A DNA stretch of 53,175 bases from a virus. Lineage: Duplodnaviria > Caudoviricetes. The DNA lies in IMG/VR virus record IMGVR_UViG_3300025652_000006, positions 1-53,175 of that record, one strand, 5' to 3'. The notes below the pieces were generated by a model. That model had not been told where the DNA came from and made no database searches. It was given only the letters and a program-made list of their open reading frames with translations. Positions 1 to 53,175 of this stretch are shown piece by piece. The translations under genes were made by a program, and so were the position numbers. Every line of letters starts with the position of its first letter. Positions within the stretch are counted from its first letter, which is position 1.

Positions 1-6781: not shown

Positions 6782-8638
6782 TTACTGAATCCCCCGTACG
6801 TACGTGGCCGCACCTTCGATCAATGTTGCCGCTATGACCTCATTGATCTCATTGCCGCGAGTGTCGATCATGTATACGCCATCCTCGATCGGCATCGCTC
6901 GGACACATGCCGCCAGCGTGCCGCGCCACTTTCCGAAGTCGAGTTGCTCGTGCTTGCTAGATCGGATGTCTTTGGCGCCACATTGCTCTTCGAGCAGGCT
7001 GCAGAGCTTGCGGGCGTATGCGTCGACACGATCGAACGGTACGCTCGGCACGGCATCGATGTAGAGGGTGAGACCCTCTGCGGACGCCCCTACAATCCCC
7101 CCTGGTGACATAGACGCCTTGCCCTCCACAACACCACGATCAAATGCGGCCATTTCCAGGTCTGTAGTATCCGCCTGCGTCCCTTGTGTGTTCTCTAACA
7201 GATGCCGAACCACTACAGAAAGTTCTGGCTTACTGATCTTCTGACCGGTCCACTTTGGATCCTTGACCATCTCGCGGCATGCGGCAACGTCTGCAGGCTC
7301 TGTCCATGCCTCTACCAGCTCATCCGACGTGAGTTCTCCGGCTTTAGTGGGTGCTGCCATCGTAGATAGCTCGGCATCTGTTGGATCGGCCTTGACCACT
7401 TCCGGTTCAATCTCCACCGTTACACTAGGCAGTTTTACCTCGGGCTTTGGCGCCTCCGCTGGCTTTGGCTTGACCTCGCCCTTTGCCCTGAGGTTTGCCG
7501 CAAGCTTCGCCACGATCTCTACAGAGAGAGGGGAAAGGGTACCGTAGTCACCCTCGCCCGCCAGTGCCTCGCCCGTTACCGGCTGGCCTGTGGCTACCTG
7601 GTAGACCGCTGCAGCCTCTTTGGTGAGCGGAGGAAAGCCCTTTTCACATGCCAGAATGTCCTCCCAATCGGCCTTAAATGCTTGTGCTTCTGCACTGAGT
7701 GCCGGCGCGGACGCACCTAGTACGCCTGCCGATGCTGCCCCTGCCTCTAGATCTGCCAACTCTTTTTCTAAATCCATTTTCGTATCTCCCTTTTTTAGTT
7801 GTGTGGCTTTTGTTATGCCAAAAATGTCGTCAATTGATTGTGGTGCACTTTGCGCGCAAAACGTATGTTTATGCATACACTCCCTGCCCCATGCCTTGCA
7901 AGCGTTCCTGTTCTTAGGAATTTTGCTTACGTCAGACTCCTTTACGAAATCCTTAATCTTTCTAGCAAACGCTTCGATCGCTGTCCAGCGTTTATTGATC
8001 TCTTCTCGTGGTACACGGATAGTTTCTTTGCTGCTACGTGGTGCACCGCGTGTCTGCATGTATACGTGGCTAAGTCTCACAAAGTCGGCCTTGGGGTCAC
8101 GTGCGAGCGCGTACATGCCATAGAGGGGCATTTGCACCGTGTCCATAAGCTTGTCAGCTGGCTTTGACCACTTGGCCACGTCTGATGTCGTTTTCCAGTC
8201 GAGTACCTCCACCGTGGAGAACTCATCGACAAGATCGCCGTACTCGTCTACGGTTGTGATCTGCCCTTCTCGCCAGCCTGGATCTAGTACGTCGATCTCC
8301 CCAACGGTGCGGATGCCTGCAACGGTGAGCGCCCCTGGCTCTATCTTGTGCTCGATAAGCAAGTGGTCGCGTTTTTGCGGGATGTACTGCTTAGCCGTTA
8401 GCGCGATCATCCCTAGCGACATCTCCCCCGTCTTTAGGTGGTGCTCAAGCTCCTTGTGTGTTGTGACTCCGATCTGATTCGCGCCGGTGAAAGGCTCCTT
8501 TAGCTTTTCGACGTAGTGCAGCCGCCCCTTTAGAGGACAGCCCCCGGCCTGGTCTGGATCGTACTTTGAGATTCCCGACGGTGAAAGGTATTGCACCTCC
8601 CCGTCGATGACGTTTAGGCCGTAACTACCTCCTGCCAT
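6782..8638 (-). CDS. PD-(D/E)xK Cas4/RecB-like exonuclease fused to a long C-terminal region
   Basis: YLSPSGI, GCP, H(KELE), GEIDVL, DWKT, QMPLY and a downstream CxxxxxxC...C cluster typical of Fe-S staple nucleases. Confidence 0.85.
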   Translation of the reverse strand: MAGGSYGLNVIDGEVQYLSPSGISKYDPDQAGGCPLKGRLHYVEKLKEPFTGANQIGVTTHKELEHHLKTGEMSLGMIALTAKQYIPQKRDHLLIEHKIEPGALTVAGIRTVGEIDVLDPGWREGQITTVDEYGDLVDEFSTVEVLDWKTTSDVAKWSKPADKLMDTVQMPLYGMYALARDPKADFVRLSHVYMQTRGAPRSSKETIRVPREEINKRWTAIEAFARKIKDFVKESDVSKIPKNRNACKAWGRECMHKHTFCAQSAPQSIDDIFGITKATQLKKGDTKMDLEKELADLEAGAASAGVLGASAPALSAEAQAFKADWEDILACEKGFPPLTKEAAAVYQVATGQPVTGEALAGEGDYGTLSPLSVEIVAKLAANLRAKGEVKPKPAEAPKPEVKLPSVTVEIEPEVVKADPTDAELSTMAAPTKAGELTSDELVEAWTEPADVAACREMVKDPKWTGQKISKPELSVVVRHLLENTQGTQADTTDLEMAAFDRGVVEGKASMSPGGIVGASAEGLTLYIDAVPSVPFDRVDAYARKLCSLLEEQCGAKDIRSSKHEQLDFGKWRGTLAACVRAMPIEDGVYMIDTRGNEINEVIAATLIEGAATYVRGIQ

Positions 8639-8809
8639 TTAGGTGAACACATACCCGTAAAGGCCCAGTATGTGCGTGAGCGTGGCCCATACCACGTAGG
8701 CAGGGATGGGAAGGAATAGGGCAGCTATAAAGCCGATGCCATTATCTTGGGACCCGTCCTCTATCACGATACAGGCACACAGGTAGCAGATTATGAAGAA
8801 TGCTGTCAT
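8639..8809 (-). CDS. Small membrane protein (56 aa)
   Basis: Manual translation MTAFFIICYLCACIVIE...; two hydrophobic stretches, abutting or overlapping both neighbours. Confidence 0.55.
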   Translation of the reverse strand: MTAFFIICYLCACIVIEDGSQDNGIGFIAALFLPIPAYVVWATLTHILGLYGYVFT

Positions 8810-9075
8810 CCGGCCCCATTTAGCTCATTCAAAGTGCCTGCCAAAAAGGACCGTACGGACGCCGTGGTCTCATCGATGGCCGATTCTAGATCGGTTGACT
8901 TGAGCCTGAATACGTCAATTGACACGTACCCGGTCATCCACGCAACCCATGAGTCATGATGCCTGTGATCGCGCACGATCGTTATACACGTGCCAGACTT
9001 TCTGAACTCCCACACGTTAGGTATACGCTCTTTGTCGCTCCTACTGTAGGATGATGCGTCTTTCCACTCACTCAT
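8806..9075 (-). CDS. Hypothetical protein
   Basis: 89-aa ORF, translationally coupled to its neighbours. Confidence 0.7.
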   Translation of the reverse strand: MSEWKDASSYSRSDKERIPNVWEFRKSGTCITIVRDHRHHDSWVAWMTGYVSIDVFRLKSTDLESAIDETTASVRSFLAGTLNELNGAG

Positions 9076-9317
9076 TAGTTCTCAATCCCTTTCTCTTTTC
9101 TGACCACTACGATCATTTCTTTTGCCGCAAGCGGCACAATCTTAAACGCTTTTTTGGCGTCTTTGACGTACAGGATCTTTAGTAGCGTGTAGTCTTTTCG
9201 ACCGGCACGCCATACAACGGCCTTGCCGTTATCATGTCGGATCGGCTCATGGCTCCACACGTCGATCATGTCGTCAAGTACGCCGTCCTCATCCGCATCC
9301 CGAGTAAGATAAATCAT
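9075..9317 (-). CDS. Hypothetical protein
   Basis: Likely start MIYLTRD after a GGGGGG ribosome-binding site. Confidence 0.65.
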   Translation of the reverse strand: MIYLTRDADEDGVLDDMIDVWSHEPIRHDNGKAVVWRAGRKDYTLLKILYVKDAKKAFKIVPLAAKEMIVVVRKEKGIEN

Positions 9318-9383
9318 ACGCCCCCCACGACTGCTAGCAGCACAAGACCAAGGCCGATACATATCAGTGCAATTCCAAAAAGA

Positions 9384-9533
9384 TCACCCATTTACGCCCC
9401 ATACCTTTAAAAGACCTTCTGCCTCGTCTTCTGAGAACTGTTCTACAATTTTTTTGTAGTCCGTCCCGCGTGCACCCTGAGCTAGGGCCTCAGCCTCTAG
9501 AAGGGAAAGTAACTTTTTCTTTGCATCGCTCAT
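9384..9533 (-). CDS. Small hypothetical protein
   Basis: MSDAKKKLL... start overlaps the upstream stop (ATGA). Confidence 0.5.
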   Translation of the reverse strand: MSDAKKKLLSLLEAEALAQGARGTDYKKIVEQFSEDEAEGLLKVWGVNG

Positions 9534-9652
9534 GTGTTTAAAAACCACGTGATAAGGGCAAGCGTGCAGCCGAACGGCAACAGCACGATCAGCATCATGC
9601 CTAAGAAAAGTGCGGCAGGGTATGCCGTCGTGCGGATCCACTTGCTAATCAT
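9530..9652 (-). CDS. Small membrane protein
   Basis: MISKWIRTT... with one transmembrane segment and ATGA overlaps on both sides. Confidence 0.5.
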   Translation of the reverse strand: MISKWIRTTAYPAALFLGMMLIVLLPFGCTLALITWFLNT

Positions 9653-10077
9653 CGTCGTGCATCCGATAGCGCATGCTCTGCCCAAAACTCCGCGCTCTCG
9701 TCCGAGTCGTCTTCGAACATCTCGCGTGGTGCTGCCGGTCCACCGTATGCTGTGTACAAGCACGCAACCGCCCCGTTATGTGGTCCGCTAACTACCGTGA
9801 CGGTTCGCGATCGGCGGAATGGGCGCATCACAAGCCTGCTTTTGCCGTCTCTGCCAGGGCGCTCGTTATAGTATGCATCGAACTCGGCGACCGGTGCATC
9901 GCCCATCGCCGGTCCATACAGTCCGCACGGGACAGTGCCGAGGTACTCTGGTAGCTCGACCTGCTCGACGAGTACCTCAGAGCTGCCGTGGCAGTTGCTG
10001 AGCGCGTACTCTAGCTGCTCGTCTGTCAGCCCGTGGTCGACATGTGACTCGTCAATCTTATACACGCCGGTGCTCAT
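9649..10077 (-). CDS. Hypothetical protein
   Basis: 142-aa ORF with a LYTAYGGPAAPRE segment, coupled to its neighbours. Confidence 0.75.
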   Translation of the reverse strand: MSTGVYKIDESHVDHGLTDEQLEYALSNCHGSSEVLVEQVELPEYLGTVPCGLYGPAMGDAPVAEFDAYYNERPGRDGKSRLVMRPFRRSRTVTVVSGPHNGAVACLYTAYGGPAAPREMFEDDSDESAEFWAEHALSDARR

Positions 10078-10280
10078 AGCGCTGCCCTCACTGCTGCGTC
10101 TTTGGCTTCCAGAAGTTTTCTTAGTGCGACATCGGTCTCAGTAGACTGCTCGCCGCATGTCCGAGTGGCAATTTCTTTTGCAAGCTTGCAAAAGGGCATT
10201 GATACGTCATGCAATCGCTCCGGCAAATGCTCGTATGCAAAGAATTTCAGGATCGCGTTGGTTGATTCGTGGGTTTTCAT
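10074..10280 (-). CDS. Small helical-hairpin protein, candidate Acb2/Tad1-like signalling-nucleotide sponge
   Basis: FFAYEHLPERL...ETDVALRKLLEAKDAAVRA resembles a widespread phage two-helix family. The family link is from recall, not a search. Confidence 0.5.
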   Translation of the reverse strand: MKTHESTNAILKFFAYEHLPERLHDVSMPFCKLAKEIATRTCGEQSTETDVALRKLLEAKDAAVRAAL

Positions 10281-10286
10281 ATTTTT

Positions 10287-12374
10287 TCACACTCCTACAA
10301 TTTGGGCGAAAAGCCCCTTACCTTGCACCGTCAGTGCCCATCCACTGGCAACTTCGCCGATGAACTGTTTCTCAAGGTATCCCGCCTTCTCAGCATTTAC
10401 AACAGAATTCTTTGCCGCTGCGCTTGGGCCGCCGATCGCCTTGTGAATGTCCCGTGTCGTAACCGGTCCCTCTAGTCTTGCCTCGGCACTGCCAACGGCT
10501 TTAAGTACCTCGGTGACATTGTCATCCGTCCGGGTAGGTGCGCCGTATGATACCTCCCAGCATGCCGCGATCGCCGTGTCCGATACCTCATCGTCTGTGA
10601 TCTTGAGCAGTAGATTCATTGAGCCTACGCCTTTGGCGCCTTTTACCTCGACATCCACACGGTTAGAGATATGCCCCTCTTCCATGTCGGTACCGGTGTT
10701 GCTCATGTACATCCCGCAGTCAAGCGCACCGTGGATGGCACCTGACCCGCGCATGCGCTGCCCTGGCCTTCTCTGTGCGGTATCGGCGCTGCCCTTCGAT
10801 GCGTGGTGTACAAACATGACCGCACAGTTAAGGACCCTGCCAAGCGTGCGAAGCCTGCGCATCACTAGGGACATCTCATCAGAGCTATCCTCTGCGCTAC
10901 TATGTAAATCGCGCAACGGGTCGAGTACCAGGAGCTTTAGGGGTCCGAGTGCGCGGCATGAGGCGATAAGCATTGCCATGCTCAGATCTGAGCCGATGTC
11001 CAGATCGCGCCCACGTGGCTGCAGGTACAGATCGGCGGGGATCTTACCGTCACGAGTGGAGCAAAGGGATTTGATACGGTTTTGCACCGCTGCCCCTTGA
11101 TCCTCTGCATAAAAGTACGCGCACCTGCCTTGTTCTACCTCAAACTCGCCAAACGCCTTTGTGCCGCTCGCCACCGCTATGACCATCTCAGTAGCTGCCC
11201 AGGTCTTACCTGCCTTTGGGTCGGTTGCCAGGGCCGCTAGCGCGTCTTTGGTAAGCATGCCGGTGATAAGCCACGGAGTAGGATCGAAAGTGCTGTCTAT
11301 AAGGTCCTGCGCCGAGAGAAAGAAAGGCACCAGTTCTGTAGCCTCATCCTTGACGCCAAGCGCATCCATATAGTCTTTGGCAGCGTCTAGTACTTTCTCT
11401 TTGAATGATCCTGGTACGGCCACTTCTGAGAATGGGGCGGGGCCTTCCAGGCCTTCGAGAAACTCGTACGTGTCCCGCTTGTCGCCGTATTCGCCTGTAG
11501 CGTATCTGTCGGCATCATTCAGAAATTTACCTAGCTCGTTTGTTTCCCAAGGCGGCTGACATGAGGCGTTCCATTCGACCAGCAAATGGTATGCTTCCGT
11601 GCCGTCTAACGCGTAGTCATTTGTGACGATGGCAGCGGCAGCATACGTGTGAAGTGTGCCACCGCTATCCGAGATAGCCGGACCATGATCTTTCAGTGCG
11701 GCACGTGCGGCCGCTAAAAGACCCTTCGATGCTTCGGGGTAGGTGTGGTCTGCCTTATCCGTTACCGTGATTTCTTCAATCTCGATGCCTTCTAGCAGGC
11801 TATCGACATCTAACGGTGTTCCTGAGAACACCATTGATTGTGGCTTTGCGTCCTCAGGACAGCTCGGCAGGTGCCAAAAGCGGGCCGGGTTGTCTGTCTT
11901 GATGCCCGACGGTATGCCGAGGTACTTAAGCGCCTCGCGCCACAGGGGCTTGAATTCGGCAGCTGTGACAGGGCGGGACAGTGCTAACAAGAGGCGCCAG
12001 GTGCTTTTTTCTGGTGGGGCGTGGGAGTGTGTTGACGATATAATCGCCCTGATCCCCATGTCCTTCAGCCTCTTCATGTGCCGCAATGCTTCGGGCTGTG
12101 TGAGTTGCCCGCCGTCCTCTGATTTATCGAGATCAAAGCAAAGCGCGTGCACCTCTAAGACATTATCTGAGATTGCATGTCCAGCGATGCCAGGGCACTT
12201 GTCAGATCCGCAGTCGCACATGCCCTGCCTAAAAGAGGCAGGTGAGAATCCAGGGCCGGCCTTCTCTTCTCTCCGCTTATGGGTCGTCAGCGTGGTGACG
12301 GTCTGATCCCATGTCAGGATGCGTGTGTGCTCGGTGCCTTTATTAAAAAGGTCGGGGAAAAATGTAAAATGCAA
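10287..12374 (-). CDS. Primase-helicase (N-terminal AEP-type primase, PriCT-like linker, C-terminal RepA/AAA_25 helicase)
   Basis: CFDLD and STHSH primase motifs, WNASCQPPW linker, and helicase motifs PKAGKT, LLVLDPL, FVHHASK, RGSGA. Confidence 0.88.
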   Translation of the reverse strand: MHFTFFPDLFNKGTEHTRILTWDQTVTTLTTHKRREEKAGPGFSPASFRQGMCDCGSDKCPGIAGHAISDNVLEVHALCFDLDKSEDGGQLTQPEALRHMKRLKDMGIRAIISSTHSHAPPEKSTWRLLLALSRPVTAAEFKPLWREALKYLGIPSGIKTDNPARFWHLPSCPEDAKPQSMVFSGTPLDVDSLLEGIEIEEITVTDKADHTYPEASKGLLAAARAALKDHGPAISDSGGTLHTYAAAAIVTNDYALDGTEAYHLLVEWNASCQPPWETNELGKFLNDADRYATGEYGDKRDTYEFLEGLEGPAPFSEVAVPGSFKEKVLDAAKDYMDALGVKDEATELVPFFLSAQDLIDSTFDPTPWLITGMLTKDALAALATDPKAGKTWAATEMVIAVASGTKAFGEFEVEQGRCAYFYAEDQGAAVQNRIKSLCSTRDGKIPADLYLQPRGRDLDIGSDLSMAMLIASCRALGPLKLLVLDPLRDLHSSAEDSSDEMSLVMRRLRTLGRVLNCAVMFVHHASKGSADTAQRRPGQRMRGSGAIHGALDCGMYMSNTGTDMEEGHISNRVDVEVKGAKGVGSMNLLLKITDDEVSDTAIAACWEVSYGAPTRTDDNVTEVLKAVGSAEARLEGPVTTRDIHKAIGGPSAAAKNSVVNAEKAGYLEKQFIGEVASGWALTVQGKGLFAQIVGV

Positions 12375-12531
12375 AGTGTTCCAATCAATAAGTGATCATC
12401 CGGCCCACCCCGTTGGAACAAAGAAGGGGCAGGCCAGACGATCGGGCCATGGCAAGGGTATCACCGTGAGCGCTAAAAGGACAAGGCTAAACGGTCTGGA
12501 TTATCTTTGCCAAAAGGATGTTTTTTCTAAA

Positions 12532-12634
12532 ATAAAACTATAAGCTCAGTGGACCATGCGGTGCCTACCGACGGCAACCCCCAACGGGGGGAGGCCTAGA
12601 GGGGCAGAAAGCACAGTCCGAACTGTAGCTTACA
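12532..12634 (-). ncRNA. Structured small RNA, family copy 1
   Basis: Long irregular hairpin TGTAAGCT...AGCTTATA followed by GTTTTATT. Homologous to the copies at ~20.9 and ~28.9 kb with compensatory changes; G-U pairs work only on the minus strand. Confidence 0.7.
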
Positions 12635-12652
12635 TATTTGTGATATATGGTC

Positions 12653-12681
12653 TTGCGTAGGTGTTTTCTCTGTAGTAGCGT
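12653..12681 (+). promoter_or_regulatory. Sigma-70-type leaderless promoter
   Basis: TTGCGT-17 nt-TAGCGT-6 nt-ATG(12688). Confidence 0.55.
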
Positions 12682-12687
12682 CAGAAT

Positions 12688-13248
12688 ATGAAAATCACAC
12701 TGACGATAGATGACATGGTCTTTGAGTTAGACGCTGCCAGCGGTGCAGATGCTAAGGCACAGGTAGACGGTATCCGGCGCGCCTTTACATGCAAGGCCCC
12801 GAAGGATGACACCCGCCCTGACGCCACGCCGCTGGAGATGCTCGTATGGGTAGACGAGTTTCCGGGTAATCATTCGATCCGCTGGCTGGATCGCAATTGC
12901 CCCTTTGGCAATGCCAAGACCATGATCACCCGCCTGGAAAAAGAAGAGCGGCTTGTACTCGCTGAGACGCTGTACCAGGGTAAGAAGCACATGCAGACAA
13001 TGCAGGCCGTGTACCTGCCAGGCACTGAGCCGTCATCCCTACCAGAAGCGGGCAGTGGGGCGCTACGTGCAAGGTTGGGGGTATGGCTAAAAGACAATCC
13101 CGGCCACGCGGTTAAATTTGTGGAGGATCACTGTGGCATCATCCGTAGCCGGGCAAAAGCGACGTTGACAAAATTGATCACGGCTGACACTGTAGAGGTG
13201 CGCGAGGTCAAAGGTAAGCCGTGCGTGTTTTTGAAAGGAACAAAATGA
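12688..13248 (+). CDS. Hypothetical protein, possibly with tandem winged-helix domains
   Basis: 186 aa with two similar segments, WVDEFPGNHSIRWLDRNC and WLKDNPGHAVKFVEDHC. Confidence 0.65.
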   Translation: MKITLTIDDMVFELDAASGADAKAQVDGIRRAFTCKAPKDDTRPDATPLEMLVWVDEFPGNHSIRWLDRNCPFGNAKTMITRLEKEERLVLAETLYQGKKHMQTMQAVYLPGTEPSSLPEAGSGALRARLGVWLKDNPGHAVKFVEDHCGIIRSRAKATLTKLITADTVEVREVKGKPCVFLKGTK

Positions 13249-13511
13249 TCGTAGAATTAGAGGGAAAGACAACACTCACCTGCAGTACATACGGGTGCAA
13301 CGAGGCCATTCAGGTGCCTTGTGTGGTGTACTTTGACACAGAAACAGAGCTTGATGTAGACTCAGTGCCGTCCTGTGTGGGCGAGACCACCGAAGTAGAC
13401 TGGGAGTACCCGAAGGGGTGGGGTGCCGAGACACGTTACATCTATAGCAGCTATCACCCCACTGGGGGCCATGTATGCCCCGTACACCTAAAGGAGCGAA
13501 ATGCCAGTTAA
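13245..13511 (+). CDS. Hypothetical protein
   Basis: ATGA overlap; CxxxxC and CPVH motifs. Confidence 0.65.
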   Translation: MIVELEGKTTLTCSTYGCNEAIQVPCVVYFDTETELDVDSVPSCVGETTEVDWEYPKGWGAETRYIYSSYHPTGGHVCPVHLKERNAS

Positions 13512-13989
13512 AAAGACAGCAGAGAACCGGGCCGCAGCACGTGAAAGTCTCGCAAAGAAGAATTTCGACAAGCCACAGCGTACTAAGGCGGGACGATTCC
13601 CCAAAGGCGTAAGCGGCAATCCAGGCGGCACACGCGGAGGTGTAAAGGCCTTGGCCTATCGCATCCAAAAGGAAACGGCCGACGGTATGGAGATTGTGGA
13701 TCTCCTACTGCAGTGCATGCGCGGGCAGTTTGATGCCGAACACCTTAACGCCGGTATGCTTACGGATGCCGAGAAGTTCAAGGCCCGGCAATGGGCGATC
13801 GAGAAAGTCTTTGAACGTGGCTTTGGCAAACCTAAAGAAACGGTTGAGGTTATCTCAGGTTTCGAGGATGGCGGAGACGCTACCATGATTGATACCTCCA
13901 CCATGTCCGACGATGAGCTTGAAGCCCTCTCCAAGGCCGGTGATATCCTTGAGGCGCACGCCGCCAAGAAGGCCCCGATCGATGTCTAG
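13501..13989 (+). CDS. terS: Terminase small subunit (DUF5681-type motif)
   Basis: GRFPKGVSGNPGG motif and FERGFGKP; upstream of the large subunit. Confidence 0.7.
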   Translation: MPVKKTAENRAAARESLAKKNFDKPQRTKAGRFPKGVSGNPGGTRGGVKALAYRIQKETADGMEIVDLLLQCMRGQFDAEHLNAGMLTDAEKFKARQWAIEKVFERGFGKPKETVEVISGFEDGGDATMIDTSTMSDDELEALSKAGDILEAHAAKKAPIDV

Positions 13990-14227
13990 CGTCTACACCA
14001 TAGGCCTACCCTGTGATCAGACAATGCAGTATTGGGTAGGCCCTGTACTTAATCAGTGGACATTCTTAGGTAAAGAGGCGTGGCGCACTGAAGATAAGGC
14101 CGTTGCGGATCGCATGGTCGACATGATGTGCGAAGGACTTGAGGATCACGAGTTTCCGTCTCAGAGACCGTGGGTGTGTGAGCCGCAGGACGAGGACGAA
14201 CTCAATAGGGAGGATTGGACATGGTAA
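13982..14227 (+). CDS. Hypothetical protein
   Basis: Start MSSVYTIG overlaps the terS end. Confidence 0.6.
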   Translation: MSSVYTIGLPCDQTMQYWVGPVLNQWTFLGKEAWRTEDKAVADRMVDMMCEGLEDHEFPSQRPWVCEPQDEDELNREDWTW

Positions 14228-14394
14228 CCCTAGGTGCAATAGGCATATTTATAGCCCTTGCGGTGCTTTGCAGCAGGAAGCCTCCACCACCTAAGCCGCA
14301 GGTACTTCCAGCGTGTAAGTTAGGCAAGAGGGCACGCCAGAACAAGCGCAGCTTACGTAGCCGTAGAATTAGAAGGGCAGGTATGAAAAGATGA
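14221..14394 (+). CDS. Small membrane-anchored basic protein (57 aa)
   Basis: Manual translation MVTLGAIGIFIALAVLCSRKPPPPKP...; GGAGG ribosome-binding site. Confidence 0.5.
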   Translation: MVTLGAIGIFIALAVLCSRKPPPPKPQVLPACKLGKRARQNKRSLRSRRIRRAGMKR

Positions 14395-14705
14395 GCTTCT
14401 GTAAGCACTGTGACGAGCACACCGAAAGGCCGCTAGATGTGTACTATGACGATCACAATCCTGCATTCTGCTCCTCAAGCTGCGAGACAGATTACAGCTA
14501 TCTGGAGTGTAGGGTGTCCGGTAAGCCCGAGCTTATGGACCTACCCCTAGGTGCCGAGGTCTTAGACTTTACGGGCCGGGCGTGGACACGGGGCAGCGTC
14601 GACGGGTCATGTGTGAACCTCACCCGGCCGGGGAACATGCGCGCCATCCTCCGCTTCTATCAGCCGATTGTCTTTACGGATGGCCATTGGCGGCTTTGTA
14701 AATGA
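14391..14705 (+). CDS. Hypothetical Cys-motif protein
   Basis: CKHC...FCSSSC; coupled ORF. Confidence 0.6.
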   Translation: MSFCKHCDEHTERPLDVYYDDHNPAFCSSSCETDYSYLECRVSGKPELMDLPLGAEVLDFTGRAWTRGSVDGSCVNLTRPGNMRAILRFYQPIVFTDGHWRLCK

Positions 14706-14893
14706 TAGAGTCTATCCTAGAGATCACCTTATGTATGGGGCCAGAGGAGACCGTATGGCTAAACCCTACAGCGATAGCCACAGTGAGAGACGACGATCCT
14801 ACCTACTGTAGGGTCACGTTGATAGGTAGTCCCTACATGTACCGGATATACCTGCCTGGCAGCGAGGTACGTGCTATAATCGCCAAGAGGTGA
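14702..14893 (+). CDS. Small hypothetical protein
   Basis: 63 aa, overlapping both neighbours by 4 nt. Confidence 0.6.
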   Translation: MIESILEITLCMGPEETVWLNPTAIATVRDDDPTYCRVTLIGSPYMYRIYLPGSEVRAIIAKR

Positions 14894-16491
14894 GCTGCGA
14901 TCATGACTTTCTGAAGTCCCTGCACCCGCAGGGCAAGTGCCCGGTATGCCCAGACGTACCGGTGCATAAGCCCGTGGTGCAAGACATCAGGGCGCGTGCA
15001 CAGGCCGCTAAGATTGAGCTATCCAAGCGATCCCTTTACCACTTTCTGATAAACGGATGGCACGTTCTCGAACCGAACACCCCACTAGAGGGACACTGGC
15101 ACATCAAGACACTGTGCGATCATGTGCAATGGATGTTCGAGCAATGGGGGGGACGCGTACCTCAGGTGACGCAGAACCTTGATGTAAACGTCCCACCAGG
15201 TAGCCTTAAGTCCCGCATCGTGTCGGTGTACGGCCCAGCCTGGGCATGGCTGCCTAGTAACTGGCCTGGCATGTCTTTCCTGTGTCTGTCCTCCACACCG
15301 ACAGTTGCGATCCGTGATGCGGACTACAATAAAGAACTCATAGAGTCCGACTGGTACCGTCAGAGTTTCAATATCCCCTGGCACGTACGCTCTGATGCTG
15401 ACGCTAAGGGGCTGTTCAAAACCACCGCAGGTGGCCTTAGACAGTCGCAGGGGCTCAACGCTAAGATTGTCGGTGTACGTTGTGACTGTCTTCTGTTCGA
15501 CGATCCGAACGATGTTAAGGACATCTCAGACGTTAAACTGCAGCAGGTGGCCAACGGATACCTAGCTGCACGTAACCGCCTTAACGACCTGCGTAAGGGC
15601 TTCAGACTGGTAATCCAGCAGAGGACACACGAGAAGGACCTGTCCGGCAGGCTCCTGGCGTCTGGCGGGTGGGACCACCTGTGTATACCTATGGAGTACT
15701 CTCAGGCAAAGTGTGCGTGCGGTATGGATAAGTGCACCACAAAGCTAGGGACTGATGATCCTCGTACTGTGCCCGGTGAGGTCCTACACCCTGAGCGCAA
15801 CACCCCAGAGGTCCTAGCACAGGAGATGCTTGGCATGGGCAGTCTGGCGTACGCGGGGCAGATGAATCAAAGGCCGGCGCCTGAGGGTGGTGCGATGTTC
15901 AAGCTTGCCGACTGGCGCCACTACGATGAGCTGCCTCGTGACCGGCCCGGCAACCTGCAGACAGGGCAGGGCGTGCTTAGCATTGACTGCACCTTCGGCA
16001 AGGGCAAGCCAGGTGCGCCGCTGCGGGATAGGTGTGCAATGGTAGTTATCTTCCCCAAGGGCAAGGCCACACGCTTTGTAGACTACGCCTTTGCTGAGCG
16101 TATGGGCATCAAGGCGACCATCGCCAAGATCAAAGAGGTCTATGAGATGTACACCGACCCACGCACTGGCGGGCCGATGATCGGCAAGATCCTTATTGAG
16201 AAGGCCGCCAATGGCGAAGCCGTATGCGAGATGCTAGAGGATGAGCTACCGGGCATTAAGCTGATCATCGCCAACACTGACAAGATGTCACGCGCCAATG
16301 CCTGCTTGCCTACGGTCGAGGCGGGGAATATTCGCTTACGCAAGAATGCCCCGTGGGATGAGCAGTTCACTGCTGAACTGGCTGCATTCCCTACCGGGGC
16401 ACATGACGACTATGTCGACGCTTTCACCCAGGCGATCACCGAGATGGCGAGCGACATGGGCGGTAATTTGGCTAACGCTTGCGTGCTTTAG
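14890..16491 (+). CDS. terL: Terminase large subunit
   Basis: NVPPGSLKS (Walker A variant), LLFDDP, QQRTHEKDLSG, SIDCTF, IEKAANG and FPTGAHDDYVDA. Confidence 0.95.
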   Translation: MSCDHDFLKSLHPQGKCPVCPDVPVHKPVVQDIRARAQAAKIELSKRSLYHFLINGWHVLEPNTPLEGHWHIKTLCDHVQWMFEQWGGRVPQVTQNLDVNVPPGSLKSRIVSVYGPAWAWLPSNWPGMSFLCLSSTPTVAIRDADYNKELIESDWYRQSFNIPWHVRSDADAKGLFKTTAGGLRQSQGLNAKIVGVRCDCLLFDDPNDVKDISDVKLQQVANGYLAARNRLNDLRKGFRLVIQQRTHEKDLSGRLLASGGWDHLCIPMEYSQAKCACGMDKCTTKLGTDDPRTVPGEVLHPERNTPEVLAQEMLGMGSLAYAGQMNQRPAPEGGAMFKLADWRHYDELPRDRPGNLQTGQGVLSIDCTFGKGKPGAPLRDRCAMVVIFPKGKATRFVDYAFAERMGIKATIAKIKEVYEMYTDPRTGGPMIGKILIEKAANGEAVCEMLEDELPGIKLIIANTDKMSRANACLPTVEAGNIRLRKNAPWDEQFTAELAAFPTGAHDDYVDAFTQAITEMASDMGGNLANACVL

Positions 16492-16811
16492 AACGGAATC
16501 ATAGAGCAGCCGGGCCCGTGCTTCTGTAACCCTCCGATCTCCATCGGCATAGGAAGCCCGCAGTCACTACATGTGGAGGCAACAGGCACAGGGGCGAACT
16601 CCAAACTGTACGTATCCCCTAGCTTAGGGTGGGACAGAGACAGCATTGTGTCGTGCATAGGGATACCTCTTGGCCAGTCTGTAGCACCTACCTCCAGTTT
16701 TGCCTGAATCTGTACCCTAAATAAAGGCACCCGGCCGTCTCTGAGCCGAACGGACGTGCGATCCTCTCGCGTGGCCATTTGGATCCCAATCACTGTGTAT
16801 GTAATTTTCAT
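16488..16811 (-). CDS. Hypothetical protein
   Basis: Likely start MKITYTV overlapping the upstream stop. Confidence 0.55.
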   Translation of the reverse strand: MKITYTVIGIQMATREDRTSVRLRDGRVPLFRVQIQAKLEVGATDWPRGIPMHDTMLSLSHPKLGDTYSLEFAPVPVASTCSDCGLPMPMEIGGLQKHGPGCSMIPF

Positions 16812-17176
16812 ATCTGATTTACCCTTTCCAATGCCGCAGGTAACGTGCACGGGCGCGCGTACCACTGTGGCTCTTTTCTCTGTAGACACTGTCCTACCAC
16901 ACGATCGTGGTCGATGACAATGCGCATTTCAATCTCGTATCCTTGTGTGCGATAACGCTCCCACGTGGTTTCGATGTGGTGCGGTGTAACGCGGTCTACC
17001 GTCCACCCTAGCAGTGTGAGTCTTTCGACCATGTCGCCTTGCTTGCGCTCGGTGTACGTCTTTGTGACGTTGAAATGGGTGTACGTGCAGGATGCCCACA
17101 GCAGTAGACACGACAGTGCGGCCGCTGCTAGGTTTCTGGTCTCGGCGGTCGACTCGTACCATGTCTTCTTAAGCAT
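16808..17176 (-). CDS. Putative lipoprotein / exported protein
   Basis: Hydrophobic N-region ending LWASC. Confidence 0.55.
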   Translation of the reverse strand: MLKKTWYESTAETRNLAAAALSCLLLWASCTYTHFNVTKTYTERKQGDMVERLTLLGWTVDRVTPHHIETTWERYRTQGYEIEMRIVIDHDRVVGQCLQRKEPQWYARPCTLPAALERVNQI

Positions 17177-17646
17177 TACCAGCCCCTTTCACATGCTATA
17201 CGGTTTGGCTCTTTAAGCACGTCCCAAAATGCGTCATGGTCGTGTGATCCATTGTAGCTGCCGAACAGCTCAAAGTGTAGCGCGTGGCCGAACTCATGCA
17301 CAAGCGCACTGCCGCATGTCTTCTCGGGATCCTTATTGGAGACCGCCACGTAGACCTCCTCTAAAGACCACATACGCCCATAGTTACACTCGCCACGGTA
17401 GATTACCATGGACAGGCCGTTCTTAGGGCAGATCGTATCCGTCCAATAGACCACGGCATCCGTGTGCATGTCCCCTAGGTCGACACCGTAATGGTCTTCA
17501 ACCGCTAACTGAGTAGTAAAAAGTACCTTGCTTTGGTTAAAGACGCCGATGCGGTCTGAGACCACGATCCCCCGCTCCTCTGGTGTCATGACGCCGCCGC
17601 ATGCGGCTAAGAGTACGATAAACAACGCTAGCGTTTGTTTAATCAT
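17176..17646 (-). CDS. Zinc metalloprotease lipoprotein
   Basis: Lipobox LLAAC-GG; HEFGH motif plus downstream H (HDHDAFW), SprT/M48-like zincin. Confidence 0.75.
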   Translation of the reverse strand: MIKQTLALFIVLLAACGGVMTPEERGIVVSDRIGVFNQSKVLFTTQLAVEDHYGVDLGDMHTDAVVYWTDTICPKNGLSMVIYRGECNYGRMWSLEEVYVAVSNKDPEKTCGSALVHEFGHALHFELFGSYNGSHDHDAFWDVLKEPNRIACERGW

Positions 17647-18278
17647 AGAGGCACCTCACAGATTCCCCCTAGGAATTCAATGGCGTCTTCCGGTATCTCG
17701 TCAGGATGATCCCCGAAGGCACACCTAGACACGAAGTCAGTCAGTCGCTCAATCTCCGCATCCTTCTCGGCCAACTTGGCGTCCCGCTGCCTCTCCGTGT
17801 ACGTTAGTGCTGCCAATAATAGGGCTGCACCGTCGCCTGAAAGTTCCTCCTTCACGACTTGGACACCATCGCGTGCAACCATCGCGATTGCAGTGCTCAA
17901 TGCGGATCCACTGGCGTCAATGCCTACCATGACAGTCTGCGAGTCTTGTAGCCGTTCAATCTCCGCCGCCTGTTGGCGTATCGTCTCGTCCTGGCTCGCT
18001 GCCCATGCCTCTCGTGCGTCGACCTCTGATGCGAGTTGAGCAACCTCCTCCACCAGCGCAATCACTGTCTTCGGGTCGGCTGAGGCGATATGTGCGGCAT
18101 CGGCCATAGCGTTCTCATCCATATATGCGCCTGATAAATAGTGCTCTGCACCATCCTTCGTGCGCACCCACACAGATTCACCACCATCGTACGGAACGAA
18201 CCAGGTGCCCTGGGTAGCCGCCTTCGCCTTCGCGAGCACGTCTGCGCGTTTTTCCGGTGTTAGTTTCATCGTGTCCAT
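17643..18278 (-). CDS. Ead/Ea22-like protein
   Basis: AKAATQGTW...DAAHIASADPKTVIALVEEV motif followed by coiled coil. Confidence 0.7.
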   Translation of the reverse strand: MDTMKLTPEKRADVLAKAKAATQGTWFVPYDGGESVWVRTKDGAEHYLSGAYMDENAMADAAHIASADPKTVIALVEEVAQLASEVDAREAWAASQDETIRQQAAEIERLQDSQTVMVGIDASGSALSTAIAMVARDGVQVVKEELSGDGAALLLAALTYTERQRDAKLAEKDAEIERLTDFVSRCAFGDHPDEIPEDAIEFLGGICEVPL

Positions 18279-18835
18279 CCTCTCAAAAAGTGCTCAGGGT
18301 CGATGGCCTGGCGCGCTCGGTTCCATCGTCCACCTTTTAGGCGTTTATCGGTGTCCCATATTTCAAAATGCAAGTGATTAACACCCTGTCGACCGGCTTT
18401 AGGTGCGTGGGACACTAGCCCAAGGAAGTCCCCCTCTAAGAGCGTCTCACCGAGAGATACCTCTACGTCTTTAAGGTGCCTGTACACGCTCATGTAACGC
18501 CCGTGAGACAGGTAGACCGCTGTACCGTTGCCATCTGTCACAACACGTACCACGGTGCCTGCAGAGCACGCCACAGCCAGCACATTACTAGGGCAGTAAA
18601 AGTGCCGAGTGTAGACCGGCTTATCAAAAGCACCCGACTTAGGGCGGCGGTACATCAGATCAACACCATAGTGTCCTTTGCCGTTGCGCTTTGCCCTTGG
18701 CCCCTTGCGCTCAAAACCATCAGTCACCACAGGGTGGATACCCGGCAGGCAAAGTGGCATGGTGCCCTCTTTAAGGTAATTAGGCTCAGGGCAAGGCTTG
18801 ACGCCAAGCAATGCCTGTAGTAGTTGATTCCACAT
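18266..18835 (-). CDS. M23-family peptidase, probable endolysin
   Basis: HYGVD (HxxxD), SVYRHL and HLHFEI motifs. Confidence 0.88.
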   Translation of the reverse strand: MWNQLLQALLGVKPCPEPNYLKEGTMPLCLPGIHPVVTDGFERKGPRAKRNGKGHYGVDLMYRRPKSGAFDKPVYTRHFYCPSNVLAVACSAGTVVRVVTDGNGTAVYLSHGRYMSVYRHLKDVEVSLGETLLEGDFLGLVSHAPKAGRQGVNHLHFEIWDTDKRLKGGRWNRARQAIDPEHFLRGWTR

Positions 18836-18996
18836 TATGACTGCTCCGCATACACGAGTGCGATCACCAGTGCGACGATCTGCCGGCTTGGTATACCGTG
18901 CGAGTCCGCTAGTGCCTGCATGGCACTCTTGTCTCGATAGGCCTCGCCTACCTTGGTAAGTATGCAGTGCACCTTCTGCTGTTTCTGGTCTGTCAT
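18835..18996 (-). CDS. Small hypothetical protein (53 aa)
   Basis: Manual translation MTDQKQQKVHCILTKVGEAY...; GAGGAG ribosome-binding site and TAATG overlap. Confidence 0.55.
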   Translation of the reverse strand: MTDQKQQKVHCILTKVGEAYRDKSAMQALADSHGIPSRQIVALVIALVYAEQS

Positions 18997-19314
18997 AGTA
19001 TCTCCTCGATCATTTTTGCGATTTTCTCCCGTGCATTAAATACACGCACCTTGCGTATACCACGCTGCTCGGGGTTTAGGTTTTTAGGCGTGTACTTGTA
19101 CGCCTGATTTAGTGCCTCGTGGATTGTCATCAGATCTTTGATATCTAAAGACACGTGATCACCTTCTGCCCCAGGTACCTGTCAAAGAACATCCCGAGGA
19201 TCTCTGTACGTACCTTATCGCGGTACCGTCGTGATGTCCACCAGGACCAAGCTACACGTACGTTTACGGTGCCGTCTGTCTCGGTCAGGTTCAGTGATCG
19301 TATCCCGATTCGAT

Positions 19315-19641
19315 TCATAGGTTCTCCTCAATGTAGTCGGCGATTTCTGAGAATGAGGTGCCTAGGTCATTCATACGCATTAGGTCAGATGCGTATCCAC
19401 TGCCGACGCCCGTCTTTGCAAGGTACCCACCGGCCAGCACTGCACTATTTTCTTGAAAGGTGCACCGCTGTGACGTTGCCCTAAAATCCCATGCGTCTTC
19501 CCCTTCGACCTCCTCAACAAGTACACCCAGACAGCAGTACTTGGCCCCGTCAGGTGTCAATCGACACAATGCCCCATCGCCTTGTGTGTAGTCTCCACTA
19601 CGTAGTGCAGCGACCCATTTCTTTTTGATTTCTTGATTCAT
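19315..19641 (-). CDS. Conserved phage hypothetical protein
   Basis: KWVAALRSGDYTQG...YCCLGV...MNDLGTSFSEIADYIE, a pattern common in phages. Confidence 0.8.
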   Translation of the reverse strand: MNQEIKKKWVAALRSGDYTQGDGALCRLTPDGAKYCCLGVLVEEVEGEDAWDFRATSQRCTFQENSAVLAGGYLAKTGVGSGYASDLMRMNDLGTSFSEIADYIEENL

Positions 19642-19796
19642 AGTAATCTCTCCTTTGTTTCTGCGATGTAGTCCACCGCTTGCTCATGTGTTGGGAATGT
19701 ACACTCAATGTACCCCTGATAGTCAAGCTCTATTCGTGCTTTGTACCCGTACGCGGTGCGGGTGATGGTGCTATCTCCTGGCTCTTCCTGGTTCAT
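19638..19796 (-). CDS. Small hypothetical protein (52 aa)
   Basis: Manual translation MNQEEPGDSTITRTAYGYKARIE...; AAGGAG ribosome-binding site and ATGA overlap. Confidence 0.6.
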   Translation of the reverse strand: MNQEEPGDSTITRTAYGYKARIELDYQGYIECTFPTHEQAVDYIAETKERLL

Positions 19797-19808
19797 ATTC
19801 TCTCCTTT

Positions 19809-19824
19809 TGCACGGTGTGTGCCA
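19809..19824 (-). promoter_or_regulatory. Sigma-54-type -24/-12 promoter
   Basis: TGGCAC-ACACC-GTGCA (GG-N10-GC), 12 nt before ATG 19796, the same spacing as the two other copies. Confidence 0.55.
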
Positions 19825-19897
19825 GCGTATGAGGTAAAGTAAAACTTTAGGTGTGGCGTATAAGTGCCTGTATTTGTTTCTCAGTACAGGACCTGCA

Positions 19898-20374
19898 CTA
19901 TAGTGCATGAGACAAGATGGCGCACCTGTCGTTTATTTGGTCGATCGTAGGCAGGTGCCCACAGTAAGAGTCACCAGGGCGTACCTGACTGTATCTGAAG
20001 TCCTTAGGCCAGGTAAACAGCACACGCTCTTCTGAGTCGACGAGAACCACAGTGGCTACGTTCCACACAGAAGCACCGGTATTCTCGAATGTGACCGACT
20101 CTGTACTGGGAGTGACTTTTTTTACAGCATAGAGCGCCCCATCCGCATCACGTAATTCTACGTAGTACGGACCTTGATCTAGGTAGGAGGTACGCTCTCC
20201 AGGATAGAGGATGCCTTCCTGTATGCCTGTGCCCTTGCACGTCGGACAAGGTGCAGCCGCTGCCTTGTCGATAAGCGCCCGCACAGCCTCTGCCATGGTG
20301 CCACCTTGCTTCTGCAGGTAGCGCCGCTGGGCATCGGTGAAACGTACCTGCTGCACGTGCACTAGTTTACTCAT
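19898..20374 (-). CDS. Putative ribbon-helix-helix DNA-binding protein with a CxxCxGxG motif
   Basis: QVRFTDAQRRYL...TMAEAVRALID followed by CPTCKGTG. Confidence 0.6.
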   Translation of the reverse strand: MSKLVHVQQVRFTDAQRRYLQKQGGTMAEAVRALIDKAAAAPCPTCKGTGIQEGILYPGERTSYLDQGPYYVELRDADGALYAVKKVTPSTESVTFENTGASVWNVATVVLVDSEERVLFTWPKDFRYSQVRPGDSYCGHLPTIDQINDRCAILSHAL

Positions 20375-20624
20375 GATTAAGATCCTCAAGTTCGATCCTG
20401 TAGACAGGCTCTGGGGATTCGAAAAGTTCATCCATACGATCTGTCCAGCTACGATGACAGACCACGACTGCCTGATCACATTCTAGGTATGTCGACCAAA
20501 GTACAGGCGCATGGCCACCGGCCCACGCCGCATGCGCTGCCACAAACTCGTCCGCTGCTGCCTTGAGAGAGGACGACGCGTCATTGAGCCTATGTCTGGC
20601 TGTTTCGGACTTATCACTACGCAT
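20367..20624 (-). CDS. Hypothetical protein
   Basis: 85-aa coupled ORF. Confidence 0.55.
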   Translation of the reverse strand: MRSDKSETARHRLNDASSSLKAAADEFVAAHAAWAGGHAPVLWSTYLECDQAVVVCHRSWTDRMDELFESPEPVYRIELEDLNHE

Positions 20625-20802
20625 GATCGTACCCGGCTAGCAAGGCTGCCTCGGCATGCTCAAAGGATCGGGCAAATTGGCGTTTTGCGCCTGTGGCTTT
20701 TGACCACCAGGACCGATCGGCCAGATTGATAGCGCCCACCTTGTCACCGTCTAGAAAGTACTCGATGACACCAGGGTTTTGCGCGTGTTGTTTTTTCTCC
20801 AT
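20617..20802 (-). CDS. Hypothetical protein
   Basis: First gene of the leftward island, starting MEKKQH. Confidence 0.55.
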   Translation of the reverse strand: MEKKQHAQNPGVIEYFLDGDKVGAINLADRSWWSKATGAKRQFARSFEHAEAALLAGYDHA

Positions 20803-20878
20803 ACCCTTTTGTAGCCTACACAATCTGTGGTGTCTATAGGTTTCTTATTTTATTTTGATAGAAGGATGTTTTTCCCAA

Positions 20879-20978
20879 AATAAAACTATAAGCTCAGAGG
20901 ACCTTGTCGGCCTACCCGCCGGGTTCCCCCTTGGGGGGCCACCCTAGGAGGGGCCTAGACCGATCCGAAGTGAGCTTA
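20879..20978 (-). ncRNA. Structured small RNA, family copy 2
   Basis: TATAAT (20988-20993, minus strand), then the TAAGCTCA...TGAGCTTA hairpin, then TAGTTTTATTTT. Confidence 0.7.
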
Positions 20979-21006
20979 ACCATTTGTATTATAGGTCTTT
21001 TCGTCC

Positions 21007-21035
21007 TTGTAGGTCCTCTCTAGGCGGGTTATTCT
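21007..21035 (+). promoter_or_regulatory. Sigma-70-type leaderless promoter
   Basis: TTGTAG-17 nt-TATTCT-6 nt-GTG(21042). Confidence 0.55.
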
Positions 21036-21041
21036 CCACGT

Positions 21042-21413
21042 GTGACCGATGAGAAAAAGAAGGAAAGAGCGCGCAAGAGTCGGATCTGGCATCACCAAAA
21101 TAGGGACAGGGCGCTAGCCAGACAGAAAAAGTACAGGGATGAGAACCCTGACAAGGTCAGAGCGACTCAGCGCAAATCTCGATATGGCGTCACCCAGGAG
21201 CAGTATGACAACCTCTTGATTGAGCAAGCGTACTGCTGTGCCATATGTGTCCTGCCACCTAGAAAAGGCAGGCCACTATCGGTAGATCATTGCCACACAA
21301 CGGGCAAGATTCGAGGGCTCCTATGTAACAAGTGCAACCTTACGCTAGGAAGGTTCGGGGACGACTTAGCAGGAATTATGAGGGTCGCAGCCTATCTTAA
21401 AGGCGAACTCTGA
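21042..21413 (+). CDS. Endonuclease VII-family HNH nuclease
   Basis: CAIC...LSVDHCHTTGKIRGLLCNKCN with a basic N-terminal helix. Confidence 0.9.
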   Translation: MTDEKKKERARKSRIWHHQNRDRALARQKKYRDENPDKVRATQRKSRYGVTQEQYDNLLIEQAYCCAICVLPPRKGRPLSVDHCHTTGKIRGLLCNKCNLTLGRFGDDLAGIMRVAAYLKGEL

Positions 21414-21476
21414 TAGCCTCTACAGTATAGGTTCACTTTTCCGCGATTAGCTTATTTCCCGTGCTATATTAGGTTA

Positions 21477-23018
21477 ATGGCAAAACCTAAAGGGAATCCG
21501 AACATGGTAAAGGGGCGACCATCGATTAACCCTAAAGGCAGAGGCGGCCTCAAGGCACGCATCGATAGCGGTGCATTAGTACATGCTGACGGATGGCGCA
21601 ACCTGATCTCTGGCGTCAATGTGGCCGCCTATGATAAGCGCATGGCCTCGCACCCTGTCTGTGCTGACGTATCCTATGAAGACGCACAGGCGATCTGGCG
21701 TGGCGATGATGTAGGCGGGCGGGCAGTAGAAATCCCAGCTGAGGACATGATCCGCCAGGGGTTCGATTTCATCGCCGATGCCAAAGACGATGAGAGTCTA
21801 GATACCTCAGAGATCCAAGAGCAAGTCGAGAAGGCTTGGAAGGACCTGGGCGTGTTCCCGATCTTCAAAGAGGCTCTCATGAAGCGGGATGCATACGGCG
21901 GGTGTGCGGTGCTAGTCGGCGCCAAGGATAGCCAGGCAGATCTGACAATCCCCCTCAAGATAAAGAACGTGCGAGAGATCTCCTTTATGAACGTCTTTGA
22001 CAAGACGGAAATCATGCCAGAGTATTATTACGGCAATCCTAGAGAGGCCAATTACGGCAAGCCTGCAGTCTTTCAGATCGTGCCACGGGGCACCGGCCAG
22101 ACAGAGGACGGCGTGGTACACCATGAGATCATCCTGATCCACGAGTCCCGCCTTCTCGTTTTCAATGGCCGCCAGGTAGCAAGCCAGATCTCAGGTGACG
22201 GGTGGGGCGATAGCATCTTTGTACAGATGCACGATGTACTAAGGGATTTCAATGCGTCATGGGACGGCACAGGTAGTCTTGTTCAGGAGTTTGGCCAAGC
22301 GACGATTAAGCTCAAGGGCCTAAATGCCCTGCTGTGCACTGCCGATGGTGAGACACAACTAGCCTCACGCCTGCAGGCCATGCAGCTAGCCAAGAGCACA
22401 CTCAAAGCGACGGTACTAGACTCAGAGGATGAGTGGCTAAGACAGTCAGATAGCCTCTCAGGTCTGTCTGAGATCCTCCGGCAATACATGGGACGCATGT
22501 CAAGCGCATGTCGTGGCATCCCGATCACAAAACTTTTTGGCGTCGCACCCTCAGGGTTGAACGCATCGGGGGATAGTGATATCGCTCAATGGGATGATCG
22601 TGTCAAGTCAATGCAGGTGGACGGGGTTCTGCCGAACCTAGAGAAGCTCACACGCATTATTCTCTCAGCGAATAGCATCAAGTGTAAAGAGTGGTCGATT
22701 GTACCACGTCCGCTTAGGCAGCAGACCGACAAGGAGAAGGCCGAGACGCGCAAGATCGTAGCTGAGACGGATGCTATCTATGCGGGTATCGGGGCACTTT
22801 CAGCCGATGAGATCGCCGAGTCAAGATTTTCAGGTGATGTCTATTCTATGGAGACTGTGGTAGACTTTGAAGACAGGTCAGCACTAGAGGCAGAAATGCA
22901 GGCAGAGCAGGACCTCCTAATGAAGCAAGCCGAAACCCCTAACCCAAACCAGGCGCCGGCACCTGCCGAGGGCGAGAGTGCCGAACCTGGGGCCGAAAAG
23001 GCCAAGGAGCAGAAATAG
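21477..23018 (+). CDS. Portal protein (DUF1073 type)
   Basis: DGWRNL, IHESRLL, GWGDS and IPITKLFGVAPSGLNASGDSD; precedes the gpF-like gene. Confidence 0.92.
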   Translation: MAKPKGNPNMVKGRPSINPKGRGGLKARIDSGALVHADGWRNLISGVNVAAYDKRMASHPVCADVSYEDAQAIWRGDDVGGRAVEIPAEDMIRQGFDFIADAKDDESLDTSEIQEQVEKAWKDLGVFPIFKEALMKRDAYGGCAVLVGAKDSQADLTIPLKIKNVREISFMNVFDKTEIMPEYYYGNPREANYGKPAVFQIVPRGTGQTEDGVVHHEIILIHESRLLVFNGRQVASQISGDGWGDSIFVQMHDVLRDFNASWDGTGSLVQEFGQATIKLKGLNALLCTADGETQLASRLQAMQLAKSTLKATVLDSEDEWLRQSDSLSGLSEILRQYMGRMSSACRGIPITKLFGVAPSGLNASGDSDIAQWDDRVKSMQVDGVLPNLEKLTRIILSANSIKCKEWSIVPRPLRQQTDKEKAETRKIVAETDAIYAGIGALSADEIAESRFSGDVYSMETVVDFEDRSALEAEMQAEQDLLMKQAETPNPNQAPAPAEGESAEPGAEKAKEQK

Positions 23019-23019
23019 T

Positions 23020-23202
23020 ATGAGCCACCCTGTAAAACCATCAGCGGCAGAGGCAGAGTGCCTGGCTGATTTTCTTAGCGGCCCACAAAGACGTACGGTA
23101 CAGCGCAGGGAGCCTGGCCCGTACGACCCATGCCGGTGCGGCAAACTCATATGGTACTGTGATGAAACGGGCTGCGATCTCGCCACCAAGGAGCAGAAAT
23201 AG
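23020..23202 (+). CDS. Small Cys-containing hypothetical protein flanked by a 17-bp direct repeat
   Basis: 60 aa; ends in the same CCAAGGAGCAGAAATAG as the portal gene. Confidence 0.5.
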   Translation: MSHPVKPSAAEAECLADFLSGPQRRTVQRREPGPYDPCRCGKLIWYCDETGCDLATKEQK

Positions 23203-23270
23203 ACATATGACATGCACACACACGATCCAAGGCGTATGCGAGAAATGTATTATTTTTGTCACAAGGGCAT

Positions 23271-24056
23271 ATGCCAAGAAAACTACCTAAGCAGCACAGG
23301 CCAGCCGGGATCGAGCGTGACTATGCCAGAGAGTTGCGCAAGATCGCCAAGCGTGTCGACAAAGAGCTTGCGCCTTTAAAGCGTGAGCTGCCTGCCCTTA
23401 TCGAGCAAGCCAATACTGAGCGCAAGCGTGAGAGCGGTAATGTCTTCGACGCTGGCGAGTCTAGGCGTGTGCGTATTCTGCTAGAGCAGGCTGGCGAGCG
23501 CATACAGATCAAGACAGCTGCCCTAGAGGCACTCGCTCGTAAGTTTGCCGTACGCATACAGACGCACCAGCGTATTCAAATGAGCCGGCAAGTTAAAGCG
23601 GTGCTTGGGGTCGATCTGTCCTCTAACATCCCGCTACGGGCCTCTATGGAAGCCTTCGTAGCTGAAAACGTATCCTTGATCAAGGATGTACCGGCTAAGG
23701 TGCTAAGGGATATCCAGGGTATCGTCGATCGTGGCATCTCAGCAGGCGCACTACACAAAGATATCGCCAAAGAGATCCAGTCCGCTACTAGGCTAGGCGT
23801 ACAACGCTCTGCGGGTATCGCACGGGATCAGGTCGGTAAGTACTACGGCCAGGTACAGGCAACTCGACACAAGGCGATCGGCGTTAAGCGCTTTACCTGG
23901 AATTCTGTAGAGGATGAGCGCGTACGAAGTGAACACCAGAGCCTTAACGGTGAGACGTTTAGCTATGACAAGCTCCCTTCTGAGGGCCTGCCCGGTGAGC
24001 CGATCATGTGCCGCTGCTACGCAGATCCTGTGCTAGAGGACCTGCTAGACGGCTAG
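23271..24056 (+). CDS. Head morphogenesis protein (Mu gpF / SPP1 gp7 family)
   Basis: IARDQVGK, W...DERVRSEH and PGEPIMCRC. Confidence 0.92.
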   Translation: MPRKLPKQHRPAGIERDYARELRKIAKRVDKELAPLKRELPALIEQANTERKRESGNVFDAGESRRVRILLEQAGERIQIKTAALEALARKFAVRIQTHQRIQMSRQVKAVLGVDLSSNIPLRASMEAFVAENVSLIKDVPAKVLRDIQGIVDRGISAGALHKDIAKEIQSATRLGVQRSAGIARDQVGKYYGQVQATRHKAIGVKRFTWNSVEDERVRSEHQSLNGETFSYDKLPSEGLPGEPIMCRCYADPVLEDLLDG

Positions 24057-24059
24057 CGC

Positions 24060-24293
24060 TTAAAGAGCATGCCTGGGCGTCTTGTCTCCATCTCCCTCGT
24101 CGCGAAGGAGTCTGGCATCTTCTAGCAGTTCATCGCTGATGCTGGCGCCTTGCTCGCGCAGGACACTTACGCCCTCCTCTAGGTCTTCGCCGATTTCTAT
24201 CTCGCTGACAATCATCCCTGCACCTATGACCCAGAGCAGGTAGTAGGTGCCGTATTCCAGTACGATTTGCTGTGATTGGGTGTTGTTGGTCAT
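24060..24293 (-). CDS. Hypothetical protein
   Basis: ATG lies directly after copy 1 of the repeated promoter module. Confidence 0.6.
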   Translation of the reverse strand: MTNNTQSQQIVLEYGTYYLLWVIGAGMIVSEIEIGEDLEEGVSVLREQGASISDELLEDARLLRDEGDGDKTPRHAL

Positions 24294-24409
24294 GTTCTTA
24301 GGTAATGCACGCAGTGTGCCATACTTTCAGGCATGTCCTTTCAGGCACTTTGGCCAAAGTGTCGCTTTTCAGATCGTAGTCAAAGACGACACTGACTGAA
24401 AAAGCGACA
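24291..24409 (-). promoter_or_regulatory. ~120-bp repeated regulatory module, copy 1: inverted repeat plus sigma-54 promoter (24306-24321)
   Basis: TGTCGCTTTT...AAAAGCGACA inverted repeat, then TGGCAC-ACTGC-GTGCA and ATG; close copy at 25097-25215. Confidence 0.75.
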
Positions 24410-24607
24410 GTTACACGCACTGCGAGCAGTAGTAGAAAGTGGACACACAGGCAACTATGGATACACCTTGTACCTTAGTCCAGCCTGCCCGATCTTTGAC
24501 AGTGGTGTTCTCTGCGCAGGATGAACACTCCAGTAGCGACAGTCTGCAGGTCCTGCACACCTTGAGTACCTTACCTTGGACATACACAGGCACATGTACT
24601 AGGCATG

Positions 24608-24895
24608 TCATCCGAACAAGATCCGATCCTTTGCGGGGCCGTCAGCGTACGCTATGAGGGTCGCCCACTCAGATAGCTCATGCTGCTCTATACACTGCTC
24701 CGTGTACCCTTCAATCTGGTTGGGCATCTGGTCAGAGTAGTAGCTGTAGCCCTCCTCGTAGGAGATTACGTCTGTGGATGCGAAGGCCTCAGCCCAGTCG
24801 CACTGGCGGAAGTCTAGCCCGGTGAACTGATTCAATAGGTAGTCCAGTGCTGCTGATATGCGTGTTTCGATTTGTGCTTTGTTCATGATATCCAC
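24608..24895 (-). CDS. Hypothetical acidic protein
   Basis: 95 aa with a GGGAGG ribosome-binding site. Confidence 0.6.
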   Translation of the reverse strand: MDIMNKAQIETRISAALDYLLNQFTGLDFRQCDWAEAFASTDVISYEEGYSYYSDQMPNQIEGYTEQCIEQHELSEWATLIAYADGPAKDRILFG

Positions 24896-24901
24896 CTCCC
24901 C

Positions 24902-25099
24902 CTAGCGGTGGCTAGCCACTAGTTTGTTTACGATTCCGTTTGCTGCGCTGCGGTTCCAATGGTTGCTAACCATCTCATCAACGATTAGGTCAAGCTCGAC
25001 CTGCAGATCGTACCCGTTAATCTCTGCGACAAGTGCTCGGCTGATTGCGCAAGGGATTGAAGTTTTCTCGGAAGATGAAAGGTAGTCAAGTACGTTCAT
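24902..25099 (-). CDS. Hypothetical protein
   Basis: ATG lies directly after copy 2 of the repeated promoter module. Confidence 0.6.
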   Translation of the reverse strand: MNVLDYLSSSEKTSIPCAISRALVAEINGYDLQVELDLIVDEMVSNHWNRSAANGIVNKLVASHR

Positions 25100-25217
25100 G
25101 CTCTTAGGTAATGCACGCAGTGTGCCATGCTTTCTAGTACGTCTTTTTAGGTGCTTAGGCCAGAGTGTCGCTTTTCAGATCGTAGTCAAAGACGACACTG
25201 ACCGAAAAAGCGACACT
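25097..25217 (-). promoter_or_regulatory. ~120-bp repeated regulatory module, copy 2: inverted repeat plus sigma-54 promoter (25112-25127)
   Basis: AGTGTCGCTTTT...AAAAGCGACACT, then TGGCAC-ACTGC-GTGCA and ATG. Confidence 0.75.
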
Positions 25218-25218
25218 T

Positions 25219-25527
25219 TTAGAACGTTCCCCACGTCGTATAGCAAACGCCTGGCGTGATGAACGGGTGACACCCTGCCGCGTCAATCGCATCAAGGCAA
25301 AAGGGCATCGTGTCGATCTGCAGATCCGTTGCCTCAGCATTACAGTCGTGATCGGTACACTGAGTGGCCATATTGTCTTCGTAGCACGTGGCCGACTCGG
25401 TGAGGCCACACTCGGTCATCTTATCGCACCATGCCGATACAGTGGGCTGTGCGTTCTCCTCGAATGAGGGAGGGATGCCGTCACCGCATGCAGCGATTAG
25501 TAGGCAGATTGCTAGTAGTTTATTCAT
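25219..25527 (-). CDS. Cys-rich lipoprotein
   Basis: Lipobox LIAAC-GD with 8 further Cys; TAGGAT -10 box 6 nt before the ATG. Confidence 0.75.
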   Translation of the reverse strand: MNKLLAICLLIAACGDGIPPSFEENAQPTVSAWCDKMTECGLTESATCYEDNMATQCTDHDCNAEATDLQIDTMPFCLDAIDAAGCHPFITPGVCYTTWGTF

Positions 25528-25635
25528 GTCGGTATCCTAGTCTTTGCGCGTTACACTCAAAGTAGTATTTAAAGAAACTGCGGACGCTCTCTACATGGTG
25601 AGGCCCCCAGTGTATTCTGTTTCCTAGATATATTT

Positions 25636-25818
25636 TCATGCCAGCCCTACTTCCTCCTGAAGCCTCCGCCCGAAATTACCCTGTCCTGGCCGATGCAGTC
25701 TGTAGATCATCTGATCCCATTTTGTCCACACAGGATCCTTGTCCGTGTGGATACACCCTGCCGCTTCGTTGCATGCCTCGATAAGGCCGTACCGCTCTAC
25801 CTGTCCTCTATTGCTCAT
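25636..25818 (-). CDS. Hypothetical protein
   Basis: MSNRGQVER start, ATGA overlap. Confidence 0.45.
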   Translation of the reverse strand: MSNRGQVERYGLIEACNEAAGCIHTDKDPVWTKWDQMIYRLHRPGQGNFGRRLQEEVGLA

Positions 25819-25967
25819 AGTACACACCCAGAGCAAAAGCAGAGGCCATGGTGCTCAATATCAGTTGGTTTCTCTTTCATAAGAATTCTTAGGCTTTCTT
25901 TTGCATGTTTGATCTTCTCGCCATCCTCAATCCGGTGGCGGAACATTGTGATTAGTTTCTGTTTCAT
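25815..25967 (-). CDS. Small hypothetical protein
   Basis: MKQKLITMF...HGLCFCSGC. Confidence 0.45.
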   Translation of the reverse strand: MKQKLITMFRHRIEDGEKIKHAKESLRILMKEKPTDIEHHGLCFCSGCVL

Positions 25968-26132
25968 AGTCTGTTCTCTGTCCTGCGATCGCGTCGCTCT
26001 TTGATGGCGAGATCCGCGCATTCGGCAGGACTGGTAGTCGTCCAATCCTTGGTACCTGTCATGAAGGCAAGGTATACGCGCTCCCAAAACGAGATCTCTT
26101 CTGTTGTCAATTGTAGTTTGCTCATGTTTTCC

Positions 26133-26294
26133 TTACCCGAACTCTACGAATTTGCCGTCTGAGTCAAATAACATGGCCCAGTTTAGGTGGTCGGACCCTC
26201 TGCCTTGAAGCACCGTTCCGGAACCTGTACGTACCTCCTCAAATTCTACTTCAGCTTCACGTAGCATCTCTAAAACACTATCTAGGTTTCTCAT
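26133..26294 (-). CDS. Small hypothetical protein
   Basis: MRNLDSVLE... with an AAGGA ribosome-binding site. Confidence 0.55.
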   Translation of the reverse strand: MRNLDSVLEMLREAEVEFEEVRTGSGTVLQGRGSDHLNWAMLFDSDGKFVEFG

Positions 26295-26296
26295 GT

Positions 26297-26662
26297 TTAT
26301 CCTTCCACCAGCTCTACAGCGCACTCGTAGCATACCCGCTTACCTCGGAAATCCGCAAGGTCTTCCGACGCACACTCAGGGTGTACATGTGGGATCGGCT
26401 CTGGCTTGATATCGGCGCAGCAGTAGCACACGGTGCTTTCGAGGTACTCTTCTAGGGAATCGACGATCGTACCGTAGTCAATCTCTGAGGCCAGGGCCTC
26501 ACACACCATTGTAGTGACGTCCTCCAACGTGTACCAGCGTCCCCTGACCTGTGCTGAGAACAGGACCTTACCTGTCATCGTGCGGCTGATAACACGACCA
26601 TCAAAGTCCTGTGCAGCGTCGACAAGGTAGCTAAAGATGTACGGTGTAATTGTCGTTTCCAT
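26297..26662 (-). CDS. Hypothetical protein with C-terminal Cys motifs
   Basis: 121 aa; TTTACT-17-TAGTGT-6-ATG promoter. Confidence 0.65.
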   Translation of the reverse strand: METTITPYIFSYLVDAAQDFDGRVISRTMTGKVLFSAQVRGRWYTLEDVTTMVCEALASEIDYGTIVDSLEEYLESTVCYCCADIKPEPIPHVHPECASEDLADFRGKRVCYECAVELVEG

Positions 26663-26668
26663 TCCTAA

Positions 26669-26751
26669 ACACTAGCGCCTTCTGTCATGCAAGTAAAGCG
26701 CAAAGAAAAGTATTTTTAGCCATTGCTTGCATCCTATAAGAAGAGTACTGT
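26669..26751. promoter_or_regulatory. Divergent pair of leaderless sigma-70-type promoters
   Basis: Minus strand TTTACT-17-TAGTGT-6-ATG(26662); plus strand TTGCTT-17-TACTGT-6-ATG(26758). Confidence 0.6.
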
Positions 26752-26757
26752 CATGAC

Positions 26758-26961
26758 ATGAACAAGACATACTACGTGAGTGAACACAAAAACGGCCCAG
26801 CAGGACCTTTTAGAAAGGTCAAGGCAGCGTCCCTACAGGGCGCCAAGACAATTGCCCAGCGTGAGCGCGTAAGTGATGACACGATCCTCACAGTCGCCAA
26901 TAAGTCACGCAGGGTTGTTACCAAGCGCATCGGCGCACGGTGGATTGCGTTGGGGTGGTAG
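26758..26961 (+). CDS. Small basic hypothetical protein
   Basis: 67 aa with a KAASLQGAKTIA motif; first gene after the promoter. Confidence 0.65.
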   Translation: MNKTYYVSEHKNGPAGPFRKVKAASLQGAKTIAQRERVSDDTILTVANKSRRVVTKRIGARWIALGW

Positions 26962-26963
26962 TG

Positions 26964-27212
26964 ATGAAGTCAGACAAGTACTATAAGGCAGATCTTGAAC
27001 TCTGCCCATGGTTAGAGGGTACGACGATAGGCGACATACTCGACATGCCAGAGGTCAGCGGCCTTGAAACGGCCACGTATGCCAGTGGTGAGGTCCGTAT
27101 TGTCGTATTCCCCACCCGTAAGGGGAAAATGTGCGGCATGCTACAGGATCAGCTTGAGACAACATGCCACGTATACCTTACAGGCCCTTGGACGGTGGAG
27201 ATCGCATCATGA
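26964..27212 (+). CDS. Hypothetical protein
   Basis: Coupled ORF. Confidence 0.6.
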   Translation: MKSDKYYKADLELCPWLEGTTIGDILDMPEVSGLETATYASGEVRIVVFPTRKGKMCGMLQDQLETTCHVYLTGPWTVEIAS

Positions 27213-27577
27213 GTTTCCTAGACATGTTCAGATCCCCCGGCCGTAAACTGACTGCAGCAGAGGACCTGGAAATCAACGGTCAGGGTGAGACATTTGCTGA
27301 GGAGATGATCCGGATCGCAAAGGAGAACCGAGATCGGGGGCACAATACACAGGTCTCACTGGCATACAACGCAGCGCTAGAGGACATAGCAGAGCATGCA
27401 TCCGATGGACTGGAGTACTTTAATTTCGCGTACCACTATAGTGGTATGGGGGAACCACAGCGTAGGGTAGTGCGAGAAGTGGCAGCCAAGATCAAAGGCC
27501 TAGGTTTCAAAGCGACCACGAAGAAAAAGAAATCATTTGATGACGGGTGGATCATCGACCTTAAGGAGTTACCGTGA
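27209..27577 (+). CDS. Hypothetical protein
   Basis: MSFLDMF start with a GGAG ribosome-binding site and ATGA overlap. Confidence 0.65.
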   Translation: MSFLDMFRSPGRKLTAAEDLEINGQGETFAEEMIRIAKENRDRGHNTQVSLAYNAALEDIAEHASDGLEYFNFAYHYSGMGEPQRRVVREVAAKIKGLGFKATTKKKKSFDDGWIIDLKELP

Positions 27578-27801
27578 CACTAGATAAAGAGGAGAGGGCC
27601 ATATGGGCAGCGCTGCAGGAGCACACTTTTATGGCGTACTCTAAGACGTGCTACCACGTCATGTATGGCGTGCGTCTTGTGTACGGGGAGGCCTTTGTGT
27701 ACCTGTTTGAAAGCAGATACAGGGCGGATCGGTTTGTTGGGAATGTAGGGTACTGCGCTACAGTGTTCGGATACCATCGTGCAGAAAGGATAGAGCCATG
27801 A
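27574..27801 (+). CDS. Hypothetical protein
   Basis: AAGGAG ribosome-binding site, GTGA overlap. Confidence 0.6.
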   Translation: MTLDKEERAIWAALQEHTFMAYSKTCYHVMYGVRLVYGEAFVYLFESRYRADRFVGNVGYCATVFGYHRAERIEP

Positions 27802-27983
27802 GCGAATTCGATAAATTTATCCAAGCCGTTGAGAATGAGGAGATCACCGGTCGTGGTCTTTTAGCGGCATCACTTGAGCACCGTACGGCATTGCGGATCG
27901 CATTTGAGGCGGGGCAGAAGGCACCTAAGGACCTCCATGTCGCGATATGTGGATCGCTATATCGTCTGGGATCAGATGGTTAG
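27798..27983 (+). CDS. Hypothetical protein
   Basis: ATGA overlap. Confidence 0.55.
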   Translation: MSEFDKFIQAVENEEITGRGLLAASLEHRTALRIAFEAGQKAPKDLHVAICGSLYRLGSDG

Positions 27984-28341
27984 AAAATGCACAGCATGCG
28001 GCGCCGATCTTATCGAGGGGATCACGCCATCATCACCCGGGTGGTGCTCTGCTGAGTGCGATTTGCCCTTTAAGATCACGGTGCCGGAGAACTTTGTGAT
28101 GCCGGACATGTGCAACGGATATGCACGTGCGAAGATTGACCAGAGCATGACGTACTTCATCAGTGAGAACCACGCCGATAGCGGCTCACTCAGCGGACAA
28201 TGGTACGTAAAGACCAAGCCCACACCGGGGTATAAGCCAGCACAGATCTTAGGTGCAAAGGTAGTAGATACCTACCCTAGGTACAACGCTGTAGATCTAT
28301 GTCACGAGGTGGACGGCGTTCCGATCACATGGACGTGTTAG
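27976..28341 (+). CDS. Hypothetical protein with an N-terminal zinc-finger-like motif
   Basis: CTACG...WCSAEC. Confidence 0.6.
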   Translation: MVRKCTACGADLIEGITPSSPGWCSAECDLPFKITVPENFVMPDMCNGYARAKIDQSMTYFISENHADSGSLSGQWYVKTKPTPGYKPAQILGAKVVDTYPRYNAVDLCHEVDGVPITWTC

Positions 28342-28801
28342 GCCTAGTCAGCACAGCAATACCGTAGTAGAGCCCTCCCTCGTGCACGTCACGGCGGGGG
28401 GCTTTCCATCGTTTGAGTATTGTCTTTGGCAGCAATGCCCAACGGCCCTGACCGGCCTTATTCCACTCCTCACGAGCAGGATCTAGGAGCCACATACGAG
28501 GACCGCATACGCCGGCTACACATACCCAATGCTGCCAGGCGTCGACACACATGATCAGCGGTGCGATCGGTGAGCGGTCGACCAGCCACGCGCGCGCATC
28601 GGCCTTGCGGTTGGTTTCGAGCACATCCCATTGACAGCCCAAAGCGTCCAGAGCGTCAGTCATTTGCTGCTCGTCTGTGCCTTCTAGGCCGGTACCTAGG
28701 AGCCCGGCTAGCCGTCCCTGACCTATCCGTGCTCCGTGGATCTGCAGGGCAGACTGCAAAGCGGCAGGCCCGCACCAGTGAGGTTTTTGCTGATAGGCCA
28801 A
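28325..28801 (-). CDS. C39-like (papain-fold) cysteine peptidase
   Basis: YQQKPHWCGPAAL (Q...C), QHWVCV (H) and LLDP (D); stand-alone gene with TATACT 6 nt before TTG. Confidence 0.85.
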   Translation of the reverse strand: MAYQQKPHWCGPAALQSALQIHGARIGQGRLAGLLGTGLEGTDEQQMTDALDALGCQWDVLETNRKADARAWLVDRSPIAPLIMCVDAWQHWVCVAGVCGPRMWLLDPAREEWNKAGQGRWALLPKTILKRWKAPRRDVHEGGLYYGIAVLTRPNTSM

Positions 28802-28873
28802 GAGGGAAGTATACCGCCGAAATCAGCGGATCGGGTTTCTCATTTTATTTTGCTAGAAGGCTGATTTTTCTTA

Positions 28874-28976
28874 AATAAAACTATAGACTCAGAGAGACCT
28901 TAGGCGGTTGCCCGACGGTTTTCCCCTTGGGGGGTCAACCTAGAGGCGCCACGCTTGGTCGACTCTGTAGTCTACA
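28874..28976 (-). ncRNA. Structured small RNA, family copy 3
   Basis: TATAAT (28984-28989, minus strand), the TGTAGACT...AGTCTATA hairpin, then GTTTTATTT. Confidence 0.7.
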
Positions 28977-29013
28977 TTATTGTATTATAGGTCTTTTACG
29001 TGTAGGGAGATGT

Positions 29014-29304
29014 ATGCTAAGAGAGAACGTGACACGAGGGCACCAGGGATTTATTTACCGCGTAGCCGAAAGACTCCATAGGCATGACGCCCCAGGTGAG
29101 CTGGCAAAAGCAATAGAGCATGCCAAGGCTGAGGGGATGGATACAGAGATCCTCACAGCACTCTGCCTGTTAGTCGTGTGGAGAGACCGCACCTTTGGGG
29201 AACTGTGGCCTATGATAGAGCAGACACGCAGAGGCTGTTTAGATGTTGCCAGCGGTCTGGCCGCCAGCGGACTCTGTAGAGCATCCCAGATAGCACCAGT
29301 GTAG
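29014..29304 (+). CDS. Hypothetical protein
   Basis: ORF after the divergent region; start uncertain (29014 or 29029). Confidence 0.45.
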   Translation: MLRENVTRGHQGFIYRVAERLHRHDAPGELAKAIEHAKAEGMDTEILTALCLLVVWRDRTFGELWPMIEQTRRGCLDVASGLAASGLCRASQIAPV

Positions 29305-29569
29305 GTGGGCGTATGACAAGAGCGATAGCAAACAATGTAGTTTTCAGATGGATGGTAGGGCGCCTGTATGCTCGGACCTTCATAGCTCACATAACAGAGT
29401 ACCCTCCGGCGGGATACGGGGACTGTCTGTGTACTTCCTGTAAAGTGTGCAGATGGCACATGAGCAAAATGAAGCCTGCGCTACCTGAGGCACGTCTAAT
29501 TAAATAGACGCTACAGTATTTGCAGAAAACTACACCCCTGCTGTAATTTCTATGCTAGGCTAGACCGTA

Positions 29570-30676
29570 GTGGTCACTCGCATTGACATTGGGGAGCTAA
29601 AAGCCCCACGCGTACGCGCAGATGGTAGCCTCATTGTAGAGGCCCTCCTTACGCGTAGTGGTGTCTTTGAGTACCGTAACGATGACGGCACGCCGCGATT
29701 TGAGTACCGCCCACCTGCAGAGGTGTTTAAGGCTGACTCGATGGCTACATTCCAGATGGTCACGGTCACGAATGATCACCCTACTGAGATGGTCGACACT
29801 GAGAATGCTCTCAAAGTTGTAGTCGGCACAGTTGGCGAAAACGTGCGCAAGCATGGTGACCACGTAGCCGCTCCTTTGGTCATCTTTGACGCGTCCACAA
29901 TTGGGGACCTCAAGGGTGGCAAGCAACAAGTCTCATGTGGCTACCACGCTGACATGGTCGAGACTCCAGGCGTTACGCCCGAGGGAGTTTCCTATGACGC
30001 GATCCAAACAAATATTCGCGGCAATCATGTTGCCATTGTAGACATCGGCCGAGCTGGCCCTGACGCACGGATCCGAATGGATGCCGGGAAACTAGTAACG
30101 CCACCAAAGGCACACAAGGATACTAAAAACATGGATCTCATCCAAGCACTACAAAAAGTTGCCGAACTCACGGTAGAGAATACTGCTGAGAAAGCCCGGG
30201 CCGATAAAGCCGAGGCCGATCTCTCCGTTGCCACAGCCAAAGCCGACACGGTCGAAGCCGAGCGCGATGTAGCACAGGCAAAGGTTGACTCTGCCGAGAA
30301 GGCACGTACCGATGCAGACGCTAAGCGTGACGCTGACATCAATGAGGCTGTACAGCTTCGCACGGTAGCCCAGGCCCTTGTGCCTGATGCTGATGAGGCA
30401 GGCCCTGCCCGCTTCGATGGCAAGACAAACAAAGAAATTAAGGTAGCTGTAGTCGAGGCCGTTCACGGCAAATTCGACGCAGAGAAGTCTGACGACTACC
30501 TGCAGTGTCTTTATGACATCGCTGTCAAAGACGCAGCAGCCGGAGACGGTGCACTTGATGCCGCTAACGCTACCGGAAATCTCACAAAAGCAACCCCAAA
30601 AGTTGACGCAGAAGATAAAGCCTACGCCGACATGATGGAACGAAACCGAAACGCCGGTAAAAGGACCTCTAAATAA
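29570..30676 (+). CDS. Prohead protease-scaffold protein (DUF2213 type)
   Basis: TRSGVFEY, VTNDHP, QVSCGY and NHVAIVDIGRAG, followed by a coiled-coil scaffold region. Confidence 0.9.
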   Translation: MVTRIDIGELKAPRVRADGSLIVEALLTRSGVFEYRNDDGTPRFEYRPPAEVFKADSMATFQMVTVTNDHPTEMVDTENALKVVVGTVGENVRKHGDHVAAPLVIFDASTIGDLKGGKQQVSCGYHADMVETPGVTPEGVSYDAIQTNIRGNHVAIVDIGRAGPDARIRMDAGKLVTPPKAHKDTKNMDLIQALQKVAELTVENTAEKARADKAEADLSVATAKADTVEAERDVAQAKVDSAEKARTDADAKRDADINEAVQLRTVAQALVPDADEAGPARFDGKTNKEIKVAVVEAVHGKFDAEKSDDYLQCLYDIAVKDAAAGDGALDAANATGNLTKATPKVDAEDKAYADMMERNRNAGKRTSK

Positions 30677-31185
30677 TGCCTGTTCAAACTACATTTTCCA
30701 CCACTCGCACAGCTAGCCGAGAAGGCACCCTAGACGGTACCGGATCCTACAGCGTCGAGCCCCTTCGCAACGATGAGGCATCTGCCGAGATTGCTTTCGG
30801 CGTAGCCGTTAAGCAGGGCAGCGCAACAGACGAGCGCTCAGCAAAGCTCCTTACCGCCATCACAGGCGAGAAGGTTGCCGGCATCGTGCTCTACCGGGAT
30901 GAGTACGATACCACTCAGCTCGGTACTACAGGCATCCTGCCGACATACGAAGTCAACGTAGTTCGCCAAGGCCGTATGAAAGTCATTTGCGAAGACGGCT
31001 GCTCTATCGGTGACCCTCTCCACGTGCGCGCAGTTGCCGCAGGTGCAGAGCTTGCCGGTGCATGCCTCGCTGCCTCAGACGGTACCGACACCATCGATTG
31101 TTCGGCTAACGGCCAGTGGCGCACAAGCGCAGCAGCGGGCGAAATCGCTGTCCTCGAATTCGATTTCACCAACTCACCTACCTAG
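30676..31185 (+). CDS. Head decoration / cement protein
   Basis: IAFGVAV and VVRQGRMKV; located between scaffold and capsid genes. Confidence 0.75.
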   Translation: MPVQTTFSTTRTASREGTLDGTGSYSVEPLRNDEASAEIAFGVAVKQGSATDERSAKLLTAITGEKVAGIVLYRDEYDTTQLGTTGILPTYEVNVVRQGRMKVICEDGCSIGDPLHVRAVAAGAELAGACLAASDGTDTIDCSANGQWRTSAAAGEIAVLEFDFTNSPT

Positions 31186-31196
31186 GATAAGTTCTT

Positions 31197-31598
31197 ATGG
31201 GCACTCCCCTACCAAGTCTAAATCAGGAGCCGTTTGAGTTTTCATTCTCACACGACTCTCTCACCTCTAGTGAGGTACGGGTAGTGTTATCTGCCCGCCG
31301 CAAGTTTGTTATTGACCGAGCAATCTATGTCAATGACGCGGGCCTAGCTGAGGATGCCGCTAACTTCTTTGCTATCTCTCTAGCTATCAAAGAGCCAGGT
31401 GGTGCCTTTGTTCAGTCTCACTTGTTCTCAACTGAGACAGGCGAGGGCGGGACGATCGCAGCAGCCACGCCTACCACGGTCCCAAAGGTCGGAGTGGCCA
31501 CAGGATCAGCACTCTCACAAGTACGCCTCTCTTACACCGAATCAGGCACAGCAACGCTACCAACCGGGCGCCTCCAAGTCGAAGGCCGTTACCTCTAA
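31197..31598 (+). CDS. Putative virion structural protein
   Basis: 133-aa beta-rich ORF in the head operon. Confidence 0.6.
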   Translation: MGTPLPSLNQEPFEFSFSHDSLTSSEVRVVLSARRKFVIDRAIYVNDAGLAEDAANFFAISLAIKEPGGAFVQSHLFSTETGEGGTIAAATPTTVPKVGVATGSALSQVRLSYTESGTATLPTGRLQVEGRYL

Positions 31599-31607
31599 GG
31601 ATCATTT

Positions 31608-32543
31608 ATGTCACTCAAGAACTACAATCACGAATACTTTGATGCTCCTGCTAACGCGTTTCTTCGCCGAGAGCTTGAGTACGTACGCACCAAGATGTAC
31701 GAAACCCTATTCCCTCAGTTTCAGGCGCGTAGCCTTGTCACTGTAAACCACGAGGTGCCGAACTGGGCCGAAGTCGACACGTTTAACGTGATGGCTGAGT
31801 ACGGTGAAGCGAAACTCGGTGGTGGATACACGACTGCACCCCCACGTGTCGGAGTGTCAATCAGTGACGTATCGGCAGGCATCAAGCCAATCACTGCAGC
31901 TTACGGATGGAGCCTTACAGAGCTTCGCAAGTCAGTTGCAACCGGTCGCCGACTCGACCAACTCAAAGCACGCGTTGCGCGCACGGTAGTTGAGCAACTG
32001 ATCGACCAAACGATCATGCTCGGTAGCTCTGCAGAGGGTCTCGCTGGTCTTTTCCTTCTCTCCGGTACCAACACACAGGCACCTCTTACGGGTGCGGTCG
32101 ATGACACTTGGGCGAACAAGACCTCTGACGAGGTTATCGCTGACCTTAACGCACTTAAGAATAAGTCTGTTAACGTCTCCAAGTCTATCTACTCTGTAGA
32201 TACGATTGCGATGTGTACCCTTGACAAGCAATTCCTTGAAGAGCGGCGCATGCGAGACTCGAACAACACGAGCATTCTCGATCACTTCCGAGGCGTCAAC
32301 CCTGGCATCGAAATCAAGGACTCTATCTTCCTTGAGTCAAACACAGGCTGGACTGGCACCCGCATCATGGCTTATTACAACTCACCAGAGTTTATCGAGT
32401 CTGTCATTCCGCAGGAGTTTGAACAACTCGCACCACAGACAGTCAACTACGAGACTGTTATCAACTGCCACGCACGTATCGCAGGCATCCGCCTTCCGCA
32501 CCCTAAGAGCGTTACGTACATGGATAACGTTCAGTCCTCATAA
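31608..32543 (+). CDS. Major capsid protein (DUF2184 / encapsulin-like HK97 fold)
   Basis: FLRRELEYV, YGWSLTELR and ARIAGIRLPHPKS; size and position fit. Confidence 0.9.
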   Translation: MSLKNYNHEYFDAPANAFLRRELEYVRTKMYETLFPQFQARSLVTVNHEVPNWAEVDTFNVMAEYGEAKLGGGYTTAPPRVGVSISDVSAGIKPITAAYGWSLTELRKSVATGRRLDQLKARVARTVVEQLIDQTIMLGSSAEGLAGLFLLSGTNTQAPLTGAVDDTWANKTSDEVIADLNALKNKSVNVSKSIYSVDTIAMCTLDKQFLEERRMRDSNNTSILDHFRGVNPGIEIKDSIFLESNTGWTGTRIMAYYNSPEFIESVIPQEFEQLAPQTVNYETVINCHARIAGIRLPHPKSVTYMDNVQSS

Positions 32544-32565
32544 GACATACTCTTAGCTTAGGTCT

Positions 32566-32600
32566 AGACCTCCGCTGCCTTTGGTGGTGGGGGTCTTTTT
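32566..32600 (+). terminator. Rho-independent terminator after the capsid gene
   Basis: AGACCTCCGCTGCC-TTT-GGTGGTGGGGGTCT followed by TTTT. Confidence 0.75.
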
Positions 32601-32613
32601 ACAAGGATACCAA

Positions 32614-33129
32614 ATGGGACTCAGCACATATAAAGGCATCGACTCTGACAAGCTAGTATCAGTTAATGAGTTTCTAAAGCTGTCGGCATCGCCTTTTATG
32701 AACGTAGACGGCAGTGTTACGCCCAAGGTTTTCTCTGTCTCGCCTGCCTTACTCGGCGTCAATTTCCTGGTACTCTCTCGCCTTCTTGTACATATCGAGG
32801 ATAACGGTGCCATCACTGCGGATGACTACGGCGCACTAGCAACGTTATCCAGCGGGCTACGTATTCAGAAGACGATCGGCGGCATCACGTACAACCTGGA
32901 CGGAGGGCTACCGATCACAGGAAATACGCACTGGGCACGTCTGGCGTTTGACATGAAGGAGCACGTCTTCGGATCAGGCAATAACTTTGTGACCGCACGT
33001 TGGACCTTTGGGGCCACAGGTATTCCGATGATCCTACAAGGCGCCGATGTGCTCTTTGTAACGGTTAACGATGATTTAACGACTCTCGTCGAGCACACAA
33101 TGCTAGTACAGGGATACACACATAAATAA
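32614..33129 (+). CDS. Putative virion protein
   Basis: AAGGA ribosome-binding site; beta-rich 171 aa. Confidence 0.65.
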   Translation: MGLSTYKGIDSDKLVSVNEFLKLSASPFMNVDGSVTPKVFSVSPALLGVNFLVLSRLLVHIEDNGAITADDYGALATLSSGLRIQKTIGGITYNLDGGLPITGNTHWARLAFDMKEHVFGSGNNFVTARWTFGATGIPMILQGADVLFVTVNDDLTTLVEHTMLVQGYTHK

Positions 33130-33491
33130 TGGCATCCATCACCTGGTCAGACGTTACAGACTACGCCGCAGAGCTATCTACGGTGGCCGTAGGCGTGCAG
33201 ACAGATATCCTGGCATTGGCCAACGGGTACCTTAAAGTCGACTGTTTCGGTGGAGAGTCAGGCATCAAACTGAAGATTGCCCGGATCAATATCGCCGCAC
33301 ACTTCGGCCTAACGCTCGGCACTACCAACGGCGCCCACGGGCAAGTGCTCTCAGAAGAACTCGGAGACATGAAGCGCCAGTACGGCAAGCAAGCCATGTT
33401 CGCGGATTCGGAATTCGGGTCTACGAAGTACGGCCGTGCATATCTAACGATCCTCGCTGGCGCGAATAGCCGTGGGGGCTTTGTACTTTAG
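33129..33491 (+). CDS. Head-tail adaptor (DUF4054 type)
   Basis: AAH, SEELGD and STKYGRAY. Confidence 0.8.
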   Translation: MASITWSDVTDYAAELSTVAVGVQTDILALANGYLKVDCFGGESGIKLKIARINIAAHFGLTLGTTNGAHGQVLSEELGDMKRQYGKQAMFADSEFGSTKYGRAYLTILAGANSRGGFVL

Positions 33492-33958
33492 TGGATGTTC
33501 AAATCAACGATAAACGCTGGCGAGAGCTTGTGGCCAAGATCGGAAAAGAGATGGCTAACAAAGGCGTACGCGTTGGTGTGCTCGCTGAAAAGGGGGGCAA
33601 CGAAGATCGGGACGGCATCACCATGATAGAACTCGCTGCCATCCATGAATTCGGAAGCCAGGCCGCAGGCATCCCAGAGCGCAGCTTTATCCGGTCTGCC
33701 TTTGAGGGGTCCACTTCAGAGCATGCTCAGAGGATCATGATGGGCAAGACAATCAAAGGTGTAATTGAGGATCGTATGACGCCAGATCAGGCACTCGAAA
33801 TGCTCGGCCTTTGGGGCGTCTCGCGCATCAAAAAAGGGATCAAGGCAGGCATCGATCCGGCCAACGCTGACAGCACCGTTGCCAAAAAAGGATCAAGCAA
33901 ACCACTTGTAGACACCGGCAGGCTACTAAACGCGATCAATCATAAGGTGGAGTCCTAG
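33491..33958 (+). CDS. Neck / tail-completion protein
   Basis: AAIHEFG, IPERSFIR and KGSSKPLVDTG. Confidence 0.82.
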   Translation: MDVQINDKRWRELVAKIGKEMANKGVRVGVLAEKGGNEDRDGITMIELAAIHEFGSQAAGIPERSFIRSAFEGSTSEHAQRIMMGKTIKGVIEDRMTPDQALEMLGLWGVSRIKKGIKAGIDPANADSTVAKKGSSKPLVDTGRLLNAINHKVES

Positions 33959-34308
33959 TGCTTAGCGGTGTCCTCTCATCGTTTCAGACGGGTACGTATA
34001 CAGTGCGCAGGCGTACAGCGCGTACGCTGGTGCTAGGCGTCTCGACACCGGGAGCAGAGTCTACGTTCTCTGTCGATGGGGTAGTACAGCCTTTGACAGG
34101 ACAGCAGCTAAGCCTTTTACCTGGTGGCATGACATCACATAACACGCGCCGTATCTGGACAGAAACAGCACTACAGGCTGAGGCTGACGGTATAGGGCCG
34201 GACATCGTAGAGATCGCTGGGCAGGATTACCGCGTCTATCAGGCACAAGAGTGGACCGGCCTAGACGGTGATCACTATCGCGCACTCGTAACAACGTGGG
34301 TCGAATGA
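33958..34308 (+). CDS. Head-closure protein
   Basis: VVQPL...LLPGG; position in the neck module. Confidence 0.72.
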   Translation: MLSGVLSSFQTGTYTVRRRTARTLVLGVSTPGAESTFSVDGVVQPLTGQQLSLLPGGMTSHNTRRIWTETALQAEADGIGPDIVEIAGQDYRVYQAQEWTGLDGDHYRALVTTWVE

Positions 34309-35897
34309 GTAGATCTCTAACAACAATTCAAGCGGCGATCGCAACGTGGATCGAAGCATCCACAGGCCTGCCTACGCTATGGGCAAACCAGGACACCCCG
34401 CGCCCGCGTGAGGCGTACGTATTGGTCAACTCAACGTGTAGCCCCATCGGTCGACCGTGGGTAGACGGATCGGTAAACCCCTCACCAAGTGCAGGGGCCG
34501 AGGCTGTATATACCGCGCGCATGGTGGAGCGTCTATCGCTGACCATTCAGATTTTCAATACATCCACGCTAGGCGATGCAAGCGCGAGCGACTTGCTTAC
34601 AGGTCTTATCCTCGCGTCTGAGCTACCTACAAGGGCGGTGGCATTGGATGCGGCCGGATGGTCGCCTGCAGCTTTTGGCGATGTCACAGACGTAAGCGCA
34701 CCGAGCGGAGCGGCATACTTTGAGCCTCGCACACTGCTAACATGCTTCGGATACTCGGCACCAGAGGCCAGCGAAACTGGTACAGTCATCGGGTCCGCTG
34801 AGATCATGAATAGCGACGGGGTGATCGACTACGTTGGCACATCGTCTCGCATGAAAGCACAGGCCGCCATCGTGGCACGTGCCGAGGTGTACGCCGCAGC
34901 GTATGTGCAGGTGACAGGGATCTTGGACGGTGCAGCCGCTGTTTCCGCGCAGGCCCTAGTAGCTGCCGCTGTGAGGGCCATACTCAATGTGTCTGCCGAC
35001 GTATCCGCATCAGCAGCGGTAGCCGCATCATGTGCCGCTGTCCTACAGGCAGGCGCATCCACACAGGCACAGGCTGTAGTGGCCGCAGCGGTAGCGTCTA
35101 CACTGGTAGCGGCAGCAGCGGCCTCTGGATCCGCAACTGTGGCAGCCTCCGCCTCACTGACTTCGGCCGCACGATCTTGGACCACTGGCAGGGATTACTT
35201 TAGTTCTGCTTTCGCAACTGATGAATGGTTGATCGGCAACACAACGTACTCTAGCGGGTACGCGCCCAATGTCGGCACAGAAACGCTAGTAGACAACGGA
35301 GCTGGTGGCCTAACTGGGCAGACGTCGACTAATGTTGTCACCGGCGGGGTGGCCTGCGGTGCATGGGACTCTGTAGACACCGGTGATCGTCTTGAGTCAG
35401 ACGGGACTACGGCAGGAGACTTTAATGCACTCACGACCGACTTCGCCTTTCGGATGGTGTTCGAGGTTATCGGTGGATCGCTCCCTAACTCAGAATATCT
35501 CTTAACCAAGTTTAATACGAGCACGGGCGGTTGGCGCATCTACTCTTCGGGCGGAGAGTGGTTCTTTGGGCTTTGGGATAACTCAGGGAACACGGCGGGC
35601 GTATTCGCAGCTAACCCGGCCAGCGGGTCCTATGCAGATGGTGACACCCACTATATGACCGGCTGGGTCGATGCCAGTACCGGCACAATTTACACTAAGG
35701 GTGACCTAAGCGCGGAGGCGTCTGCCTCTATTGCTGCGGACATTGTCGACTCTACGATCACCACAGCAGCGCTGCACGTCAATGGCTACGCAAGTACTAC
35801 CGGTCTGGCCGGACTCAAGTGCATCAGCGTTTCCGTATGTGTCGGGGCGAACGCCCAGAACCTCTACGATGAGACTTTCTGGAACCACCCACCGTGA
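34305..35897 (+). CDS. Tail terminator-like domain fused to 20-aa Ala-rich repeats and a LamG/ConA-like domain
   Basis: N-terminal WANQDTPRP neck domain, Ala/Val repeats, and a C-terminal beta-sandwich (GWRIY, THYMTGWVD). Confidence 0.65.
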   Translation: MSRSLTTIQAAIATWIEASTGLPTLWANQDTPRPREAYVLVNSTCSPIGRPWVDGSVNPSPSAGAEAVYTARMVERLSLTIQIFNTSTLGDASASDLLTGLILASELPTRAVALDAAGWSPAAFGDVTDVSAPSGAAYFEPRTLLTCFGYSAPEASETGTVIGSAEIMNSDGVIDYVGTSSRMKAQAAIVARAEVYAAAYVQVTGILDGAAAVSAQALVAAAVRAILNVSADVSASAAVAASCAAVLQAGASTQAQAVVAAAVASTLVAAAAASGSATVAASASLTSAARSWTTGRDYFSSAFATDEWLIGNTTYSSGYAPNVGTETLVDNGAGGLTGQTSTNVVTGGVACGAWDSVDTGDRLESDGTTAGDFNALTTDFAFRMVFEVIGGSLPNSEYLLTKFNTSTGGWRIYSSGGEWFFGLWDNSGNTAGVFAANPASGSYADGDTHYMTGWVDASTGTIYTKGDLSAEASASIAADIVDSTITTAALHVNGYASTTGLAGLKCISVSVCVGANAQNLYDETFWNHPP

Positions 35898-35960
35898 TCT
35901 GTGCGAAACAACCTTAAAAAATACTTTTATTTATGATACCCTTACAAAAGGATTACACCT

Positions 35961-36350
35961 ATGGCAGAATTTTCTAACTATGCTGAAAACGCGGTACTAA
36001 ATCACCTACTGCGTAACGTCGCACTGACATCACCGACCACGGTGTACCTCTCCCTCTACAGTACCGATCCTACTGATGCGGACTCAGGCTCAGAGCTGGC
36101 AGCAGCCAACGGGTACGCCAGGATCGCGATCGCTTTTGACGCCCCAAGCGGTGGGGTATGTCTAAGTACAGCAGAACTTACCTTTACCGCATCCGGTGCG
36201 GACTGGTCTGCAGCCACACACATCGGCATCCACGATGCATCGACAGCGGGCAACCTCCTATTTCACACCCCTTTGGCAGCGTCACGCACCGCACTTGATG
36301 GTGACTCGATCGTCTTTGCGGCTAATGCTGTATCGGTAACCCTACAGTAA
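35961..36350 (+). CDS. Virion fibre/collar-associated structural protein
   Basis: SNYAENAVLNHLLR, YLSLYSTDPTDA, GYARIA and DASTAGNLL; widespread phage family. Confidence 0.75.
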   Translation: MAEFSNYAENAVLNHLLRNVALTSPTTVYLSLYSTDPTDADSGSELAAANGYARIAIAFDAPSGGVCLSTAELTFTASGADWSAATHIGIHDASTAGNLLFHTPLAASRTALDGDSIVFAANAVSVTLQ

Positions 36351-36351
36351 T

Positions 36352-36690
36352 ATGGCACACTTAGCATTCGAAGGCGCGGTACTCAACACTGTCACAAAGT
36401 ACGTGGCACTGCGCCCACGTGATGGGTTTGTGTCAGGTACTTTAGGGTGGCTTGACGCTACCAGCAACGCCACATGCACGCTTGAGTACACCGACAGTGC
36501 AGACGCACCGGCAGAGGCCGCAGGCGATGCTTGGCAATGGGCACCTAGTGGCGAGACCGTTACCGGCCCCGTTGCGTCGGCGGCAGGTGTCGAACTCCTC
36601 TCTTTTGCATGCCAGCACAGCAGGGCGAGACTTAAGATCGTGGCCACAGCAGACTGTGATCTATCGATCTGGGATGCACATACACCGTAA
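36352..36690 (+). CDS. Putative virion protein
   Basis: 112-aa beta-rich ORF. Confidence 0.6.
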   Translation: MAHLAFEGAVLNTVTKYVALRPRDGFVSGTLGWLDATSNATCTLEYTDSADAPAEAAGDAWQWAPSGETVTGPVASAAGVELLSFACQHSRARLKIVATADCDLSIWDAHTP

Positions 36691-36733
36691 ATTTACAGTA
36701 CCAGCATATTTCATGCTAGAATAGAGGCGCACT

Positions 36734-38053
36734 ATGGGCGACATTGACAACACCGTATCACTATCGATTCAATCTGGATCGGTATCTGTCCCACGTGCCG
36801 GGTTTGGCACCGGGATGCTCCTTAGCTACTCGGCCGCTTGGACTGAGCGCGTACGCACGTATAAAAAGCTTTCCAGCGTAGCAGCAGACTTTGCCGTTAC
36901 CACGAGTCCTGAGTACCTCGCTGCACAGGCGTACTTTAGCCAGAATCCACGACCTAAGCAACTCAAAATCGGCCGTTGCGCATTGCCGCCCACTCAGGTC
37001 TATGTGCTTACACCGGTCGCTGCTGACACTACAGACTACGTCCTAGTCGTATCTGGCGAAGGTGTCACGACTACCACGGTCACTGTCACTAGTGACGCAT
37101 CGGCAACCGTTGCCGAGATTTGCGCACTCCTTGAGACCGCTATCAACGGCGTTACCGGGATGAATGCAACGGCTGTTGACGGTACCACGGAGGTCACGAT
37201 CACAGCGGACACTGCAGGCAACTGGTTCTCTCTCGCTCCAAAGAATCCCGCACTACTTGCCGTGTCTCAAACACACGTTGACCCAGGCGTCGCTACCGAC
37301 CTTGCTGCTATTCAAACGGAAGACGCAGAGTGGTACGGGCTGCTTACGAACTACAACTCTAAGCCGATGGTACTTGCAGCCGACGCATGGATCCAAAGCA
37401 ACAAAAAAATCTACCAGGTTGCTACAAACGAAAGCCTCGCAGTCACTGGAGCCGTTGGTTCTGCCGACACTGGCGACGCTATCAAGACGCTCGTACGTGC
37501 ACGCACGCAAGCTAGCTATCACTGGAACCCTGCTGAGTTCATGTCTGCCGCATGGATGGGGCGCCTATTTGCCCTTGATGTCAATGCAGACCCTGCATTC
37601 AAGATACTCACCGGTGTTACCGTGCAGGCTTTGACCGACACACAACGGGCCAACTTGATCGCTAAGAACATGTCTTTTGTTGAGACTGTGGCGACTAAGA
37701 ACGTACCCTTTGACGGCAAGACCGGCGACGGTGATTACCTCAATGTGCAGCGTGGTCTAGACTGGCTCGATGACGACATGAAGAAAGAGGTTTTCGAAAA
37801 CCTCATCGCTCCCGATGTCTTCCCTTTCACAGACGCCGGAGGCCAGGCACTAGCTAGCGCAATGGAGGCAAGCCTAGATCGCGGCATCCAAAAAGGTGTA
37901 CTGGCTGCAGACCCTGCACCTACGGTAGTCGTGCCTCTTGTGGCAGACATCCTGGCAGCGGATAAAGACGCACGCACGTTTACAGGCCTCGAATTTACAG
38001 CGACCAAACTCGGCGCCGTACACAAGGCCAACATCGTAGGGACGGTACTATAA
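36734..38053 (+). CDS. Tail sheath protein (DUF3383 type)
   Basis: PEYLAAQAYFSQNPRP, FKILTGV, RGLDWL and PFTDAG. Confidence 0.92.
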   Translation: MGDIDNTVSLSIQSGSVSVPRAGFGTGMLLSYSAAWTERVRTYKKLSSVAADFAVTTSPEYLAAQAYFSQNPRPKQLKIGRCALPPTQVYVLTPVAADTTDYVLVVSGEGVTTTTVTVTSDASATVAEICALLETAINGVTGMNATAVDGTTEVTITADTAGNWFSLAPKNPALLAVSQTHVDPGVATDLAAIQTEDAEWYGLLTNYNSKPMVLAADAWIQSNKKIYQVATNESLAVTGAVGSADTGDAIKTLVRARTQASYHWNPAEFMSAAWMGRLFALDVNADPAFKILTGVTVQALTDTQRANLIAKNMSFVETVATKNVPFDGKTGDGDYLNVQRGLDWLDDDMKKEVFENLIAPDVFPFTDAGGQALASAMEASLDRGIQKGVLAADPAPTVVVPLVADILAADKDARTFTGLEFTATKLGAVHKANIVGTVL

Positions 38054-38054
38054 G

Positions 38055-38486
38055 ATGGCAGACTACAATCAATACGATCCGGCTCAGAACATTCTGATTG
38101 TGCATGGGCATATCATCACGGGATTTGCCCCTGGCTCTTTCATCACAGCAGAACGTGACAACGACAGCTTCACCGATGAGGTAGGCGCTGACGGTAGCGT
38201 TACACGTGTAAAGAGCCACGATAAGCGAGGCACGATCACGATCACGCTCATGGGTGAGGCACCGTCAAACAACATCCTCAGCGCTATCAACGTGGCCGAC
38301 GAGCTTATCGGCTCTGGGTCTGGCAACGTCAAACTCACGAACCTAAACAGCGCCACGGCTATCAATGCCGCTAACGGCTGGGTCATGAAACCTGCCAACT
38401 TTGAGGCCGCTGATACAACCAGCCCACGCGAGTGGAAGATCCGTTGCGCCTCTTTGTCGATGTTTATCGGCGGGGCGATCATCTAA
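38055..38486 (+). CDS. Tail tube protein (DUF3277 type)
   Basis: YDP, VGADG, GTITITL and REWKI. Confidence 0.88.
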   Translation: MADYNQYDPAQNILIVHGHIITGFAPGSFITAERDNDSFTDEVGADGSVTRVKSHDKRGTITITLMGEAPSNNILSAINVADELIGSGSGNVKLTNLNSATAINAANGWVMKPANFEAADTTSPREWKIRCASLSMFIGGAII

Positions 38487-38504
38487 ACCAGATAGAGGGA
38501 AACT

Positions 38505-38948
38505 ATGCTGATTACAACTGAGACAACGATCCGGGGCATTCGGATCATGACCACACAGCTACGTCCAATGCGTAGCTTTTCTCTTATGCCTAAGATCCTC
38601 AAGATCGTAGGCCCTGCTCTTGCTCCCCTTATGACGGGCGATGTCAAGCTAGCAGAGGATATTGACGTACTCTTTCCGTCACTCATGAGCGCGCTTGAGA
38701 ACCTAGATGCAGAGGATTCAGAGAAACTCGTAGCACGTATCTTAGAGAACACGATCGCGATCAAAGACGGCAGCAAGTACGAACTTAGCAATGATGACAT
38801 GATCAATGCTGCCTTTACCGGCGATGTTAAAGCACTACTTGAGGCTGTGTGGTTTGTGTTGAAAGCGAACTATGAGAATTTTTTCGACGCCGACTTGCTA
38901 AAAGCCGCAGCAAGTCAGCAAGCGGAGATGGCGAGCCCCTCAAGTTAA
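38505..38948 (+). CDS. Tail assembly chaperone (gpG-like)
   Basis: Lies between tube and tape measure; FVLKANYENFF. Confidence 0.8.
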   Translation: MLITTETTIRGIRIMTTQLRPMRSFSLMPKILKIVGPALAPLMTGDVKLAEDIDVLFPSLMSALENLDAEDSEKLVARILENTIAIKDGSKYELSNDDMINAAFTGDVKALLEAVWFVLKANYENFFDADLLKAAASQQAEMASPSS

Positions 38949-39118
38949 GCGACGAGTTATCAGAAGTCTGGCCCATCATGCGGCTAGTCTGCGAAGATAA
39001 ATTGGACCTAGGTATGATCGATACACCAAACATAGACGAGATCGATCTAGCCAATGAGGCGCTAGACGAGTGGCACGCTGCAGAGGCGCGCGCGCATAAA
39101 AAGGCCAATAAAAAGTAA
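38879..39118 (+). CDS. -1 frameshift extension of the tail chaperone (gpGT-like)
   Basis: Slippery T TTT TTC at 38879-38885; the -1 frame is open to TAA at 39116-39118 (...WPIMRLV...IDLANEALD...). Confidence 0.7.
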   Translation, partial: FFRRRLAKSRSKSASGDGEPLKLSDELSEVWPIMRLVCEDKLDLGMIDTPNIDEIDLANEALDEWHAAEARAHKKANKK

Positions 39119-40818
39119 TGTCAATGCAGGTAGCAGACCTATTCGCCCGCATGGGCTTTAGGGTGGACAAAGGGCAGCAAGCGAAAGCGCAAGCCTCTAT
39201 CCAGCGTTTCGGCGCAATGGCTAAGAAGGCGCTGCTGCCACTTGCTGGGCTTGCCTCAGGGGCAGCACTCTTTCAGGCGCTTCGCGGTAACCAGGAGTTT
39301 GCTAAGTCCCTGGTACGTCTTGAGATTGCGTCTAAGGGTGCGATCGGTACGAGCGACGAGCTACGTAAAAAGATCCTACAGGTCTCAGATGCCACAGGTA
39401 TCGCACGGGATAAGGTACTACAGGGCGCGGCTAGTTTCATCTCACTGACTGGCGACAGCAAGTCAGCAGCCGACCAGCTTGAGACATTCGCAAAAGTAGC
39501 GCAAGCGTCCGGTGCAGACACTGACGATGTGGCACGCTCTGCCGCTGCCATGTCTCAGAGCATGGGCATTGCATCTAAAGATTTTGAGAAAGGCTTCTCA
39601 ATCCTTATCGCAGGCGGCAAGGCCGGATCGGTAGAACTTAAAAATGTCGCTCAGGTCATGGCCAAGCTGTCGGCTGTGTCGTCTAACTTCGCAGGCGGTA
39701 CGGGCCTTGACGCGCTAGCTAGCACAAGTGCAGGGCTACAGCTTGTGACACGTGCCTTTGGTGGTGAGGCATCCGAGGGCGCCAACGCACTCCGAAAGCT
39801 CATGGGCACCATGGTTAAATCCGCCCCTAAGCTCAAAGAGGCAGGCGTCAGTATCTTCAACGTCGACCCTGAGACGGGTAAAAAGGTACGCCGCAACTTT
39901 CAAGATATCATTGAAGACATTGAGAAAAGTTCTCTGTCAAAAGATCCCACCGCGCTTGCTCAGGCGTTCGGCTCTAAAGAGGCACTCGCGGCCTACGAAC
40001 AACTCGTACTGAACAAAGACGAGTGGCGCGCCCTCACCAAAGAGGTACGCAACGCAAACGACGTACAAGAGGACTACGCCAAAGTATCTGCCAAGGCATC
40101 GATCAAGATCTCCAAGGCTTGGAACAAGGTCTCCAACCTAATCCTTAGAGGTGCTGCAGCTGTTACCGATGTCTTGATGGTGCTGGCGGGAAGCTTCGAT
40201 GCGGTCAAGGTTACGGTACTCTTAGCAGTGTCCGCATTTGCGCTATTCCGTATCGCCTCAGTGGCCGCAGCACTACAGACTGCTGCAGCATGGGCACTAG
40301 CGGCAGCGCCTATCATTCTCATGGTGGGCCTTATCGCGCTCCTGTATCTCATCGTGCAGGACTTCCTTACCTTTATGGAGGGTGGGGAATCCGTCATAGG
40401 TACGATCTGGGACGGCATCAGTCAGCACTGGAAGGATACTCTCATGGAGTTCTTTGAGTGGTTTGAGAAAAAGATCAACTCTGTTGCATTGATGGCAGAC
40501 GACTTCGTATCTTTCTTCACAGGCAGTGAGTCCAAACGAGAGAAACGCAACAAGGCCCAGGCGGCTGCCGCCACCGCACAATTCGCCAGGGACAGAAGCG
40601 GCCGCTCTTTAGAGGACCGCAACCTCCCTCCGCTGCCTGTGTACGGCCCCCCTACTCCAACACGCCCAAACACCGGGGTGATGCTTAAGCCTGACGGCAG
40701 CAACTGGGCAGAGTATCAGAATCAAAAGATCGAGATTAATGTAAACGGGGTAACCGATCCGATCGCAGTCACAGACGAGGTTGAGAAGCGCCTTAAGAAA
40801 GGGCTTAAAGACCAATGA
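39118..40818 (+). CDS. Tape measure protein
   Basis: 566 aa, Ala-rich and helical, with GKAGSVELK and hydrophobic segments. Confidence 0.88.
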   Translation: MSMQVADLFARMGFRVDKGQQAKAQASIQRFGAMAKKALLPLAGLASGAALFQALRGNQEFAKSLVRLEIASKGAIGTSDELRKKILQVSDATGIARDKVLQGAASFISLTGDSKSAADQLETFAKVAQASGADTDDVARSAAAMSQSMGIASKDFEKGFSILIAGGKAGSVELKNVAQVMAKLSAVSSNFAGGTGLDALASTSAGLQLVTRAFGGEASEGANALRKLMGTMVKSAPKLKEAGVSIFNVDPETGKKVRRNFQDIIEDIEKSSLSKDPTALAQAFGSKEALAAYEQLVLNKDEWRALTKEVRNANDVQEDYAKVSAKASIKISKAWNKVSNLILRGAAAVTDVLMVLAGSFDAVKVTVLLAVSAFALFRIASVAAALQTAAAWALAAAPIILMVGLIALLYLIVQDFLTFMEGGESVIGTIWDGISQHWKDTLMEFFEWFEKKINSVALMADDFVSFFTGSESKREKRNKAQAAAATAQFARDRSGRSLEDRNLPPLPVYGPPTPTRPNTGVMLKPDGSNWAEYQNQKIEINVNGVTDPIAVTDEVEKRLKKGLKDQ

Positions 40819-41378
40819 CATCTAGAATCGGAGATCTGGAGCTGGACTGCATTGTAAGAATTGTTCCTAACCACAGGAACGAAGCAACGATGCATCCTGT
40901 AGAGACAGGCGCTAACATCACAGATCACGTTATCGAGCGCCCTCTGACGGTAGAGGTGGTCAGTATTGTAAGCGACACTCCTATAGGGCTTGTGGCCGAT
41001 GCACGATCTGACAACTCGATACCGAGCGATATCGCGTACACCTACCTTACCCGTCTCATGGCAGACAAGGAGCTAGTATCTATCGAGTCAGGCGTATACC
41101 CTGTGTTTAAGGATATGCTCTTGCTCTCACTTACCCCACCGAAGGATGCGACCACAGGGGCAAGCTTTCGGTTTACCGCGTCTTTCCAACAGACTGTGTT
41201 CTCCACCGTTAACGTCGACGATATCGAAACACTGGTAGCCCTGCCTTTGGTAAAGAAGAAAAAACAGGCCGGTAACGTAGACACATCTGCGGATGGTCCG
41301 TCAGCAGCGGACTCTCAGCCTAAAAAAGCCGTACCAGATTCTCACCTGTTTAACGCGTTTGAGGCGGTGTTTGACTAA
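40815..41378 (+). CDS. Baseplate / tube-initiator (Dit-like) protein
   Basis: TMHPVETGANITDH motif. Confidence 0.8.
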   Translation: MTSRIGDLELDCIVRIVPNHRNEATMHPVETGANITDHVIERPLTVEVVSIVSDTPIGLVADARSDNSIPSDIAYTYLTRLMADKELVSIESGVYPVFKDMLLLSLTPPKDATTGASFRFTASFQQTVFSTVNVDDIETLVALPLVKKKKQAGNVDTSADGPSAADSQPKKAVPDSHLFNAFEAVFD

Positions 41379-41719
41379 TGCCTAGCGTAATCCCATTCAT
41401 TCCCTCTGAGGCGTTCTACACGTTCAGCACGTCTATTGATGAGGTGCAGTACATTTTCGATGTTCGGTGGAACAGCCGTGCCGGTCACTGGTACTACGAT
41501 CTTAAGGACGAGAACGGCGATGTGATCCGTAGCGGTATGCGCGTAGCGCTCGGAGCATTCCCCCTTCACAGATCCGTAGACGCCAGGGCACCGACAGGCG
41601 CTCTTATGGCCGTCGACACCACAGGGCAGGACTTAGAGGCCACCTACGACGATATGGGCGTGCGCGTGCTTATGGTGTACTACACGCTTGCCGAGATTCA
41701 GGAGTTTCTAGCATCGTGA
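41378..41719 (+). CDS. Baseplate plug-type protein
   Basis: RWNSRAGHWYYDL motif and position. Confidence 0.72.
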   Translation: MPSVIPFIPSEAFYTFSTSIDEVQYIFDVRWNSRAGHWYYDLKDENGDVIRSGMRVALGAFPLHRSVDARAPTGALMAVDTTGQDLEATYDDMGVRVLMVYYTLAEIQEFLAS

Positions 41720-42588
41720 GCGTACGGTTCGGTAGGTCGGTAGAGCTTATCTTGGCGTCTGAGCTTGGTCCTGAGGCTATTCAGATCGGTAAGCGGTTTT
41801 TCAACTCGTACACGAAACGTACGACCATTAACGGCCTGCGGGTGCGTTTTCAAGTAGAGAAGACACTCGGCAAAGACAGTAATGCGGCCACGATCCTAGT
41901 CTCGAATCTTAGTGCAGATACGCGCGCAGCATTCCAAACCAAGCCAGCACACATCACACTAAGCGCAGGGTACAAGGGTGATAACAAGATCATCTACAGG
42001 GGCGATATCAAAGACGTAGAAAGCTACCGAGAAGGCACGGACTGGGTAACGTCGATCACCTGTGGCACGGGGGCACACGCCATCAAAGGTGCACACACAA
42101 GCTTCTCATTCGGCGCCGGGACCACGGTAAAGGAGCGCCTTACAAGGCTCGCTAAAGACATGGGTCTGTCCCTGCCGACTAATGTAAAGGAGGGCAAGTC
42201 TTTTATTGAGCAAGTCTCCAGCGGCGAGGTTATGCACGGCCCTAGCATGAATATCATGAAAAGGGTAGTCGGACCGGGCTATAGCGTATCAATTCAGGAT
42301 GACAAGCTAGTGGTTCTAGAGGAGGACGGGGTACGGTTCGCTGCCGGTACACGCATCGCCCAAGACACCGGTATGATCGGCATCCCGACAATTGGGCCAC
42401 CGAGGCACGAAAAGGGGAAGCCGATTCTCACAGTCAAGACGCTCCTCAACGGGGACCTGCAGGCTGGGGGCTTCGCTCAACTACGCACAGATACCGTCAA
42501 TGGAGACTATAAGTGTGAAAGGGTTACACATTCCGGCGATACGCACGGGCAAGAATGGTACTCTAGTGTCGAGGGGCCTGCTTTATGA
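41716..42588 (+). CDS. Baseplate hub protein
   Basis: FQVEKT, NLS, LSAGY, TGMIGIP and HSGDTHGQEWYS. Confidence 0.85.
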   Translation: MSVRFGRSVELILASELGPEAIQIGKRFFNSYTKRTTINGLRVRFQVEKTLGKDSNAATILVSNLSADTRAAFQTKPAHITLSAGYKGDNKIIYRGDIKDVESYREGTDWVTSITCGTGAHAIKGAHTSFSFGAGTTVKERLTRLAKDMGLSLPTNVKEGKSFIEQVSSGEVMHGPSMNIMKRVVGPGYSVSIQDDKLVVLEEDGVRFAAGTRIAQDTGMIGIPTIGPPRHEKGKPILTVKTLLNGDLQAGGFAQLRTDTVNGDYKCERVTHSGDTHGQEWYSSVEGPAL

Positions 42589-43259
42589 GTATCACAGATT
42601 CACTGGTGGAGACACTAGACGCGTTTATCCAACGCAGGCTAGCACAGATCAATGTGTCAATTCCAGGCCGTGTGCAGTCTTACGATGCTTCCCAGCAGTC
42701 CGCTACCGTACAGCCACTCATCCAAGAGGCGTACACAAAAGAGGACGGCACCCGAGGTGTTAGAGACCTCCCAATAATTCAGGCCGTACCGGTCGCCTTC
42801 CCAGGCGCGGGATCATACGGTTTCACTTTTCCCTTGACAAAGGGTGACACTGTCATGTTGCTTTTTTCTCAAGCAAGCATTGACAAGTGGCGTAAGCAGG
42901 GCGGCAAGGTCGACCCTGTGAGAGATCGCAGGCACGATCTGAGTGATGCGATCGCTATCCCTGGACTGCGTAGCTTTAGCGAGGCTACAGATCAGGTGGC
43001 CGATGCCGCTGTACTGTACGGGCTAGAAGTGCGCCTAGGCAGCAAAGACGCCAGTGAGTCTATCCTTCTAGGTGACTCTTATGTGGCTGCGGAGCGCGCA
43101 TGGCTGGATCTGCAACAGGCGTTTAACGCTGCAGTAGCTGTGGCCCTTAGTGGCCTGGGCGCCCCTGTTGCGTCACAGGCAGCAGCGGTGGCAACAGGCA
43201 CGGCCACGTTTAAAAACGCAGGTACGTCAGCAAAAAGCGCGAAGGTAAAGGCCGAATAA
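42585..43259 (+). CDS. Baseplate spike (Gp138-like)
   Basis: PGRVQSYD, VPVAFP, GDTVMLLF and RRHDLSDAIAIPG. Confidence 0.88.
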   Translation: MSITDSLVETLDAFIQRRLAQINVSIPGRVQSYDASQQSATVQPLIQEAYTKEDGTRGVRDLPIIQAVPVAFPGAGSYGFTFPLTKGDTVMLLFSQASIDKWRKQGGKVDPVRDRRHDLSDAIAIPGLRSFSEATDQVADAAVLYGLEVRLGSKDASESILLGDSYVAAERAWLDLQQAFNAAVAVALSGLGAPVASQAAAVATGTATFKNAGTSAKSAKVKAE

Positions 43260-43630
43260 TGGCAGACCCGAACGCCGCACTCACGTTCAAGCTAGACGCA
43301 TCGGGCGATCTGGATTTCACCGCTACCGGTATGTCCACGCTGTCCGGCCTAGATGCCGTTGTGCAGAATATCAAGACAGCATGCGCACTATTTAAGGGCG
43401 AATGGTTTTGGGATCTTGATGCCGGCGTCCCGTACTTTGAAGACATTCTGGGCCAGACGTACGACCAACAAACCATTATCACGGCATTCCGTAGGCAGAT
43501 CCTAAAGGTGCCGTACGTGCTTAAAGTGCTTGACATTGAGTCAGCCTTTGATGCGGCCACACGCACGCTGACAGTGACTTTCGAGGTCTCAACAGAATTC
43601 GGTGATGCACAAGACGAGGTAACAATATGA
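43259..43630 (+). CDS. Baseplate wedge protein (gp25/W-like)
   Basis: FKGEWFWDLDAGVPY. Confidence 0.82.
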   Translation: MADPNAALTFKLDASGDLDFTATGMSTLSGLDAVVQNIKTACALFKGEWFWDLDAGVPYFEDILGQTYDQQTIITAFRRQILKVPYVLKVLDIESAFDAATRTLTVTFEVSTEFGDAQDEVTI

Positions 43631-44973
43631 CAACGTACGGTTTACTCTCCACAGGCTTTGTGCCTAAGACGGCTACGATTATCCGGGCCGAGATCAACGC
43701 ATTATTTCACGCCAAGTACGGCAGCAGTTTTGACATGAGCGACTTACAGCCTCAGGGCTGGATCGTTGGTGTTATGTCTGAGCGTGAGGCGCTCCTATGG
43801 GAGCTGCTAGACGCTATCGTATCTAGTCGTGATCCTGATGCCGCCTTTGGTACCTACTTTGACACGATCCTGGCACTCAGTGGCGCACTTCGTACCGCTG
43901 CGAAATCGTCGACTGTCACGCTGACGCTTACAGGCACTGCAGCCACGTCGGTACCTGCGCTGTCTCAGGTCAGTAACCAGGTAACGTCCGAGCGTTTTGA
44001 CACCTCTGCTATTGCCGTACTTGTGGCCACAGCCACATGGGGTGGTAGCACAGCATACGTACTGAACGATCGCGTAACCAATGGCGGCAACGTATACCTT
44101 TGCATTACGGCGGGCACCTCTGCGGCAAGTGGGGGGCCGACCACAGAGCTAGCCTCTATCTCAGACGGCACGGTGGACTGGCGGTTTCTAGGCAACGGCA
44201 CTGCAGATGTAGACGTAGCGGCCACAAGTACAAACACCGGTGAGGTCATCGGCGCAAGCGGAGACCTAAACGTCATTGAGACACCGCTATCCGGTTGGGA
44301 CAGCGTGATCAACATTCTTGACGCCACGCTCGGTGCCGCTGTAGAGCTTGATGCTGCGGCCAGACTTAGACGAGAGTCCATCCTCGCCACAGGCGGCACC
44401 ACTCCAGTGGATGCCCTCAGGGCAGACCTGCTTACGGTTACAGGTGTAACTAGCGTTCGCATCTTTGAGAATAATACCGATACCGTCGACGCCGATGGTG
44501 TTCCAGCGCATAGCATCGAAGCGCTGATCCAAGGCGGTGCAGATCAAGACATCTGGGATAAGCTCTTAGCCTCTGGCCCTGCAGGATACAACACCTACGG
44601 CACCGAGTCAGGCACGGCGGCAGACGCGCTCCTTAATGACCACACGATGGCGTTTAGTCGCCCGACAGTGATTCCTATCTACGTGTCGGTGACTCTAGAG
44701 TATGACGCCGCGTTGTACCCTTCGGACGGGGACGATCAGGTTGCAGCGCAGATCGTCGTATTCGGCGACGCGCAAGCCTCAGGCAAAAACGTTGTCAGCT
44801 CTGCAATGAAAGCACAGGCGCACGCCATTACCGGCGTACTTGAAGCGAGTGTTGCCAATATCGGACTATCGGCATCACCGACGCTTGAGACCACACTACA
44901 GATCGGTACGCGAGAACTGGCCACATTTGACACATCACGGATCGTGATCACAAGCGCAGCAGGCACACCTTGA
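43627..44973 (+). CDS. Baseplate J-like protein with an inserted CBM-like module
   Basis: ELDAAARLRR, FENNTD, PAHSIEALIQGG and FSRP. Confidence 0.9.
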   Translation: MTTYGLLSTGFVPKTATIIRAEINALFHAKYGSSFDMSDLQPQGWIVGVMSEREALLWELLDAIVSSRDPDAAFGTYFDTILALSGALRTAAKSSTVTLTLTGTAATSVPALSQVSNQVTSERFDTSAIAVLVATATWGGSTAYVLNDRVTNGGNVYLCITAGTSAASGGPTTELASISDGTVDWRFLGNGTADVDVAATSTNTGEVIGASGDLNVIETPLSGWDSVINILDATLGAAVELDAAARLRRESILATGGTTPVDALRADLLTVTGVTSVRIFENNTDTVDADGVPAHSIEALIQGGADQDIWDKLLASGPAGYNTYGTESGTAADALLNDHTMAFSRPTVIPIYVSVTLEYDAALYPSDGDDQVAAQIVVFGDAQASGKNVVSSAMKAQAHAITGVLEASVANIGLSASPTLETTLQIGTRELATFDTSRIVITSAAGTP

Positions 44974-45791
44974 GCTTAGCTAAGATCACAGACCACGCTA
45001 TACAGGCGCTAGCCCGCATGCCCTACCAGACAAAGGGTAGGGAGAATATGGAGTTTCTGATCTCCACGCTTTGCGGGCCGATGCAGGATCTAGAGGATGC
45101 GGCATATGACGTACTGCTAGGTTATCTGATCGATAACTCAGTAGGTGCGCAACTAACGACGCTAGGCGGCCTCGTAAAACAGCCACGTAATGGCGTGACA
45201 GATGACGATCTATACCGTCGATATGTTCGAGCCAAGGCAGCCGTGCTAAACAGTAGCGGCACATACCCGGACATCATCGCCGTGTGTTTGCTTGTGCTAG
45301 GCGACAGCGATGTCACGATCACCCTACAGAACAGCACAGCGGCCACTGTACTTGTAGACCTTGGATCGGTAACAGGGGTCACTGCTGCAGTGGCAGACAT
45401 CTTGATCGGGTACTTGCGCAAGACAGTTGTTGCCACGGTTCGGCTACTGCTCACCTACAGTCTTGGTCCTGATGACGAGTCCCTACAGGTCGGCACCGTG
45501 GCTAACATTTCAGTTAGTGGACCTGCTGTAAAGCCTATCGGCACTACTACATTTCAAATGGTGAGCACCTTCGGACTGTACCCAAGCGGATCGATCCTTA
45601 TCGATCCTGGCCTGGCGAGTCAAGAGGTGTGTACGTACACCAGTATTGATGCGACAAACATCTACGGGATCAGCCCAACCACTGCCGCGCACGCGTGGCT
45701 ATCGGAAATCCTGCAATATGACGAAGATACAGGCATGGGAGACACTGCTGACGCGTTAGTCGGCGGGGGCTACGCAAGTGTGCTAGAATAG
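44970..45791 (+). CDS. Baseplate wedge protein (DUF2612 / gpI-like)
   Basis: VGAQLTTLGGLV and DDDLYRRYVRAK. Confidence 0.8.
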   Translation: MSLAKITDHAIQALARMPYQTKGRENMEFLISTLCGPMQDLEDAAYDVLLGYLIDNSVGAQLTTLGGLVKQPRNGVTDDDLYRRYVRAKAAVLNSSGTYPDIIAVCLLVLGDSDVTITLQNSTAATVLVDLGSVTGVTAAVADILIGYLRKTVVATVRLLLTYSLGPDDESLQVGTVANISVSGPAVKPIGTTTFQMVSTFGLYPSGSILIDPGLASQEVCTYTSIDATNIYGISPTTAAHAWLSEILQYDEDTGMGDTADALVGGGYASVLE

Positions 45792-45797
45792 GACTTT

Positions 45798-46829
45798 ATG
45801 AGCGATAAACCTACTGTACTGCCCGCATGGGCCACGACTGGCACGGCCACAGAGCCAAGCGCAGGATCTAAGCTCATCGGGTTTATCCCCGGCGCCAAGT
45901 GGGCAGCACAGCATGCCAACTGGCTTTTACTAAATATCTACCTTTGGCTGCTCTGGATCTCCAACGGCGTGTTGCAACGATCGGCCGCTGCCGACAATAG
46001 CCCGGTGTGGTCGTCTGCAGATCGTGACGGAAATCAACGGCATTATGTAGACCCTAACGGGTACTTTGGTGGCCCGGCTATTCAGGAGCTACACCGATGG
46101 GGGCCGGTCTCCACAGGTGTAAATATCACTACAGGCAACCCATGCAGCCGCCTAGGCGCTACGGTCTTTGCAGACACTAACTGCACTGTGCAGGTGCTGT
46201 CGGGGACCTCAGCAGCGGTAGAGGGCGGGGGGCCACAGCTAACCCTTAACGTAGCAACTGGCGCATCTGGCGATCGTGCACTTGTAGTCTCAGAATACGG
46301 CGGAGGCACACCCTCGTCAGACCAGCCGATCACAGATCTAGACGATAACATAGTGGTTATGGAGTGGTCAGCCTACATCAGTAGCACGACACTTACAGGC
46401 ATGGAGTACGCCTCGGGTCTGCACAACTTTGCGGCACACTCCCACGCCGGGCTAGGTGCCGGCACTAACCGCTTTGTACAGTTTTACGCTGCTGCAGGTA
46501 ACGCCAACTGGCTGTGTAGATGCGCAAAAGGTGGGGCCATTACTTCTGATGATTCAGGTGTAGCGGTGACTACAGGCTTTAAACGATTCAGGCTTGAGCT
46601 GCACGGTGCCAATACGGCGCTAGGGGCAAGTGTCGCGCGCTTTTTCATCGATGGCGCGTTAGTGTCTGAGATGTCATCGGACGACTCAGATCAAGTACCC
46701 TCAGGCGGGTCGGCTTTGGGTATGATGCACTGGGCGGGCGGCACGTCTCCAGCATCCAACCGCGCATACTCCATTACCTCATGTCTACTTGCTTGGACAG
46801 AATCAAGGCTTACAGATGTCCCAGTCTAA
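45798..46829 (+). CDS. Tail fibre / receptor-binding protein
   Basis: N-terminal anchor (LPAWA...GFIPG...ANWLL) and a lectin-like C-terminus. Confidence 0.75.
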   Translation: MSDKPTVLPAWATTGTATEPSAGSKLIGFIPGAKWAAQHANWLLLNIYLWLLWISNGVLQRSAAADNSPVWSSADRDGNQRHYVDPNGYFGGPAIQELHRWGPVSTGVNITTGNPCSRLGATVFADTNCTVQVLSGTSAAVEGGGPQLTLNVATGASGDRALVVSEYGGGTPSSDQPITDLDDNIVVMEWSAYISSTTLTGMEYASGLHNFAAHSHAGLGAGTNRFVQFYAAAGNANWLCRCAKGGAITSDDSGVAVTTGFKRFRLELHGANTALGASVARFFIDGALVSEMSSDDSDQVPSGGSALGMMHWAGGTSPASNRAYSITSCLLAWTESRLTDVPV

Positions 46830-46986
46830 GAAAACCCCTGAAGAGCGTAGTGCAGCTATGAAGCTGAGACTTGCCGGCATCTTTGCCGGTGTGGTCCTGG
46901 CTATCGTGTGCCACTACGTGCCAGCACAGTACCAGACTGCATGTCATGCGGTCTCAAAAATTGCAGCCGTGAGCTGCGGAGGATAG
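46816..46986 (+). CDS. Small membrane protein (holin/antiholin candidate)
   Basis: 56 aa with a single transmembrane segment. Confidence 0.5.
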   Translation: MSQSKKTPEERSAAMKLRLAGIFAGVVLAIVCHYVPAQYQTACHAVSKIAAVSCGG

Positions 46987-46992
46987 AGAACC

Positions 46993-47553
46993 ATGTTGAG
47001 ATTTTACGCTACCGCTACCGTTTACGCCTTTCTTTCTTTCTTTGTAGCAACGCTAGCCGTTGCACAGGGGGACGAGCTAGCAGAGCTTGCCAAGCCGCTG
47101 TATCAGGCCATTGCCGAGGGGCAATATGCTGCAGCCGCTGCGCTTGGCCTTGTGCTGCTGGTCGCTCTTGTACGTCGATACGGAGGCGCACGCTACCCAA
47201 TTCTTAGTCACAAGCTAGTTGCGCCTTTGCTCGTGTTGCTTGCTTCGTTCGGTGCTGCCGTTGCATCTGCAACGCTGGCAGGCGCTAGCTTATCTGTAGG
47301 CATGGCATACGCTGCGCTTAAAGTGGCTGTACTTGCATCCGGTGGGTACGCTTTGACCAAGCCGTACCTTGCTAAACTTGGCGAATGGGTGCCTTCATGG
47401 GCAAAGCCTTTTGTTGCCATTCTGTCTGCCATCGTGTCTGCCAAGAGCGGGGCCAAGGCTGCCGCTATCAAAAAGGCCGAGAAGGCCGGAGACAAGGCGA
47501 TAGAGGATAGTCCTGCTAAAGGCATTGACATTGACTTCACCGATATCAAATAA
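46993..47553 (+). CDS. Multi-pass membrane protein, holin-like
   Basis: Several hydrophobic helices and a charged C-terminus; follows the tail genes. Confidence 0.6.
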   Translation: MLRFYATATVYAFLSFFVATLAVAQGDELAELAKPLYQAIAEGQYAAAAALGLVLLVALVRRYGGARYPILSHKLVAPLLVLLASFGAAVASATLAGASLSVGMAYAALKVAVLASGGYALTKPYLAKLGEWVPSWAKPFVAILSAIVSAKSGAKAAAIKKAEKAGDKAIEDSPAKGIDIDFTDIK

Positions 47554-47678
47554 ACCACAGGACGAGGAGATAGAGTATACAGAGGAGCAGCTTCGCAAGG
47601 TGCATGTGGTGCAGCTGTTGAAGCATCCTGTGGCCCTGCCTCATGCCTGGAAATGCAGGCTTATTGACGAGTTGGCAA

Positions 47679-48023
47679 ATGGTAAGAAACAAGACTAGAT
47701 TTTTGCTGTCAGCACTGGTGGTGCTACTGGTTCTCTCCCTCGCCCCCGGCGTGGCTGGTGCTGACAGCGCTTTACGTTTTAAGACTCCTGCAGTGTGTAA
47801 GACCGAGGGCGGATCGATAGTCAATATCGATCCGGGTCGCTACCTACCTGAGCCTGTGTGGATCGATCTTGATCTGGACTACAAGACGCAGGAAGATAAG
47901 ATCACGCGCCTTGAGGCTGAGAATAAGTCTTTGCGTCAGAGCGACTCTGGTGTAGGCTGGGTGTGGACCCTTACCGGCATTGTAGCGGGTGGTCTAGTAA
48001 CAAAATATCTCACGGGGGACTGA
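47679..48023 (+). CDS. Exported protein with coiled coil and C-terminal membrane anchor (spanin-like candidate)
   Basis: Signal peptide, ITRLEAENKSLR and a C-terminal hydrophobic segment. Confidence 0.5.
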   Translation: MVRNKTRFLLSALVVLLVLSLAPGVAGADSALRFKTPAVCKTEGGSIVNIDPGRYLPEPVWIDLDLDYKTQEDKITRLEAENKSLRQSDSGVGWVWTLTGIVAGGLVTKYLTGD

Positions 48024-49168
48024 TGAAGAAATGCACCAAGTGCAAGCAAAAGAAACCGGCCGCAGAATACAATAAAGGAAAGTCTCAGTGTAAGGCATGC
48101 CGCGAGGCAGTAAAGGCCGCATGGAGACTGAAGAAACGACAAGAGGCCAAAGGAGATATCTCGGCACACGAGTACGGCACATCAAAGCTGCCCGAAGGCT
48201 ACGGCATTGAGCGTGTGACGCAGCATGTCGACTCAGCAGGCAATCTTAAACAGCAATGGATCAAGAGTGTTGCCGATAAGAAAGAACGCTTAGAGGAGCT
48301 GATAGCGGCACTTACTGAAACGTTCGAGCCGTTCCGAGCACACGCCCTTAAGATCAAAAAGCCAAAGGGTGCCAGAGAATCGGACCTAATGAATCTGATC
48401 CCGATCGGCGATGCCCACATTGGGCTACTGGCATGGTGGGAGGAGTCCGGCGAAAGCTTCGATCTACAGATCGTTGAGGCGATCATGCAGCAGGCGTTTG
48501 ATAAATGTCTGGCCGTCGCACCAAAGGCCGAGACGCTCACGATCTTCTCCGTGGGTGATTATTTCCACACTGATGGATCTAAGAACGCCACGTCTAAGGG
48601 AACGCCTGTAGATGTTGATGGCCGCTGGCCACAGGTGCTGCGCGTTGGTTTGCGTATCCTTCGGTATGCCATCGAGCGCGGGCTAGAGACACATCCAAAG
48701 GTACATGTCAAGTGCGCACGTGGTAACCACGACAGCGAGCAAACGACCACACTAGTAGTGGCGCTGTCGATGCTTTTCGAAGGAAACCCACGGGTGACTT
48801 TTGATGAGGCGCCGACTAAGCACCACTATCTACGCTTTGGCAAATGTCTCATTGGACTTACGCACGCCGACACTGGTAAGCTGTCTGAGCTGCCAATGGT
48901 GATGGCGGTCGACCGTCAACAGGATTGGGGTGAGACGCTGCACCGTAAATGGTATTGCGGACACTTTCACCATGACAAAAAGATTGATCACACCATCGGC
49001 GAAAAACACGGGTGCACCATCGAGATCGTACGCACGCTAGCGGCTACAGATGCCTGGCACAAAGGGCAAGGCTACCGCAGCGGACGCGACATGAAAATTG
49101 ACACGTGGCACAAAGAGCACGGCCACCAGCATAGGAGCATCGTAGGCATTACGATGCTAGAAGGGTAG
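48023..49168 (+). CDS. Calcineurin-like metallophosphoesterase with an N-terminal zinc ribbon
   Basis: GDAHIG, GDYFH, GNHD, THAD and GHFHH; CTKC...CKAC at the N-terminus. Confidence 0.88.
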   Translation: MKKCTKCKQKKPAAEYNKGKSQCKACREAVKAAWRLKKRQEAKGDISAHEYGTSKLPEGYGIERVTQHVDSAGNLKQQWIKSVADKKERLEELIAALTETFEPFRAHALKIKKPKGARESDLMNLIPIGDAHIGLLAWWEESGESFDLQIVEAIMQQAFDKCLAVAPKAETLTIFSVGDYFHTDGSKNATSKGTPVDVDGRWPQVLRVGLRILRYAIERGLETHPKVHVKCARGNHDSEQTTTLVVALSMLFEGNPRVTFDEAPTKHHYLRFGKCLIGLTHADTGKLSELPMVMAVDRQQDWGETLHRKWYCGHFHHDKKIDHTIGEKHGCTIEIVRTLAATDAWHKGQGYRSGRDMKIDTWHKEHGHQHRSIVGITMLEG

Positions 49169-49171
49169 AGA

Positions 49172-49489
49172 ATGATAAGGATTAAAATTGATCTAATAAG
49201 CGCCAGAGGGCCAGAACATAGTAAAAACATAGGCTGTATGTACCTGGCAAACAAAGGCTCAAGCGATGACGGGAAGCGGGGGGACTACGTTGTGGCAGTA
49301 TGTAAGAGGGGATCGGAGTTGCCTCCCATTGAACTGTACGCAGGCACCGAGGTAGCGTCCAGAGACTGCGTGAAAGCACTTAAAAAGGCTACGAGAGTGG
49401 GTGAGGTTCTAAACTACCCTCGTCTCTCATACAACGTTTGGCGGCTGGTCAGTCGTGCGCTGCGTTCTGCATTTCCTGAGGAGGGGTAG
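49172..49489 (+). CDS. Hypothetical protein
   Basis: 105-aa ORF with a YPRLSYNVWRLV segment. Confidence 0.72.
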   Translation: MIRIKIDLISARGPEHSKNIGCMYLANKGSSDDGKRGDYVVAVCKRGSELPPIELYAGTEVASRDCVKALKKATRVGEVLNYPRLSYNVWRLVSRALRSAFPEEG

Positions 49490-49492
49490 AGA

Positions 49493-49966
49493 ATGAGAGA
49501 ACCAGTAGACCACTACATGCGAGGTGGTCTAGAGTGCATCGACGCAATGCGGGCAATCTCATCGCCTGAAGAGTTCAGAGGCTACCTGCGGCTGACTGCA
49601 TTTAAGTACCTTTGGCGACTTGGAGAAAAAGACCTACCAGCCAATGAGGCAAAGAAGTGCGGGGACTATGTTCGCTGGCTGCAGGATGAGCTGATGCTAT
49701 CTGAGGCACAGGAGGAGCTTACTCAGGAGGCAGAGTCTCTAGGGCTGTACGGTGAGCGCGCCGAGACCGTCAAGGCGTATAGTGATGCGGTAAAGTTCAC
49801 AGAGGAGGACAAGGTAGCGGCACGCAAGGCCGAGGCACTGGCAGAGGATGCGAAGCGTACACAGCCCGTCGTACAGGTAGAGGACACACCGTACCTCTAC
49901 TGTCCCCACGGTAAAGAAATTGACGCACACTGCGGCACGTGCCTAGGTGGATGGGCCAAGGCGTGA
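49493..49966 (+). CDS. DUF3310 / T7 gp1.7-like nucleotide kinase domain protein
   Basis: HY...LECIDAM...GYLRLTAFKYLWRLGEK. Confidence 0.78.
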   Translation: MREPVDHYMRGGLECIDAMRAISSPEEFRGYLRLTAFKYLWRLGEKDLPANEAKKCGDYVRWLQDELMLSEAQEELTQEAESLGLYGERAETVKAYSDAVKFTEEDKVAARKAEALAEDAKRTQPVVQVEDTPYLYCPHGKEIDAHCGTCLGGWAKA

Positions 49967-50121
49967 AACCCTTCGTCAAAGAGATCATCAAGCATGGCAT
50001 CGGCTGCTGTGTCGAGGCGTTCGCATCTGCAGCAGGTGGTCACATTGCAGAGCGCATCTTTGCAAAGCCAGAGGACGATAAGCCTGCAGTCAAAGACGAC
50101 AGTAAGGTGACTGAAAAGTAA
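49963..50121 (+). CDS. Small hypothetical protein
   Basis: GTGA overlap; followed by a terminator. Confidence 0.45.
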   Translation: MKPFVKEIIKHGIGCCVEAFASAAGGHIAERIFAKPEDDKPAVKDDSKVTEK

Positions 50122-50147
50122 ACAGTGCGCCATGCTGTCACGGTAAC

Positions 50148-50170
50148 GCCGGCCCAAGTGGCCGGTTTTT
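50148..50170 (+). terminator. Rho-independent terminator
   Basis: GCCGGCC-CAAGT-GGCCGGT followed by a T run. Confidence 0.65.
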
Positions 50171-50211
50171 CTGTTTGTGTTTTTGGCAAGGTACGTGCAA
50201 TGATAGAGAGC

Positions 50212-50427
50212 ATGAAGCAACCCACCCTAAAGCAATTTCAAGCCATGATCACCAAAGATCTGAAGCGCCTTAAGGTAAAACGATACTCGGTGCTCGCTAG
50301 GAGTTACATCGTTCTAGTGGAGGACGTACTCTTAGACGCGCCACCGGTAGACGACCAAGAGGAGCTAAACGCACTTATCGCACGGGCGGCCAGGAAGATT
50401 ATCTACCGAGAAAACCTAACGAAGTGA
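50212..50427 (+). CDS. Hypothetical protein
   Basis: MKQPTLKQF start after the terminator. Confidence 0.5.
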   Translation: MKQPTLKQFQAMITKDLKRLKVKRYSVLARSYIVLVEDVLLDAPPVDDQEELNALIARAARKIIYRENLTK

Positions 50428-50539
50428 GAGCCCGCAAGACATTACCTGTAAGACCACTGCCCGATCGGAATGATCCGATATGGGCGCACGGCCACGAGGT
50501 TGTCAGACTTCTGGCAGCGTACTTAGACGGAGAATAGAA

Positions 50540-50737
50540 ATGTACATAGTTAAGACGACCATACTTGGCGAGACAGCCACACTGGTTTGTACAGACAGTT
50601 GGACAACCGCTAGCCTCGCAGCTTTAGAGGCCGCATCTCGTTTTGAGCTTGTCACTATCAGGAATAACTACAGTGACATGACGTTCTTCGTGAACAACGG
50701 CCCTGACGGGTTTCACATACAGCGGTGGGGCGCATGA
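50540..50737 (+). CDS. Hypothetical protein
   Basis: GGAG ribosome-binding site, MYIVKTT start. Confidence 0.55.
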   Translation: MYIVKTTILGETATLVCTDSWTTASLAALEAASRFELVTIRNNYSDMTFFVNNGPDGFHIQRWGA

Positions 50738-50952
50738 AAGCGCGAGACTTCAAACGCACCACACTGCAGGACCTTCTAACGCCTTTGCCGGAGTTCTGGG
50801 AGTACCTAACAGCCGAGCAAAGGCACAGCCTGAGGGTAGGACGGATCCATCACCTGGGGCTTTCGTACTACACGATTCCCGCACCGCCTTTGACCTTCAC
50901 AATTGGGGACTTTTGGCCAGGACGTAAAAAAGCCCCACCCGTAAACAGGTGA
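50734..50952 (+). CDS. Hypothetical protein
   Basis: ATGA overlap. Confidence 0.5.
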   Translation: MKARDFKRTTLQDLLTPLPEFWEYLTAEQRHSLRVGRIHHLGLSYYTIPAPPLTFTIGDFWPGRKKAPPVNR

Positions 50953-51014
50953 GGCACGGTAGGGGCTGTACGCTGGGCGTCAAGAGAGTCCTACCGGAGG
51001 ATACGTACAGGGTA

Positions 51015-51539
51015 TCACATCGGCCGGCGCTTGCGCTCAAATCTGCCCAGGTGCTTCAGGCCGATGCCAATGGCGTCGATCGTATCGTGGTACTTGACAC
51101 CCTCCCATATGATCAGTTCAGCTGCCGATAGGCGGCTTTTGGTCTTGATGGCCCTGGGGCTCTTCTTAGCTCCCTTAACGGTCTCGTCCTTTGGCACCTG
51201 CCCAGCCCACTCGCCCGGCAAAAGAGCGTGGCACGCGTCAGGACACAGCCCTAGGGACAGCGCCACACCTGCGGCTACGCCGGCCAGAGGTAGCATGTGC
51301 TTTGGACTGCCCTTTGCCTTTGCGGCTTTTCGAATCTCCGGCCACTCAACCACGATCTCTGTGACCGTGTAGTCCTGCAGCCAGAAAAACACCCTTCGGG
51401 ACATGTCAACAGACTGGCGCATAGGACACTTGTACTTCCCCCCCTTTGGCACGTCGACATGATCGGCCACGACGAGTACACCGTCTAAAAAGACGGCCAC
51501 GCCGCAACGGTTAGAGCTTGGATCTAGCGCGAGTAGCAT
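51015..51539 (-). CDS. RuvC-like Holliday junction resolvase
   Basis: LLALDPS, IVVEWP and HDTIDAIGIG, the RNase H-fold acidic tetrad. Confidence 0.82.
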   Translation of the reverse strand: MLLALDPSSNRCGVAVFLDGVLVVADHVDVPKGGKYKCPMRQSVDMSRRVFFWLQDYTVTEIVVEWPEIRKAAKAKGSPKHMLPLAGVAAGVALSLGLCPDACHALLPGEWAGQVPKDETVKGAKKSPRAIKTKSRLSAAELIIWEGVKYHDTIDAIGIGLKHLGRFERKRRPM

Positions 51540-52126
51540 AGTGCCCCCGTGGCCTCAAAGGCCTTATCGAAACGTGTGTGTGTGTTGGCATTCTTAGACA
51601 TGCAGATAAACGCGCTATCACACGGCGTGCCGGCTACTGGTTTGAGCGTTTCAGAGTCCAGGTACGCGATGCGCTTTGGTGGTATCGCGATCGTCAGTTG
51701 TAGCCCTGCAGGTATCTTGATATTAGACAGGTGCCTTAGCTGATTCACTGAGTACGCCAGATAGACAATCTCTGTACCGATAGCCGACTGTGTTACGCAC
51801 TTCTGCAGGATCCGCTTTGGCAGGCCACAGGTGCATTTACGTGTGCCTCCTGTCTCTGTCTTAACAGATCGGTTGCATCCGATGTATACCCCGTTTACGA
51901 TCTCACATGTGCCTGGGGGGTTTACAAATACACGGCCGTACCAGGAGCGTAGTAGCGGAAAGTCGATAGATGTCCAGAACAACACAGCCTTGACGATCGT
52001 GTTCGCCTTAGCGCTTGAGAACGGGTCAAGATCAATCTGCCCTTGGAATGTCTCCAGTACGGGCACAAGCGCCGTAGGGTTTGTGTACCACTCGCCTGTG
52101 GCCGATAGGTGCTGGGCGTTGCTCAT
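51524..52126 (-). CDS. DNA N6-adenine methyltransferase-like protein (motif IV reads NPPG)
   Basis: EWYT, IDLDPFS, W.GRVFVNPPG and RIAY. Confidence 0.75.
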   Translation of the reverse strand: MSNAQHLSATGEWYTNPTALVPVLETFQGQIDLDPFSSAKANTIVKAVLFWTSIDFPLLRSWYGRVFVNPPGTCEIVNGVYIGCNRSVKTETGGTRKCTCGLPKRILQKCVTQSAIGTEIVYLAYSVNQLRHLSNIKIPAGLQLTIAIPPKRIAYLDSETLKPVAGTPCDSAFICMSKNANTHTRFDKAFEATGALCYSR

Positions 52127-52341
52127 ATCGTCTCCAAGAATTCCATGACCTGCTGTCTTGTCTCCAGGAGGACAGGGTAGTTTAGGCCTACATAGACGGC
52201 AAACCCGGGCTGTGAGACTAGCCTAGAGGCTACCCGGGCTACCTCTTTGCCGTCCTCCTCTACGATGTAGATTATAGGACACATGGATCCTGTATCGACG
52301 AATTCCATCTTATCTGCTCTTGGTGTTTCTTTGTCTGTCAC
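52123..52341 (-). CDS. Hypothetical protein
   Basis: 4-nt overlaps with both neighbours. Confidence 0.65.
   Translation of the reverse strand: MTDKETPRADKMEFVDTGSMCPIIYIVEEDGKEVARVASRLVSQPGFAVYVGLNYPVLLETRQQVMEFLETI

Positions 52342-53175: not shown

Follow-up and report, generated by a model that had tools for sequence, protein, structure and literature searches.

A three-copy structured module at divergent operon junctions of an uncultivated freshwater phage, tentatively read as a promoter-proximal leader or attenuator

What does a phage do with three diverged copies of a hairpin-bearing, non-coding element that all point the same way and each lie where genes run off in both directions? 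The question is raised by an uncultivated freshwater phage of ~53 kb, and the answer proposed here is a tentative one, namely that each copy heads a leftward operon as a structured leader. The window (the whole stretch of 53,175 nucleotides that was analysed) represents the complete phage genome of 53,048 bp: its first and last 127 bases are identical, the search for its own record returned an IMG/VR virus with direct terminal repeats and 100% completeness, and in contigs of the source sample the circle closes at 53,048 bp.

Genome, module copies and searches for relatives

Pfam and PHROG matches assign the genes of the window to the following blocks, within which those adjoining the modules are given separately:

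12374 down across the ends to 51015, leftward: replication block (DNA polymerase, helicases, exonuclease, primase-helicase)
10287-12374, minus strand: primase-helicase, first gene left of copy 1 (PF13481 8.5e-30; DnaB_C; primase/helicase PHROGs)
12688-16491, rightward: terminase unit
16488-20823, leftward: block with a peptidase/endolysin-like gene
21042-24056, rightward: unit of endonuclease VII, portal and Mu-F
21042-23018, plus strand: endonuclease VII and portal, right of copy 2 (PF02945 1.5e-22; PF06381 2.4e-68)
24060-28341, both directions: small unknown ORFs
28325-28801, minus strand: C39-like peptidase, a single gene and the sole one left of copy 3 (PF03412 2.6e-08)
right of copy 3, rightward: long head/tail operon
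29570-30676, plus strand: head maturation protease, first gene of the long structural operon right of copy 3 (PF09979 3.9e-45; phrog_530 8.4e-90)

The phage encodes a terminase large subunit (phrog_38, 3.1e-66), and none of its ORFs compared with Pfam or PHROGs was recognisable as an RNA polymerase, a sigma factor or an antiterminator.

The first-pass annotation had described three elements of one orientation in divergent gaps, and this description was borne out by BLAST within the phage's own record (100, 82 and 74% identity for copies 1, 2 and 3), by a covariance model made from the three copies (hereafter R1) and by the ORF map. The window holds three copies of ~165 bp each, all on the minus strand; when R1 was run across the window with filters off, these scored 168-180 bits and the runner-up, on the opposite strand of the same sites, 12.5 bits. 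ORF orientation defines four divergent junctions in the genome, three of which are filled by the copies, and the gaps concerned (313, 312 and 253 bp) are the three largest in a greedy ORF map. The parts of the modules, all on the minus strand, are:

12488-12660: copy 1, whole module (R1 168.4 bits), at the hub between the primase-helicase operon and the terminase unit
12642-12654: copy 1, AAGACC and a degenerate -10-like box (ATATAT/TATATC), no hexamer having both A2 and T6
12541-12632: copy 1, unbranched hairpin of ~92 nt, its stem ends being TAAGCT/AGCTTA
12491-12540: copy 1, TAG-TTTTATTTT tail (tail score -3.39) and conserved A/T-rich 3' flank
20836-21006: copy 2, whole module (R1 180.1 bits), at the hub between the small-ORF/peptidase unit and endonuclease VII plus portal
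20988-20999: copy 2, AAGACC-TATAAT, with TATAAT at 20988-20993 and TATTATA on the plus strand (L001 1649-1655)
20889-20978: copy 2, hairpin of ~90 nt, from the fold
20839-20888: copy 2, TAG-TTTTATTTT tail (tail score -3.39) and conserved 3' flank
28831-29003: copy 3, whole module (R1 173.6 bits), at the hub between the C39-like peptidase gene and the head/tail operon
28984-28995: copy 3, AAGACC-TATAAT, with TATTATA on the plus strand
28884-28974: copy 3, hairpin of ~91 nt, from the fold
28834-28883: copy 3, TAG-TTTTATTT tail (tail score -3.33) and conserved 3' flank

Read along the minus strand, the order is thus ACG-AAAAGACC, a -10-like box, ~9 nt, a hairpin of 90-95 nt, TAG-TTTTATTT(T) and an A/T-rich flank. 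The anatomy claimed beforehand, i.e., AAGACC, TATAAT (or ATATAT in copy 1), a spacer, the hairpin and TAGTTTTATTT carried by each copy after it, is present as described. The conserved A/T-rich 3' flank measures ~45 nt and ends near GAAACC, and the flank motifs are unique to the three modules within the window. At the other end, conservation stops beyond ACG-AAAAGACC, and copies 2 and 3 share exactly the same 18 nt of right flank. Read along the plus strand, TATTAT in this flank is followed at once by GGTCTTTT.

The first-pass annotation did not recognise the family, and the searches agree. Rfam 15 at gathering threshold returned only three tRNA matches in the whole window, and at E<=10 nothing at the elements in three 3-kb loci, the two weak matches found there being unrelated and elsewhere. 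Homologues were likewise not encountered: the covariance model proposed by the first-pass annotation found none in six whole IMG/VR records and no true match in 303 loci (listed portal relatives or pattern matches), where the best scores of 16-17 bits (E 0.7-2.7) fell on A/T-rich DNA. Pattern scans of IMG/VR yielded eight stretches for the exact pattern CTGAGNNTATAGTTTTATTT (hairpin in 0/8), none for the apical or the gapped pattern, and 52 stretches for AAGACCTATAATACAA, about as many as estimated by chance and with 0 true R1 matches; a scan of GTDB genomes gave a single stretch, in a Kitasatospora genome and with no R1 match, and that of JGI metagenomes gave 0. BLASTN against phages found no match to the module. 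Searches of IMG/VR for loci with a single protein returned 0 for the primase-helicase, 0 for the portal and one distant locus for the protease. Closer relatives are visible by protein search, with portals 76, 68 and 58% identical on ENA/Logan contigs of 3-4 kb; the relatives searched at the DNA level have portals at best 40-45% identical among the matches listed. Within the elements, the contigs obtained from three DNA runs of a single sample do not differ. The sequence family is hence new to Rfam and to every collection searched, and is so far confined to one metagenomic phage.

Several classes were considered and set aside. A coding reading was dropped, there being no ORF common to the copies and indels not in threes, as was a tRNA-like one, ARAGORN giving nothing at the elements. 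6S RNA is a rod of ~180 nt with a large central bubble resembling an open promoter; the rod here is ~92 nt long, has small internal loops only and does not match the 6S model. The packaging RNA of phi29-type phages is branched and accompanies a phi29-type packaging ATPase; here the fold is unbranched, the phage has a terminase large subunit, and Rfam gives no match. MITE- or REP-like mobile repeats occur in large numbers, almost identical to one another, at sites that have nothing in common and in more than one genome; the present family numbers three copies with hairpins 59-67% identical, and none was found in the 303 loci, the six IMG/VR records or the collection scans.

Fold, strand and flanks, and the same junctions in related phages

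The hairpins fold on the minus strand with minimum free energies of -46.8, -45.6 and -47.5 kcal/mol (copies 1, 2 and 3), i.e., z-scores of -5.1, -1.9 and -5.9 against dinucleotide shuffles, the value for the G+C-rich copy 2 being only marginal. When the genome is ranked by the stability of its 100-nt windows, the copies are the sole three of the top 12 with unbranched folds, and the rod-like hairpin of ~92 nt that had been claimed is thus found in all of them. Although the hairpins share just 59-67% identity between copies, pairing is retained as the first reading had it: in the MAFFT alignment A4, pairing is seen in 88% of 92 pair cells, compared with 32-50% when partners are slid by 1-3 columns, and 2-7 of 500 column shuffles match the observed pairing values. 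Five of 31 pairs are changed on both sides, two of them in the outer helix (UAAGCU/AGCUUA versus UAGACU/AGUCUA). Because there are three sequences, this covariation is suggestive rather than statistical proof; as a description of three paralogues, it is nonetheless good evidence that the pairing of the hairpin is under selection.

Invariant columns are found at 36 of 62 paired and 9 of 33 unpaired positions. The sequence-conserved internal loop and the apical stem of a C-run and a G-run, both noted earlier, withstood this comparison: CTAGG, the C-run/G-run tip and CCGNCGG are invariant at a fixed 20-nt spacing, and the loop, CCUCUAGG opposite CCGNCGG, lies in a rod of ~92 nt that has only small internal loops. 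The bulges and internal loops are kept, as would be expected of a single-stranded fold rather than of a duplex site. We conclude that this is a genuine, unclassified module that does not code for protein and whose structure is under selection.

The assignment of a strand calls for more caution. It had been claimed that G-U pairs fix the strand as minus, but this amounts to a lean: the consensus structure contains seven G-U cells that exist on the minus strand only versus three A-C cells that would be G-U on the plus strand, a difference which is not significant; the individual minimum-energy folds contain seven (minus) versus four (plus) G-U pairs; and the minus-strand fold is better by 3.5, 3.9 and 0.8 kcal/mol for copies 1, 2 and 3.

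The claim that each element has its own promoter was not confirmed. Only a -10 box is there, and it has the consensus sequence in two of the three copies: by the sigma-70 criterion of A2 and T6, copies 2 and 3 have an exact TATAAT and copy 1 has ATATAT/TATATC. Exact TATAAT occurs at five sites in the genome (12.4 +/- 3.5 in shuffles), two of which belong to copies 2 and 3, where they lie on the minus strand and 9 nt ahead of the hairpin. A TTGACA-like -35 hexamer 16-18 nt upstream is absent from every copy, and the scanner lists no site that uses the TATAAT box. This simple promoter/terminator scanner reported neither the -10 box nor the hairpin with its U-tract in any copy, its terminator definition being limited to stems of <=20 pairs and loops of 3-8; its two promoter-like matches lie elsewhere in the modules, and the only one in copy 1 is TAGAAA-18-GATAAT, running from 12529 to 12500 after the hairpin.

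Beyond the hairpin, the tail UAG-UUUUAUUU(U) contains an invariant UUUUAUUU(U). Scored with a TransTermHP-type formula, the minus-strand U-tails reach -3.39, -3.39 and -3.33, which places them in the top 3% of genome positions, and the plus-strand ones -2.25, -1.85 and -2.39. An intrinsic terminator has a G+C-rich stem and a U-run within 0-2 nt. With an A/U-rich hairpin base (UAAGCU/AGCUUA) and 3 nt before the U-run, the tail makes a poor textbook terminator.

The 3' flank is 75-84% identical between copies, compared with 59-67% for the hairpin, and folds into a second hairpin in which the U-tract is paired with a downstream A-tract (in copy 2 the arms are UUUUAUUUUG/CAAAAUAAAA, with CAUCCUU in the loop). 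No double changes are seen in this second hairpin among the three copies. The higher conservation of the flank, taken together with the U-tract/A-tract hairpin, argues that transcripts run past the U-tract. Such a second hairpin would be present only in a read-through transcript.

Related phages offer a limited comparison of the same junctions. G003, a 49-kb genome with a portal 41% identical, is syntenic with the window for most genes and carries hairpins, unrelated in sequence, at the junctions matching hubs 2 and 1, pointing away from the morphogenesis genes. The first of these sites holds a 73-nt hairpin (27304-27376), the 16-bp stem of which is perfect; behind it come ATTTTT and a small hairpin in which the U-tract is paired with a downstream A-tract and CATCCTT lies in the loop, like the 3' flank in the window; at the second, TATAAT (31587) is followed after 4 nt by a 99-nt rod toward the primase-helicase gene. 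A composite signature (a rod, TTTT within 8 nt and CA(T/G)CCTT within 35 nt) was found in clean form in 3.08 Mb of loci only in the copies of the window and at the G003 site, the filter having been designed after G003 was seen; three weaker matches have no clean T-run. MW202816.1 (portal 34%) has a single divergent gap, which contains TTGACT-17-TATAAT, a 131-nt rod and a strong terminator, directed toward a helicase gene; this rod has no Rfam match at gathering score (four weak matches, best E 0.25) and was found in no other phage searched.

Other relatives lack such features. G004 (portal 40%, syntenic) has no rod at the hub-1 or hub-2 position; no such layout exists upstream of the portal in G002/L015, nor was one found in L019, and a gap scan of G006 (62% GC) gave nothing alike. 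At the hub-3 position, G003 and G004 have just 23-25 bp between the same two genes, so that the element is dispensable at the position of copy 3. A generic scan for a -10 box followed by a rod gave seven matches versus six in shuffled sequence for the window and eight versus 14 for G003, and it missed the MW202816.1 rod; the likeness among relatives is thus anecdotal. Nevertheless, the unrelated hairpins at the same junctions hint that structure rather than sequence is needed there. The layouts in two related phages, together with TATAAT in two of three copies and the strand-specific U-tail, make us lean toward the minus strand.

Candidate functions of the module

Taken together, we favour the view, at a probability of roughly 40%, that each copy is a cis-regulatory, promoter-proximal leader/attenuator cassette at the hub of divergent operons. 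A role in cis is preferred because the copies occur only at junctions where operons start and because the 45-nt flank is better conserved than the hairpin. A leader/attenuator fits best since it accommodates (i) the placement at operon starts, (ii) the hairpin foot at the expected +1, (iii) the strand-specific U-tail and (iv) the conserved flank that folds back. The first-pass annotation had left the choice between a small RNA and an attenuator undecided; its structured, non-coding and unclassified element between a -10 box and a U-rich tail stands, and of its two options the context favours the attenuator or leader.

On this account, RNA polymerase would open AAGACC-TATAAT, probably assisted by a phage factor, for which the missing -35 speaks, and would start on the minus strand where the hairpin has its foot, ~7 nt downstream. 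As soon as they are made, the initial 90-95 nt of the putative RNA would fold into the unbranched rod. At UAG-UUUUAUUU(U), part of the complexes might stop and release an RNA of ~105 nt, and the remaining ones would read through the conserved 45-nt A/U-rich segment, where the A-tract would pair onto the U-tract with CAUCCUU in the loop. Read-through would carry them into the leftward operon, i.e., the replication genes (copy 1), the small-ORF/peptidase block (copy 2) or the C39-like peptidase gene (copy 3), with the rod as the 5' end of the message. The internal loop (CCUCUAGG/CCGNCGG) and the C-run/G-run tip are a likely docking site for a factor that governs stopping versus read-through, or message stability. 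Finally, the same -10 bases read TATTATA on the other strand and, as the box of copies 2 and 3 is symmetric in this way, the hub may also start the rightward packaging and head/tail operons and thereby couple both directions.

Several observations are at odds with a leader/attenuator. Copy 1 precedes the largest operon, yet has no acceptable minus-strand -10, and its best sigma-70-like site lies after the hairpin; a -35 is absent from all copies; the stem base is A/U-rich with a 3-nt spacer, and the scanner found no terminator; the G-U versus A-C count (7 versus 3) is not significant. The conserved 3' flank could itself be a promoter of the leftward genes, and the hairpin RNA would then be free-standing. 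Moreover, the gap at the position of copy 3 measures no more than 23-25 bp in G003 and G004, G004 has no rod at the other two positions, and the generic scan does no better than on shuffled sequence.

An alternative is that three paralogous genes each encode a free-standing, trans-acting RNA of ~105 nt, which would start at the TATAAT box, end at the U-tract and be recognised through its internal loop and tip by a protein of the phage or the host; the leftward promoter would then be a separate one, in the 3' flank. The -10 box and the U-tail do form a compact unit with the hairpin, whose foot lies at the predicted +1, the loop sequence is conserved while the stems drift, the comparable rod of MW202816.1 has its own consensus promoter and a strong terminator, and the TAGAAA-18-GATAAT that the scanner found in copy 1 lies after the hairpin. 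We nonetheless consider this alternative unlikely: the tail is weak as a terminator for the reasons given and went unreported by the scanner, no consistent -35/-10 pair is seen in the 3' flank of copies 2 and 3, the U-tract is itself used by the second hairpin, and three diverged copies found only at operon starts are more economically explained by a cis element.

The same low standing is accorded to an element that acts as DNA, i.e., an imperfect palindrome between outward promoters (TATTAT rightward; TATAGT or TAAAAT/GATAAT leftward). It would serve as a cruciform or supercoil sensor, as a set of small palindromic protein sites (CCTnnAGG, C5-N3-G5, CCGNCGG) or as a single-stranded priming or replication hairpin, a range of modes to which we likewise give little credence. 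Conservation does end near the putative starts of outward transcripts on both sides, and the conserved motifs are themselves DNA palindromes lying exactly 20 bp apart in all copies; the plus strand folds nearly as well, with the G-U excess not significant; G003 has perfect 16-bp inverted repeats at matching junctions; and copy 1 adjoins the primase-helicase gene. The right flank also offers a symmetric TAnnnTA -10, of the kind described as firing both ways (PMC12825309). However, the retained bulges and loops, the 59-67% identity and the compensated stems are unlike a duplex site or an easily extruded cruciform, the fold reaches only about -20 kcal/mol under DNA parameters, this is a double-stranded DNA phage with a terminase and no obvious obligatory single-stranded stage, and the asymmetry of the U-tail would be left without a role. 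If the palindrome were nonetheless to act as DNA, paired substitutions would have arisen in a non-transcribed element, which would be a caution for screens that aim at RNA discovery.

Improbable, in our view, is a switch of face-to-face promoters, in which a rightward promoter in the left flank and the leftward TATAAT converge across the hairpin, so that complementary leaders interfere or the plus strand is the functional one. The rightward candidate consists of TTGCCA/TTGATA/TTGCTA, 15 nt and TAAAAT/CAAAAT/TTAAAT. Its TTGnnA and an A/T-rich upstream stretch are conserved, the generic scan finds TAAAAT and a 92-nt hairpin on the plus strand of copy 1, the worst minus-strand box and the best plus-strand box meet in this one copy, and tandem G-A/A-G would be presented by the internal loop in copies 1 and 3 if the plus strand were the RNA. 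However, sigma-70 needs a spacer longer than 15 nt, the putative -10 is the least conserved part of the flank (with 13 invariant nt right behind it), the tail read on the plus strand is not U-rich, and the plus-strand fold is the weaker one in all three copies.

It is tempting, though very doubtful, to speculate about a two-way switch, in which a symmetric -10 or facing promoters at each hub would send polymerase either leftward, into replication and lysis-like genes, or rightward, into packaging, head and tail genes, a phage-encoded factor bound to the rod with its invariant CUAGG/CCGNCGG loop would set direction or read-through, and the ~105-nt RNA, made from three loci, would also titrate this factor in trans; if true, this would be a phage-wide timing device of an undescribed kind. 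Nothing was found in favour of the decoy of a defence protein, RNA-polymerase mimic or packaging RNA that had been suggested.

Relation to known systems

A leader/attenuator at operon starts would have well-known counterparts. In the lambdoid RNAs (HK022 put, lambda nut/N, and PR'-6S RNA-tR'/Q), a structure just after the promoter decides on read-through, and such sites occur several times per genome (putL/putR, nutL/nutR). The put site consists of a pair of short stem-loops, and the 15-nt boxB hairpin lies apart from the terminator; in contrast, a single 92-nt rod is itself followed by the U-tract here, and none of the ORFs compared with Pfam or PHROGs was recognised as N- or Q-like.

Repeated cassettes have been described as PeSLs in T4-type phages, where promoter boxes and a stem-loop form repeated intergenic units of ~100 bp (Arbiol et al. 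2010, PMC2839356). Their flanks are A/T-rich, and the stem-loop, often with G-run and C-run arms, is able to terminate transcription (PMC2839356). According to the same description, PeSLs have a full sigma-70 -35/-10 and short stem-loops and number ~50 copies per genome, between co-directional ORFan genes in hyperplastic regions (PMC2839356). Measured against this account, the present module is alike in being a repeated intergenic cassette with a promoter box, an A/T-rich flank and a G-run/C-run stem-loop within one phage genome; it differs in having three copies, divergent core-module junctions, a covarying rod of 90-95 nt, no -35 and a conserved 45-nt flank. Membership among the PeSLs was rejected on the missing full promoter, the long rod and the three copies at divergent core junctions.

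For virulent Pseudomonas phages, promoter-proximal premature termination has been reported to give short 5'UTR RNAs (Putzeys et al. 2024, PMC10914365), with a short RNA or a long mRNA made from one start at 34 of 42 5'UTR terminators; one of these cases precedes a primase/helicase gene, and a further one a head gene. In the parts of that report on which we draw, transcript ends are mapped and no multi-copy, covarying paralogous family is described; the module here is known from sequence alone, and the two are likened by description only. Bidirectional bacterial promoters, as described, share a symmetric -10 and fire in both directions (Warman et al.; PMC12825309). The right flank of copies 2 and 3, with TATAAT/TATTAT (TATTATA) in a divergent gap, resembles them, but that class, so far as its description goes, needs no hairpin, and copy 1 has no symmetric box.

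Judged by its sequence features, the module thus seems to belong with the repeated phage regulatory cassettes and the promoter-proximal structured leaders, and we assign it to neither the PeSL nor the 5'UTR-RNA family. Should the leader reading be true, one RNA module in three copies would head most non-early genes of this phage, providing a compact example of RNA-based control of phage expression in a lineage known only from metagenomes, and an unclassified family would be added to the structured RNAs.

Junctions of the window and of its relatives

A fourth divergent junction of the window separates two blocks of small unknown ORFs:

26663-26757, fourth divergent junction

The element is absent from this junction, where inspection by eye suggests weak -35/-10-like boxes (TTTACT-17-TAGTGT, leftward) that fall under the scanner's threshold. 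Across the whole window TATAAT is rare (5 sites versus 12.4 in shuffles), and GATC occurs 406 times versus 205 expected from base composition.

Divergent junctions of two syntenic related phages, G003 (the IMG/VR record behind L228/L307-L309) and G004 (L315), carry the following features:

G003 27304-27376, large hairpin
G003 31587-31695, large hairpin
G004 9549-9644, AATTGTAA repeats

The two hairpin junctions of G003 are syntenic with hubs 2 and 1, that is, the divergent junctions of the window that hold copies 2 and 1 of the element. The G003 hairpins possess perfect 16-bp stems. Apart from a U-tract/A-tract hairpin with a CATCCTT loop, their sequences are unrelated to that of the element in the window. 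At the junction of G004 matching hub 1, AATTGTAA is present three times, with two of the copies forming an inverted repeat; this array looks like an operator and not like a rod hairpin.

A promoter-rod-terminator locus in MW202816.1

The only divergent gap of phage MW202816.1 (L014) harbors the following arrangement:

MW202816.1 48100-48336, promoter, rod and terminator

Here, a consensus promoter (TTGACT-17-TATAAT) leads directly into a rod hairpin of 131 nt, after which come a small hairpin and a strong intrinsic terminator, with the locus being oriented towards the replicative helicase gene (MFE -102.5, z -6.6 for its fold). On this locus every Rfam family stays below its gathering score, and the phage search revealed it in no other phage record. 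We suggest the locus as a candidate for an unannotated phage sRNA.

Genome ends and tRNA genes

An exact repeat at the record ends lies inside the DNA polymerase gene, and three tRNA genes are located inside the replication block:

1-127 and 53049-53175, exact terminal repeat, 127 bp
2220-2295, minus, tRNA gene
2406-2479, minus, tRNA gene
6494-6580, minus, tRNA gene

The DNA polymerase gene crosses the record ends, and contigs from the source sample connect 30000 to 12000 through another 35,047 bases. It follows that the record holds a genome of 53,048 bp that is circularly closed or permuted, and the 127-bp repeat does not represent physical terminal repeats at these positions. ARAGORN identifies tRNA-Val(AAC) and tRNA-Arg(CCG), and a third, weak tRNA is detected by Rfam only (30 bits). 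The 705-aa ORF is listed as 4476-6593, which makes it overlap with the Arg tRNA; the actual start of this ORF therefore probably lies further in.

A second repeated cassette

The window contains a second intergenic cassette, in a block of small unknown ORFs:

24290-24412, copy 1
25096-25218, copy 2

The copies, spaced by 806 bp, share 89% identity across 123 nt, and each is located upstream of one small minus-strand ORF, contains a hairpin (GTCGCTTTTTCAG...CTGAAAAGCGAC) and exhibits a conserved stretch extending into the ORF start codon. This cassette resembles the promoter/stem-loop cassettes of the PeSL (promoter-early stem-loop) type, which are repeated in intergenic regions of T4-type phages (PMC2839356).
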